DNA of 64,000 nt from TPA_inf: Saccharomyces (GCA_000146045.2 BK006941.2:1024001-1088000); one strand, 5' to 3'. Counted from the first letter of the stretch, positions 1 to 64,000 are shown. The notes: generated by a model not told the origin, from the letters alone. Numbers and translations are program-made.

Positions 1-761
1 GAGATGTAGAACTGTTGGATGATTTAAATGATCATTGGTGCGCGAGACATCATAAAAAAGAAAGAAACTACTTGATAATGAAATTGCAAGACATAGGTGC
101 TAAATATGGCGTCAGAATAACCATATTATCAGGCGATGTACATTTGGCATCTGTTGGGAGATTTAGGGCAAAAATTCATAGACACCATCTCATCATGTCT
201 GAGGAGAAGGAAAAGGAAAACACCAGAATTATTGAAGAACCAACGAAAGACGTAAGGCTGATTTTTAATATCATTGCTAGCGCCATAGTAAATACCCCAC
301 CGCCAGATGCAATGGCCACGCTATTGCAAAAAAGATGTCGCTTGCATCATTTCGATTTGGAAACGGATGAAGATGCCGTACCAATTTTTGCCAAGGAAGT
401 GGATGGAGTACATAAACGTAAAGAATCATGTTTCATGAACAAGAGAAACTGGTCAGATATTATACCTATAGAAAACCTGTTGAATAATCCCCAATTGAGT
501 AAAGAATTAGGCGTAAAGGTTGGTGATATAGTCATTCCTGGTATCATCACAGAACAGCAAAAGCTACAGAAATTGGAAAACGATGACCAAATTAACTCTT
601 ATCCAGTAACTTCTGGTGGCTTGTTTACCACCATTCATGTTGAAAGAGATGCAAATCAAACAAACTCACAAACTGTGAGCTACTGTTTACCCATTCCAGA
701 GTTAACAGTTACCTGCGAACGGTTGTCTCACAAGGGTATCAAACATCTGAATATCACATAG
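1..761 (+). CDS. C-terminal part of an uncharacterised membrane-associated protein (YGR266W); 5' end lies upstream of the window
   Basis: The ORF frame is open back to base 3 with no ATG start; the listed 15..761 ORF begins at a TTG. Assigned by position just upstream of FOL2 on chr VII-R and by my recollection of YGR266W. Confidence 0.55.
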   Translation, partial: DVELLDDLNDHWCARHHKKERNYLIMKLQDIGAKYGVRITILSGDVHLASVGRFRAKIHRHHLIMSEEKEKENTRIIEEPTKDVRLIFNIIASAIVNTPPPDAMATLLQKRCRLHHFDLETDEDAVPIFAKEVDGVHKRKESCFMNKRNWSDIIPIENLLNNPQLSKELGVKVGDIVIPGIITEQQKLQKLENDDQINSYPVTSGGLFTTIHVERDANQTNSQTVSYCLPIPELTVTCERLSHKGIKHLNIT

Positions 762-1003
762 TTTAGTTTTGTGATAATTACAGATTTTTATTTAGCAGTT
801 CAAACTTTTCTATTCATTACTAACGGACTGTCAAGTGCGATGCTGTACCGGAAGTAAATGTATATACTGATTGTTGAAAAAAAAAAAAGCTCAGTCGCGC
901 GTGGCCTTTCTCTATGGAGATTTCTCAAACGATATTAATCCTGTATATCTCTATTAATTTAGTTAATACATACACGATATATCGTCGCTTTTATTTTTTT
1001 TTT

Positions 1004-1735
1004 TCAAATACTTCTTCTTCCTAAAAGAGTTAAAAACTCTTCTCTTGTTTTATGAGCCCTAAACCCTCCAAGCATACAAGAAGTTACCGTAGAAGATCCC
1101 GTTTTTTGAATGCCTCTTGAAACCATGCACATATGAGAAGCTTCCATAACAACGGCTACACCTAATGGTTTTAGAATATCACTTAGGGCCATTGCAATTT
1201 GCTTTGTAAGTCTTTCTTGAACTTGGAGCCTTCTCGCATACATTTCTGCCAATCTGGCCAACTTACTTAACCCGATGACTTTTTTATTTGGTATATACCC
1301 GATATGAACCTTGCCGAAAAATGGCACCAAATGATGTTCACATAACGAGTAAATTTCAATATCACGAACAATAACCATTTCATCATGATCTTCTTCAAAG
1401 ACAGCATTCTTAATGACATCGTCCATAATGTTCGTTTGGTAACCTTTAGTGAAATAAAGCATGGCTTTAGCGTATCTTTGTGGAGTATCTAGTAGACCTT
1501 CTCTGTTGACATCTTCACCCAGTTCGGTCAAAATTGTCTTGATAGCGCCTGAAATGCGTTGAATTCGTTCCTTTTCCTCCTCTTCAGTTTCCTCTGCACG
1601 TTGTCTTGTACCCACACTTGGCCAAGAAAACCCATCTCTCTCGACAGGAGGGTTTAAAGTGTATGGAGAGGTAGGTCTAATGTTTAACGGGGTTTCATGT
1701 CTTTCTATCTCTTGCACTAATTGGATGTTATGCAT
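1004..1735 (-). CDS. FOL2: GTP cyclohydrolase I (folate biosynthesis)
   Basis: The 261-aa ORF 1004..1789 contains the FOL2 protein starting at the internal [14 protein letters not shown]... (243 aa). It has a conserved GTP cyclohydrolase I C-terminal half ([16 protein letters not shown]). The 18-codon in-frame upstream extension is not part of the annotated protein. Confidence 0.85.
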
Positions 1736-2056
1736 TTTGGGATGATTGAAAGTATTGGTTCTAACAAAAAATGAGTCACGCACGCACAATCACGATTGAG
1801 GATGGAGTCGTATAATATTTTATGAACGGATGCTATATCGATCAGACGGTTGGCACCGTAAAAATAAATGAAAGAAGTTAAAGAAGGGCAAATCAGTCGG
1901 ATTATGTGATAAGTATGTAATAGACATGTTTGAAAATTAGGAGCATTAAAATATGCTTTTCATCCTACAGTTGTTCGGTCTTTTTTCTTTTCGGTGAGCG
2001 ACACAGCTTTTCTACTAAGGCCGTACCGGGTCATCCAAATCCTAAATTTTCATGCG

Positions 2057-2653
2057 CTAATAGCGTTGAGGCTGGGTGATAATTCTGCCTACACCATGAC
2101 AAAGAGGACATATATCTTCGTCCAACAGGAATCTGGTGCGTCCGGACCCTCTGCATTCACCACATAGCACGCCACCCAGGCGAGGATCCCCTGGTTGAAC
2201 GTACAAGGGCCTATTACCCTGCCATGCGTTGGTGTACACGGGCATTGTATAGTTTGTGTAATATGTCGGTGCAGAAACAACGTTATTTTGAGGTGCAAAC
2301 CTCCTCCAACACGACTTGCAAGATCGTCCATTCTTCAACTTGTAACCCGTATTTCCACACTTGGAACAGTAAAACCTGGGAGGGTATGTCCAGGGCAAGC
2401 TAGGATTCTGTTGTGGCCTCGGTGGAGGCCGTGGTTGGGAACTTGTAGGCGTATAAGAGTGTGAGTGAGCATATGTTTGGGATGAGGACGTTGCTGGCAT
2501 TGTCGAGGGCCTTTGGTGGGGTCTTGATTGGTGCCCTTGCGCCAAGTTAGCTGCTGGTCTTGGTGGTCGTGGCGGTTGAGATTGCAATCTCTCCTCTTCC
2601 TTGATTACGTCCTCGTAGCTCGGCAGTTCATCATCATGCGTGTCTTTAGACAT
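2057..2653 (-). CDS. HUA1: Proline-rich protein with Cys-cluster (zinc-finger-like) C-terminus, linked to actin patch assembly
   Basis: 198-aa ORF with PPRPPRP and LPSYEDV motifs, plus Cys clusters CSKCGNTGY...CKSCW and CGECRGSG...CPLCHGVG. Size and position match YGR268C. Confidence 0.8.
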
Positions 2654-3369
2654 AACAGTATGGTTTATACTCGTTTTATGGGTATTTTTTGGGACTGCTT
2701 AGTTCTTGACTTGAAGCCTCTTTATTCCCTTGATGGAAGTGTCACTATTAAAGATGGAGGCGGAGGCTATACCGTAGAAAATGATATGTTTGTATGTTCT
2801 GCTCTCTTCCCTCTATTAAAAGGGGGAAAGAGAAAAATAAATGGAAAAAAGCGATTAAGCCATAGGGAAAACACTCTTGTGGTGGCAAAGCATCAGATAG
2901 GCAGGCAGGAGGAAATGGCAGTGAAGTGTCAAACCAAGCATACTTTCACTGGATTGATTTGAAAGTTAATGCTGAGTTTGAGATGTTTTAAAGAGGAACT
3001 GTGGTGATCGGTTATTTCTATTCGCTTTTGTGTGCGTCTTTTCATCGTTTGCAGCTGAACTTGTTGAGGCATTAGCCGCTGAGGAATTTTTTTCTGCCTC
3101 TATAAACTTGTTTATTATCACTAAAAACGTACCGTCTGTTATTTTGTACGGCCATGTGTGCGAAAAAGGACAAAGTGGTAGCGAAAGAGCAATATTGGGA
3201 CGAAAAGGAGCAGAAAAGGAACTGCGTAGGGTCTTAAATAAAGCAAAACGTCTGAAGGATCTTGCGTACTCCTTACTAACCCATTGTTGTTTTCGACAGT
3301 CATAAAAAGAAGTTACCACGGTCTATTTCTCTCTTCTCGCTATTTATTCACAATTGGTGCAGAAAGAAC

Positions 3370-6300
3370 ATGGCACGAAATTTAAGGAATAGACGCGGTA
3401 GCGACGTTGAAGATGCAAGCAACGCAAAGGTTGGGTATGAAACACAGATTAAAGACGAAAATGGCATAATCCATACAACAACTCGCTCTTTGAGAAAAAT
3501 AAACTACGCAGAAATTGAGAAAGTGTTTGATTTTTTGGAAGATGACCAGGTCATGGACAAAGATGAGACGCCCGTTGATGTTACTAGTGATGAACATCAT
3601 AACAACAACCAGAAAGGCGATGATGAAGACGATGATGTTGATCTTGTATCACCGCACGAAAACGCCAGAACGAACGAAGAGCTTACTAATGAAAGGAACT
3701 TGAGAAAAAGAAAAGCGCATGATCCAGAAGAAGATGACGAAAGTTTTCATGAGGAAGATGTCGACGATGATGAAGAGGAGGAAGAAGCAGACGAATTTGA
3801 AGATGAGTATTTGGATGAAGACTCGAAGGATAACAACCGTCGGCGCAGAGCGGCCGATAGGAAATTTGTAGTACCAGACCCTGATGACGATGAAGAATAC
3901 GATGAGGATGACGAAGAAGGAGACAGAATAAGCCATTCGGCTTCTTCTAAACGTTTGAAAAGGGCAAATTCTCGAAGAACAAGATCGTCACGTCACCCAG
4001 AAACTCCACCACCGGTAAGAAGAGCTTTAAGAAGTAGGACAAGACATTCGCGTACTTCAAATGAAGAAAATGACGATGAGAATGATAATAGCAGGAATGA
4101 AGCGTTAACTTTAGCTGATGAAATTAGAGAGTTACAGGAAGATAGTCCTATCAGGGAAAAAAGATTTCTTCGCGAAAGAACTAAGCCGGTAAATTACAAA
4201 TTACCACCACCACTAACTGCTAGCAACGCAGAAGAATTTATAGATAAGAATAACAATGCACTTTCTTTTCATAACCCATCACCTGCACGGCGTGGTCGCG
4301 GTGGTTGGAATGCTAGTCAAAATTCTGGTCCCACAAGAAGGCTTTTTCCCACTGGTGGACCTTTTGGTGGCAATGACGTAACTACAATATTTGGTAAGAA
4401 TACTAATTTTTACAACCAAGTCCCATCTGCATTCAGTGATAATAACAACAATAAATTAATACTGGATTCAGACTCTTCCGATGATGAGATATTACCTCTT
4501 GGCGTGACACCGAAAACAAAGAAAGAGAACACGCAAAAAAAGAAGAAGAAAAAACCAGAAATTGCAGACCTCGATCCATTAGGCGTAGACATGAATGTAA
4601 ATTTTGACGATATAGGTGGTTTAGACAACTACATTGACCAATTAAAGGAAATGGTGGCCTTACCACTATTATACCCAGAATTGTATCAAAATTTTAATAT
4701 CACGCCCCCAAGGGGTGTTCTTTTCCATGGTCCTCCTGGTACGGGTAAAACACTTATGGCAAGAGCGTTAGCAGCAAGTTGTTCTTCTGATGAAAGGAAG
4801 ATCACATTTTTTATGCGTAAAGGTGCAGATATTTTATCCAAGTGGGTTGGTGAAGCTGAAAGACAACTCCGTTTGTTATTCGAAGAAGCTAAAAAACATC
4901 AACCTTCCATCATTTTTTTTGATGAAATCGACGGATTAGCGCCTGTGAGAAGTTCCAAACAAGAACAGATCCATGCTAGTATTGTTTCCACATTATTAGC
5001 GCTGATGGATGGTATGGACAATAGAGGCCAAGTCATTGTCATCGGAGCCACAAATCGACCCGATGCAGTGGATCCCGCATTAAGAAGGCCGGGAAGATTT
5101 GATAGAGAATTTTATTTTCCATTACCTGATGTTAAAGCACGTTTTAAAATTTTGCAAATTCAGACCAGGAAATGGAGTTCACCGTTGTCAACCAACTTCA
5201 TTGATAAATTGGCTTTTTTGACCAAAGGATATGGTGGTGCTGATCTGAGGTCCCTATGCACTGAGGCTGCACTAATAAGTATACAAAGAAGCTTTCCTCA
5301 AATTTATAGGTCAAATGATAAACTCTTGGTGGACCCTTCTAAGATTAAAGTCAAAGTTAGCGATTTCATGTTAGCTTTGAAAAAAATTGTTCCGTCATCT
5401 GCGAGATCTACTGGTAGTTCTCCTCAGCCACTACCTGAATTAATCAAACCATTACTGGCAGATCAACTTAATAATTTAAAGAACAAGCTGGATTATATGC
5501 TGAACATTAAAGACACAACTTTTCAGAGAAACACATCATTGCTACAAAATTTCATCGATTATGAAGAATACAGTGGAGAGGAAGAAGAGCATGACAAATA
5601 TGGAGGAAATGAAGATACATCCAGTTTTAGATCATATGAGTTTTTCGAATCGATGGCGGAATCACAAATTTGTAAACCTCGGTTATTAATAAATGGGCCC
5701 AAGGGAAATGGTCAACAATATGTCGGAGCCGCAATTTTAAATTATTTAGAAGAATTCAACGTCCAAAACCTGGACCTTGCCTCTTTGGTTTCGGAAAGTT
5801 CTAGGACTATTGAAGCTGCTGTAGTGCAAAGTTTTATGGAAGCAAAGAAAAGACAGCCCTCAGTTGTATTTATTCCTAATTTAGACATTTGGATCAACAC
5901 TATTCCAGAAAACGTTATTTTAGTCTTATCAGGTTTGTTCAGATCTTTACAAAGCAATGAAAAAATTCTTCTATTATGCTTAGCTGAAAATCTTGATATA
6001 TCTGAAGTTAAAAATGGTATTTTATCTGATTTTGCTTTTGATAAAAATATCTTTCAACTGCATAAACCATCCAAAGAGAATATAACGAGGTATTTTTCTA
6101 ATTTAATTGAACTACTGAAAACAAAGCCAAGTGATATTCCCATGAAAAAGAGAAGAGTCAAACCGTTACCTGAATTACAAAAAGTAACTTCAAACGCAGC
6201 TCCAACAAATTTTGATGAAAATGGTGAGCCACTGTCTGAAAAAGTGGTATTAAGAAGGAAGTTGAAATCTTTTCAACACCAAGATATGAGATTGAAAAAT

Positions 6301-7509
6301 GTGTTAAAAATCAAACTCTCAGGCTTGATGGATCTTTTTAAAAACAGATATAAAAGGTTTAGAAAACCACCTATTGATGATGCCTTCTTGGTTCATCTTT
6401 TCGAACCAGAGACAAGCAATGATCCCAATTGGCAACCTGCATATATAAAAGATGAGAACATGATTCTGGAGGTTTCAACAGGGCGAAAGTTTTTTAACAT
6501 GGATTTGGATATTGTCGAAGAGAGACTTTGGAATGGCTATTACTCAGAACCAAAACAGTTTTTAAAAGACATTGAACTGATATACAGGGATGCAAATACC
6601 ATTGGGGACAGAGAACGTGTCATTAAGGCCTCTGAGATGTTTGCCAACGCGCAAATGGGTATCGAAGAAATTTCAACCCCGGATTTTATTCAAGAGTGTA
6701 AAGCTACTCGCCAAAGGGATTTGGAAAGGCAGGAACTTTTCTTAGAAGATGAAGAGAAAAGAGCTGCAATGGAATTAGAAGCCAAAGAACAGAGTCAAGA
6801 AAATATACTGCAAGAACCTGATTTAAAGGATAACAAGGCTAATGAGTTTGGTGTAGCTGCTGGTAATCAATTGCAAGCTCAGCTGCAAACAACTATCAAT
6901 ACAGCCTCTATCGTTAATAACAGCGAGGTCCCTCAACCAATTGATACCAACCTGTATAAAAAGGAGATTCCTGCGGCAATTCCCTCTGCAGTAGATAAAG
7001 AAAAAGCGGTCATCCCTGAGGATAGCGGTGCAAATGAAGAATACACAACGGAACTGATACAGGCCACTTGCACGTCAGAGATAACCACCGATGATGATGA
7101 AAGGGCCAGAAAAGAACCAAAAGAGAATGAAGACTCTTTGCAAACGCAGGTTACGGAAGAAAACTTCAGCAAAATAGACGCTAATACTAATAATATAAAT
7201 CACGTAAAGGAAATTCAATCGGTTAACAAACCAAATTCCCTCCACGAAACGGTAGAAAAAAGGGAACGAAGTCCGATACCAAAAGAGGTTGTGGAACCGG
7301 AGCAAGGGAAGAAGAGCGACAAGGAGCTTATTTTGACGCCCGAACAAATAAAAAAAGTATCTGCATGCTTAATCGAACACTGTCAGAATTTTACGGTTTC
7401 TCAATTAGAAGATGTTCATTCGTCCGTTGCAAAAATAATATGGAAAAGTAAATCAGCATGGGATAAAACAGGAACTGTCGATGAAATAATAAAATTTTTA
7501 TCTGAATAA
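3370..7509 (+). CDS. YTA7: Chromatin-associated AAA-ATPase with a long acidic N-terminal region and a C-terminal bromodomain-like region
   Basis: 1379-aa ORF. Walker A GPPGTGKT (~nt 4726-4750), Walker B IIFFDEID, and a second degenerate AAA module. Asp/Glu-rich block at residues ~84-190. Confidence 0.93.
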   Translation: MARNLRNRRGSDVEDASNAKVGYETQIKDENGIIHTTTRSLRKINYAEIEKVFDFLEDDQVMDKDETPVDVTSDEHHNNNQKGDDEDDDVDLVSPHENARTNEELTNERNLRKRKAHDPEEDDESFHEEDVDDDEEEEEADEFEDEYLDEDSKDNNRRRRAADRKFVVPDPDDDEEYDEDDEEGDRISHSASSKRLKRANSRRTRSSRHPETPPPVRRALRSRTRHSRTSNEENDDENDNSRNEALTLADEIRELQEDSPIREKRFLRERTKPVNYKLPPPLTASNAEEFIDKNNNALSFHNPSPARRGRGGWNASQNSGPTRRLFPTGGPFGGNDVTTIFGKNTNFYNQVPSAFSDNNNNKLILDSDSSDDEILPLGVTPKTKKENTQKKKKKKPEIADLDPLGVDMNVNFDDIGGLDNYIDQLKEMVALPLLYPELYQNFNITPPRGVLFHGPPGTGKTLMARALAASCSSDERKITFFMRKGADILSKWVGEAERQLRLLFEEAKKHQPSIIFFDEIDGLAPVRSSKQEQIHASIVSTLLALMDGMDNRGQVIVIGATNRPDAVDPALRRPGRFDREFYFPLPDVKARFKILQIQTRKWSSPLSTNFIDKLAFLTKGYGGADLRSLCTEAALISIQRSFPQIYRSNDKLLVDPSKIKVKVSDFMLALKKIVPSSARSTGSSPQPLPELIKPLLADQLNNLKNKLDYMLNIKDTTFQRNTSLLQNFIDYEEYSGEEEEHDKYGGNEDTSSFRSYEFFESMAESQICKPRLLINGPKGNGQQYVGAAILNYLEEFNVQNLDLASLVSESSRTIEAAVVQSFMEAKKRQPSVVFIPNLDIWINTIPENVILVLSGLFRSLQSNEKILLLCLAENLDISEVKNGILSDFAFDKNIFQLHKPSKENITRYFSNLIELLKTKPSDIPMKKRRVKPLPELQKVTSNAAPTNFDENGEPLSEKVVLRRKLKSFQHQDMRLKNVLKIKLSGLMDLFKNRYKRFRKPPIDDAFLVHLFEPETSNDPNWQPAYIKDENMILEVSTGRKFFNMDLDIVEERLWNGYYSEPKQFLKDIELIYRDANTIGDRERVIKASEMFANAQMGIEEISTPDFIQECKATRQRDLERQELFLEDEEKRAAMELEAKEQSQENILQEPDLKDNKANEFGVAAGNQLQAQLQTTINTASIVNNSEVPQPIDTNLYKKEIPAAIPSAVDKEKAVIPEDSGANEEYTTELIQATCTSEITTDDDERARKEPKENEDSLQTQVTEENFSKIDANTNNINHVKEIQSVNKPNSLHETVEKRERSPIPKEVVEPEQGKKSDKELILTPEQIKKVSACLIEHCQNFTVSQLEDVHSSVAKIIWKSKSAWDKTGTVDEIIKFLSE

Positions 7510-7790
7510 GCAGGAGTCCATAATGTTTATATAATTCTTAAATGTAGTTAGTTCATATACATGAATGTGCACTTTTCTTGAAAAGAAATAGATTTAAAAC
7601 CACACCTTGTATATATATTATGCTTTTTTCCACTACTTTATTTTAACAGTCACTGTTCTGGCATACGTTTCGGGTAATGACCGAGAATGGAATATGTATT
7701 GAACATATTGAAATTAAACATGTTCATAATATCTTCTAACACCATTGGAATTGTGAGAAGTAGATCCGTACCATCAATAGCCGGCTCAAG

Positions 7791-10700
7791 ATGTCAACTG
7801 AATACTCTGCTGATTCATCTAAATCATTTATGATTGCAATGCAATCTATGATTGATACTTCACAAACCTTTAATCTAGATAGATCGAAAATCTCTTTACC
7901 AGATTTTGATGACGAGCTAAAAAAAGTCCAAAAGGATGAACAAAATCAAAGAACTGAACTAACTGTTCTCTCACAAGATAGAAATGATTGGGATGATATA
8001 TTTGAGGAGTTTAAAGACATTTCATTTGCTCAACTGCAATCTATAATTGATTCATACAAAACAAAGAATGCAGTTGCAGTATATAAAAAAATTGGAAAAC
8101 TAATCAATGAAGCTGAAACGACACTAAGCAGCAATGTATTATTAGAAACTGTACTGCAAATGGTTTATAAACATCAAAAGCAAGAGTTAGAGAAAGAATT
8201 GTTGGATTTTTTAGGAACAGGGAATATAGACCTTGTTTCTCTGTTACTTCAGCATAGAAGAATGATCGTTGCTACACCTATAGAAACGACGATTCTGCTA
8301 ATAAAAAATGCGGTCAATTCAACGCCAGAGTTCCTGACACAGCAAGATATCAGGAATCAAGTTTTGAAAAGTGCAGAGGATGCCAAGAATAGGAAATTAA
8401 ATCCCGCCACTAAAATAATCAAGTACCCACACGTCTTCAGAAAATATGAAGCAGGATCCACTACAGCTATGGCCTTTGCCGGTCAAAAATTCACTTTGCC
8501 AGTAGGGACTACAAGGATGTCGTACAATACCCATGAAGAAATTATAATTCCGGCAGCAGATCAGGCATCCAACAAGAACTATCTCTATACAAAACTATTG
8601 AAAATAAGTGATTTGGATCATTTTTGCAAGACTGTATTTCCCTATGAAACTTTAAACCAAATACAATCCCTTGTTTACCCCGTAGCTTATAAAACAAATG
8701 AAAATATGCTAATTTGTGCACCTACTGGTGCAGGTAAAACAGACATTGCATTACTGACAATAATTAATACAATAAAACAATTCTCCGTGGTCAACGGGGA
8801 AAATGAAATTGATATTCAATATGATGATTTTAAAGTTATTTATGTTGCCCCTTTGAAAGCACTCGCTGCTGAAATCGTCGACAAGTTTAGTAAGAAATTG
8901 GCGCCTTTTAATATACAAGTAAGGGAGTTAACAGGCGATATGCAATTGACAAAGGCGGAAATTTTAGCCACTCAAGTAATAGTCACAACCCCTGAGAAAT
9001 GGGACGTTGTCACCCGTAAAGCAAACGGCGACAACGATTTGGTTTCAAAGGTCAAATTACTAATTATTGATGAAGTTCATTTACTGCACGAAGATAGAGG
9101 TTCGGTTATTGAAACTTTAGTTGCACGTACCTTGAGACAGGTAGAAAGCTCTCAATCAATGATTCGTATTATCGGTCTATCAGCTACATTACCCAATTTT
9201 ATGGATGTAGCAGATTTCTTAGGAGTAAATAGACAGATCGGAATGTTCTATTTTGATCAATCATTCCGTCCAAAGCCTCTAGAGCAGCAACTTTTGGGCT
9301 GTAGAGGTAAGGCAGGTAGTAGACAAAGTAAAGAGAATATCGATAAAGTCGCTTACGACAAATTGAGTGAAATGATTCAAAGAGGGTACCAGGTAATGGT
9401 ATTTGTCCACTCAAGAAAGGAAACTGTTAAAAGTGCAAGAAACTTTATCAAACTAGCAGAATCTAACCACGAAGTTGACCTTTTTGCACCTGACCCTATC
9501 GAAAAGGATAAATATTCTAGAAGTTTAGTGAAGAACAGAGACAAGGATATGAAGGAGATTTTTCAATTTGGTTTTGGTATCCATCATGCTGGTATGGCCC
9601 GTTCAGATAGAAATCTTACTGAAAAAATGTTTAAAGACGGTGCTATCAAGGTACTGTGTTGTACTGCAACATTAGCATGGGGTGTTAATTTACCTGCTGA
9701 TTGTGTTATCATCAAGGGTACACAAGTATATGATTCTAAAAAGGGTGGATTCATAGATCTAGGTATTTCAGATGTTATTCAGATTTTTGGCAGGGGTGGT
9801 AGGCCGGGCTTCGGTTCCGCAAATGGTACGGGTATTTTATGTACTTCCAATGATCGTCTGGATCATTATGTTTCCTTAATTACTCAACAACACCCTATCG
9901 AATCTAGATTCGGTTCCAAGTTGGTTGATAACCTGAACGCCGAAATTTCATTGGGGAGCGTGACAAATGTAGATGAAGCAATCGAATGGCTTGGTTACAC
10001 ATACATGTTTGTTCGTATGAGAAAAAATCCTTTTACTTACGGTATTGATTGGGAGGAAATTGCAAATGACCCGCAATTATATGAACGGAGGAGAAAAATG
10101 ATCGTAGTAGCTGCAAGGCGATTACATGCTCTCCAAATGATTGTGTTCGATGAAGTGTCAATGCATTTCATTGCAAAGGATTTGGGCAGGGTGTCCTCTG
10201 ATTTTTATCTTTTGAACGAATCCGTCGAGATATTCAATCAAATGTGTGATCCCAGAGCCACCGAAGCTGATGTATTGTCCATGATCAGTATGAGCAGTGA
10301 ATTTGACGGTATAAAATTTAGAGAAGAAGAATCCAAGGAGTTGAAGAGACTTTCTGATGAATCTGTTGAGTGCCAGATTGGAAGCCAACTTGACACCCCT
10401 CAAGGTAAAGCAAACGTGCTATTACAGGCTTATATTTCCCAGACTAGAATTTTTGACTCAGCACTATCATCCGATTCGAATTATGTTGCTCAGAACTCTG
10501 TTAGAATTTGTAGAGCATTGTTTTTAATAGGTGTCAATAGAAGATGGGGTAAATTTTCAAACGTCATGCTAAATATTTGCAAATCTATTGAAAAGAGGCT
10601 CTGGGCCTTTGATCACCCTCTCTGTCAGTTTGATTTGCCTGAAAATATTATCAGACGCATCAGAGATACTAAACCTTCCATGGAGCATCTTTTAGAATTA

Positions 10701-13694
10701 GAGGCAGATGAGCTCGGAGAGCTGGTGCATAATAAGAAGGCCGGGTCTAGGTTATATAAAATATTGAGCCGATTTCCAAAGATTAATATAGAAGCTGAGA
10801 TTTTCCCCATTACAACAAATGTAATGAGGATACATATTGCATTAGGTCCAGACTTTGTATGGGATTCCCGGATACATGGTGATGCACAGTTTTTTTGGGT
10901 TTTCGTTGAAGAATCTGATAAGTCGCAAATCCTTCATTTTGAAAAGTTCATCTTAAACAGAAGGCAGTTGAATAATCAGCATGAAATGGACTTCATGATC
11001 CCATTGTCAGACCCTTTGCCTCCGCAGGTTGTCGTAAAGGTTGTGTCGGATACTTGGATTGGCTGTGAATCGACCCATGCCATCTCTTTTCAACATTTAA
11101 TCAGACCATTTAACGAAACTTTACAGACAAAATTGTTGAAGTTACGTCCTCTACCTACATCAGCCCTCCAGAATCCTTTAATTGAGTCAATTTATCCTTT
11201 CAAGTATTTCAATCCCATGCAAACTATGACATTTTATACACTTTACAATACCAATGAGAATGCGTTTGTTGGCTCGCCTACAGGTTCTGGTAAAACGATT
11301 GTGGCTGAATTGGCTATATGGCATGCCTTCAAAACATTTCCTGGGAAAAAGATTGTTTATATCGCACCAATGAAAGCATTAGTACGTGAAAGGGTTGATG
11401 ACTGGAGAAAGAAAATAACACCAGTGACCGGAGATAAAGTTGTAGAGTTAACCGGTGATTCTTTGCCAGATCCTAAAGATGTGCATGATGCCACCATTGT
11501 TATTACAACTCCAGAAAAGTTTGATGGTATTTCCCGTAATTGGCAAACTCGTAAGTTTGTTCAAGATGTATCTTTAATTATCATGGATGAAATTCATTTG
11601 TTGGCTAGTGATCGTGGTCCTATCTTAGAAATGATTGTTAGTCGTATGAATTATATTTCCTCTCAAACCAAGCAACCGGTCAGACTGCTAGGTATGTCAA
11701 CTGCTGTTTCAAACGCCTACGACATGGCTGGCTGGTTGGGAGTTAAGGACCACGGACTGTATAACTTCCCGTCAAGCGTCCGTCCGGTTCCATTGAAAAT
11801 GTACATTGATGGATTTCCAGATAATTTGGCATTCTGTCCTCTGATGAAAACAATGAACAAACCTGTGTTTATGGCCATTAAACAACATTCACCTGATAAA
11901 CCAGCATTAATATTTGTTGCATCGCGTAGACAAACTAGACTAACGGCTTTAGACTTGATCCACTTATGTGGAATGGAAGATAATCCACGTAGGTTTTTGA
12001 ATATAGACGATGAGGAGGAACTGCAATATTACTTATCACAGGTCACTGACGACACTTTAAAGTTATCACTCCAGTTCGGTATTGGATTGCATCATGCAGG
12101 TCTAGTGCAAAAAGATCGTTCTATTTCTCATCAGTTGTTTCAAAAAAACAAAATTCAGATTCTGATCGCTACATCAACCCTAGCGTGGGGTGTCAATTTG
12201 CCAGCTCACTTGGTTATCATCAAAGGTACACAATTTTTTGATGCAAAAATTGAAGGATATAGAGATATGGATTTAACAGATATCTTGCAAATGATGGGGA
12301 GAGCTGGTAGACCGGCTTATGACACTACAGGTACTGCTATCGTTTATACAAAAGAGTCCAAAAAAATGTTTTATAAACATTTCCTAAACGTTGGTTTTCC
12401 TGTCGAGTCCTCCTTGCACAAGGTATTAGATGATCATTTAGGTGCAGAAATAACGTCAGGTAGCATAACTAATAAGCAAGAAGCGTTAGATTTTTTGAGT
12501 TGGACATTTTTGTTTCGTAGAGCGCATCATAACCCGACATATTATGGCATTGAAGATGATACAAGTACAGCAGGAGTCAGTGAACATTTGAGTTCTTTGA
12601 TAGATAGCACATTAGAAAATCTGCGAGAATCACAATGTGTTTTATTACATGGAGATGATATTGTTGCTACGCCATTCTTAAGTATATCCTCATACTACTA
12701 TATTTCACATTTAACGATACGCCAATTATTGAAACAGATACATGATCATGCGACTTTTCAAGAGGTATTACGATGGTTATCGTTGGCTGTTGAGTATAAT
12801 GAATTGCCTGTAAGAGGTGGTGAAATTATCATGAATGAAGAAATGTCGCAGCAATCGAGGTACTCCGTTGAAAGCACTTTTACCGATGAATTCGAATTAC
12901 CGATGTGGGATCCACATGTAAAAACATTTTTATTACTTCAAGCTCATTTAAGCCGTGTAGATTTACCGATTGCAGATTATATCCAGGATACCGTATCAGT
13001 TTTGGATCAATCTCTACGTATTCTACAGGCTTATATTGATGTCGCCAGTGAATTGGGTTACTTTCATACGGTATTGACCATGATAAAGATGATGCAATGC
13101 ATAAAGCAAGGGTATTGGTATGAAGACGATCCTGTTAGTGTACTTCCAGGATTACAACTGAGAAGAATCAAAGATTACACTTTTAGCGAGCAGGGGTTCA
13201 TTGAAATGACGCCGCAGCAAAAGAAGAAAAAGCTGTTAACCTTGGAGGAAATAGGAAGGTTTGGATATAAGAAATTATTAAATGTTTTTGATCAACTAAC
13301 TTTTGGAATGACAGAAAGCGAAGATACGAAAAAACGTTTCGTCAGTGTCTGCCAAAGATTACCGGTTTTAGAAGGCATGAAATTTGAAGAACAGGAAAAT
13401 AACGAGGTGTTAACATTTTATAGCAAGCACCTTTCTAGTAAGCATAATAATGGGTTTGAAGTATATTGTGATAAATTCCCTAAGATACAAAAAGAACTAT
13501 GGTTTTTAATTGGACACAAAGGCGATGAACTGCTGATGATTAAAAGGTGTCAACCAAAACAAATGAATAAAGAGGTCATAATACATTGTGATCTATTTAT
13601 TCCCGAAGAAATTCGTGGCGAAGAATTGCAATTTTCCCTTATTAATGACGCTTTAGGATTACGTTATGATATGGTCCATAAACTAATCTCTTAG
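7791..13694 (+). CDS. SLH1: Ski2/Brr2-like RNA helicase with two tandem DExH helicase-Sec63 cassettes (ribosome quality control)
   Basis: 1967-aa ORF. Two helicase cores: APTGAGKT...IIDEVHLL (nt ~8718-8741) and SPTGSGKT...IMDEIHLL (nt ~11274-11297), each followed by a Sec63-like region. Confidence 0.93.
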   Translation: MSTEYSADSSKSFMIAMQSMIDTSQTFNLDRSKISLPDFDDELKKVQKDEQNQRTELTVLSQDRNDWDDIFEEFKDISFAQLQSIIDSYKTKNAVAVYKKIGKLINEAETTLSSNVLLETVLQMVYKHQKQELEKELLDFLGTGNIDLVSLLLQHRRMIVATPIETTILLIKNAVNSTPEFLTQQDIRNQVLKSAEDAKNRKLNPATKIIKYPHVFRKYEAGSTTAMAFAGQKFTLPVGTTRMSYNTHEEIIIPAADQASNKNYLYTKLLKISDLDHFCKTVFPYETLNQIQSLVYPVAYKTNENMLICAPTGAGKTDIALLTIINTIKQFSVVNGENEIDIQYDDFKVIYVAPLKALAAEIVDKFSKKLAPFNIQVRELTGDMQLTKAEILATQVIVTTPEKWDVVTRKANGDNDLVSKVKLLIIDEVHLLHEDRGSVIETLVARTLRQVESSQSMIRIIGLSATLPNFMDVADFLGVNRQIGMFYFDQSFRPKPLEQQLLGCRGKAGSRQSKENIDKVAYDKLSEMIQRGYQVMVFVHSRKETVKSARNFIKLAESNHEVDLFAPDPIEKDKYSRSLVKNRDKDMKEIFQFGFGIHHAGMARSDRNLTEKMFKDGAIKVLCCTATLAWGVNLPADCVIIKGTQVYDSKKGGFIDLGISDVIQIFGRGGRPGFGSANGTGILCTSNDRLDHYVSLITQQHPIESRFGSKLVDNLNAEISLGSVTNVDEAIEWLGYTYMFVRMRKNPFTYGIDWEEIANDPQLYERRRKMIVVAARRLHALQMIVFDEVSMHFIAKDLGRVSSDFYLLNESVEIFNQMCDPRATEADVLSMISMSSEFDGIKFREEESKELKRLSDESVECQIGSQLDTPQGKANVLLQAYISQTRIFDSALSSDSNYVAQNSVRICRALFLIGVNRRWGKFSNVMLNICKSIEKRLWAFDHPLCQFDLPENIIRRIRDTKPSMEHLLELEADELGELVHNKKAGSRLYKILSRFPKINIEAEIFPITTNVMRIHIALGPDFVWDSRIHGDAQFFWVFVEESDKSQILHFEKFILNRRQLNNQHEMDFMIPLSDPLPPQVVVKVVSDTWIGCESTHAISFQHLIRPFNETLQTKLLKLRPLPTSALQNPLIESIYPFKYFNPMQTMTFYTLYNTNENAFVGSPTGSGKTIVAELAIWHAFKTFPGKKIVYIAPMKALVRERVDDWRKKITPVTGDKVVELTGDSLPDPKDVHDATIVITTPEKFDGISRNWQTRKFVQDVSLIIMDEIHLLASDRGPILEMIVSRMNYISSQTKQPVRLLGMSTAVSNAYDMAGWLGVKDHGLYNFPSSVRPVPLKMYIDGFPDNLAFCPLMKTMNKPVFMAIKQHSPDKPALIFVASRRQTRLTALDLIHLCGMEDNPRRFLNIDDEEELQYYLSQVTDDTLKLSLQFGIGLHHAGLVQKDRSISHQLFQKNKIQILIATSTLAWGVNLPAHLVIIKGTQFFDAKIEGYRDMDLTDILQMMGRAGRPAYDTTGTAIVYTKESKKMFYKHFLNVGFPVESSLHKVLDDHLGAEITSGSITNKQEALDFLSWTFLFRRAHHNPTYYGIEDDTSTAGVSEHLSSLIDSTLENLRESQCVLLHGDDIVATPFLSISSYYYISHLTIRQLLKQIHDHATFQEVLRWLSLAVEYNELPVRGGEIIMNEEMSQQSRYSVESTFTDEFELPMWDPHVKTFLLLQAHLSRVDLPIADYIQDTVSVLDQSLRILQAYIDVASELGYFHTVLTMIKMMQCIKQGYWYEDDPVSVLPGLQLRRIKDYTFSEQGFIEMTPQQKKKKLLTLEEIGRFGYKKLLNVFDQLTFGMTESEDTKKRFVSVCQRLPVLEGMKFEEQENNEVLTFYSKHLSSKHNNGFEVYCDKFPKIQKELWFLIGHKGDELLMIKRCQPKQMNKEVIIHCDLFIPEEIRGEELQFSLINDALGLRYDMVHKLIS

Positions 13695-13799
13695 TGAGAC
13701 ACAATTAAAACAACAATTATTTTGTGAAAGATAACAGTGGAAATCTATCTAGTATACATCTTCGTATATATTTTCTTACATAACGCATTTAGAATTTTT

Positions 13800-14501
13800 T
13801 TACTCAAAAAAGTCATCCTTTTCATCTTCTCCCACAACTTGATCCAATTCTTTTCTATCCTGTGTAGGTGATACTTGTGATCCATCCTCATGATCTTTAT
13901 CAGGTGATAATGTTAATCCGATGGAATCTTCATCCAATTTCTTTCCCTTCAATATCTCTTCGAAAGATACGTTTAAGGTGTTCGCATCCATTCTTTCAGC
14001 TACTAATTTAAGAAATTGTTCTCTTCTAAGATTTGTCAATTCTACGCCCTTTGGGTCTGTAGATGGTGTATCATTCGGATATAGTGCAATATACTTTTCA
14101 GTTTTGGGAAAATTTATCACGTAACATAATTCAATTTTAGTGGCTCTCAACTTTTGTTGTAAATCTTTATCATCTGCGCCAGATTCTTTTATTTTCTTCA
14201 ATAATCTGTTATATTTTCTCAATGCTTTTTTTTTTTCAAAGAATCTCACCATATGATATTTTTTAGCGTTGGCTTTAATCTTATTCTTGAGTTCATTATT
14301 CTGCAATTCCAACCGTAAAGCTTGCAAATTTCTTTCCTTTTCTATTATTACTGTGGATGGAAGTATATCTTTCTTCTTTTTTAATAACCTCTCTAAATCT
14401 CTTATTCTTCTTTTAATTTTGTTTGTTCCTGCATCCATTATCTGGGACATCTCTAGAGATGACCCAAGAGCCTTGCTTCTCTTCCTCTGTAATTTAGCCA
14501 T
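13800..14501 (-). CDS. EFG1: Nucleolar coiled-coil protein involved in 18S rRNA maturation
   Basis: 233-aa K/R/E-rich ORF (MAKLQRKRSKALG...). Position between SLH1 and TAF1 matches YGR271C-A. Confidence 0.72.
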   Translation of the reverse strand: MAKLQRKRSKALGSSLEMSQIMDAGTNKIKRRIRDLERLLKKKKDILPSTVIIEKERNLQALRLELQNNELKNKIKANAKKYHMVRFFEKKKALRKYNRLLKKIKESGADDKDLQQKLRATKIELCYVINFPKTEKYIALYPNDTPSTDPKGVELTNLRREQFLKLVAERMDANTLNVSFEEILKGKKLDEDSIGLTLSPDKDHEDGSQVSPTQDRKELDQVVGEDEKDDFFE

Positions 14502-14714
14502 TGATTGATTAGGTTTATTGAATGATATAAGTAAAATAACTAAGTCACGATATTTGTTTTATGTATTGTTTAATTGTAGAGATGAGATGAGTATGAAAAT
14601 TTTTTTGAATGTGTTTTTCTTAGTGCTCCGGCATAGGGTACCGCAGAAATTAAAGGAATACATATTTTTGAGCTTCAAGCACTTTTTATAATCTTAGCGT
14701 ACTTATCTTTATAT

Positions 14715-15239
14715 TCATCTGCAGAGTAACCGAGAAAGCCGTGATATGTGTCTTTTCTCCTTTTTTTTTTGGCTTTCCATAACTTTTTCTTCCAGTTGAG
14801 ATAAATTTATTGAAGCCTGTGAGTCTTGATTAATGACGGCAAATCCAGGTCTAGGTTTAAATCCCAACTTAGATGTTTCTAGCTCTTGCAACCAGCGGGG
14901 ATCTTTTGTTATGGAGTATTCAAATCCACGTATTGTATCCAATGGCCTTTCATTTCTTGCTCTTGTAGGATTTGAAATATCAGGTGTTTTTATATTCCTA
15001 CCAAATGTATCCTTCATGGATTTCAAATTTCCATCTTTATCGTAAATAACATAACCATTGCAAGTTGAGTTTTCTGTTAACGGATGTATCTTCTGTAAGT
15101 TAGAGAAAGTGGCTTCTTCAAAAGGCTGGGCTTCTTGAACAGCCTCGAGGATTGGAGCGGCCAAAGAAGAAGAGCGTAATTTAATTCTTGATGTATCATC
15201 ATCCTTTTCTATCTTATCTGAACTTTCGAAATGTTGCAT
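14715..15239 (-). CDS. Uncharacterised protein (YGR273C)
   Basis: 174-aa ORF with no motif I recognise. Assigned by position and length only. Confidence 0.55.
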   Translation of the reverse strand: MQHFESSDKIEKDDDTSRIKLRSSSLAAPILEAVQEAQPFEEATFSNLQKIHPLTENSTCNGYVIYDKDGNLKSMKDTFGRNIKTPDISNPTRARNERPLDTIRGFEYSITKDPRWLQELETSKLGFKPRPGFAVINQDSQASINLSQLEEKVMESQKKKEKRHISRLSRLLCR

Positions 15240-15894
15240 TTTTTGATAAACTATGATTTTAGAGCACTTCAGATATTACTTTAGGAAACTTTTGCTTTAA
15301 TATTCTTAACATTATAAAATTGACGACAGCATCACACTTTTGAGTGCGTCACAAATGCATATAAATGAAAAAAGGTAACTTAGTTGAGGAAAAAATAGAC
15401 ACAAATTAAAATTTTGATATAATTATAGTAATAAAACTACATAAATCATATTATATTTATCAAGACAAACAGGTTACTATAGGGAAAAAGATTAAATTTT
15501 GAGTAAGAATTTGCTTTTGTAAAGGAAAAGAGCAACCAGTATGAAAAATGCATATTAGGGAACCTTTTCTGCTATTGTCCTTTATGTTTTAACCTCTGTG
15601 ATTTCCAATCAGACTGGAAAAATACAAGCTTTAAATACTCGAGCACAAAGACAACAATTATTGTGTTTAATCAGTGAGTTGGGCTATATTAATGGAACTC
15701 AAATAATATGCACTTTTCATCTTACTGCAAAAGTGCACATTCACACACCACGTCCATCGTTTAAGGATATGACTCAATAAATTATCAATCTGATCACTGC
15801 CAGTGTTTAGAAACATAGTGTACATTTCTTTATTGTTACATTATACAAAACCTTTACAAAAGTTTTATTCGATCAATACATCGTTATACTGAAT

Positions 15895-18800
15895 CTACTT
15901 TGGTGAAGCAGGGTTATCTTTACTGCTATACATTGGACAAGATTTATTTGTTCTAATGTGCCCGATTTGTCCGCATGTAGCACATCTCCTTGTAGTGTTC
16001 TTACCTTTATTCCTGGCTGCTTTCCCGTCAGTTACACCGGCAAGGTCGCTACCATTATCCACAGAGTTTTCTGTTCTCGTGGCACCACCATTTCTCTTCG
16101 AATTTTGCCTTGCTGCTCTACGTTGCTGTGATTTTTCCAAATTAGCTAATTCTAGTTGCAACAGTTTTTTCTGTTTCTCAAGTTCTTCCAAGTTATTTAT
16201 CTTTGAAGTGTCCTCCTCTAACAATTTGTTAACATCTTCTTTATCCTGTTCTTTGATTTTTATATATCCTTGAATGACCCTAGGATCTCTTATGAAAATT
16301 GTCTGCCTTTGAATTATACCATTTTCATCTCTTTTCTTTCTAACAATCTTCAGAATTTTCTTATCATCTCTATCCGTCTTAACATGCTTGTTGGTCTGAT
16401 TAATCTCATCAGGATTGGTCATTTCCTCAAAAGGATTGCTTATGCTCAACGATTTTGTATGTGTATACCAGGTCTTCGCAATTTCTTCGTCGTAAGCTTT
16501 TTGCTGTTGAGCCACATTGTAGCTATGCGTGTTAGTGCCTTTTTTGTTTGAACTATTGTTATTACTGGAAGGAGAACCAGACTTAACAAAACCACCTTTC
16601 ATTGAAGTTTTCAAGAAAGAAAAACCTTCACCACAGCCCGTTGGGTCACCAACACCATGTATTTGTATCATAGCTCGCATTTGTGTTGAATTAATAAAAT
16701 TTTTTGTAATGTTCCATGGTAACAAGTTTTCTTCTAGAGATTTTAGCTTAGAATCAAAATTATATGCTTCATTATCTTCTTGGAATTGTAAGCCCTGACT
16801 CATTGATTCAACTTGGCTGATCTGCTCTGGCGTAATTAAACTTTTCACTGCTTCATTGTCTAACAATTTTTCATCATCTTTAAGCCTCCACAGACCTTTT
16901 TCAGGACCATCTCTTTGATATTTCATGAACTCCTTCACTTTTTGTCTGTTTTGTCCATAATCTTGGTCGGGAAAGTGCTTTGCAATGGGATCAATAGAAA
17001 TTGCCTTGCTGTGATTATGGTTTAGAATTCTATAAATAATCATTTTCAGTCTTGTAGCTTTCATTGATGTCACCTTTCTTGAATTAGGTCCGGGAATCTC
17101 CTCGACAGGAAAAGTTTGTCCAACCGTAAAAAGATGGTTAATATTACGTAAGTAAAATCGATTGCTTATACCAAATCCGGAACTTTTTGTCAGAAGAAAA
17201 TCTGTTCCTGATATATCATGTTTGAAAACGGGTGCTCTAATCATGTTATTGTATAATGTGGGGACGATATGACCAGGTTCAACAAATCCAAAGTTCCAAA
17301 ATGGTGATTTGTCTTGAACTCCCAAAACGTGAGTTTCGCCAACAGGCAATTTGGGCCTTAGAGTATCTTGTTCATTGGCTTTCCGATAATAATTAATTAA
17401 TTTATTGGCCATACCAAATTTAGACAAAGCTACCGGTGTTTGTTCAGAATATTCCATTAAATAAACAGGAGCAGTATCCCCGATGGTTAGATCTTGAGAT
17501 GTAGAAAATGATTCTTTGACATCTTTACCTTTATCTCTTTTCCTTTTACGCGCTTTTAACTTACTGAAGACAATTTTAGTACCTGGTCTGATGTGCGAAC
17601 CAAAGTTTTCACGGTGGAAATGCCTCAACTGGTATCTAGGAACAGCCACTTTGTAAAATGGAGATTGTAAATTAATCGCAGGTTGAGAATGCTGAATATT
17701 TAAGTTCGAGATGGTAGAACGAACTTTTGTTTGATGGGTTTTTTTCAAGATTTGATATTTATCATCATTAGATAAATTGAATTTTTGTTGCAAAATAGTT
17801 TCGTTGAGGGGCAATATCAAGTTACTACTATCCAGTTGTTGCTTTTGCTGCGCTAAATTATTTGTTTTCTCAATCATCAGCAACAGTTTTTCGTCATTCA
17901 TATTTAATTCAGCATGTTTAGACTCTTTCAATTTTGCATCAATGATCATGTCTTCATCCCACTGCCAATCTTCAGCAACATCCTCAATCAAGCTCTTCAA
18001 TTTATAACCGCCGGAGAACTTTAAGTTGGGTGTCATAGACGAATCCGCCAAGGTTGCTGTTGATGAAGTACCTTGGTTGATGATTTTTTCTTGGTCCCAA
18101 TCATCAGTGGCAATAAGCAAGTCTTCCGATATGGTCTTTTCATCATGAATAATCTTTCTTTTTTTTTGTTGCTCTTTGATAGGGAAAAGTTCATCAATGG
18201 AAACATGAATTAAACCTCTTCGGGATGCAGAAGAGTTACTTTGAAGTAAATTGTTTTTCCCTTGATAAATCGGAGCGACGTAAGATATTGTCCTTGAGTT
18301 GAATAGCCTCTTATCATCCTGTTGAACCTTGAATTTCAAATTTAAAGGCATAAACGGTTTCTTTACCCTAGATATTTCACTGTGCCAATGATAAGGAACA
18401 GATCTTCTATAAATCAGCTTGTTCCATTTTAAAATTTTACCCTTTTCAAAATCAGGAAAGTATTTTTTTAGAAGATACTTCTCATGGTTTATCAAGTCTA
18501 ATTTGGTGGCTTTCTTATGCTTGCCATCTGACATATCTGGTTCCATGATAAATCCACCATTTATCGACATATCATTTCCATTAACGCCACCAATGGAAAG
18601 TTGAGAATGCCCAATTTCATTTGCGCCACTACCATCAAGAACTCCAGTTTCAGTGGCGAGATGAATTTCATTTGCATCCATTCCCATAAACAAAGCATTG
18701 CTAGTTGCGGGAGTACCCCCATCATCCTCCAAAATAAACTGTTGAGACAAATCACCATTAATTTCAGGCAGTTGCATATTCAAACTATTTGAGTCGATAC

Positions 18801-19095
18801 CGAGTACGGCACCGTTCTCGTTTACATCATCATACGCGCCCATAGTCATCATAGCTGGATGCAAATTAGCATCAGATTCTTCTGGCAAATCGTCATCGTC
18901 ATCAGCAAGTTCATCTTCATCTTCAAAATCTACAGCATCCGGCAAATGCTCCGTATAGTCCTTTGAATTGGCACCTTCATCCCCGCCAATGTATGACCCG
19001 ATTTCTAAAGAGCCAAACTCTCCGCCAAAAATAGCTTCATATGCTTCATCTTCGTTGGCCAAGTTGGTCTTGCCGGATCCCTGCTGCTTTACCAT
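15895..19095 (-). CDS. TAF1: TFIID largest subunit (TAF1/TAF145)
   Basis: 1066-aa ORF. Acidic N-terminal TBP-binding region (DFEDEDELADDDDD), central conserved TAF1 domain, C-terminal CCHC zinc knuckle CATCGQIGHIRTNKSC. Confidence 0.9.
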   Translation of the reverse strand: MVKQQGSGKTNLANEDEAYEAIFGGEFGSLEIGSYIGGDEGANSKDYTEHLPDAVDFEDEDELADDDDDLPEESDANLHPAMMTMGAYDDVNENGAVLGIDSNSLNMQLPEINGDLSQQFILEDDGGTPATSNALFMGMDANEIHLATETGVLDGSGANEIGHSQLSIGGVNGNDMSINGGFIMEPDMSDGKHKKATKLDLINHEKYLLKKYFPDFEKGKILKWNKLIYRRSVPYHWHSEISRVKKPFMPLNLKFKVQQDDKRLFNSRTISYVAPIYQGKNNLLQSNSSASRRGLIHVSIDELFPIKEQQKKRKIIHDEKTISEDLLIATDDWDQEKIINQGTSSTATLADSSMTPNLKFSGGYKLKSLIEDVAEDWQWDEDMIIDAKLKESKHAELNMNDEKLLLMIEKTNNLAQQKQQLDSSNLILPLNETILQQKFNLSNDDKYQILKKTHQTKVRSTISNLNIQHSQPAINLQSPFYKVAVPRYQLRHFHRENFGSHIRPGTKIVFSKLKARKRKRDKGKDVKESFSTSQDLTIGDTAPVYLMEYSEQTPVALSKFGMANKLINYYRKANEQDTLRPKLPVGETHVLGVQDKSPFWNFGFVEPGHIVPTLYNNMIRAPVFKHDISGTDFLLTKSSGFGISNRFYLRNINHLFTVGQTFPVEEIPGPNSRKVTSMKATRLKMIIYRILNHNHSKAISIDPIAKHFPDQDYGQNRQKVKEFMKYQRDGPEKGLWRLKDDEKLLDNEAVKSLITPEQISQVESMSQGLQFQEDNEAYNFDSKLKSLEENLLPWNITKNFINSTQMRAMIQIHGVGDPTGCGEGFSFLKTSMKGGFVKSGSPSSNNNSSNKKGTNTHSYNVAQQQKAYDEEIAKTWYTHTKSLSISNPFEEMTNPDEINQTNKHVKTDRDDKKILKIVRKKRDENGIIQRQTIFIRDPRVIQGYIKIKEQDKEDVNKLLEEDTSKINNLEELEKQKKLLQLELANLEKSQQRRAARQNSKRNGGATRTENSVDNGSDLAGVTDGKAARNKGKNTTRRCATCGQIGHIRTNKSCPMYSSKDNPASPK

Positions 19096-19275
19096 ATCGC
19101 CTTATACTCCTGTTGTACTTCTTTTTCTCTCTGTGTTTAAAATGCTATTTATTCTCTTAAAAGCACATTTGAAAACCATCGCCGCGAAATGAAATTATCG
19201 ACTAGTTTATTAATGAACAAGGCGATAAAACCTAATGTTGGAAAGAAAGAGCTACGTCAGCAAGAGATAGAGAAA

Positions 19276-19749
19276 ATGGACCCACAGACGCTCATTACTA
19301 AGGCCAATAAGGTTTCTTACTATGGCAACCCTACGAGTAAGGAATCATGGAGGTATGATTGGTACCAACCATCTAAGGTGAGCTCCAATGTGCAGCAACC
19401 ACAACAACAGCTAGGGGACATGGAGAATAACTTGGAGAAATATCCATTCAGGTATAAAACATGGTTGAGGAACCAGGAAGATGAGAAAAATCTACAGAGG
19501 GAGAGCTGTGAGGATATATTAGATTTGAAAGAATTTGATAGAAGAATACTGAAAAAGTCGTTGATGACATCGCACACTAAGGGTGATACAAGTAAGGCCA
19601 CCGGTGCTCCTTCTGCTAATCAAGGAGATGAAGCTCTTAGTGTGGATGATATAAGAGGCGCTGTCGGTAATAGTGAAGCCATTCCTGGGTTATCTGCGGG
19701 AGTGAACAATGATAATACAAAGGAGAGTAAAGATGTGAAAATGAATTAA
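19276..19749 (+). CDS. RTT102: Shared subunit of the SWI/SNF and RSC chromatin remodelers
   Basis: The ORF 19189..19749 (186 aa) contains the 157-aa Rtt102 protein beginning MDPQTLITKANKVSYYGNPTSKESW. The upstream in-frame ATG at 19189 adds 29 codons that are not in the annotated protein. Confidence 0.75.
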   Translation: MDPQTLITKANKVSYYGNPTSKESWRYDWYQPSKVSSNVQQPQQQLGDMENNLEKYPFRYKTWLRNQEDEKNLQRESCEDILDLKEFDRRILKKSLMTSHTKGDTSKATGAPSANQGDEALSVDDIRGAVGNSEAIPGLSAGVNNDNTKESKDVKMN

Positions 19750-19763
19750 AAGGAAAAGTATTA

Positions 19764-19766
<3 letters not shown>

Positions 19767-19796
<30 letters not shown>
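19767..19796. repeat. (AT)15 dinucleotide microsatellite
   Basis: A perfect run atatat... between the convergent 3' ends of RTT102 and RNH70. Confidence 0.9.
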
Positions 19797-19804
<8 letters not shown>

Positions 19805-19818
19805 TTATACACATAGAA

Positions 19819-21480
19819 TTATTTTACAGTAAAGGATGCTACACCACCCCGGGCTAACTTTATGGCTTCTACTATTTCAGGTTCCCTTTCGCGTCTTTTA
19901 TCTAATCTTTCCTTTTTGTCTTGAATAAACTCTAACTCAGTTGAAAGATTGTTCCATGGTCTTGTGTCGCCTGTACCCGACATGATCAAAATCATAGTAC
20001 CTGGTGTAGCATTCTCGTATAATTGTGTTAGATGTTGCCCTATATCATGAAGAACCATGGACGCATCGAACGAAGGAGTTTCCTTCCGTGGCTTTTTATT
20101 ATAGTTGCGTGACCTCTCTAAGTTCTTGATTCTCCCCACAATAAGTTTGACATCTTTATTTAGATTCTCGTGAATATGGGTCCATGTCTCATCATCTTCG
20201 ACGCAACGGATTAACTGGCCCTTAGAATCGTCCTCAGTATGATTTTTAATAATCATATCGTTGAGAAGAACGGTTTTCACTTCAAAACGATGTAATTTGG
20301 TGAACAAGTTCTCCGTATTGATACCTATCCCAAATGCTAACCCATTTAAGATTTTTAATTTCGTCAATTCAAGACAAGCCCTTGCATCTTCGACAGAATC
20401 GTGTTCTCCGTTTTGAATGCTTTTATTCAGAAAGGTTTCGCTCAAGTATTTTAAACTTGGCTTGAAAGGATCGCCAGCTTTATGATGGTATATAATAGCT
20501 GTATCCACGACCAATGGATGTTTCAATTTCATGACTTTCAAATCATTCTGTAGCGAATGTCCTATCAAAATATCTGAACGACTTATTATCTTTAGTAAAT
20601 CTTTTTGTACTTCTCGCAATGTTTTCTTGGCACCAACAGTTAGTTTCTCTTCAGTTATACCACTGTAACGTGTCAAATAGTCCACTATGGGGACATCAGG
20701 TTTCACCAACTCTTCATAGATAACTTCATTGTCAAAATTCACTAGAGAAATCCTAGTTAGAACTAAACCTTGTTCGGAAAGACACATTTCACAGTCTAGT
20801 GCAAAGATGTGGGAGCCACCATGGGTAAAGTCAACAGTTTGTACCCAGTCTGTATCAAAATTGGTGTCTCCAGAATCCAGTGGGTAATCGTTTGCCACTA
20901 ACTGTTGTTCGGATAGAACCAAATCGTTAATAGTAATTTTCTTCTTCTTTTGTAACTCTTTCAATTTATTTATTTTCTCCATTTTGGACAATCCAACATT
21001 AATAAATGAATTGTAGGGCGAAAAGAGCGTCATCTTGGAACCAGGTGCCATCACGGGAAATGTATGAAACGTGGAGGCAATTTCTCCAGGAATATATTTG
21101 AAGTTATCATCACTGATTTCATTAAAGGTATTTTTTCCGTTCTCAAAATCATCTGGTTGTAAACCTGGAATGAACAGAACTATCATTTTCTGTAAACTTG
21201 ACCTGTTACAAATATCAATCCATTTGGGAGAGTTGTTTTCAGCCTGCAACAAGTATTGAGTCATGTCTCTTACATCCTTTATACCAATACCTTTTTCAAC
21301 CACAGACTTTAGCAATGTGCATGTCATAGGCTTTGCCTTTTTTTTCTTCTTATTCTTATTCACTTCCGATACCACATTTGTATGATCATCCTCTTGTACA
21401 GAAGTCTTGGATAACCTTCTTTTCTTTGATCCCAAAGCCAAATCACTCACGAAGTTAGTGTCAGGCCCTTCTACTTGCAT
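19819..21480 (-). CDS. RNH70: 3'-5' exoribonuclease of the DEDDh (REX) family, RNase H(70)
   Basis: 553-aa ORF with exonuclease motifs FALDCEMC, GHSLQNDLKVM and HDSVEDARA. Confidence 0.88.
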   Translation of the reverse strand: MQVEGPDTNFVSDLALGSKKRRLSKTSVQEDDHTNVVSEVNKNKKKKKAKPMTCTLLKSVVEKGIGIKDVRDMTQYLLQAENNSPKWIDICNRSSLQKMIVLFIPGLQPDDFENGKNTFNEISDDNFKYIPGEIASTFHTFPVMAPGSKMTLFSPYNSFINVGLSKMEKINKLKELQKKKKITINDLVLSEQQLVANDYPLDSGDTNFDTDWVQTVDFTHGGSHIFALDCEMCLSEQGLVLTRISLVNFDNEVIYEELVKPDVPIVDYLTRYSGITEEKLTVGAKKTLREVQKDLLKIISRSDILIGHSLQNDLKVMKLKHPLVVDTAIIYHHKAGDPFKPSLKYLSETFLNKSIQNGEHDSVEDARACLELTKLKILNGLAFGIGINTENLFTKLHRFEVKTVLLNDMIIKNHTEDDSKGQLIRCVEDDETWTHIHENLNKDVKLIVGRIKNLERSRNYNKKPRKETPSFDASMVLHDIGQHLTQLYENATPGTMILIMSGTGDTRPWNNLSTELEFIQDKKERLDKRREREPEIVEAIKLARGGVASFTVK

Positions 21481-21643
21481 GTTTGCCTGAGTATAGTCTA
21501 TTATTGTTTTCTTCCTCAGTCATCCTTGGTATTGCCATCGAGCAAAAATCTTCCCTCCATTTCTATTGTGTCCTCGCGCCACTTATAAAATACTAACAAT
21601 AAAATAATAGTGAACTACAACAATAAAATATACAAAAATATGT

Positions 21644-22561
21644 TTATACGCAAGGGTTTTGTGGAGTGCACGTTGGCGAAGCAGAGGACTTAAGTAGGCG
21701 TCTGATTTCCGTGCTGCTTAACTTCTCGCTCCAGCCGTCTTCCTCCCTTCCTCCAAGTACATTAACCACATGTACTGCCAATGGGCTCATGCCTTTTTCA
21801 ATCCTAGTCTTATTCACAGTCTCTGCCCCACTGACGGTTTCTCTACTCACAACTAAACATTCTATCTCGGGTACTTTCCCTGTGGGGCCGCACACGTCCC
21901 TTAAGGGAACTAGTTCTACGGAGAGATCCGGTTTTAACAACTTGATGAATTGATGTACGTGCCTGCATCGTGTATCATAAGGTTCAATCAACTCTTTGTA
22001 TTTCTTGTTTTGCAAGAGCTCATCGCACGTAATTCCACAAATTAACCTTTGTGACGTGATGAATGTAGAGACGCTCAACAATATTTTATGTCCATCGTGA
22101 ATGTGGTCGAACGTTCCGCCCAATGCGGTGACATGAAATTTGTTAGCATCTTTGGGACCTTCTATCTCTTCCATTATATTATCGTGTAATGCATAATGTT
22201 CTATACTATGGTATTGTCCTTGTCCCAACTCTAGCTTCCAAGTTTCAAAAGTGGATTCCTGTGGCAATAAAACCACTTTCCATTGCAAATTACTCTCGAC
22301 GAAATGAATATTGTTGAATATGATGTTGATTCCGCTGTTGATCATTCCATAGCCCAAAAGGACATCCCTGGTAATACTGTACATCTTCCCTAGCGCAGAA
22401 TCCAACTGGAATGAGGTTTTGAATTCAGGTACAATCACGATGTCTAGTTGACTTTGACATTCTCTTAAGAACGGAATAGTTTGCCCTATAATCCTCTGCA
22501 AAGTAGCACTAGGCGGTGTATAAGGAAGAACAATCAAAACTCTGGAATTTTCCTCAACCAT
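21644..22561 (-). CDS. CAB4: Pantetheine-phosphate adenylyltransferase (CoA biosynthesis)
   Basis: 305-aa ORF with nucleotidyltransferase signature GGTFDHIHDGHKILL ((H/T)xGH motif). Confidence 0.85.
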   Translation of the reverse strand: MVEENSRVLIVLPYTPPSATLQRIIGQTIPFLRECQSQLDIVIVPEFKTSFQLDSALGKMYSITRDVLLGYGMINSGINIIFNNIHFVESNLQWKVVLLPQESTFETWKLELGQGQYHSIEHYALHDNIMEEIEGPKDANKFHVTALGGTFDHIHDGHKILLSVSTFITSQRLICGITCDELLQNKKYKELIEPYDTRCRHVHQFIKLLKPDLSVELVPLRDVCGPTGKVPEIECLVVSRETVSGAETVNKTRIEKGMSPLAVHVVNVLGGREEDGWSEKLSSTEIRRLLKSSASPTCTPQNPCV

Positions 22562-22730
22562 CTTACACTTCTTTACTTTAGATTTTTAGGTTTAATCACG
22601 TCTCTTTTTATGACGGTCCTTATTTTTATCTTTTTCCATTACGTACTCTTGAAAAATTATATTACACTGATATTTATTTTGGCATTGTGAGTAAGAAACC
22701 TAAAAAGGAATAAAAAGGCTACAAACCAGC

Positions 22731-24464
22731 ATGTCTACCGCTACCATACAGGATGAAGACATTAAATTTCAGAGAGAAAACTGGGAAATGATAAGGTCAC
22801 ACGTTTCACCCATAATATCCAATTTAACAATGGACAACTTACAGGAATCGCACAGAGACTTATTTCAAGTCAATATACTTATTGGCCGCAACATAATTTG
22901 TAAAAATGTTGTGGATTTTACTCTGAACAAACAGAATGGCAGGCTAATCCCTGCTTTATCCGCTTTGATTGCCTTGCTAAATTCTGATATTCCAGATATT
23001 GGAGAAACTTTAGCAAAAGAACTAATGTTAATGTTCGTGCAGCAATTCAATCGCAAAGATTACGTGTCCTGCGGAAATATCCTTCAATGTCTGTCCATTT
23101 TATTTCTTTATGATGTAATTCATGAAATCGTGATCTTACAGATTCTATTGCTACTCCTTGAAAAGAATTCTTTACGACTGGTCATTGCCGTGATGAAAAT
23201 ATGTGGCTGGAAACTTGCACTTGTCAGTAAGAAAACCCATGATATGATTTGGGAGAAGTTAAGATATATTTTGCAAACACAGGAGTTATCTAGTACACTA
23301 CGTGAGTCGTTAGAGACTCTGTTTGAAATAAGGCAAAAAGATTATAAATCTGGGTCTCAAGGTCTGTTTATATTGGACCCAACTAGTTACACAGTTCATA
23401 CGCACTCCTATATTGTTAGTGATGAGGATGAAGCCAACAAAGAACTGGGAAATTTTGAAAAGTGTGAAAATTTCAATGAACTAACCATGGCGTTTGATAC
23501 GCTACGACAGAAGCTGCTGATAAATAATACGTCCGACACAAATGAAGGTAGTAACAGTCAATTACAAATCTATGACATGACATCTACCAATGATGTCGAG
23601 TTTAAAAAGAAGATTTATTTGGTTCTGAAAAGTTCATTATCAGGTGACGAAGCGGCTCACAAATTGCTAAAATTAAAGATTGCGAACAATTTGAAAAAAA
23701 GCGTGGTAGATATAATCATCAAATCTAGTTTGCAGGAATCTACATTCTCTAAATTTTATTCTATTTTGTCCGAACGTATGATAACGTTCCACAGGAGTTG
23801 GCAGACAGCTTACAATGAAACTTTTGAGCAGAATTATACACAAGATATCGAAGATTATGAAACTGACCAACTGCGAATCTTAGGTAAGTTTTGGGGACAC
23901 TTAATATCTTATGAATTTCTTCCAATGGACTGTCTTAAGATAATTAAGTTAACTGAGGAAGAATCGTGTCCTCAAGGAAGAATTTTCATCAAATTTTTAT
24001 TTCAAGAGCTCGTAAATGAGCTCGGATTAGATGAGCTGCAATTAAGGCTAAACTCCAGCAAGCTTGACGGAATGTTTCCGCTGGAAGGAGACGCCGAACA
24101 TATAAGATACTCCATAAATTTCTTTACTGCCATAGGATTGGGCCTGCTCACAGAGGACATGAGAAGCCGGTTGACAATTATTCAAGAAGTTGAGGATGCA
24201 GAGGAAGAAGAAAAAAAATTGAGAGAAGAGGAGGAACTTGAAAAGTTACGGAAGAAGGCCAGAGAGTCACAACCAACCCAAGGGCCAAAAATTCACGAAT
24301 CCAGGTTATTTTTACAGAAGGACACCAGAGAAAATAGTAGATCAAGATCGCCATTCACAGTGGAAACAAGAAAACGTGCTAGATCCAGAACTCCACCAAG
24401 AGGATCGAGAAACCATCGTAACAGATCCAGGACTCCGCCTGCAAGAAGGCAACGGCATAGATGA
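22731..24464 (+). CDS. CWC22: Spliceosome-associated protein with MIF4G and MA3 domains and an RS-like C-terminal tail
   Basis: 577-aa ORF. C-terminus SRSRSPFTVETRKRARSRTPPRGSRNHRNRSRTPPARRQRHR. Confidence 0.88.
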   Translation: MSTATIQDEDIKFQRENWEMIRSHVSPIISNLTMDNLQESHRDLFQVNILIGRNIICKNVVDFTLNKQNGRLIPALSALIALLNSDIPDIGETLAKELMLMFVQQFNRKDYVSCGNILQCLSILFLYDVIHEIVILQILLLLLEKNSLRLVIAVMKICGWKLALVSKKTHDMIWEKLRYILQTQELSSTLRESLETLFEIRQKDYKSGSQGLFILDPTSYTVHTHSYIVSDEDEANKELGNFEKCENFNELTMAFDTLRQKLLINNTSDTNEGSNSQLQIYDMTSTNDVEFKKKIYLVLKSSLSGDEAAHKLLKLKIANNLKKSVVDIIIKSSLQESTFSKFYSILSERMITFHRSWQTAYNETFEQNYTQDIEDYETDQLRILGKFWGHLISYEFLPMDCLKIIKLTEEESCPQGRIFIKFLFQELVNELGLDELQLRLNSSKLDGMFPLEGDAEHIRYSINFFTAIGLGLLTEDMRSRLTIIQEVEDAEEEEKKLREEEELEKLRKKARESQPTQGPKIHESRLFLQKDTRENSRSRSPFTVETRKRARSRTPPRGSRNHRNRSRTPPARRQRHR

Positions 24465-24797
24465 AGAGCCCGGCCAAACAAACATTACACATGTAATCGT
24501 ACATATTTACATAGAACCGTACACGCTTTTAGCCAAAAAAAAAAGAAAGGTAGAATATAAAATAAAAACTCGTATTTCGTATTAAGACAAATATACAGAA
24601 ATACAAATGAGATCATAAACGAACTAAAATAGGAAAATGAAAAAAAAAAAAAAAGATTAGCGAAGGCAAACCAGAAAGCAGTCCTTTGATATAACAGAGA
24701 AAAAGAAGATTATCAAAGCCTTAATTTAAAGTTAAAAATATTGGGTATCGTTTTTTAAATCAAGATTTTTTTTGTTTTTTTTTACAATTGAGTAGAC

Positions 24798-25958
24798 TTA
24801 TTCATTGGATAGAATACCCCAGTATTTTTCAACACCGTAAGCACCGTCGGCCTTCCAGTAGTCGTTGAAGGCAGTGAATAAGAAGGTATCAGCACCACAG
24901 GAGCTGGTAATGGCGGAAACAGCGTCCTTTTGATTTTCCTTAGATGGAACAGCAACACCGTAAGTCTCACCCTTTGATGGCCAACCAGACTCAGTGATAA
25001 CAACATTCTTCTTACCATCACAAGCAGTCCAGACTCTTTGGATTTGTTCTAGTAACCATTTACCGGAGTCTTGGGCAACTGTGTTCTTGTCAAAGTAAGC
25101 ATGGGCATTAACAGCCATGTAGTCGGAGTAGTCACACAATTCAGGGTTGTTGATCACAGCAATAAAAGTATCAACAGAAACAACTGGACCAGTGTAACCG
25201 GCAGCCTTCAAGGCAGATCTACCAGAGTCAATGTATTGACCGACTTGGGATGGGGTAGCTTGGTTACCGTTAACCAATTCGTTACCAATGGAAACAGTGG
25301 TGACATCGTCCCAAGAACCGTAAGATTCAACAGCAGACTTGATGGTGTTGACACCGTCTTGGATTTGGTCAACGTAGTAAATACCTAAAAAGACTTTTTG
25401 GTTCGAAGCCTTAGCCTTGAAAACATTTTCAACTTGGTTACAGTCGGTACCGTACAATCTAATGACTGGGAAGTCAGTCAATTGAGCTAAATCGGAAGCA
25501 ACTTCCGAAGCGGATTTACAAGCACCGCTGGACTCGTATGGGGTATAAGTGATACCTCTGACACCAGAGGCAAAGCTGCTGACGTCTTCGCCGGAAGAAC
25601 TAGAGGAAGAAGCTTGGGAGGAAGAGGAAGATTGAGTAGATGTAGCAGCAGAGCTGGAGGCTGGAGATGCGGCAGCAGAAACTTGTGAGTTGTTCTCAGA
25701 AGAGGAAGCAGCAGCGGTAGCTACAGAAGCAGCAGACGATGTTGTACTGGTAGCGGCAGCTGGAGCGGAGTTGACAACAGCATTTTCTTCCAAAGCAGCA
25801 ACTGGAGTTGAAGCGGCACCATTAACAATGATAGTGGTTTGTTTTTGAACAGTGGTAGTGACCACAGCACGCTTGTCCTTGTGTTCGTGGTTAGCGGGAG
25901 CAGCAAGAGTAGCAGCAGATAAAAGAGAGGCAGAAGCAATTAGGTTAGAGAGACGCAT
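24798..25958 (-). CDS. SCW4: Soluble cell-wall protein, GH17 glucanase family
   Basis: 386-aa ORF. N-terminal signal peptide MRLSNLIASASLLSAATLA, a Ser/Ala/Thr-rich linker, and a GH17 core (ITESGWPSKG, YWGI). Confidence 0.9.
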   Translation of the reverse strand: MRLSNLIASASLLSAATLAAPANHEHKDKRAVVTTTVQKQTTIIVNGAASTPVAALEENAVVNSAPAAATSTTSSAASVATAAASSSENNSQVSAAASPASSSAATSTQSSSSSQASSSSSSGEDVSSFASGVRGITYTPYESSGACKSASEVASDLAQLTDFPVIRLYGTDCNQVENVFKAKASNQKVFLGIYYVDQIQDGVNTIKSAVESYGSWDDVTTVSIGNELVNGNQATPSQVGQYIDSGRSALKAAGYTGPVVSVDTFIAVINNPELCDYSDYMAVNAHAYFDKNTVAQDSGKWLLEQIQRVWTACDGKKNVVITESGWPSKGETYGVAVPSKENQKDAVSAITSSCGADTFLFTAFNDYWKADGAYGVEKYWGILSNE

Positions 25959-26384
25959 ATTTTTCTAGTTTGCTTTTCGGTATGGCTTGCTAGTATATAA
26001 ACGATTGTAGATGTAAAAGAATGACTTAGTTGGATTTAGTTAGATATCTAGCTGGACCTTTGTGTAAACACTATTAAAAGAATAGAATAAGGGCTAAAAG
26101 AACTACTAAACAGAAAACAATTATGACAGAAGATAAAGAATACATATCTATTAGTTTTATAAAACAGAGATCTTCTCCTCGAGGAATGGGAGAAAACAGA
26201 AAAAAAAAAACAAAAACAACGGTGCCGTTTTTGAAACAACACCACAAGAGAAAATTTCTGAAAAAAATGCGCGTGAAAAGGAATCATGTGCCTATTTTCC
26301 TCATTTGGAGAGGCTAAACGAAAAGGGAAAAGAGGTGCGTTGCGCGTGTTTCTAGGGAGAAGATCCTATTGCAGCAGGGTGTCG

Positions 26385-26392
26385 CGCGAAAA
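26385..26392. promoter_or_regulatory. SCB/MCB-like CGCGAAAA element in a locally GC-rich block upstream of SCW4
   Basis: gtCGCGCGAAAAgcgg sits ~430 bp upstream of the SCW4 ATG (minus-strand gene), inside an unusually GC-rich 200-bp island. Confidence 0.3.
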
Positions 26393-26909
26393 GCGGTGCC
26401 TACAAATTACAAAACCCTCTGGGAAATGACCGTGCAGGGTCGTTTGTGGATGCATCTCGATTAGGCCGGGCTAGGCATCTTGATTCTTTCCCAAAATGGA
26501 GTTAACGAGCTCGATTGGGCGTTAATTGATGGATTTGGTTACACTGATACGAATTGAGCCCGTTTATCATTCATGCAGCGGCTTTATGGAGGGTGTGGAA
26601 GACGTTAGCGATGTTATGCTTTCCACTTGCTCTACTATCTTCCATCAAACCCACCTAATAAAGCTGAAGGTTTTGCAGGGGCAGAAGTCGTGGCGCAATA
26701 AGTTCAATAAATACTTATAATATTACTTACTAGTTTAATCATGTATGTAAAAACTCGTTGCGGTATGCTGTCGTACTGGCACACATTTTTTTTTTTCATT
26801 TTTATTTGCTTTTTTCTTTGGCACCGGGGAAGAATTTTTCCCCACTCTATATATCTTGCTGCGTGTGCAGACTGGCCAGCTGCTCACACAATGAAACGCA
26901 ATGGAATGT

Positions 26910-27725
26910 TTAGTCGTTTGTTATCATAAAGATCTCATTCAGTGCCTTGGAGTCCATCAACGCGGCCCTCTTTTGTTTTATCCATTTGGAGCGCACCGAT
27001 AGTCTTGTGTTTACCGCATCGGGGATATTGGATGCAGATTCACTAGATTTTAATTTTGACGTCTTTTTCGTTTCTTTGGTCTTTTCCGCCCTTTTTTCCT
27101 TCTTCAATCTCTTCTCTTCCTTTTTATGTTTCTTATGCTCCTTTTTGTCCTTCTTGTCTTTTTTCTTGTCTTTCTTATGCTTTTTGTGCTTCTTGTGCTT
27201 CTTTTTATCACTGTCTTTATCCTCTTTGTCGTCATCATCTTCATCTTCGCTATCGTCTCCTTCCCTCTTTCGTTTCTTCGCGTTGGAGTAATTTCTTAAC
27301 TTGTGAGTCTTTGGATCCCACGTGCTTGCTAAAACTTCACCCTTCACAAAATGGATACCCCATTTTCCGTCAATAATCTTCTGCTTTCTCTGCGTGTCCA
27401 ATTCCTCTGATATTTTGCTTTCCTTTCCGTTCAGCCTACCAAGAATTCGCTGGAAGACATCCAACCCTGCGCATTCACCATTATCAAACTCGTCTTTTTT
27501 GTCTTTACGTTTTAATTTAGCACCGAGCCCAACGTTGTCGTCCTTAATTGACACTTTGATATGCGAAGTGTTCGAATTCATGGGGGATAACCCCAGACCC
27601 ATACCGGGTTTCCATCCAAACTTTTCTAGAAATTGGTGCCCGAATCTCGAGGTGTCGTTACTCCATGCCGTATTTCTGGGGTCTAAACCAAACCGCTGTT
27701 TGGTTCTTGTAGCTGCCAAACCCAT
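26910..27725 (-). CDS. PXR1: G-patch nucleolar protein with a lysine-rich KKE/D repeat region (snoRNA/rRNA processing, telomerase inhibitor)
   Basis: 271-aa ORF. N-terminal G-patch (TSRFGHQFLEKFGWKPGMGLG) and a C-proximal KKHKKHKKHKKDKKKDKKDKKEHKKHKK array. Confidence 0.85.
   Translation of the reverse strand: MGLAATRTKQRFGLDPRNTAWSNDTSRFGHQFLEKFGWKPGMGLGLSPMNSNTSHIKVSIKDDNVGLGAKLKRKDKKDEFDNGECAGLDVFQRILGRLNGKESKISEELDTQRKQKIIDGKWGIHFVKGEVLASTWDPKTHKLRNYSNAKKRKREGDDSEDEDDDDKEDKDSDKKKHKKHKKHKKDKKKDKKDKKEHKKHKKEEKRLKKEKRAEKTKETKKTSKLKSSESASNIPDAVNTRLSVRSKWIKQKRAALMDSKALNEIFMITND
27060..27250. repeat. Cryptic trinucleotide-based repeat encoding the PXR1 KKx/KKD lysine-rich array
   Basis: cttcttgtgcttctttttgtc... 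reiterations, with shadow ORFs 26947..27291 and 27056..27376 on the opposite strand. Confidence 0.7.
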
Positions 27726-28823
27726 TCTGCTTCTTTGTTTAATGGTGTAAGCTGCCTATATGTTACTATTGAGTACTCATCTCATCGCTTCTTTCAGAAC
27801 AAAATTTTTCATATTTTTTTTTTTTCCTTTTCTTTTTTTTTTTTTCTTTGACTGTTACCCGGTTGTTTATATTTGTAGGAAAACAACAACGACAGAGAAA
27901 ATATCCTTGCAGTGGCGGCTAATTTGTTAGTTGACTGATTGATCACCTTCACTTATTAAAGTAAAATCAGCATACAAGAGATCAGAAGGGAGAAAGAGAG
28001 TGGGCAAGGCTATAGTACTTTGAAGAAAGCATCTTTGAACCGACCAGTTCTCTTCACAAGCAAAATCTATATGACTAACCGCAAGGGGCAAAGGGTTGTG
28101 AGAGGGCCCGTCTTTCTCCCGCTATAGCCGTCACTGGTATCCCTCCTGGCTGCACAAATCCGATAGAAAGGGGAAGAAGGAAGTTTAGTGCCACCTTATA
28201 GCACGCAGTTACTGTTTACGCTAAGGAGAGGCATACTCAATTTTTATTAGTCGCCTTCTTTAGTTGCTGCGTTTTTATCCACGGTTCTCTACTAAATGCT
28301 TGCGATAAGCGCTTCTATTTTCCTCCCCACCGCGAGGCGGAAATGGCACATTTTTTTTCTTTTGCTTCTGTGCTTTTGTTGTAATTTTTGGCATGTGCTA
28401 TTGTATGAAGATAACGCGTGGTTCCGTGGAAATAGCCGGAAATTTTGCCGGGAATATGACGGACATGATTTAACACCCGTGGAAATGAAAAAAGCCAAGG
28501 TAAGAAAGTGGCAATATTTTTCCTACAAATAGATCTGCTGTCCCTTAAATGATTACCATACATATATATATTTATTACACATCTGTCAGAGGTAGCTAGC
28601 GAAGGTGTCACTGAAATATTTTTTGTTCCAGTTAGTATAAATACGGAGGTAGAACAGCTCTCCGCGTGTATATCTTTTTTTGCGCTATACAAGAACAGGA
28701 AGAACGCATTTCCATACCTTTTTCTCCTTACAGGTGCCCTCTGAGTAGTGTCACGAACGAGGAAAAAGATTAATATTACTGTTTTTATATTCAAAAAGAG
28801 TAAAGCCGTTGCTATATACGAAT

Positions 28824-31800
28824 ATGACGATTACCGTGGGGGATGCAGTTTCGGAGACGGAGCTGGAAAACAAAAGTCAAAACGTGGTACTATCTCCCAA
28901 GGCATCTGCTTCTTCAGACATAAGCACAGATGTTGATAAGGACACATCGTCTTCTTGGGATGACAAATCTTTGCTGCCTACAGGTGAATATATTGTGGAC
29001 AGAAATAAGCCCCAAACCTACTTGAATAGCGATGATATCGAAAAAGTGACAGAATCTGATATTTTCCCTCAGAAACGTCTGTTTTCATTCTTGCACTCTA
29101 AGAAAATTCCAGAAGTACCACAAACCGATGACGAGAGGAAGATATATCCTCTGTTCCATACAAATATTATCTCTAACATGTTTTTTTGGTGGGTTCTACC
29201 CATCCTGCGAGTTGGTTATAAGAGAACGATACAGCCGAACGATCTCTTCAAAATGGATCCGAGGATGTCTATAGAGACCCTTTATGACGACTTTGAAAAA
29301 AACATGATTTACTATTTTGAGAAGACGAGGAAAAAATACCGTAAAAGACATCCAGAAGCGACAGAAGAAGAGGTTATGGAAAATGCCAAACTACCTAAAC
29401 ATACAGTTCTGAGAGCTTTATTATTCACTTTTAAGAAACAGTACTTCATGTCGATAGTGTTTGCAATTCTCGCTAATTGTACATCCGGTTTTAACCCCAT
29501 GATTACCAAGAGGCTAATTGAGTTTGTCGAAGAAAAGGCTATTTTTCATAGCATGCATGTTAACAAAGGTATTGGTTACGCTATTGGTGCATGTTTGATG
29601 ATGTTCGTTAACGGGTTGACGTTCAACCATTTCTTTCATACATCCCAACTGACTGGTGTGCAAGCTAAGTCTATTCTTACTAAAGCTGCCATGAAGAAAA
29701 TGTTTAATGCATCTAATTATGCGAGACATTGTTTTCCTAACGGTAAAGTGACTTCTTTTGTAACAACAGATCTCGCTAGAATTGAATTTGCCTTATCTTT
29801 TCAGCCGTTTTTGGCTGGGTTCCCTGCAATTTTGGCTATTTGCATTGTTTTATTGATCGTTAACCTTGGACCCATTGCCTTAGTTGGGATTGGTATTTTT
29901 TTCGGTGGGTTTTTCATATCCTTATTTGCATTTAAGTTAATTCTGGGCTTTAGAATTGCTGCGAACATCTTCACTGATGCTAGAGTTACCATGATGAGAG
30001 AAGTGCTGAATAATATAAAAATGATTAAATATTATACGTGGGAGGATGCGTATGAAAAAAATATTCAAGATATTAGGACCAAAGAGATTTCTAAAGTTAG
30101 AAAAATGCAACTATCAAGAAATTTCTTGATTGCTATGGCCATGTCTTTGCCTAGTATTGCTTCATTGGTCACTTTCCTTGCAATGTACAAAGTTAATAAA
30201 GGAGGCAGGCAACCTGGTAATATTTTTGCCTCTTTATCTTTATTTCAGGTCTTGAGTTTGCAAATGTTTTTCTTACCTATTGCTATTGGTACTGGAATTG
30301 ACATGATCATTGGATTGGGCCGTTTGCAAAGCTTATTGGAGGCTCCAGAAGATGATCCAAATCAGATGATTGAAATGAAGCCTTCTCCTGGCTTTGATCC
30401 AAAATTGGCTTTAAAAATGACACATTGCTCATTTGAGTGGGAAGATTATGAATTAAACGACGCTATTGAAGAAGCAAAAGGAGAAGCTAAAGATGAAGGT
30501 AAAAAGAACAAAAAAAAGCGTAAGGATACATGGGGTAAGCCATCTGCAAGTACTAATAAGGCGAAAAGATTGGACAATATGTTGAAAGACAGAGACGGCC
30601 CGGAAGATTTAGAAAAAACTTCGTTTAGGGGTTTCAAGGACTTGAACTTCGATATTAAAAAGGGCGAATTTATTATGATTACGGGACCTATTGGTACTGG
30701 TAAATCTTCATTATTGAATGCGATGGCAGGATCAATGAGAAAAACTGATGGTAAGGTTGAAGTCAACGGGGACTTATTAATGTGTGGTTATCCATGGATT
30801 CAAAATGCATCTGTAAGAGATAACATCATATTCGGTTCACCATTCAATAAAGAAAAGTATGATGAAGTAGTTCGTGTTTGCTCTTTGAAAGCTGATCTGG
30901 ATATTTTACCGGCAGGCGATATGACCGAAATTGGGGAACGTGGTATTACTTTATCTGGTGGTCAAAAGGCACGTATCAATTTAGCCAGGTCTGTTTATAA
31001 GAAGAAGGATATTTATCTATTCGACGATGTCCTAAGTGCTGTCGATTCTCGTGTTGGTAAACACATCATGGATGAATGTCTAACCGGAATGCTTGCTAAT
31101 AAAACCAGAATTTTAGCAACGCATCAATTGTCACTGATTGAGAGAGCTTCTAGAGTCATCGTTTTAGGTACTGATGGCCAAGTCGATATTGGTACTGTTG
31201 ATGAGCTAAAAGCTCGTAATCAAACTTTGATAAATCTTTTACAATTCTCTTCTCAAAATTCGGAGAAAGAGGATGAAGAACAGGAAGCGGTTGTTGCCGG
31301 TGAATTGGGACAACTAAAATATGAATCAGAGGTAAAGGAATTGACTGAACTGAAGAAAAAGGCTACAGAAATGTCACAAACTGCAAATAGTGGTAAAATT
31401 GTAGCGGATGGTCATACTAGTAGTAAAGAAGAAAGAGCAGTCAATAGTATCAGTCTGAAAATATACCGTGAATACATTAAAGCTGCAGTAGGTAAGTGGG
31501 GTTTTATCGCACTACCGTTGTATGCAATTTTAGTCGTTGGAACCACATTCTGCTCACTTTTTTCTTCCGTTTGGTTATCTTACTGGACTGAGAATAAATT
31601 CAAAAACAGACCACCCAGTTTTTATATGGGTCTTTACTCCTTCTTTGTGTTTGCTGCTTTCATATTCATGAATGGCCAGTTCACCATACTTTGCGCAATG
31701 GGTATTATGGCATCGAAATGGTTAAATTTGAGGGCTGTGAAAAGAATTTTACACACTCCAATGTCATACATAGATACCACACCTTTGGGACGTATTCTGA

Positions 31801-33257
31801 ACAGATTCACAAAAGATACAGATAGCTTAGATAATGAGTTAACCGAAAGTTTACGGTTGATGACATCTCAATTTGCTAATATTGTAGGTGTTTGCGTCAT
31901 GTGTATTGTTTACTTGCCGTGGTTTGCTATCGCAATTCCGTTTCTTTTGGTCATCTTTGTTCTGATTGCTGATCATTATCAGAGTTCTGGTAGAGAAATT
32001 AAAAGACTTGAAGCTGTGCAACGGTCTTTTGTTTACAATAATTTAAATGAAGTTTTGGGTGGGATGGATACAATCAAAGCATACCGAAGTCAGGAACGAT
32101 TTTTGGCGAAATCAGATTTTTTGATCAACAAGATGAATGAGGCGGGATACCTTGTAGTTGTCCTGCAAAGATGGGTAGGTATTTTCCTTGATATGGTTGC
32201 TATCGCATTTGCACTAATTATTACGTTATTGTGTGTTACGAGAGCCTTTCCTATTTCCGCGGCTTCAGTTGGTGTTTTGTTGACTTATGTATTACAATTG
32301 CCTGGTCTATTAAATACCATTTTAAGGGCAATGACTCAAACAGAGAATGACATGAATAGTGCCGAAAGATTGGTAACATATGCAACTGAACTACCACTAG
32401 AGGCATCCTATAGAAAGCCCGAAATGACACCTCCAGAGTCATGGCCCTCAATGGGCGAAATAATTTTTGAAAATGTTGATTTTGCCTATAGACCTGGTTT
32501 ACCTATAGTTTTAAAAAATCTTAACTTGAATATCAAGAGTGGGGAAAAAATTGGTATCTGTGGTCGTACAGGTGCTGGTAAGTCCACTATTATGAGTGCC
32601 CTTTACAGGTTGAATGAATTGACCGCAGGTAAAATTTTAATTGACAATGTTGATATAAGTCAGCTGGGACTTTTCGATTTAAGAAGAAAATTAGCCATCA
32701 TTCCACAAGATCCAGTATTATTTAGGGGTACGATTCGCAAGAACTTAGATCCATTTAATGAGCGTACAGATGACGAATTATGGGATGCATTGGTGAGAGG
32801 TGGTGCTATCGCCAAGGATGACTTGCCGGAAGTGAAATTGCAAAAACCTGATGAAAATGGTACTCATGGTAAAATGCATAAGTTCCATTTAGATCAAGCA
32901 GTGGAAGAAGAGGGCTCCAATTTCTCCTTAGGTGAGAGACAACTATTAGCATTAACAAGGGCATTGGTCCGCCAATCAAAAATATTGATTTTGGATGAGG
33001 CTACATCCTCAGTGGACTACGAAACGGATGGCAAAATCCAAACACGTATTGTTGAGGAATTTGGAGATTGTACAATTTTGTGTATTGCTCACAGACTGAA
33101 GACCATTGTAAATTATGATCGTATTCTTGTTTTAGAGAAGGGTGAAGTCGCAGAATTCGATACACCATGGACGTTGTTTAGTCAAGAAGATAGTATTTTC
33201 AGAAGCATGTGTTCTAGATCTGGTATTGTGGAAAATGATTTCGAGAACAGAAGTTAA
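28824..33257 (+). CDS. YOR1: ABCC-family plasma-membrane multidrug (oligomycin) exporter
   Basis: The ORF 28809..33257 contains the 1477-aa Yor1 protein starting MTITVGDAVSETELENK. Two NBDs: Walker A GPIGTGKSS and GRTGAGKST, signatures LSGGQKARINLAR and FSLGERQLLALTRAL, Walker B IYLFDDVLSAVD and ILILDEATSSVD. Confidence 0.93.
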   Translation: MTITVGDAVSETELENKSQNVVLSPKASASSDISTDVDKDTSSSWDDKSLLPTGEYIVDRNKPQTYLNSDDIEKVTESDIFPQKRLFSFLHSKKIPEVPQTDDERKIYPLFHTNIISNMFFWWVLPILRVGYKRTIQPNDLFKMDPRMSIETLYDDFEKNMIYYFEKTRKKYRKRHPEATEEEVMENAKLPKHTVLRALLFTFKKQYFMSIVFAILANCTSGFNPMITKRLIEFVEEKAIFHSMHVNKGIGYAIGACLMMFVNGLTFNHFFHTSQLTGVQAKSILTKAAMKKMFNASNYARHCFPNGKVTSFVTTDLARIEFALSFQPFLAGFPAILAICIVLLIVNLGPIALVGIGIFFGGFFISLFAFKLILGFRIAANIFTDARVTMMREVLNNIKMIKYYTWEDAYEKNIQDIRTKEISKVRKMQLSRNFLIAMAMSLPSIASLVTFLAMYKVNKGGRQPGNIFASLSLFQVLSLQMFFLPIAIGTGIDMIIGLGRLQSLLEAPEDDPNQMIEMKPSPGFDPKLALKMTHCSFEWEDYELNDAIEEAKGEAKDEGKKNKKKRKDTWGKPSASTNKAKRLDNMLKDRDGPEDLEKTSFRGFKDLNFDIKKGEFIMITGPIGTGKSSLLNAMAGSMRKTDGKVEVNGDLLMCGYPWIQNASVRDNIIFGSPFNKEKYDEVVRVCSLKADLDILPAGDMTEIGERGITLSGGQKARINLARSVYKKKDIYLFDDVLSAVDSRVGKHIMDECLTGMLANKTRILATHQLSLIERASRVIVLGTDGQVDIGTVDELKARNQTLINLLQFSSQNSEKEDEEQEAVVAGELGQLKYESEVKELTELKKKATEMSQTANSGKIVADGHTSSKEERAVNSISLKIYREYIKAAVGKWGFIALPLYAILVVGTTFCSLFSSVWLSYWTENKFKNRPPSFYMGLYSFFVFAAFIFMNGQFTILCAMGIMASKWLNLRAVKRILHTPMSYIDTTPLGRILNRFTKDTDSLDNELTESLRLMTSQFANIVGVCVMCIVYLPWFAIAIPFLLVIFVLIADHYQSSGREIKRLEAVQRSFVYNNLNEVLGGMDTIKAYRSQERFLAKSDFLINKMNEAGYLVVVLQRWVGIFLDMVAIAFALIITLLCVTRAFPISAASVGVLLTYVLQLPGLLNTILRAMTQTENDMNSAERLVTYATELPLEASYRKPEMTPPESWPSMGEIIFENVDFAYRPGLPIVLKNLNLNIKSGEKIGICGRTGAGKSTIMSALYRLNELTAGKILIDNVDISQLGLFDLRRKLAIIPQDPVLFRGTIRKNLDPFNERTDDELWDALVRGGAIAKDDLPEVKLQKPDENGTHGKMHKFHLDQAVEEEGSNFSLGERQLLALTRALVRQSKILILDEATSSVDYETDGKIQTRIVEEFGDCTILCIAHRLKTIVNYDRILVLEKGEVAEFDTPWTLFSQEDSIFRSMCSRSGIVENDFENRS

Positions 33258-33782
33258 TTTATATTATTTGTTGCATGATTTTTCTCTTTTATTTATTTAT
33301 ATGTTGCCGATGGTACAAATTAGTACTAGAAAAGAAAACCCACTACTATGACTTGCAGAAAAAGTTATGTGTGCCATAGATAGATATAATTGCATACCCA
33401 CATTGTATACTCAAAATTCCGAAAAGAACATTTCATTTTTTATGAGGCAAACTGGACAACGCCTTCGGTCCTTTTTCATTCTAGAAATATATATTTATAC
33501 ATCATTTTCAGAAGATATTCAAAGAACTTATTGGGATGTCTGTTTACTGAATAAAGTATACACAAAATACGAATTTAAAATGGAAGGCATAAAATAGAAA
33601 ACTTAGAAGTGAAAATCCTAAAACCGAAGGATATTTCAAATACGTAAAAGAAGTGAAAGATAAAATAAAGCCTAAATAAGGAAGAAAAGAAGGGATAACA
33701 TTTTTTTTTGTTACTTTTTGCTTATTCCTCACCTAAACAGAAGGAAAAAGCCATTCTTGTTTAAAGAGTATTTTTAAAGCGT

Positions 33783-34724
33783 TCATGAAAAGTCACAGTC
33801 CAAGGAGTATTTCAAATTGTCACTTGAAGTGAAAACACCCCAGTGCTTCTCGACATCAGAGGTACCAGAGGTGTTTGGCTTCCAATCTTCATCAAAGGCT
33901 TCAAAAACAATAACGTTAACACCCCAAGCTCTCATGGAACAGATACCTTCTTTCCAGAATTGTTTGGCGTTGTCAACAGATGGGTAAGAACTTTCAAAGT
34001 TGGTACCATCAGTTGGCCAACCGGTCTCACCAACCCAGAAGGTAATATCGGTAGAACCTTTAGTAGATTGGATAACCTGTAGAGCTTGCATAATATCATC
34101 AAAGAATGAGTAAGAGGCATTTTGCATGGTTTGACCTTGCCAGTAGGAGAACGCGTTAGCCATAACAAAATCGGAAGCTTCGATAACGGCAGAATTGTAA
34201 CCAGCAACCAAAACATTCCAGGAATCGACAGTACCGACTTGCTTACCAGAGTATGACTTTCCGTCAGAATCGGAAATGTCAGCAACGACACTACGGACGT
34301 CATTAATTTTGTCTGATAATTGAGAGGCAGTCAAATCGTTACGGTATAAGGCTTCAGAACCAACCAAGAAACCAGCAACAGTGGATTCTTTAATTTTTGG
34401 CAAATAGGTTTGCAAAGCAGCCTTTTCAGCAGCGTAATGACTGTCGTCTGTTGGCCAAACACCGACAAAGATAGTAAATCCCTCAGCTTCAGCAGCAGGA
34501 CCTAAGTTTTGCAAAGTGTTACAATCTGAGGCAGCGTAAACTTTGACGGTGGAAGTGTAGCTCTTCAAAGCTTGTAATTCGGTTTCATAGTCGGAAGTGG
34601 ACTTACAAGTACCATCGTTGTTCTTGACACCCAAGTTAAAGGCTAGTTCACCAATAGCTGAAACTTGGGAGGCTGTGAAAAATAGCGCAGTAGCTGCAGT
34701 AGCGAGTGTAGTAGAGAAACGCAT
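33783..34724 (-). CDS. BGL2: Cell-wall endo-beta-1,3-glucanase/glucanosyltransferase, GH17
   Basis: 313-aa ORF. Signal peptide MRFSTTLATAATALFFTASQVSA and GH17 motifs (VGETGWPTDG, HWGVF). Confidence 0.9.
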   Translation of the reverse strand: MRFSTTLATAATALFFTASQVSAIGELAFNLGVKNNDGTCKSTSDYETELQALKSYTSTVKVYAASDCNTLQNLGPAAEAEGFTIFVGVWPTDDSHYAAEKAALQTYLPKIKESTVAGFLVGSEALYRNDLTASQLSDKINDVRSVVADISDSDGKSYSGKQVGTVDSWNVLVAGYNSAVIEASDFVMANAFSYWQGQTMQNASYSFFDDIMQALQVIQSTKGSTDITFWVGETGWPTDGTNFESSYPSVDNAKQFWKEGICSMRAWGVNVIVFEAFDEDWKPNTSGTSDVEKHWGVFTSSDNLKYSLDCDFS

Positions 34725-35014
34725 CTTTGACCGTTTTTCTTTTTGGTTAGTTGTCTATCTCAATAAACTTATATTGAAAAAAACAAGAAGAAGTCCAAAT
34801 TGTGAATGAGGAAAAGTTTCTTTATAAGGAGGCAGTTAAAATCAAAATAAACAAATATCCTCTTGTTTTCTTCGTGACATTTTTCTCTTTTTCAGGGCGA
34901 AAAACTGAAAGAAAAATTTTAACGTTTCTTTTACTAAAAATAGAACTGCATATCCGTAGAAAACGATGATTATATAACATAAATAGTAATATCAGTTATT
35001 AATTGCTATTTATT

Positions 35015-36040
35015 TCAACTTGCCCAACGCTGAAACATGGTAAGAGCTATGGGTAGGCTATCTTGAATGGGTATATTTCCCTGGGGTACGGAAGCAGGGA
35101 ATTGCAGTTGACCAGAAAAGTAATGATGCAAAGAAGAGGATTCTAAGTCAGATCTCCTGAAACAACGTTTTAAATGGCCCCATTTCCCGAAGATAAGCAG
35201 GATATTACAGGGTTTTTCTGATGTTGAACTTTTTTTCAGTTTTGCGATGTATGGTAGCTTTGTTTCTACCTTGTGGTACTTTGACAACTCTTCGTCGTAG
35301 TGGAAGTCACCACTGTTGACCCAAACGATCTTTGTGTAACCTTCGGACACCTCATTCAAAGTGCTTGCCATTCGAACATGATAGCCGAGTGGTTTTCCTT
35401 TGTAAGCATCTATGGGTGACACTACTTCTTTGCGCTCTGTATCAACTGTTACACGCGCAGTATTGGGAATATTTTGGTTAGATAACGTAATAATTTGATT
35501 CTTTCCTATATACACCAAATTTGTTAGAGCATCATCAGATTTACCTTTTGAGCTATCTCGTGCGATTGATAAGCCTTCCTTGTAGTGTTGTTCGGCAGAT
35601 GCGTTCATAAAAGGTAGCTGGTTCAATGGCGGAAAGGTAGATGCACACTTTAAATATAACTTGTTTTTTTTTTTGAATGTAGTATCCAGTAAGTTTGGAG
35701 GCGTTACAAAATATTGTAATAGTGTGGCAAGTAATAAACAATCAGAGATAGTCTCCTTTGATCTTGATTTTTTTTCATGCTTTTTATCTTTTGACTGGTC
35801 TAGAACTATGATTTCTTGAACATTGAACAATACAGCTGTCCGAGCTATTTGATATGCAGTAAATGTAACTTGCTCCAAATTATTACAATTGTCGATAACA
35901 GTTGTCGGTATGCATATGGAATATTTGACCACATTAGATTCTATATCCATGATTTTTTTTAGCTTCAATAGGCCTGTCTTTGCCTTTTTGGCAGCCCCCT
36001 CTTCGTGCTTAAGGCTCTCGGATTTATGTTTTACTGCCAT
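35015..36040 (-). CDS. Uncharacterised nucleolar protein; I recall YGR283C as a putative SPOUT-family methyltransferase
   Basis: 341-aa ORF in the expected position and size for YGR283C. The SPOUT assignment comes from established knowledge, not from a motif I can verify by eye. Confidence 0.65.
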   Translation of the reverse strand: MAVKHKSESLKHEEGAAKKAKTGLLKLKKIMDIESNVVKYSICIPTTVIDNCNNLEQVTFTAYQIARTAVLFNVQEIIVLDQSKDKKHEKKSRSKETISDCLLLATLLQYFVTPPNLLDTTFKKKNKLYLKCASTFPPLNQLPFMNASAEQHYKEGLSIARDSSKGKSDDALTNLVYIGKNQIITLSNQNIPNTARVTVDTERKEVVSPIDAYKGKPLGYHVRMASTLNEVSEGYTKIVWVNSGDFHYDEELSKYHKVETKLPYIAKLKKSSTSEKPCNILLIFGKWGHLKRCFRRSDLESSSLHHYFSGQLQFPASVPQGNIPIQDSLPIALTMFQRWAS

Positions 36041-36657
36041 CTTCCCCTATTATGCTACACTTCCCTTGGTAGATGTGTTTCACCTCATTGGTATCAATTA
36101 CCTCCTCTACTTAATATCCCAATTTCAACATGGTGTTTTCAAGCGATGAGGTGGAAAAAATTTCAAATAATATGTTTGGGTGTGCCCATTATTGCGGTTT
36201 ACAATAGTTGCTAAAGAGCTATTTATTAGGAATTTTTAAACTTTAGAGATTGCTTAAAGCGACTTTAAAGCGTTTCTTTGGAAAGATAGGAGAGCGGATG
36301 CTATCTCAAGAGCATCTCTTCAATGATTTAAGCAGTGACAGTGTAAAACAATTACGGACCAACGAAAATGGTCAAATCAAAACTAATTACAATAAATAAG
36401 TTCTATCATAATACAAGGGAATTCTGTGCGATATAACCACATTGATTGAAGGTAGAATATACAAGCCAACGTGAGACCAATCAAATTTCGTTAAGTGCGC
36501 CTATACAAAAAGAAATCTTTTATGTAGATATGACAGTAAGAAAAGTATATATGTGAGCTAGCAGGGTATTGAAAGCGATCACAAGAAGGCAAAACGAAAT
36601 AGATTGTTAGAAGATGAGTGAACAGAAGGGACATAAAGAAAAGATTTCCTTTACAAT

Positions 36658-37590
36658 CTAGTAAATCTTCTTCTTTTCATCAACGGATAATTCACCAGCG
36701 CCAGTATTAGTAACTAATAGAAGCCCACCAATGATGCTTAAGTTCTGGTAAAACTCATACTTCAAGAAATCTCTCTTAGTATTGTTATAAAACCAGTAGT
36801 TGTTTAGCGTGATATTGTAAAAAGTTAGTATCAAACCCAACATAATGGATGCGAATTTTGTCTTGTAACCAATGGCGAAACATATTGTGCCGATAATGGT
36901 CAAAACAACAGTAAACCATGATTTACTGAAAGTGAAAGCGATAAACATTAAAACAATTAAAATTCTACCAGCAAACAACAGGTAACCCTTCGCTTTGTCG
37001 TTTTTGCTGTTTAATTCAGGAAGCATACCGAATGTTGTCTTGTTTTGAACAATTGAATCGCTGAATGCAATTAACAACCCACCAATAACACTAAAGTTTC
37101 TTAGGACAAATGATGAACCCGTAAACAACCCATAAACTAATGCTTGAGAAATAACGCAAGCACATAACACACCGGTGGCATAATTGGTTTGCTTTCTTAA
37201 AACTAACAAACTGGCGCCAATCAACATGGAAACGGTAACAACCACTAGAAACACAACGACAAAGAAGTATGGGTAATGCTTCCACTTATTCAGATAAAAA
37301 ATTTGATCTGACCATTGTGATAAGATCCTAAACGAATCTTCATAAAAGGTGGCCACAATGAAAAATCTTGACAAACTTGGAATGTAAGGCTTCAATTTAT
37401 AAACAACTGCATTGTCAGTGAGCCCCTCAATTCTGGAGGCAAACTTTTCAAAAGAATGCTTCCATTGCTTTAAGATGCCAGAAGTGGATTGGTTCTGGTT
37501 TGATCTGAATTGTGCACCGCCAGAGTATGGTCCTTGCGATGATGACATTGGCATACCGCCAAAATTTCCAATAGGTCCTCTGTAAGACAT
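36658..37590 (-). CDS. ERV29: COPII cargo receptor, SURF4 family multi-pass ER membrane protein
   Basis: 310-aa ORF with multiple hydrophobic segments and a C-terminal di-lysine-type tail ...DEKKKIY. Confidence 0.85.
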   Translation of the reverse strand: MSYRGPIGNFGGMPMSSSQGPYSGGAQFRSNQNQSTSGILKQWKHSFEKFASRIEGLTDNAVVYKLKPYIPSLSRFFIVATFYEDSFRILSQWSDQIFYLNKWKHYPYFFVVVFLVVVTVSMLIGASLLVLRKQTNYATGVLCACVISQALVYGLFTGSSFVLRNFSVIGGLLIAFSDSIVQNKTTFGMLPELNSKNDKAKGYLLFAGRILIVLMFIAFTFSKSWFTVVLTIIGTICFAIGYKTKFASIMLGLILTFYNITLNNYWFYNNTKRDFLKYEFYQNLSIIGGLLLVTNTGAGELSVDEKKKIY

Positions 37591-37851
37591 TGATCTATCC
37601 TTTCAGTTTTGTTTTCACTTTTTTTGAGTCGTACTAATTGCAGCTATTGTAAGTAAATAAGGACACCTTTGATCTTTCGTTAAAGGTGTCCTTTATTTTT
37701 CGCCTTTCTCATTATTCCCTCTTCTCTCATCTTCTAGAAATACCTAAAAAGGGAACCGTTACCCGAACCTATTCATTATAGAAATAAAAGAGAACGTTCT
37801 CTATAATATTCGTATACATTCGTATATATTCTATTCCATTTCTTACGGTAT

Positions 37852-39153
37852 TCACACGAAGTAGGACAACAAGCTGGATGGTAGTTTGCCAGAATCGACA
37901 ATAGTCTTTGCAGATTCCTTCAAAACTTCCTTGGCACCAGCAGCATTGGCCTTGATCTTATCGGCGGTGGACACTAACTCTTCGTCATTCAAACTGTCAA
38001 CGATCAAACCAACTTGTTCGTCAATCGTGGTGGCCTTGTCAGCATCACCAAAGTAGTCAGCTTCCTTAGCAGAGTTACGGATGGCTCTCTTGTTCTTTTT
38101 CTTGGCGGCCTTAGCAGCTTCCTTAGCCTTCTTTTTGTCAGCTTTTGCGGAGGCGTTAGCCTTGGCTTCAGATTCAGCTTTAGCCTTCGCTTCAGCTTCG
38201 GCCTTGGCCTTAGCTTCAGCTTCAGCTCTGGCACCGGCTTCTCTTTCCCATTTTCTTCTTTCCTTTTCCTTCTTCTCTTCTTCTTTGAACATTTTGATAC
38301 GGGGATCTTCACTGACAGCTCTTTCAACAAGTTTGACCAATCTAGCGTTATCAGCAGTCTTCTTCTTGTCTCTTGCGGCCTTGTTCTTTCTTTCAATGTA
38401 ACGCTTGTGGTCTCTGTTAGAAGAGTCATCTGGGACATCTTCGTCCAAGAACTCAAAGGTTCTCCAGGAGTCAAATCTGTGCCAGAAAGCATAGAATTGT
38501 TCAACTTCCTTCTTGGAAGAATCTTTGTTACCTAGAGAAGGAATAGGAGTCTTCTTAGAAAAACGAGCTTCAGCTTCGAAAACGGGGCCCCAAGCTTCAT
38601 AAAAGTCATAATCGGTACCCTTCTTTGGAGGAGGAACATCGGCAACAAAATCACATGAGTCGTACTGAGCTCTCTTGTTGGAATCAGTCAAAGTTTCAAA
38701 GGCCTTTTGAATAATCTTGAAAAAGCCATCTTGGTCCAAACTACCACCAGCAGCAGATTGCTTGTCTGGATGGTACTTGACAACTTGTTTTCTGTGAGCC
38801 TTGATGATTTGACTTTCAGTAGCTCTGAAACGCAACTTAGACAAACCCATAGCAGCATACAAATCGGCAGTTTTCCAGTCTCTAGCATCATGAGTCAGTA
38901 AATCTTCATCGGCCAATTCAGTGTCGAATAACAACTCATCTGGGTCGACATTGGATTCATCAACGGTTTTGACGTTCTTTTCAGCTTCAATTCTTTCAAA
39001 TTCAGACCAGGTGTGGTTTCTCAAAGTTCTTTGAGCATGTTGCAAAAAGAACTTACCAACCGGTTCGACCGGACGACGGACGAATGGGGTTTTGGTAGCG
39101 GAACTGTTGACTTCAACAGTGATGTCTGAGGTTAGGGTAGGTAAAGAAAACAT
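37852..39153 (-). CDS. ZUO1: Ribosome-associated J-protein (zuotin)
   Basis: 433-aa ORF. J-domain with HPD (DLYAAMGLSK...KYHPDKQ) and a charged EAEAKAKAEAEAKAKAESEAKA helix region. Confidence 0.9.
   Translation of the reverse strand: MFSLPTLTSDITVEVNSSATKTPFVRRPVEPVGKFFLQHAQRTLRNHTWSEFERIEAEKNVKTVDESNVDPDELLFDTELADEDLLTHDARDWKTADLYAAMGLSKLRFRATESQIIKAHRKQVVKYHPDKQSAAGGSLDQDGFFKIIQKAFETLTDSNKRAQYDSCDFVADVPPPKKGTDYDFYEAWGPVFEAEARFSKKTPIPSLGNKDSSKKEVEQFYAFWHRFDSWRTFEFLDEDVPDDSSNRDHKRYIERKNKAARDKKKTADNARLVKLVERAVSEDPRIKMFKEEEKKEKERRKWEREAGARAEAEAKAKAEAEAKAKAESEAKANASAKADKKKAKEAAKAAKKKNKRAIRNSAKEADYFGDADKATTIDEQVGLIVDSLNDEELVSTADKIKANAAGAKEVLKESAKTIVDSGKLPSSLLSYFV
38100..38260. repeat. Imperfect tandem DNA repeat encoding the ZUO1 EAKAKAEAEAKAKA charged helix
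   Basis: Reiterated gcttcagcttcggccttggccttagcttcagc units. It produces long spurious ORFs on both strands (38004..38504, 38014..38535, 38081..38401). Confidence 0.7.
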
Positions 39154-39812
39154 CGTTACTCTTGTTGGTATATGTGAGACAAAACGAAGATTTTATAAAA
39201 GCATCGGTAGGAAAACCTTATGAAATTTTCTCTACCAGCTCTTGAAATAAAAATTTCGAACTCTTTGCAAAATTTCATCGAGAAAAAAAAAAGATTCGTA
39301 TTTGCGGGTAATATTTTTTGGACATTTGTATTAGGAGCGTTATGTTCATTAATGTCATCCAAAAGATAGTTATAAATCTATGATTGTATGGTTTCTTTGA
39401 CATATTTATAGTTAATATATATATATATATGTGTTTAATTTTATAAAAATTCCATCGTTTATATTCGATTATTTTTATATGTCAACCTTTTTTTTAAGAA
39501 ATGTTCATATTTAGTCAAGTTCTTAATGAAATGAACGGTTGAAAGTACAAGGCAACTATCATTTCAAGATATAAAAAAATTGCCCAAAAAAAAAAGGCCA
39601 TTTGATGAAATGTCTCATCGCGCTACGATTTCTGCTGTAATCAGAACTAAATGCGTGATCGGAAGTAATATTAGATATTGGATGCATAAAAGATAAAACG
39701 CCAGCTAACGATGGCAGAATAAATAGGTAAATATATATATATATAGGTTTTCTTAATAAATAAGGGAGAAATGTACAGTTAGAATCGTAGAATTATCCAC
39801 ATATCCCTATCT

Positions 39813-40940
39813 TCAAGATCTGTCGTACTTAAATGCCTCCATAGGTTGCAATCCCCATTTAGCCAACATTGCCTTGTCTTCGTCCCAACCGTTACACATT
39901 GTCGTCAGCATTTTCTTACCGGTGAAGATACTGTTACAACCTGCCATGAAACAGACAAATTGCTCTGTTTCTTTCATTGTATAACGACCAGCGGCAAGTC
40001 TTATAATGGCCTTTGGCATAACTATTCTCGCTGTGGCAATGGTTCTCAAAATTTCGTCGAATTGCAACTTTTTACTCTTTGGATCGGCAAGTTCCTCAGC
40101 CATTGGAGTCCCTTTGATAGCAACTAGTCTATTAATTGGTAGGGACTCAGGATGAGGAGACATATTGGATAATGTGTAGATGAATCCTATATGGTCGTCT
40201 TCGCTTTCACCGAGACCCAAAATACCACCGGTACAGGCTTTTATTCCAGATTCTTGGACATTCTTGATGGTCTGTAACCTGTCGTCGTAGGTTCTCGTGG
40301 TGATGACCTTACTATAGTGTTCTCTGGAAGTGTCGATGTTATGGTTGTATGCAGTCAAACCTGCATCTTTCAATTGCTTTGCTTGATCTTGATCAACCAT
40401 ACCTAAAGTAACACACGTTTCTAGCCCCATATCATTCACTTTGGTCACCATTTCCTGAATTCTTTTCATGGCTGATTTACGACCTTTCATGTCTCTCCAT
40501 GCAGCACCTAGGCAGAATCTAGTAGATCCGTTTCTTTTGGCCTCTTCTGCCTCTTTAATCACTTCATCCACTTTAACCATTTTCTCAGCCTTTAGACCGG
40601 TATCGTTTCTCGAAGACTGCGCACAATACTTACAGTCCTCAGAACAACCACCAGATTTGATGTTCATCAATGTGCACAATTGCACTTTGGTTGGATCGTG
40701 CCACTTTCTGTGCTGCAATTGTGCTGCATGAGTAAGTTCGAGCAGTGGGGTATGATAAATTTCTTTTAATTGCGATTTTGTCCACGAATGACTTGGTTCA
40801 TCTAAAGACAATGCATATTGTAGAGCACCCAGAGTACTAGCTTCTGAGGATGCAGTTGTCGATTTAACTGCGGCATTGGTTGCGTATTTAGTTAAAGCCG
40901 GTCTAGCGGTAGATAAATGACGGTAGATAGTAGACATCAT
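39813..40940 (-). CDS. BIO2: Biotin synthase (radical SAM)
   Basis: 375-aa ORF with radical-SAM cysteine triad CSEDCKYC (nt ~40622-40646 on the minus strand) and an N-terminal mitochondrial presequence-like region. Confidence 0.9.
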   Translation of the reverse strand: MMSTIYRHLSTARPALTKYATNAAVKSTTASSEASTLGALQYALSLDEPSHSWTKSQLKEIYHTPLLELTHAAQLQHRKWHDPTKVQLCTLMNIKSGGCSEDCKYCAQSSRNDTGLKAEKMVKVDEVIKEAEEAKRNGSTRFCLGAAWRDMKGRKSAMKRIQEMVTKVNDMGLETCVTLGMVDQDQAKQLKDAGLTAYNHNIDTSREHYSKVITTRTYDDRLQTIKNVQESGIKACTGGILGLGESEDDHIGFIYTLSNMSPHPESLPINRLVAIKGTPMAEELADPKSKKLQFDEILRTIATARIVMPKAIIRLAAGRYTMKETEQFVCFMAGCNSIFTGKKMLTTMCNGWDEDKAMLAKWGLQPMEAFKYDRS

Positions 40941-43221
40941 ACTGCACTAAATTGAAAATAATCGGCTAAGTTAGCTCTTCTGAGGACACCACTACCAGAA
41001 GAGTAAGATCTGAAAAATTTTCAGCAAGTATGGGAGCAAAAAAAGCTTTGCCCTTTTATATAAGATCTGCCTAAGAGAAGAAATAAAAGATACCAAGAGA
41101 ATCTAGCAGAGTGGCAAACGAACTACATAGCCTGTAAATACAGATTAGGCAGCAGCGTAGCGGATTTTCCTCAGGCATCGTCTCTCACGTGAAATCTGTG
41201 GGGGCACCAGCGTGACAGGGACGGTTCTAATGCTTTGCACTTTTCAACAACTTTTTTCCATAACCAAATGCCGGCAAAATGGCTTCGAAGAAGACGCGAG
41301 ACTTCATCCGCGAGTCATCTCGACATGACTATCTTTTGCTAGCCAACACGCCCCTCCGCAACTTCCCACGATAAAATTGTAAAGAACAGTACTGATGGAC
41401 AGAGATTTGCGCAGTGGCATTTTTTGAAAATAAAATGAAAAATTATATATATATATTCCATACATAGTATATAATATGAACTCGTTTGACTTGGAAAATT
41501 TTAGATGCAACAGGCAATATCGTTGGGCTTTTTTATTTGATCATTAGCTTATTTGAATATGAAGGTAATGACCAAGGGCTACTAATGTCTTTCTATTAAG
41601 CCGTTTTACAATTGTATATTTTGTAATTTGCATCGCAGTCATAACTTCTTGCAAGAAATAGTAGTTTCACACAATGAGGTAGTTTCGTTGGAGATGCAGT
41701 AATAATGCAGAATACGGATCTCACGGACCCCAAGAGAAAGCTACGCAATCTTACGGCTTGTAGGTTCTCAGTTCCCAATCGATGCAAAATGGGTAAGTAT
41801 TTTCAAGACTGAAATAAGGTCGCTTAGAAACGGTTATCCATTTACTATTATCTGGAAGCTGCTTTCCACAGCTACCTACTTTGGAGTAATGGTTTCCGGG
41901 AAGACTTCATCCTAGAGCCTCTTGCTGTTGTTATTCGAAGTTCAGATTCGTAAATGGTAGTACGTTCTGCTTTCGCAATGAATAACTAGGTCACATAAGC
42001 CCTAAATGCGTCAGTAGAAGATCAGATGCATTGACCACATCATATCCTTCTAAAGTAATTAATTGAGATTTAATATTTTTCGTACTGATGAGAAAGCTAA
42101 ACTAGTGCAACTATTATAGTCACATTTGTACGGAAAAGGCAGAAGCAAGAACAATGACTTGAAAGAGCGTATAGCTATTTAACCATTTCCATTTGTATGC
42201 TATAATTCAAGTATTTCCACACTCTTAACTAAAACGAATCAGAAGAGTAGGCTACTAAGAAAGATGGCTATCCTTAATAAGTACTATCCGACGTTGAATT
42301 GAAGATTAAACTGAGCCACACATTCCCATCTTCTGCACACTTAGTTCCTTATTTAGAGACTTTTATGATAAAAATTTCTTCCGTTCACTGTTAAACAACC
42401 TTGGGAACAATGCTGACTGTGCAGGAAAATGACCTATGTTTGAAGGATGTTGCCACATAATTGAGGCATGTTAGCAGAGCATTCCCTACCACTGGAAGGA
42501 GTGATGGTTGATGTATTTTCCATTGAGACTGTGACATTGTGATACGATACCTAATCAACGACCCTATATAACTCATTAAAAATGGCTTTCTAGAAGCTAC
42601 ATCTATTTGATTAAATTGGTTCCCATTTTCACAAATATTTTGCCACCTCTCCTTCTCGCCAAGGATTTGTACAAAATTAACAGACCTTTTAGAATAAATA
42701 TTAAATTTAGGTCAGCAGAATACGGCCACCATCTCATTCTTTACTAGATCAAGCGTCAATTCCAATAATTATAAAAATATAAGTCAAGAAAGCATCTTTC
42801 TTCGAGTCTCCTGCATTCGGTTTGCGTTCCTCTCTCGTTCTGCTTGACAAAAGAAAGAGTTTTTTATTCTCCTAACCAATAAATTGAAGCAATCAGCTAT
42901 AGGGTTAGATGTATTCGTTTTCCTTTCTGACCCCTTATGTCCCCATTTGGAAGTTCTAAACAAATGCCCTTTGGTGCCCAGTATATGTCAATGACGTCTG
43001 CTTGGCGAATCTCTGAATCATAAGTGTTACATAAAAATTAAGTATCTACGGCGCAGTACAACGCCTTCGTCTGGTTAAAATCGACTCTTCTGTCATTAAC
43101 ATAAGAACGTATAACAAAAAAAAAATTATATCAATGTATACATAAAGCTACCCAAAACAAACTAAAACATCACTTTTGTAGGGTTTCTTCGCACATTATC
43201 ATTATTATTCTTTGAGAATAC

Positions 43222-44991
43222 TCATTCGCTGATATATATTCTTCCTTCCCATGGCTTCAATGTTCTGGAAGAGGCATCTACCTCCTTCTTTGGATAGTTT
43301 CCAAACTCTAACTTGAACGATGAATCATCATTTGGAATCTTGAAATCTGTCGCATCAGAGCTAAAGTTCAAAGCCGCAAACAATGTTTTATTGTTGTACT
43401 TCTTTGTGAAGCTAAACAACTTCTTATTGTCTAAATCAATAAACTCGAAATCGTATCCGTACACAGTAATGTCTTTATGCGCCTTTCTAAACTTCAAGGC
43501 CTCCTTCCAGAAGTTCAAAACCGAGTTGGGATCCTTGATTTCATCTTCGACGTTAATGCCTTCTCTGAAAGAGTCGTTCAAGTAAAACCATGGTTTAGCA
43601 CTAGGACCAGAAAAACCAGCATTTGGCTCCTCACGAGACCATTGCATAGGTGTTCTAGCATGGTCCCTGGAGATAAGGGCAATGGCTTCTAAAAACTTTT
43701 TCATCTCCTCTGAGTTTTCCCCATGCTCTTCTTTAATGGCATTGTAGTTGTTTCTGATTTCGACATCCTCGTACTTTTCAACAGGCCAGTTCTTGAAATT
43801 GATTTGGCCAAGCTCTTGTCCCTGATACACATATAGAGTACCGGTCAAGGCACTTAGCAACACAGAGAGTAACTTACCAGAAATAACACGGTTCTTGGGA
43901 GAATCGTCACCAAATCTCGTAATTGAACGAGGTTGGTCGTGATTTTCCAGATAGATTGTTGACCAACAATCTGTACCATTAATGTACCTGAACAGCTCAG
44001 CAAGGGCAATCTTCCAATCCTTCAGTTCAAATGGGACCAAGTTGTAACGGAACAAAGGTGAAGTCCCCACATCAGTGTGGGAAAAGTTAAATAACTCACT
44101 AAGTTCGTGTCTTGAAGCACTCGTATAAAGTCTCTTAGTTTCGTCGGAGGCATGTTGCATTTCACCAACTGTCATAATCTCCCTGCCATCCTTCACTCTG
44201 TTTCTGATGAATTGATTCATTTCTTGATGGAACTCGTGAATACGTGGTCCATTCAATGTGTATGGATCACTGGATTGCCAAGTCGAGTTTTTGTCAACAA
44301 CAGGAGCATCTGGTAAACCTACAACTTTGGAGTACAAACTTCCGACATCAATTCTAAAGCCGTCTACACCATGGTCTAACCAGTATCCAACGGCACTTTC
44401 GTAGATTGCCTTTCTACAGTCTTCATTCTCCCAATTCAAATCAGGTTGAGTGGAGCAAAACAAACGCAAGTAGAATTCTTGTGTCTTTTCATCGAAGGTC
44501 CATGCGGAACCACCAAAATAGGATTTCCAATTGTTTGGAGGAATTGGCTTGCCTTCGGCGTCATAACCTTTAGGAGGTCTCCAGAAGAACCAGTCACGCT
44601 TTGGATTAGTCTTCGAGGATCTGCTCTCTTTGAACCATTCATGTTCGCTGGAACAGTGATTGATGACCAAGTCGGTGATAAATTTCATACCAAGCTTATG
44701 TGTCTTTTCGATCAAGGCAAAGCAGTCTTCATTCGTACCATATGTTGGCCAGACCTTTTCGTAGTTGGCAATATCGTAACCCATATCATCTTGTGGCGAG
44801 TCGTAGAATGGTGAGATCCAAATGGCATCGGCACCAAGCTCTTTGATGTACTCCAGCTTGGAGGCAATCCCTTTCATGTCACCCCAGCCATCGTCATTAG
44901 AGTCTTTGAAACTTGCTGGGTAAATTTGATAGAACGTGGCCTCTTTCCACCACTTTGGTTCTGTCTCTGGATGTGCAGAAGAAATAGTCAT
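43222..44991 (-). CDS. IMA1: Alpha-1,6-glucosidase (isomaltase), GH13
   Basis: 589-aa [22 protein letters not shown]..., GH13 alpha-glucosidase. About 70% identical to the MAL12 ORF in the same window. Confidence 0.88.
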
Positions 44992-46292
44992 CGATAGTAA
45001 ATATTACGTTGAAAAGCTTTGTTTGTATCTTGTTTGATCTGTGCTTGCTCGATTAATTTGAGACAGCTTTTTTATTTCAAAACAGGCGTCTAACCAAACG
45101 TCTAGCAACTCAATATCATTGCCCTTAAGTACTTTTTATTTCAAAAGGAGATCCTTTCTCATTCTGGGGTAAACTGTGGTATGACGAAAACCATGAAAAA
45201 TAAGGAACATAATTTATCCGAGTATTTCAACGATCCCAAGTACTGACATAAACTTTAGTAGCCAATTTATAGCGTGGGGTGCCTACTTCGTCACATTTGA
45301 TATCGTACAGCGAAAAAACATTAGTAACTTTATTTCCTTATTTCAGGGCCACTTTTCTCGAGAATAACGCTGCGTGCTGAGCGGTTGTTCACACCGCGGA
45401 GTTGGAAACTTTATTCTCCGAAATATTCTCCCCACTAAAATATCCTTACGTATTGTGAAACTTAGTTTTCTTTTTGTATTAGGGTGTAATTTCTTATTTT
45501 CCCTGTATTTCACCGCATGCAAATTCTTACGATATTTACTCCGGTAAACGCAGTTAAGAGCTATTGTCCGGTCCGACTGAATGAATATTCGGTTAGAAAC
45601 GCATATTTGTGGGGAAATAACAACCTCAAAGATATAGACGGAGCAGTACCGTAAGGTTTACAGAATGGCATGACCACCCACAATAAAGCAAGGACCTCGA
45701 GACACATGCCTTTCAAAATAGAAATAAAGGTTTTCGAACATCATTTTTCGCTTGTTGTATAGTAGTCTTTACAGTAACAGTGCATCTGAGTACAGGAACG
45801 ATTGTCTTGATAATATGTGAAAAGTGCACACGAAATTAGAGGGTGTCCTTTACAAGTATTCTTAGAAACACATTCAAGAGCACAAAAGTCGATGCTTTAA
45901 GGGTCAAGGTGGTGGAAAACTTGACTGGAATTCTTGACGAAAAAACAAGAAAAACGTGATTCGAGCAATCATAAACATACAGCCCCGTTCCAACCGGATC
46001 TTGAGGTTTCCCATTTTAGATGGAAATAAGCAGAGCAAAATAAAAATCTTGAACAAGTAATAGTGGTGACTGCAGGTTACGTTGGCATATAAAGTCCGGG
46101 TGACCTGGGTTTCCTGCACCACCAGCCCCCATATGCTAGCACAATGGGTTTTCTTTATCCCCGGTCATAATTACTCATTTTGCTATATTCTTCATAACTT
46201 AAGTACGCAGATAGAGAAAATTAATAATCTCGATATATATTAAAGTAAATGAAAAGTAGAAAATTTAGCCAGAACTCTTTTTTGCTTCGAGT

Positions 46293-47714
46293 ATGACTTT
46301 AACTAAGCAAACATGCGCCAAGCAGGCATGCGACTGCTGTCGTATTCGTCGAGTGAAATGCGATGGTAAAAGGCCGTGTAGCAGTTGCCTACAGAATAGT
46401 TTGGATTGCACTTATCTGCAACCGTCGAGAAAAAGAGGTCCGAAGTCCATTAGGTTGAGGAGCTTGAAAAGAATAGCAGAAGTGCAGAGGGAAAGCGGTC
46501 CTAACACCATTGCAACTGCTCCTGTAATATATAAGAGGGTTCCCAAAAAGCTAATCGATCAGTGCTTGCGGCTCTATCACGATAATTTATACGTAATCTG
46601 GCCCCTTCTTTCGTACGATGACCTTCACAAACTTCTGGAGGAAAAATACAATGACAATTACGTATATTGGTTTCTGACCGCTTTATCAGCGGCCACCCTC
46701 AGTGATTTACAAACTGAAATAAAATCTGAAGAGGAAGTCACTTTCACGGGAAAACAGTTATCTAATCTTTGCATCTCATCGTGTCAGCAATTTGACGATT
46801 TGGATAACAGCAATATATTCAATATTATGACGTACTACTGTTTGCATCGTAGCTTTGCACAAATATCGAACGCAAGAACTTCTTACAGACTCTGTTGTGA
46901 AGCGGTCGGTCTGATTACGGTAGCAGGGTTACATCGGGAAGAAACTTACGGATCCCTTACATTTGAAGAACAGCAACTTAGACGGAAACTTTATTACTTG
47001 CTTCTCATGACGGAGAGATACTATGCCATATATCTTCATTGTGCGACGAGCCTGGATGCCACAATAGCACCACCGCAACTTGAACTTGTAACTGATCCTC
47101 AGCTTTCTATGGACAGTTTCCTTGAAATGATTAGGGTATTTACTGTACCAGGAAAATGTTTCTTCGATGCTTTAGCCGCTGACTCTACAGATGCTTCTTG
47201 CACTGAAGAGTCATTGAAAAAGATATGGAACGAACTCCACACAACTTCCTCGGAAATAGAGCCATGGTCTAACGGTTACATAGACATCTCATTTTCCCGG
47301 CATTGGATTAGGATACTAGCATGGAAGCTAGCTTATCAAATGAGGGGTAGCAACTTTTCATTGAACGCTAACAATGGGCAAATACCAATAGAAATTGCGA
47401 GAGATATGTTAATAGACACTTACTTAACCCCAGAGAATCTTTACGATGTCCATGGTCCCGGGGTACCAGTGAAAACATTAGAAATAGCTACTGCTTTGGT
47501 GGACATTGTAGGCCAGTATGATCATAACATGAAATTAGAAGCATGGAATGTTTTGCATGATGTATGCAAATTTGCTTTTTCTTTAAACCACTATAACAAT
47601 GATATGCTGAAGAGATTTTCCACCAAATGCCAGAATGCCCTAATTACTCTGCCCATTTCTAAACCTTTACAATTGGATGGTTATCCCAAGGATAATGAAG
47701 ACATAGACCCTTGA
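46293..47714 (+). CDS. MAL13: MAL-activator family Zn2Cys6 transcription factor of the MAL1 locus
   Basis: 473-aa ORF with Zn(II)2Cys6 cluster CAKQACDCCRIRRVKCDGKRPCSSCLQNSLDC at residues 8-39. Confidence 0.85.
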   Translation: MTLTKQTCAKQACDCCRIRRVKCDGKRPCSSCLQNSLDCTYLQPSRKRGPKSIRLRSLKRIAEVQRESGPNTIATAPVIYKRVPKKLIDQCLRLYHDNLYVIWPLLSYDDLHKLLEEKYNDNYVYWFLTALSAATLSDLQTEIKSEEEVTFTGKQLSNLCISSCQQFDDLDNSNIFNIMTYYCLHRSFAQISNARTSYRLCCEAVGLITVAGLHREETYGSLTFEEQQLRRKLYYLLLMTERYYAIYLHCATSLDATIAPPQLELVTDPQLSMDSFLEMIRVFTVPGKCFFDALAADSTDASCTEESLKKIWNELHTTSSEIEPWSNGYIDISFSRHWIRILAWKLAYQMRGSNFSLNANNGQIPIEIARDMLIDTYLTPENLYDVHGPGVPVKTLEIATALVDIVGQYDHNMKLEAWNVLHDVCKFAFSLNHYNNDMLKRFSTKCQNALITLPISKPLQLDGYPKDNEDIDP

Positions 47715-49962
47715 TTAATTTTCATTTTTGTGCATCTCAACTTCCTGGTAAGTGATAGCTTTCCATTGTAGAAACTGTGTTTCCGCAACACAAGGGTAAA
47801 ATTCACTGCTAATTGCGACCCATTTTCATGAACAGAGTAATTAATTTTCTATTTGGAGGTCTACTTTTACAAGTATAAGACTGCTTCTTACCATGATGTC
47901 TCCCTATTGAAAATTATATTTAATAAAATACTTTTAGGCACGCTAACGTTAGCATTCTTCCCAGAATTCCTATACTAACAGTTTTCAGTATATATACACT
48001 TTTTTACTGAGTGCTAAGAGCCAGATTGGATGAGATGATTGTGTACTGATGGGAGACAAGTTTAGCTTGAATAGGCTAGCTGCAATATGGATACTTTCAC
48101 TCTCATCCTTTCGCTTTTGTGATTTAATTAGCATAATCAAGATGACTTTATATACAGCGCGTTGAAGCACTTAGTGCCATGTAATTACCTCATACTATTG
48201 TTGAAGAACTGTATAATAAAGTTTTGAAATTTTTCAGTGTTTGAGAAGTATTATATTTCCACATTGTAGCTAATGAAATCATACTTTCGTCAGCACTGAC
48301 GCTCAAATGAATGATATGAAGTATTGCTCGACCGTTATAATGGAGCACTAGTTGAAGGGCAGAGGAACAAGTGAAATACAACAGCTGAGTGCAGATAAGT
48401 GCTATGGTTTGTTGATAATATTACTTAGAAATGGTGTATTCAGCATTGATAAGAAAGGGGCGGTACTTTTTGCTACCATGTTGCTACCTCTGGGATTTGG
48501 ATATTTGAGTGAATCACCATTCGCTTATTCAATACAGAGAAGATAGATAAATGCCAGTTAATTTTAGGAGGCAAGATATTATTGTCATTTATGTTTGCCA
48601 TTTAAAGCAACATTTTTATGGCAGAACATAACATTAAAAGAATCCGATCTAAATTTAACTATAATAGTTACTAGATACGGACATATCTCTAGGAACTATG
48701 AAGGCTGAAATGTCTAGAACTTTGGAAAAGAGATGTCCTTTCTGCGTAGCTTAATTCATTTCCTTCCTAAAAAGTCCGTAGAAAGAACACTGCACCTCGC
48801 CTTGGGCAGGCTCCTCAGTGAAAACCGAAGAAAAAATACTACAAATAAAAGAAGCGCGATGATACTTGTTTTAGATATATGGTTTACATCTCACAGAAAA
48901 CACGTAGCCCTTGACGCGGGGAAATTAGAAAAGAAGCGATGTTTTTCACAATAATGCAATATATATCTCTATTCTTAGTAATAATAACAATATCTACTGA
49001 AGAAAAGTAATACGCCACATGAAGACTAACGACTTTATAACCTCTCGCAAGGCAGACGAGGACTGTCAGACCATTGAAAACTTGACGAACTTGTACACTA
49101 GTAGATTTCCCATATTCTTCCTCCGGTTTTTTGAAATCTTGTTTGACTTTATACTGAAAAATAGATCAAAGAAGCCATATCAGTGGCGGCTAATTAGGTA
49201 ATATTTATAAAACAATTCCATTATATTCAAATTCAAAGTGATAGATTTTTGAATCACAATTTCTAATTAGAACACCTTCACCACATACTGCTAACACGAA
49301 ATTTACCTAATTGTTTGTGAGGATGACGACCACATGGGTTTGATTTTTTTTACTAATCGCTTTTGTATATCAAATGCAATTTATTATTATTTTCATGTCA
49401 CCAAGAAAGAATAATTCTTTGAAATGGTTGTTTATATCCTCAGAATTGGAAAATTATTTGCCAAGCGATTGTGAAACTATGTGATATGTTTTGAGATATT
49501 TCATGAACCATATAGAATATGCATAGTATATCCCAATAAAGCATTGAATTATGAATGTCGTATCTCTATAAGCTCTCACATTAATGCTTCAAAAATACTT
49601 CATAAAACATTATAATATAGTTTAATGTGATTTTTGCGTGATTCTCTCCTTCTTTTTATTAAGTGTATGGACATTTAAAGTAACAGTTAATTGAGAATAC
49701 GGTTGACCTGGCATGTTGTTCGAATCAATATCCAGGCACAAGTACCAGGTGCTAAAGAAAAAGTACTCTCATATTTGCTTGATTGCTGCTTGGGCTATTT
49801 TAACTAACTACTAACAATATTTTGCTTAAAAAATGGTAAATATGAATGTTTTACAGAAAAATAAAAAATGTATATATATAAAATCTCGAGCTAGCTGAGG
49901 GTTTTGGGAGCAGTCAAAGGGATTCCTTATTTCTTCCAAAAAAAAAAAAACAACCCTTTTAC

Positions 49963-51813
49963 TTAACATTTATCAGCTGCATTTAATTCTCGCTGTTTTA
50001 TGCTTGAGGACTGACTGATACTCTCATCAGCTAGCGAATCATGTTGAGTTTTTCCCTTTCCGAATGGATCAACCACAGTAGATGCAAATTTTCTGGCAGG
50101 AACCCCTTGGTTGAAAAGTTCATTAATTTCACTGAAGGTTCTACCAGTTGTCTCAGGCAGATCGATGATGACCCAAGCTAAAGTGACTGCTGTGAAACCA
50201 CCCCAGTATAGACCAGTTTTGGCACCCCAGTTCCAATCGCTCACGTTTAGCATATAGGGCGTTAATATAGCGTTAATAACGGCCATGAGATTGTAGCAAA
50301 TACGGGCCAGCACTATAGTCTTAGTTCTCAACTCCGCTGATGGAATTTCAGCAACGATACAGTAAACAACTGCACCGATACCAGCATTGTAAAAGAATGA
50401 TAAAGCCAGCAATAAACCACCGGCACCATTACTAGCGCTGCTTCCAGAACCAAAACCCATTCCACCAATAATAAATAAGCAGACCATTTGAAATGCAAGA
50501 CCATAGGTCAGTATTGTCCATCTACCAACACGGCCAGATATTACCCAGGAGCAAAGTGTACCCGCTAACCCAAGACAGTACTGAATTAGAGAAAAAGTAA
50601 ACGCCTTGTCGGTGGCCATACCTGCTCTTTCAAAAAAATATGTCGAGTAACCAAGTAAAACGGCACCGCTACTATTTTGAGCTACCCAAGTTAAACATGC
50701 AAGTCTCGTTCTTCTTCCATTAACTCCCTTGAAACAATTAAAGAATGATCCTGATTTAGATGCTAAAAGTCTTTCTTTTTCAATAGTCAATTCAATCTGC
50801 TTTAAAGTAAGATCAACTTGAATGTCCTTCTCGGCGCCTTTACCACTCAAAATTCTGCTTAAAGATTTTCTTGCCTCAGCGACCCTATCCTTTCTCACCA
50901 ACCACCAGGGCGACTCAGGAGCGAAAAAGATACCGATCATTAAAGGAGCAGGCCAAATCCATTGTAAAGCAAATGGCAATTTATAGCCCAAGTCGGAGTT
51001 CCCTAAATTCTCTTGTGAGTTTTTCATAATACCAGAGGCGAAGATTTGACCAAATAACCAACAAATGTTGGAGTAACTGGTCATGTAATATCTTAATGCT
51101 AAAGGGCAAACTTCCGAAGCATAAGTAACAGCCAAACTTTGGAAACAACCCCATGGTATAGCTGAGAGAATTTGTCCCACAGCAATCATAGCTAAACTTT
51201 TACAGTAGTAGAGGATAAAGATATAAGCAGTTAACAAACCAAGTGCTGTAATCATCGTATAACGATTCCCCATAAATTCAACCATATAAGTCGTGATTTG
51301 CAAACCAATCATCTCACCACAAAGGACACACATGTTTAAACCAATCTGCCATTGGGAAGTAATTTCGTAAGAACCCTCCCCGTTCAAAGTACCGAATTTT
51401 CTCTGAAAAACTGGCAGGGCATACAGTGCGCTCAGTAGTGCGGTATCATAACCTTCCATAACCAGGGTAGTAGACACTAATATGGACCACAGGGCTGCTT
51501 TTGGATATTTTAGCAACGCCTGCTTCAAAGTCATGCTTTTTTCCTCGCTGTTAGCTTCATTTGCATCATCAGTAGCGTTCATCTCATTAATCACATTCTC
51601 GTTATCTTCGTCAGAATCTCCTAACTGGGCTGAATTGGTGGTGAACTCTAAGTGGTCTAGCTCAAAGGCACTATCCTTTTTCCCTTCTTCAAAATCTTCA
51701 GTATTGAAAACCTCCTGTTGGTTTACAATATCTCTTGAAGACTCAGAAATGTTTTTATCCTCATTTTTTGAGGCAGCCTTCTTCTTGCTTACCAATGAAA
51801 TGATATTTTTCAT
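49963..51813 (-). CDS. MAL11: MFS alpha-glucoside/H+ symporter (AGT1-type maltose/maltotriose permease)
   Basis: 616-aa ORF, MKNIISLVSKKKAASKNEDK..., with 12 predicted TM segments typical of sugar porters. Confidence 0.88.
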   Translation of the reverse strand: MKNIISLVSKKKAASKNEDKNISESSRDIVNQQEVFNTEDFEEGKKDSAFELDHLEFTTNSAQLGDSDEDNENVINEMNATDDANEANSEEKSMTLKQALLKYPKAALWSILVSTTLVMEGYDTALLSALYALPVFQRKFGTLNGEGSYEITSQWQIGLNMCVLCGEMIGLQITTYMVEFMGNRYTMITALGLLTAYIFILYYCKSLAMIAVGQILSAIPWGCFQSLAVTYASEVCPLALRYYMTSYSNICWLFGQIFASGIMKNSQENLGNSDLGYKLPFALQWIWPAPLMIGIFFAPESPWWLVRKDRVAEARKSLSRILSGKGAEKDIQVDLTLKQIELTIEKERLLASKSGSFFNCFKGVNGRRTRLACLTWVAQNSSGAVLLGYSTYFFERAGMATDKAFTFSLIQYCLGLAGTLCSWVISGRVGRWTILTYGLAFQMVCLFIIGGMGFGSGSSASNGAGGLLLALSFFYNAGIGAVVYCIVAEIPSAELRTKTIVLARICYNLMAVINAILTPYMLNVSDWNWGAKTGLYWGGFTAVTLAWVIIDLPETTGRTFSEINELFNQGVPARKFASTVVDPFGKGKTQHDSLADESISQSSSIKQRELNAADKC

Positions 51814-52287
51814 ATTATACTATTTTTTTAGTTGTTTGATGTTCTTCTATGTAGCATCAGAAAGAAACACCAACCCGAAAATTCTTCAAACAATCAATAC
51901 CAAACCGCTTTATATAAAAAATTAAGATGTCGACATTCCTTATTTTTTACTGAGTTCGTTAAAGTTGGGTACACTCTTGATTACTGTAATTGTCTCTGTA
52001 TGTCCCTCAAGCCCGGTACGTTGTCATTTTCTAGTACGCATCAACGGAGTGTTACATGATAGATAGACCGAGTAGAATCTATGGCTATGGGGTAATTAAA
52101 ACCTTAAAGCTCCTTTCGCTGCCATAGTAATACGAATAGACCTTGGCTATAGTAAGTTGCATCTGTACCGTAGAGATTCTTGCAACTCGCTTAAACTCTC
52201 GCTTTTAGATAATATTTCTCCTTATTGCGCGCTTCGTTGAAAATTTCGCTAAACACGGGGTTTAAGTTAAAGTTTACAGGATTTATC

Positions 52288-52302
52288 CGGAAATTTTCGC
52301 GG
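52288..52302. promoter_or_regulatory. CGG-N9-CGG Zn2Cys6-type site (candidate MAL-activator UAS) in the MAL11-MAL12 divergent promoter
   Basis: CCGGAAATTTTCGCGG, with a related half-repeat GAAAATTTCGC at 52238-52248. Lies midway between TATATAAA (51911-51918, for MAL11) and TATAAAAA (52490-52497, for MAL12). Confidence 0.5.
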
Positions 52303-52598
52303 ACCCCACACAATTAAGAATTGGCTCGAAGAGTGATAACGCATACTTTTCTTTTCTTTTTTTAGTTCCTAGCGTACCTAACGTAGGTAACATGATTTGG
52401 ATCGTGGGATGATACAAACAACGTAAGATGAATAGTTCCTTCCTCAATTCTTCTTGCAGCATCATTTTCTTGAGGCGCTCTGGGCAAGGTATAAAAAGTT
52501 CCATTAATACGTCTCTAAAAAATTAAATCATCCATCTCTTAAGCAGTTTTTTTGATAATCTCAAATGTACATCAGTCAAGCGTAACTAAATTACATAA

Positions 52599-54353
52599 AT
52601 GACTATTTCTGATCATCCAGAAACAGAACCAAAGTGGTGGAAAGAGGCCACAATCTATCAAATTTACCCAGCAAGTTTTAAAGACTCCAATAACGATGGC
52701 TGGGGTGATTTAAAAGGTATCACTTCCAAGTTGCAGTATATTAAAGATCTTGGCGTTGATGCTATTTGGGTTTGTCCGTTTTATGACTCTCCTCAACAAG
52801 ATATGGGGTATGATATATCCAACTACGAAAAGGTCTGGCCCACATATGGTACCAATGAGGACTGTTTTGAGCTAATTGACAAGACTCATAAGCTGGGTAT
52901 GAAATTCATCACCGATTTGGTTATCAACCACTGTTCTACAGAACACGAATGGTTCAAAGAGAGCAGATCCTCGAAGACCAATCCGAAGCGTGACTGGTTC
53001 TTCTGGAGACCTCCTAAGGGTTATGACGCCGAAGGCAAGCCAATTCCTCCAAACAATTGGAAATCTTTCTTTGGTGGTTCAGCTTGGACTTTTGATGAAA
53101 CTACAAATGAATTTTACCTCCGTTTGTTTGCGAGTCGTCAAGTTGACTTGAATTGGGAGAATGAAGACTGCAGAAGGGCAATCTTTGAAAGTGCTGTTGG
53201 ATTTTGGCTGGACCATGGTGTAGATGGTTTTAGAATCGATACCGCTGGTTTGTATTCGAAACGTCCTGGTTTACCAGATTCCCCAATTTTTGACAAAACC
53301 TCGAAATTACAACATCCAAATTGGGGGTCTCACAATGGTCCTAGGATTCATGAATATCATCAAGAACTACACAGATTTATGAAAAACAGGGTGAAAGATG
53401 GTAGAGAAATAATGACAGTCGGTGAAGTTGCCCATGGAAGTGATAATGCTTTATACACCAGTGCAGCTAGATACGAAGTCAGCGAAGTTTTCTCCTTCAC
53501 GCACGTTGAAGTTGGTACCTCGCCATTTTTCCGTTATAACATAGTGCCCTTCACCTTGAAACAATGGAAAGAAGCCATTGCATCGAACTTTTTGTTCATT
53601 AACGGTACTGATAGTTGGGCTACCACCTACATCGAGAATCACGATCAAGCCCGGTCAATTACGAGATTTGCTGACGATTCGCCAAAGTACCGTAAAATAT
53701 CTGGTAAGCTGTTAACATTGCTAGAATGTTCATTGACAGGTACGTTGTATGTCTATCAAGGTCAGGAGATAGGCCAGATCAATTTCAAGGAATGGCCTAT
53801 TGAAAAGTATGAGGACGTTGATGTGAAAAACAACTACGAGATTATCAAAAAAAGTTTTGGTAAAAACTCGAAGGAAATGAAGGATTTTTTTAAAGGAATC
53901 GCCCTACTTTCTAGAGATCATTCGAGAACTCCCATGCCATGGACGAAAGATAAGCCCAATGCTGGATTTACTGGCCCAGATGTTAAACCTTGGTTTCTCT
54001 TGAATGAATCTTTCGAGCAAGGAATCAATGTTGAGCAGGAATCCAGAGATGATGACTCAGTTCTCAATTTTTGGAAAAGGGCCTTGCAAGCCAGAAAGAA
54101 ATATAAGGAACTTATGATTTATGGTTACGATTTCCAATTCATTGATTTAGACAGTGACCAGATCTTTAGCTTCACTAAAGAGTACGAAGACAAGACGCTG
54201 TTTGCTGCTTTAAATTTCAGTGGCGAAGAAATTGAATTCAGCCTCCCAAGAGAAGGTGCTTCTTTATCTTTTATTCTTGGAAATTATGATGATACTGACG
54301 TTTCCTCCAGAGTTTTGAAACCATGGGAAGGTAGAATCTACCTCGTCAAATAA
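52599..54353 (+). CDS. MAL12: Maltase (alpha-1,4-glucosidase), GH13
   Basis: 584-aa [21 protein letters not shown]... in a divergent pair with MAL11. Confidence 0.88.
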
Positions 54354-56305
54354 AATTAGTGCCGGCTTTTTTTTAGCGCGTACTTTAACGAAATAACACA
54401 TGATTTTTCACATGATTTTTGTTAGATAAATTTTTTATATGTAAATGATGATAGCGTAAAAGCACTGTTGATAATTTGTTTCACCATTATGGGTAAATGT
54501 GTTTTTCTACATGACCCTCGTTCATTATGATATTTAGCGTGTATATAAATGTGAATTCCAAATTATTAATGAGGCATAAGAAGCACTATCCTTTCTCTTC
54601 GGATGAAAACAAGGGAGAAGAAACCTGTGCTGGTATTAATGCTGAAATGTCTTGCTAAGAATCATACAAGGTGGTAGTTTTATTTAATAAAGAAAAGAAA
54701 AGGACTAGATATAAAAAGTGAAATGAATATAAGATAGCGTTAAGAGATGTCCGCAGTACTTGACACATAATTTAGCGTTTTCTCGGGAAGCTCTGTGATT
54801 TTATGATTCAATAACACAGCGTAATTGATTTCGTGATAGTTCGATCCTATATGTAATCTCACGTAACACTCAGGCGAGTTACAAAATCGATTCAACATTG
54901 CCGGCTTATGCGTTTACGTCAAGTCTGAGCATGCCTACCCCCTTCCGAACCCGCCTTTTATTGTCTAGCCTTCAGATGAACTAAACCAATCATCTGTCCA
55001 TAATTCCTCTGCTTTAGACAGTGTTATTAAGCAAAAGAAAATAAGCGCATAAGATTCTTGCTACTTCAGTAACTCCACAACATTAACACCCCACAATCAA
55101 TATCTAAAAGCCAATGAAGTGAAGATGAGAGGTGGAATGACGGTCTTATCCTTTGAGAAGTTTGACTACTAAAATCTGTGTCTCCTATACCATTAGTTAT
55201 TGAGCTATAACTATATACCAGAGAAGTGTAGTAATTCTTCAGCAACGGGCCTATAATCTGGATACGTATGATTACTTATCGCTGTAATAGTTGTAAATTC
55301 CTCGAAGAAAAACACATGACCAGAATGATAGACATATTGAAACAGTGAATAAAAGGGAGAAAAAGGCTTAAAGGATTTCTGTATTAGTAACACTAAGCCC
55401 TCTATCAATTTCATCCAAACAGAAAGACTGCAGGTACATCCATAGGATAGAAGTTCTGTATGTAATCCGCCACTTTTTGTCTCCTTCATGTACCATATAA
55501 TGAATAGAAAAACGTAGACCTAGGCGGCAACCGTTGCCTACCATACGAAGCGCTGATGCTGTTCTCCGATTATTAGTATTACAAAAAAAATTATACAATA
55601 CTTATTAAGATGTTAACTTATCAATTTCCGGTATAGTTTCCGCTATGGTCAGCTTTGTCCAGTGGAAGTTCCGCTGTTTCAGAACTAGAGCTTCGTAGCA
55701 CCTCGAATGCTCATTTATTCTTGTCAACATTTTTGCTGGCAGTGTATAAGACTGTAGACACCTACAATATACGACTCCGGTATTCGATAAGTCTTTCACT
55801 TTCTATTTTAAGAAAAACAGAATCTACAATTTTCCCGTAGCAACCGTTTAGCGCACAAAGATTAGATGGCCTCTGAACGAGGGTTCAAAGCAAATTTGGT
55901 TTTAGCTTTTTCTTGGCCAAAAGCTGCAGCTGCATCTCTGAAGGCACCCTAAAGGGATTCTTCGGAAGTATGTACACTGTGAGAAAACATTCTTGTGCCT
56001 TGGAAATGCAATAAAAAGGTATAGGCACTATGAAGCGTGCGCCTCGTATACGGGACCTATGAAAGACGCATCGTTCAAGTACAGAAGCACCGTAATAATA
56101 TGAATAATGAATGTGGGATGAACATTGTACACTGAGGCATTTTAGGTGAGAGATGGGTGCCAGATGATAACTCGTTTGTGCCAGGGAAGTTGGCAAGACA
56201 TTCATATAAATAGAGCTGCTGTAGCTATCCATCTTTGAGGTATGCGCTTTCATTTCACTATTTCTTGTTAAGCTTACATCAGCACTAAAAAACAAAACAA
56301 ATACA

Positions 56306-56668
56306 ATGGTCAAACTAACTTCAATCGCTGCTGGTGTTGCCGCCATCGCTGCTACTGCTTCCGCAACCACCACTCTAGCTCAATCTGACGAAAGAGTCAA
56401 CTTGGTTGAATTGGGTGTCTACGTCTCTGATATCAGAGCTCACTTGGCCCAATACTACTCTTTCCAAGCCGCTCATCCAACTGAAACCTACCCAGTTGAA
56501 ATCGCTGAAGCCGTTTTCAACTACGGTGACTTCACCACCATGTTGACTGGTATTGCCCCAGACCAAGTGACCAGAATGATCACCGGTGTTCCATGGTACT
56601 CCAGCAGATTAAAGCCAGCCATCTCCAGTGCTCTATCCAAGGACGGTATCTACACTATCGCAAACTAG
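56306..56668 (+). CDS. PAU12: Seripauperin (PAU family cell-wall mannoprotein)
   Basis: 120-aa [23 protein letters not shown]... with signal peptide and the conserved PAU core ([25 protein letters not shown]). TATAAATA box at 56205-56212. Confidence 0.8.
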
Positions 56669-57583
56669 AGACAAACGCCTTTACGAACGAAATTCCATAA
56701 ACCTTAAGAAATAACGAAAATAAAAAAAGCTTTTTTTTTTTGATAGTATAAATAGTTCATTATATGTAAGTGTATATTAATATTGTTACTACTGGTCAAT
56801 CGTGATATTTATGAACAACTTGGCGGAGCAAGGACAAGAATCCTCTCTTCCTTTTGTGGTATTCTTCGATGTGTGTCCACTTCAACGACATGGGTCATCA
56901 ATATCTATGTTGAAAAAATCATATTTTAGGATCACTTGCTAGTAAACCGGTTGATGCTATTGTTAATATATAACGACAAATGTTCAAGCAATTATATAAC
57001 CATTTTCTTCCATATTCACCTTAAACGAGGTCGCCTTTATTTTTTTTTTTTTTTTCAGGGCATCGATCGGCCCGGAGTCGTCGCCTTCAAATGTGTCAAA
57101 TTTTTAAGATTAAAGTTATCGATCTTGAAGTTTTTCGTGGCAGGAGGGTTTCTATTTAGTGTTCGGTAAAGGCTTTCATAAGCTTTTGTATATCCCTTGA
57201 TTAACAATAAATGTGGAAAATAAGAAGGGTAATTTGTGAAAGAGTCCGATTCTAGTCGATGTACAGTAAAATCACTTATTATTTAAGGATTCCGCTGCGG
57301 TATGCGTTTTCTACTGATGCGTGGAGCAAGCCACGCCATGTGATTAACCTTGCTTGATAAAAGCACCAACCCATCGTTCAGAATATGCATGGAATATAGC
57401 ATCACTGGGAGGAGAAAGACAATAAGTTTTGCGCATATGGTAGGATGGTGGCACACTGATTTCTGTCAACCAGTGAGAAATAGGGAAAAAGAAAATGGTT
57501 GTAATGGTAAAAAGTAGTCTCGTTTTGGTTATTCGCAGCTGACAAACTACAAAATATATAAATTGAAAAAGTTGTATTTATCT

Positions 57584-58729
57584 TTACGCTAAGGACTCCT
57601 CACTGCAGGATAATTGCGCTTCTTTAATATATGGCCATAGTTCCACATTCAATGATAGAGCCCGCATAGATTTCTTTGCAGAGAGAACGCGGTAGAAGAA
57701 GTGGCTAAAAAACCATTCACAGTCAATCCCGTCAAAGAAAAACTCTTCATTCTTCCAGACTTTTTTCTCAAACAAGTACCTATTCATTTTCTTTGCAATT
57801 TCGTCCCATCCATTTGCACCACTTTCTTGCTCATTTATAATAGTCGATAAAAACTGCATCTTGTGTTCCATTTTCACGGATAAAACGATCATCCTCATAT
57901 TCCGGAAATCTCTCGTCATGATAAAAAACAGCACCACAAGAAACAAGGGACGTGCTATAGTGCCATCATTTCGTGAAATGAAGACATTATGCAAATAAAA
58001 AAGGAAGAGTGGTAAACACCGCCGGTTGAAAATCCTTTTGAGAACCCAGGTAAGCTTAAATCGGTAAGCTTCCTTGGGAAGTTTAGCATCTTCCAGGCCA
58101 ACAGGGCTCCATGATTTCTCAGAATTAAACAACTTCCATTGTTTTTCAACTTCTGTAAAATAAACTTCCAATGCTTCTTCAATGTAAGGGACGGAATCCT
58201 TAAATGACTTAACCTTGGCAGCTTCGTCTTTTTTCAAAGAGAAGGGTTCGAGAAGGGTTGTTCTGAATGCTTCTTGGCAGCTCATGGCACTGAAAAAAAA
58301 GTACTTGGTATTCCAAGCCTTATTTTCATAGAAGTACGAATTTAGATTTGCTGCAACGACTTCCCAATCATGAGGATCCGAACTTGGTGTGTTTTTAGTA
58401 ATCTCTTTGCAAAACTGAGTGAGTTGTTTCGATAAGGAACGTTTACGAGAAAGTCTAAAAATAACAAGAACAAATACTGGTCCCCAAAACAGGACAAGAA
58501 GTGAAACCATAAGCGGGTAAATCCAATTGTTGGAAAGTTTCCACCAGACGCTAAGTGGTAGCCATAATAGCATCCAGATGCGAAACACTAAGGACTTGTA
58601 AATTTCATAACAAAACCAGGTAAAGCTGCTTCTGAAAAGATCTTGAGGTAGAACAGTCTTTTGGGATTCGAGCTGTTTGACGGATAATACATCTACACTC
58701 TTCTCATTTTTAAGTTCATTCTCTTTCAT
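57584..58729 (-). CDS. COS6: DUP380/COS-family subtelomeric membrane protein
   Basis: 381-aa ORF with N-terminal TM helices and typical COS family sequence. Immediately proximal to the X element. Confidence 0.78.
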   Translation of the reverse strand: MKENELKNEKSVDVLSVKQLESQKTVLPQDLFRSSFTWFCYEIYKSLVFRIWMLLWLPLSVWWKLSNNWIYPLMVSLLVLFWGPVFVLVIFRLSRKRSLSKQLTQFCKEITKNTPSSDPHDWEVVAANLNSYFYENKAWNTKYFFFSAMSCQEAFRTTLLEPFSLKKDEAAKVKSFKDSVPYIEEALEVYFTEVEKQWKLFNSEKSWSPVGLEDAKLPKEAYRFKLTWVLKRIFNRRCLPLFLFYLHNVFISRNDGTIARPLFLVVLFFIMTRDFRNMRMIVLSVKMEHKMQFLSTIINEQESGANGWDEIAKKMNRYLFEKKVWKNEEFFFDGIDCEWFFSHFFYRVLSAKKSMRALSLNVELWPYIKEAQLSCSEESLA

Positions 58730-59672
58730 TTTCGGTAGTGAGATGGCAGTTCGAGGGGTTTTTTATTCAAAATAATAACTTCTGGCTTTTCGCTTTTATA
58801 TAGCAGAAAAAAAAGCCGTCGAGGCGCGCGCGTTCATGCAATGGCTCAGTAACCTCGGGATAGAAAAAGGGCAACAATGTTGAGCTATTTTAGGCACAGA
58901 AACTTTACTATTCGAAAAGGGCATCCATTTCATTTCCGATTTTCTATCTAGCTCACTCGATAATCGTAATAGTACTTTTATAAAACTTTAGTGCGGGTAC
59001 TGTGAGAGTGTGCCGTAACTTTGGTTTACATTTAAGGTGCGACCAGCAATGTCACTACTTTTACAACAACCGCCATATGGCTCGAGAATTTCATTATCAC
59101 ATGGAATGCCTGTGACAAAACTGTGTAAATATCTAATAGAAATTAGATGTAGCTGTCACAAATATTTACACAGGAAAGAGCCTGTCCTACGAGTATCTTA
59201 CATGAAGATTCATAGAACCAATTTACTTGCGAATGTGAACAACCTTTCAACATCATTTCAATACCATTTTCCCTCCTTATGTTTGGTGTCACTGTAAAGC
59301 GGATCAAAGCAAAACATAGAGGTACGGTGGTGCTAAGATCATGCATGACCTCTGGGTAATTACTACTTCTCCCGCTTGTTTTGAGATTCTGTATATAAAT
59401 ATTTCAAACAAAAGGATAGAGCGCGGATGGCAGGCCTTATAGTAAAAGTTATTCGTTTTAATCATGTGTCAGTATGAGATTCTATGACAATAGTATGAGA
59501 AGATAGGGTGAAGTAAAAGTATCTGTATGACTATAGAGTGCAGTTATATTACAATATATTGAATAGATCATAATGGTATGACGATATTAAGGAACATTTA
59601 AGTTAATGACGTCATGGTGGTATAGATACGCAATTGAGTGTGTTTATGTATTATTGTTGAAAAGTAGAATAT

Positions 59673-59683
59673 TTTTATGTTTA
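59673..59683 (+). promoter_or_regulatory. ARS consensus sequence (WTTTAYRTTTW) match within the putative X core
   Basis: Exact match to the 11-bp ACS; AT-rich context. Confidence 0.4.
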
Positions 59684-59890
59684 GGTGATTTTGATGATAT
59701 TTTTATGTAATATTGACATAAGTGCATATAAATTGAGTGGTTAGTATATGGTGCAAAAGTGGTACAACATATGTATTAAGGGCATTTATACAATATTTGG
59801 GGCCGCCGAATGAGATATAGATATTAAAATGTGGATAATCATGGGATTTATGGGTAAATGGCACAGGGTATAGAACGCTGAGGCAAGCGC

Positions 59891-59903
59891 CGTGCATAAT
59901 GAT
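59891..59903 (-). promoter_or_regulatory. Abf1 binding-site match (RTCRYN5ACG on the minus strand)
   Basis: The plus strand reads CGTGCATAATGAT, whose complement is ATCATTATGCACG. Expected chance frequency is roughly 0.1 per 500 bp. Confidence 0.4.
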
Positions 59904-59904
59904 G

Positions 59905-60360
59905 TGAGTGCATCTAGTACTGATTTAGTGAGAATGGGCCATGGAGTGGAGTGTGAGAGTAGGGTAACTTGAGATGGTATATACTGTAGCATCCGTGTGC
60001 GTATGCCGTATCAGTATACAAGTGAGGGTGAGTGTGGCATGTGGTGGTGGGATTAGAGTGGCAGGGTAAGTATGTGTGTATTATTTACGATCATTTGTTA
60101 ACATTTCAATATGTTGGGTAGAACAACAGTATAGTGAGTAACAAGATGGGGCATGGTAGGGTAATGGCAGGGTAAGTGGTAGTGGAGTTGAATATGGGCA
60201 ATTGGAGGGTAACAGGTGGTGGATGTGGGTGAGTGGTAGTAAGTAGAGAGATGGATGGTGGTTGGGGTGTGGTATAGTTGAATGAGACAGGGTAACTTGT
60301 GGGGAGGTAGGGTAATGGAGGGTAAGTTGAGAGACAGGTTAAATCATATATATGTCACTG
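59905..60360. repeat. Degenerate TG-rich / TAGGG-containing subtelomeric repeats (X combinatorial repeats and interstitial telomere-like tract)
   Basis: Strong G/T strand bias with recurring GGTAGGGTAA, GGGTAAGT and GTGTGG units, e.g. 'ggtagggtaatggcagggtaagtgg' and 'gtggtggatgtgggtgagtgg'. Confidence 0.6.
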
Positions 60361-60862
60361 TATTGCATGCTGGATGGTGTTAGACAAGGCCGTAGGGACA
60401 TATAGCATCTAGGAAGTAACCTTGTACGAAAATAGGCAATATTTCCTGTTTAGGCGATTGTGACGCAGATTTTAGTCCAACGATCTAGCGTCAAGGAATT
60501 TTTTTATAGTGGGACATTGCACCAAGGAAGTAACTTGATACGTCGTGGGTGAATGGGTCTGTTTTCTTATTCGGCGGGGTAATACATTTTTGGGGGAAGT
60601 TTGTCTGTCTGACGCGCCATATGTAGGTACGCCAAAAAGGGCTCCTCTACTTCGAAGCGCGAGGTCGTATACCTAATAAGGAAATGTAATTTATAACTTT
60701 CTATTATATTGGTCTTTTCGAGAGCGGAAGAAGTTGTAGGCTAAGCGCAGGCTAAGCGTAGGTCCATATTTAAAGTATCCAAGAGAATATCCACGAAGCG
60801 GCTGAGCAACGAACAGAATCCTGGTTCTCCTCGACTAAGCAGATAGTTAAGATACTGTGCAC

Positions 60863-60881
60863 CATGGAAATTGAAAACGAA
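60863..60881 (+). CDS. YRF1-3: Y'-element helicase YRF1-3, exon 1 (19 nt: ATGGAAATTGAAAACGAAC)
   Basis: Encodes MEIENE plus the first base of a Gln codon. Followed by a GTACGT 5' splice site. Confidence 0.7.
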
Positions 60882-61030
60882 CGTACGTACCGACTACTTT
60901 ATTTTTGCAGGCCGGAAATCAAGCGATGAATGAGACATCCTTCTGCTTTCTATGTTGTGCTTGAAGGGGACAGACAGTCGCTTATCTTAGTGAGATTTCT
61001 TACTAACTGAATTTACTTTGCTGCTGCTAG
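60882..61030 (+). other. Spliceosomal intron of YRF1-3
   Basis: 5' splice site GTACGT at 60882, TACTAAC branch point ~25 nt upstream of the 3' end, 3' splice site TAG at 61028-61030. Splicing restores the frame C|AG=Gln into [15 protein letters not shown]... Confidence 0.7.
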
Positions 61031-64000
61031 AGATTTGCACCTGCATAGCGCAGATTCTGCATCTTCTCAATAGCTTAATTATTACATTCTTAGATGATGA
61101 TAAGACGGAAACTGGACAATCTTTTGTTTATATTGATGGATTTCTTGTCAAAAAGCATAACAATCAACATACTATTGTTAATTTCGAAACTTACAAAAAT
61201 AAAATGAAAGTTTCCGATAGGCGTAAGTTTGAAAAAGCAAACTTTGACGAGTTTGAGTCGGCTCTAAATAACAAAAACGACTTGGTACATTGTCCCTCAA
61301 TAACTTTATTTGAATCGATCCCCACGGAAGTGCGGTCATTCTACGAAGACGAAAAGTCTGGTCTAATCAAAGTGGTAAAATTCAGAACTGGTGCAATGGA
61401 TAGGAAAAGGTCTTTTGAAAAAATTGTCGTTTCCGTCATGGTCGGGAAAAATGTACAAAAGTTCCTGACGTTTGTTGAAGACGAACCAGATTTCCAGGGC
61501 GGACCAATCCCTTCAAAGTATCTTATTCCCAAGAAAATCAACTTGATGGTCTACACGTTGTTTCAAGTGCATACTTTGAAATTCAATAGAAAGGATTACG
61601 ATACCCTTTCTCTTTTTTACCTCAACAGAGGATACTATAATGAGTTGAGTTTCCGTGTCCTGGAACGTTGTTACGAAATAGCGAGTGCCAGGCCGAACGA
61701 CAGCTCTACGATGCGTACTTTCACTGACTTTGTTTCTGGCACACCTATTGTAAGGGGTCTTCAGAAAAGCACCATAAGGAAATATGGATACAATTTGGCA
61801 CCCTACATGTTTTTGTTACTACACGTAGATGAGCTATCGATTTTTTCTGCATACCAAGCAAGTTTACCTGGCGAAAAGAAAGTCGACACAGAGCGGCTGA
61901 AGCGTGATCTATGCCCACGTAAACCCACTGAGATAAAGTACTTTTCACAGATATGTAACGATATGATGAACAAAAAGGACCGATTGGGTGATATTTTGCA
62001 TATTATCTTGCGAGCATGTGCGCTCAATTTCGGGGCGGGTCCCCGTGGTGGCGCTGGTGACGAAGAGGATCGATCCATTACGAATGAAGAACCCATTATT
62101 CCCTCTGTGGACGAGCATGGCTTGAAAGTATGTAAGTTGCGCAGTCCTAACACTCCACGAAGACTCAGAAAAACACTAGATGCCGTGAAAGCTTTATTGG
62201 TGTCGTCTTGTGCTTGTACCGCAAGGGATTTAGATATATTTGATGACAACAACGGCGTTGCGATGTGGAAATGGATCAAAATTCTGTACCACGAAGTAGC
62301 GCAGGAAACCGCGCTGAAGGACTCTTATAGAATAACTTTGGTACCTTCTTCTGATGGTGTATCAGTATGTGGAAAACTGTTTAATCGCGAGTATGTCCGC
62401 GGCTTTTACTTTGCATGCAAGGCTCAGTTTGATAACCTTTGGGAAGAATTGAACGACTGCTTTTATATGCCTACAGTGGTTGATATTGCCAGCCTCATTT
62501 TGCGTAATCGAGAAGTTTTGTTCAGAGAGCCAAAGCGAGGAATTGACGAGTATCTGGAGAACGATTCTTTCCTTCAAATGATACCTGTTAAATATCGTGA
62601 AATTGTGCTGCCCAAGTTGAGAAGAGATACTAACAAAATGACCGCGGCTCTTAAAAATAAAGTCACTGTTGCAATTGACGAGCTTACGGTGCCACTTATG
62701 TGGATGATCCATTTTGCCGTAGGATACCCTTACCGTTATCCAGAGCTTCAGCTACTCGCTTTTGCCGGTCCTCAGCGCAACGTATACGTCGATGATACAA
62801 CAAGACGCATCCAACTGTACACTGATTACAACAAGAACGGTTCATCGGAGCCTCGACTTAAGACGCTTGACGGACTCACTTCAGATTACGTGTTTTATTT
62901 TGTCACTGTGCTAAGGCAAATGCAAATATGTGCGCTTGGTAACAGTTATGACGCTTTTAATCATGATCCTTGGATGGATGTGGTGGGATTTGAGGATCCA
63001 GATCAAGTAACAAATCGAGACATTTCGAGGATAGTTTTGTATTCCTACATGTTTCTGAATACCGCGAAGGGCTGTCTGGTTGAATACGCAACTTTTCGGC
63101 AGTACATGAGGGAACTTCCGAAGAATGCACCTCAGAAGCTGAATTTTCGGGAGATGCGTCAGGGGTTGATTGCCCTAGGACGGCACTGCGTAGGTAGCAG
63201 ATTTGAAACAGATTTGTACGAGTCGGCGACGAGTGAACTCATGGCCAATCATTCCGTTCAAACAGGGCGAAATATTTACGGTGTGGATTCCTTTTCGTTA
63301 ACTAGTGTCAGTGGGACGACCGCCACTTTATTGCAGGAACGAGCTTCCGAGCGCTGGATTCAATGGTTAGGCCTTGAAAGCGACTACCATTGTTCATTCT
63401 CTAGTACTCGGAATGCGGAAGACGTAGTGGCAGGTGAGGCGGCGAGTTCAGATCATCATCAAAAAATTTCAAGAGTAACGCGAAAAAGGCCCCGAGAGCC
63501 CAAGAGTACAAACGATATCCTCGTCGCAGGCCAGAAACTCTTTGGCAGCTCCTTTGAATTCAGGGACTTGCATCAGTTGCGCTTATGTCATGAAATATAC
63601 ATGGCAGACACACCCTCTGTGGCAGTACAGGCCCCACCGGGCTATGGTAAGACGGAGTTATTTCATCTCCCCTTGATAGCACTGGCGTCTAAGGGCGACG
63701 TGAAATATGTGTCGTTTCTGTTTGTACCGTACACAGTGTTGCTTGCTAATTGCATGATCAGGTTGAGCCGATGCGGTTGCTTGAATGTGGCCCCTGTAAG
63801 AAACTTTATTGAAGAAGGTTGCGATGGCGTTACTGATTTATACGTGGGGATCTACGATGATCTTGCTAGCACTAATTTCACAGACAGGATAGCTGCGTGG
63901 GAGAATATTGTTGAGTGCACCTTTAGGACCAACAACGTAAAATTGGGTTACCTCATTGTAGATGAGTTTCACAACTTTGAAACGGAGGTCTACCGGCAGT
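61031..64000 (+). CDS. YRF1-3: Y'-element helicase YRF1-3, exon 2 (3'-truncated by the window end)
   Basis: In-frame continuation ...[40 protein letters not shown]... It is open to base 64000 and reaches the helicase motif [16 protein letters not shown] near the end. Confidence 0.85.

Follow-up and report, generated by a model that had tools for sequence, protein, structure and literature searches.

In S. cerevisiae, the MAL1 locus at the right end of chromosome VII carries two glucosidase genes, IMA1 and MAL12, in inverted orientation on either side of MAL13 and MAL11. The question that it raises is how this pair arose, and why the similarity between its two members is so unevenly distributed. 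A first, sequence-only reading had seen here an old inverted segmental duplication of local origin, by which the classic three-gene MAL cluster gained an isomaltase gene. This view was followed up in a window of 64,000 nucleotides, i.e., the whole stretch of DNA analysed (GCA_000146045.2, BK006941.2:1024001-1088000), where the genes at issue are the following:

43222..44991, minus strand: IMA1 (YGR287C), 589 aa, oligo-1,6-glucosidase (isomaltase)
46293..47714, plus strand: MAL13, Zn2Cys6 MAL-activator homologue, 473 aa, with PF00172 and PF04082
49963..51813, minus strand: MAL11 (AGT1), alpha-glucoside:H+ symporter (MFS), 616 aa, with PF00083
52599..54353, plus strand: MAL12 (YGR292W), 584 aa, maltase

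The sequence-only reading had placed both glucosidase genes exactly, with the right strands and protein lengths and with MAL13 and MAL11 between them. The layout is IMA(-)-MALR(+)-MALT(-)-MALS(+), with a gap of 7.6 kb from IMA1 to MAL12. A Zn2Cys6 activator, an MFS permease and a maltase are all found at the locus, and the permease and maltase genes are divergently transcribed, which identifies a Saccharomyces MAL locus. Downstream of MAL12 lie an ORF of 120 aa (56306-56668) and another of 381 aa (57584-58729); they are compatible with a subtelomeric position, PAU/SRP1_TIP1 and DUP/COS families being found at the matching locus of another S. cerevisiae strain (L019).

IMA1 and MAL12 are genuine GH13 paralogs, inverted around MAL13-MAL11. 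Both encode an alpha-amylase catalytic domain, as PF00128 is found in IMA1 at E 9e-176 and in MAL12 at E 1e-169. The catalytic Asp/Glu/Asp residues (D215, E277 and D352 in Ima1 numbering) are kept in Ima1 and Mal12. IMA1 matches over its full length the entries PDB 3A47, 3A4A and 3AJ7, 'Oligo-1,6-glucosidase' (1397 bits). The specificity of MALS enzymes is set by residues 158, 216-219, 278-279, 307 and 411 (PMC3519909), and in a published nine-residue signature YVGSLMQDE stands for isomaltase and FTAGLVAED for maltase (PMC6070925, Table 2). Ima1 fits the isomaltase signature (Y158, V216, G217, S218, L219, M278, Q279, D307 and E411), and Mal12, with F, T, A, G, L, V, A, E and D at the same nine positions, fits the maltase one. 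It is at these residues that the two enzymes have diverged in substrate specificity.

The two proteins are 72% identical (BLASTP, 423/587 residues, E = 0, 5 gap positions), close to the ~70% over the full length that had been proposed, and the genes are collinear across the entire CDS rather than sharing short catalytic motifs only. At the nucleotide level, identity is 73.3% in a codon alignment and 74.6% over 1644 nt by blastn, and an inverted-repeat finder returns two arms of 523 nt (44458-44980 and 52607-53129; 85%). As had also been anticipated, the similarity stops at the start codon: the blastn alignment begins exactly at both ATGs (44991 and 52599), and no sequence is alignable between the two promoters, which had been called unrelated. 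At the other end, the match stops ~13 nt before the stop codons. When 40941-46292 (reverse-complemented) was searched against 51814-57583 by blastn (word size 7, E <= 10), a span of 1.3 kb and 0.8 kb upstream and 2.3 kb and 3.2 kb downstream of IMA1 and MAL12, respectively, only chance matches of 12-28 nt were found in the flanks. As no homology survives outside the CDS, there are no breakpoints, and the pairwise alignment that had been proposed for mapping them cannot succeed for a pair of this age.

The duplication was rightly called old, since overall dS between the two genes is about 1.6, which is effectively saturated. In a tree of 63 proteins (distance-based neighbour joining, not maximum likelihood, 100 bootstraps, with some weak deeper nodes), genes of both Lachancea and Saccharomyces fall into the Ima1 clade (bootstrap 97) as well as into the Mal12 clade (bootstrap 100), and these clades are joined as sisters at bootstrap 88. 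Because both clades hold genes from both genera, the IMA1/MAL12 split predates the Saccharomyces/Lachancea divergence, and it is neither recent nor locus-specific. Our tree and signature residues reproduce the published account of the S. cerevisiae MALS family (MAL12/MAL32 and IMA1-5; PMC3519909), which deals with these same genes and from which our results differ in no essential way. According to that account, ancient duplications of a promiscuous ancestor gave rise to the Mal12/32, Ima1-4 and Ima5 clades (PMC3519909; Brown, Murray and Verstrepen, 2010, cited there).

The idea that the isomaltase gene was an add-on to the classic cluster finds no support in the synteny of other loci. The sample included one genome each for the S. 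mikatae, S. kudriavzevii-type and S. eubayanus-type loci, S. paradoxus being left out. In S. mikatae, the locus at chr16-L (L015) is composed as follows:

1989-3758, minus strand: IMA
5055-6446, plus strand: MALR
7300-9156, minus strand: MALT
10001-11755, plus strand: MALS

This locus is collinear with the window, including ~430 nt of the MALS promoter and a downstream block, and the similarity ends within ~20 nt of the IMA stop codon. A S. kudriavzevii-type contig (L023) has the identical order and orientations, and MAL13 is collinear with the MALR gene of both species (72% nt). The arrangement is also kept at the matching locus of the other S. cerevisiae strain (L019), where the MALR and MALT alleles differ. 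In CEN.PK, IMA1 is found on CHRIII (MAL2), VII (MAL1) and XI, and the CHRIII copy is placed in the MAL23-C region (PMC5424818). S. cerevisiae, S. mikatae and S. kudriavzevii thus form a group with a conserved four-gene subtelomeric module, whose chromosome end differs from species to species. Given this collinear unit in other species and the CEN.PK copies, IMA seems to have belonged to the Saccharomyces MAL module from the start rather than to be a later addition, and the module may move as a unit.

Comparison with other MAL loci and IMA paralogs, which had been advised, gives a divided result: the inverted IMA/MALS layout recurs in S. mikatae and in the S. kudriavzevii-type contig, but it is absent from the S. 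eubayanus-type loci and from Lachancea. In the S. eubayanus-type loci, IMA is in direct orientation with its own transporter as partner. In L. dasiensis, IMA-type and MAL-type genes lie 8 kb apart in direct orientation, separated by a phosphatase and an epimerase gene, and the IMA-type genes of L. meyersii, L. fantastica and Z. parabailii are solo. In the L. mirantina cluster, two glucosidase genes lie in direct orientation, a MalR cannot be recognised between them, and the transporter's neighbour is not a MalR homologue; the transporter itself is 53% identical to MAL11. Lachancea synteny was therefore rejected as a support for an ancestral four-gene unit, its genes being solo or direct-oriented.

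Two other histories have to be weighed. In the one initially proposed, a local inverted duplication past MALR-MALT produced a copy that turned isomaltase, and the cluster gained its fourth gene. The inverted position of IMA1 and MAL12 at so short a distance, the sister relationship of their clades, the layout common to three Saccharomyces species and the proximity of IMA-type and MAL-type genes in L. dasiensis would all fit, and we nevertheless consider this history unlikely. Homology ends at the ATG and stop codon, and both clades already exist in Lachancea, where the IMA-type gene either stands alone or is direct-oriented, with unrelated genes intervening. Moreover, IMA in S. eubayanus-type loci is direct-oriented and paired with a transporter of its own, and the three-gene MAL3-type locus of S. 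cerevisiae (L022) may equally be a truncated four-gene unit. An ancient local duplication may have occurred, but nothing in the sequence demonstrates such an event. Alternatively, the duplication could be young and local, the occurrence of both gene types in Lachancea and Saccharomyces being the outcome of introgressed or horizontally transferred subtelomeric genes. A subtelomeric position of the genes is indeed seen in several species, and Ima1-type proteins of Lachancea share 83-84% of their residues with S. cerevisiae Ima1, a high value for the evolutionary distance. However, where residues are conserved between orthologues of S. cerevisiae and Lachancea, codon identity (0.41-0.47, and 0.43-0.44 with L. 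dasiensis) is at the saturated background, no dS well below saturation was seen in this comparison, and Lachancea and Saccharomyces genes form separate subclades within each clade. With synonymous sites saturated, recent transfer between the two genera was rejected, and we hold this second history to be extremely improbable.

The explanation that we regard as highly probable is that IMA1 and MAL12 are ancient paralogs residing in a conserved four-gene module, and that their uneven similarity reflects conservation combined with conversion tracts running from IMA to MALx2. The unevenness would then have two causes, strong amino-acid conservation over the 5' third of the genes and short ectopic gene-conversion tracts copied from an IMA gene into MALx2. 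The first ~90 nt had been singled out as near-identical. They are 93% identical (81/87 plus one 3-nt indel), and the 5' string that had been quoted for both genes occurs exactly in MAL12 and with one mismatch in IMA1. Similarity peaks elsewhere, at MAL12 nt 349-467 (97.5%), and across all comparisons, identity over the first 90 nt is 83-93%. Gene conversion was rejected as the cause of their similarity, for the excess is not significant (P = 0.06) and vanishes in a DNA-level alignment. Near-identity at the 5' end is due to strong conservation and later gene conversion; it is not a remnant of the duplication. The tracts concerned are:

52947..53065, plus strand: tract A, IMA-type sequence in MAL12 (MAL12 nt 349-467, codons about 117-156)
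44522..44640, minus strand: counterpart of tract A in IMA1, which, or a close IMA paralog, is the probable donor
44417..44514, minus strand: counterpart of tract B in IMA1, 0/98 differences from MALS alleles of other S. cerevisiae strains

Tract A (~119 nt) is the signature of IMA-to-MALx2 gene conversion and is present in the S. cerevisiae MALS DNA sequences that were examined. MAL12 differs there from IMA1 at 3/119 positions, from MALS orthologues at 19/119 (S. mikatae, S. eubayanus-type and X14 alike) or 17/93 (S. kudriavzevii-type), and from the IMA orthologues of S. mikatae and S. kudriavzevii-type at 10/119 and 12/119. The contrast between paralog and orthologue (3/119 vs 19/119) is significant by Fisher's test (P = 2.4e-6), and permutation gives P = 0.0023 for the tract. 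IMA1 and MAL12 alike resemble the IMA orthologues (10-13/119) more than the four MALS orthologues (14-21 differences), which sets the direction as from IMA to MAL. In 90-nt windows over nt 361-495, paralog identity is 0.97 and 0.92 as against 0.82 and 0.78 for orthologues, and sites favouring orthology in quartets number 0 in nt 361-450, compared with 213/269 overall. A DAEGK motif is common to Ima1 and the MALS proteins of S. cerevisiae and is missing from MALS of the other species sampled. A strict clade-diagnostic test of tract A has 5 sites only, a low number due to the divergence of S. eubayanus IMA itself in this stretch, and the run length is not significant by permutation; the conclusion is thus drawn from the paralog-versus-orthologue contrast, with four MALS references. 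The donor of the tracts could be any of IMA1-4.

Tract B (~98 nt) is polymorphic, being found in some strains and absent from the window, whose S288C-type MAL12 is MAL-type at 53073-53170. The MALS genes of the L019 and L022 loci show 0/98 differences from IMA1 and 22/98 from the window's MAL12 (Fisher P = 3e-27). In this tract, the Saccharomyces IMA-specific residues C179, T181 and P183 are set within a MALS backbone, and five protein alleles (P0015-P0019) have five consecutive Ima1-type residues at positions 169-183. In L022, the allele with tract B stands at a chromosome II-type locus, and the L019-type Mal protein combines its Ima1-type residues at 169-183 with H at residue 158.

It might be argued that the near-identical stretches (codons 1-35 and about 117-160) merely result from purifying selection on protein, mRNA or codon usage. 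The protein is indeed at its most conserved there, with residues 118-157 identical in Ima1 and Mal12, and many of the residues (W, F, K, D, N and Y) are encoded by few codons. In the case of the first 90 nt, so highly identical wherever they were compared, selection is even the better explanation. As an account of both stretches, we nonetheless judge it very unlikely. Orthologues encoding almost the same peptide differ by 16% in tract A (19/119), the paralogs by 2.5%, and the tract holds non-synonymous states (DAEGK) that IMA1 and MALS of S. cerevisiae share and other MALS lack. The four MALS orthologues compared speak against a tract A that is equally IMA-like throughout Saccharomyces. As for tract B, constraint cannot yield a sequence with no difference in one allele and 22 in another.

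Conversion from IMA thus accounts for tracts A and B, and their position is of interest: the end of tract A lies one codon short of residue 158, and tract B falls in the interval from residue 158 to residue 216. Judging by position alone, selection at residue 158 may act as a tract boundary. A wider joint reading, which we put forward tentatively as possible rather than probable, is that conversion from IMA to MALS keeps recurring in S. cerevisiae, where it is still polymorphic, with similar 5'-biased homogenisation in the S. eubayanus-type and L. mirantina pairs, and that, with tracts confined between specificity residues, selection on specificity shapes the mosaic while the inverted layout provides a nearby donor. 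The nearby inverted arrangement may help conversion, and selection on the specificity residues may limit the extent of the tracts.

The locus and its gene family are already thoroughly described, the IMA1/MAL12 paralogy having been dissected up to the resurrection of ancestral enzymes. MAL1 is a textbook case of subtelomeric gene-family evolution, to which the observation of inverted paralogs adds nothing new. In the papers searched, we found no report of gene conversion between IMA and MALS, and the term 'gene conversion' occurs 0 times in PMC3519909. Short exchanges between diverged paralogs and strain-polymorphic mosaics are likewise known from ectopic recombination and chimaeric alleles in subtelomeric families (PMC3512402), and chimeric MALT transporters are also mosaic alleles due to the exchange of short tracts (PMC6448828; PMC6448821). 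Unlike in these systems, the IMA/MALS partners are enzymes of different substrate specificity, only ~73% identical overall, and the tracts are short (about 100-120 nt) and limited to the conserved 5' third. In non-conventional yeasts, MAL clusters have the same bidirectional glucosidase/transporter promoter, often with an activator near and sometimes more than one glucosidase (PMC6070925), whereas the Saccharomyces module has a second, specialised glucosidase gene beyond the activator, in inverted orientation. With IMA included in a four-gene module that is conserved in at least three Saccharomyces species, it may be the 'classic' three-gene cluster that is derived and truncated. The strain-variable IMA-to-MALS tracts matter for family phylogenies and ancestral reconstructions, which assume that paralogs evolve independently, and for strain typing by MAL alleles.

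Finally, the two promoters carry published regulatory sites:

45503..45517, minus strand: Yfl052w (MalR-type) site of the IMA1 promoter, CGGTGAAATACAGGG, ~510 nt upstream of the IMA1 ATG
52188..52302, no strand assigned: UAS of the divergent MAL11-MAL12 promoter, with three published Malx3 sites
52188-52202, 52247-52261 and 52288-52302: Malx3 sites 1-3, equal to 'Scerevisiae MAL12' TFBS1-3 (PMC4172970, Supplementary Data 1)

The IMA1 site is identical to the 'Scerevisiae IMA1' site of the same data set (PMC4172970, Supplementary Data 1). The published sites of the MAL regulon, wired by Malx3 and Yfl052w (PMC4172970), are thus at the expected places, one for IMA1 and three for MAL11-MAL12, and the two enzymes have diverged in regulation, one Yfl052w-type site standing against three Malx3 sites. 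A strict CGG-N9-CGG search of the IMA1 promoter gives no match, its published site being degenerate and departing from this pattern, while the third MAL12 site (52288-52302) fits both motifs, CGG-N9-CGG included.

The interval that holds IMA1 and MAL12 contains four open reading frames, given here with their Pfam domains.

43222-44991, minus strand: IMA1, 589 aa, alpha-amylase catalytic domain
46293-47714, plus strand: MAL13, 473 aa, Zn2Cys6 and fungal transcription-factor domains
49963-51813, minus strand: MAL11, 616 aa, sugar transporter
52599-54353, plus strand: MAL12, 584 aa, alpha-amylase catalytic domain

These domains, the full-length match (1397 bits) of the 589-aa protein to the S. 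cerevisiae oligo-1,6-glucosidase structures PDB 3A47/3A4A/3AJ7, and the BIO2-like, COS-like and PAU-like neighbours identify the interval as MAL1, which lies at the right end of chromosome VII of S. cerevisiae. The ends, strands and lengths of IMA1 and MAL12 are those that the sequence-only reading had given. The two inverted genes encode proteins sharing 423 of 587 residues (72%, E = 0; ~70% had been announced), and their DNA is 73.3% identical in a codon alignment and 74.6% across 1644 nt by blastn; a search for repeats gives a pair of inverted 523-nt arms, 85% identical and spaced by 7626 nt. As had also been claimed, similarity stops at the ATG: the blastn alignment starts exactly at both start codons (44991 and 52599), and at the end of the coding sequences the match breaks off ~13 nt before the stop codons. 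Upstream compared with upstream, and downstream with downstream, give short chance matches only (blastn, word size 7, E up to 10).

The paralogs are indeed old. Their whole-gene synonymous divergence is ~1.6, effectively saturated, and a public protein search retrieves both Ima1-like proteins in three Lachancea species (83-84% identity) and Mal12-like proteins in Lachancea (68-72% identity to Ima1). A neighbour-joining tree of the family, built from 63 full-length proteins with 100 bootstraps, places Saccharomyces and Lachancea genes in the Ima1 clade (bootstrap 97) as well as in the Mal12 clade (bootstrap 100); the two clades are sisters (bootstrap 88), and Ima5 lies in another clade. A recent transfer between the two genera, which could also produce shared clades, does not account for this: where S. 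cerevisiae and Lachancea orthologues have conserved residues, their codon identity is at the saturated background (0.41-0.47). Since both clades hold both genera and codon identity is saturated, the Ima1/Mal12 split is, judged from the sequences, older than the Saccharomyces/Lachancea divergence, which is consistent with how PMC3519909 describes the family. After a split so old, flank homology cannot survive, and the mapping of breakpoints by flank alignment that had been proposed is thus unworkable.

The order of the genes was then compared among species and strains.

S. mikatae, chromosome 16 left end (L015): IMA(-)-MALR(+)-MALT(-)-MALS(+), as in the window
S. kudriavzevii-type contig of the hybrid VIN7 (L023): order and orientation of the window
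Second S. cerevisiae strain (L019): layout of the window, with different MALR and MALT alleles
S. eubayanus, chromosome II (L003): IMA takes the place that MALS has in the window, divergent from a MALT gene
S. eubayanus-type locus in S. pastorianus (L024): MALR(+)-MALT(-)-MALS(+)-MFS(-)-IMA(+), IMA direct and with its own transporter
L. dasiensis: both gene types in direct orientation, separated by 8 kb that hold unrelated genes
L. meyersii, L. fantastica and Z. parabailii: a solitary IMA-type gene

By blastn, the S. mikatae locus is collinear with the window, including ~430 nt of the MALS promoter and a block 3' of MALS, and similarity ends within ~20 nt of the IMA stop codon. S. cerevisiae, S. 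mikatae and S. kudriavzevii can be taken to have inherited the inverted four-gene layout, which is found at differing chromosome ends among species, from their common ancestor. With IMA present in the S. mikatae and S. kudriavzevii-type layouts too, the view that an isomaltase was added to a classic cluster is not supported, and IMA seems to have belonged to the Saccharomyces MAL module from the outset rather than to have joined it late. Of the proposed old inverted segmental duplication, the old paralogy thus stands, saturated and preceding the Lachancea split, and the local inverted event finds no flank homology in its favour; the inverted layout may have arisen either from a local inverted duplication or from tandem pairs of transporter and glucosidase that were rearranged later. 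In L024 (5759-17558) and L003 (7198-11770), IMA is direct relative to MALS and divergently paired with its own MFS transporter. In another S. cerevisiae genome (GCA_000977595.3; L005 2150-11770), IMA1 and the MALS gene lie closer together than in the window, by ~1.5 kb, with neither a MALR nor a MALT gene called in between, which may reflect a structural variant or pseudogenes. CEN.PK strains are reported to carry IMA1 copies on chromosomes III, VII and XI, the CHRIII copy lying in the MAL23-C region (PMC5424818).

Similarity between IMA1 and MAL12 is uneven. Synonymous difference, pS, is 0.24 at codons 1-30 and 0.16-0.37 at codons ~106-165, and exceeds 0.75 across most of the 3' two-thirds, where dS is not estimable; where a residue is conserved, codon identity is 0.70 within codons 1-220 and 0.50 in the remainder (Fisher P = 4e-5). 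To weigh constraint against conversion, the two S. cerevisiae paralogs were set beside S. mikatae IMA and MALS and S. eubayanus IMA, and later also beside IMA and MALS of S. eubayanus-type and S. kudriavzevii-type loci. Informative sites favour orthology by 213 to 27 to 29 across the gene as a whole; at alignment nt 361-450, within the following stretch, none does.

Alignment nt 352-470 (IMA1 at window 44522-44640, MAL12 at window 52947-53065): tract A

There, IMA1 and MAL12 differ at 3/119 sites, and MAL12 shows 17-19 differences from four MALS orthologues and only 10-12 from S. mikatae and S. kudriavzevii-type IMA (Fisher P = 2.4e-6 against the remainder of the gene; diagnostic-site permutation test, P = 0.0023). 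The peptide DAEGK, encoded in this tract, occurs in Ima1 and in every MALS protein of S. cerevisiae and is absent from MALS of S. mikatae and from other MALS proteins. Since MAL12 is here nearer to IMA1 and IMA orthologues than to MALS orthologues, and DAEGK is shared, tract A bears the signature of a gene conversion from an IMA gene to MALx2 in the S. cerevisiae lineage. The first ~90 nt, rightly described as near-identical (93% identity), are another matter: the paralog versus orthologue contrast gives P = 0.06 and the paralog excess vanishes in a DNA-level alignment, making conversion unconvincing, and conservation is the better explanation.

A second tract, tract B (alignment nt 478-575), is polymorphic among strains. 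At Ima1 positions 169-183, several MALS alleles of other S. cerevisiae strains (P0015-P0019) have Ima1-type residues, five in a row. The allele of L019 and L022 is identical to IMA1 at 98/98 sites of the tract and differs there from the window's MAL12 at 22/98; 3' of nt 560 it differs from MAL12 at only 10/1195 (Fisher P = 3e-27). It occupies both a chromosome VII-type locus adjoining IMA (L019) and an IMA-less locus of chromosome II type (L022). Two S. cerevisiae MALS alleles of 580 aa (P0029 and P0030) show another mosaic, neither Mal12-type nor fully Ima1-type, at ~18 N-terminal diagnostic residues, which may result from exchange with a further, unsampled family member.

Ima1 and Mal12 retain the catalytic Asp/Glu/Asp, and their nine specificity residues (YVGSLMQDE and FTAGLVAED, respectively) match the published isomaltase and maltase signatures (PMC6070925). 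Tract A stops one codon short of residue 158 and tract B falls between that residue and residue 216, limits compatible with selection having trimmed conversion at the specificity residues.

Other gene pairs were also considered. In Lachancea mirantina (L002 2666-11797), a cluster internal to a 1.5 Mb chromosome, hence non-subtelomeric, reads AG1(+), an unknown 517-aa gene (-), a MAL11-like transporter (-) and AG2(+); the 517-aa protein shows no similarity to Mal13. AG1/AG2 DNA identity is ~0.74-0.92 (mostly near 0.9) in the first ~165 codons and 50-70% beyond, a pattern that is that of the same 5'-biased homogenisation as in S. cerevisiae. S. eubayanus-type MALS is, at nt 1-351, nearer to S. 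eubayanus IMA (36-39/261) than to other MALS (50-53/261), which suggests that a 5' conversion took place separately in that lineage.

All in all, the IMA1/MAL12 arrangement is real, correctly described and ordinary, and the evolutionary reading given to it has support only in part. The literature already covers the paralogy and its age, how the two genes diverged in function, how their regulation was rewired, and that IMA1 is present on chromosomes that bear MAL loci (III, VII). No description of IMA-to-MALS conversion tracts was found in the literature searched, key subscription papers and one supplementary list being outside its reach. Ectopic recombination among subtelomeric paralogs is known (PMC3512402), as are chimeric MALT genes, and the tracts are a small addition, of a known type. 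A database protein labelled Fusarium falciforme (P0063, encoded on a 32-kb contig) shares 83% identity with S. cerevisiae Ima1 across 74% of its length; it probably comes from yeast contamination of that assembly, or else from a transfer.

All the published regulatory sites are present in the window.

45503-45517: Yfl052w-type site, upstream of IMA1
52188-52202: first Malx3 site, between MAL11 and MAL12
52247-52261: second Malx3 site, same region
52288-52302: third Malx3 site, same region

Their distribution agrees with the palatinose/isomaltose and maltose circuits being separate, as reported in PMC4172970. The third Malx3 site conforms to CGC-N9-CG and CGG-N9-CGG alike and is the sole match to the latter in the MAL11-MAL12 intergenic region; such a dual-motif site agrees with the reported response of MAL11 to Malx3 as well as to Yfl052w. 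The IMA1 promoter has a second degenerate element with a CGG (45395-45420, minus strand; CGGAGAATAAAGTTTCC...CCGCGG), which resembles the CGGAGAAATTCTCGG sites listed for S. paradoxus and S. mikatae IMA genes and is not the site chosen in the paper. Finally, the MALT-MALS promoter of L019 (9241-9590) holds three tandem copies with a 147-bp period, such repeats having been described before in MAL promoters; they match window 52129-52184, where a single copy of the segment lies directly upstream of the first Malx3 site.
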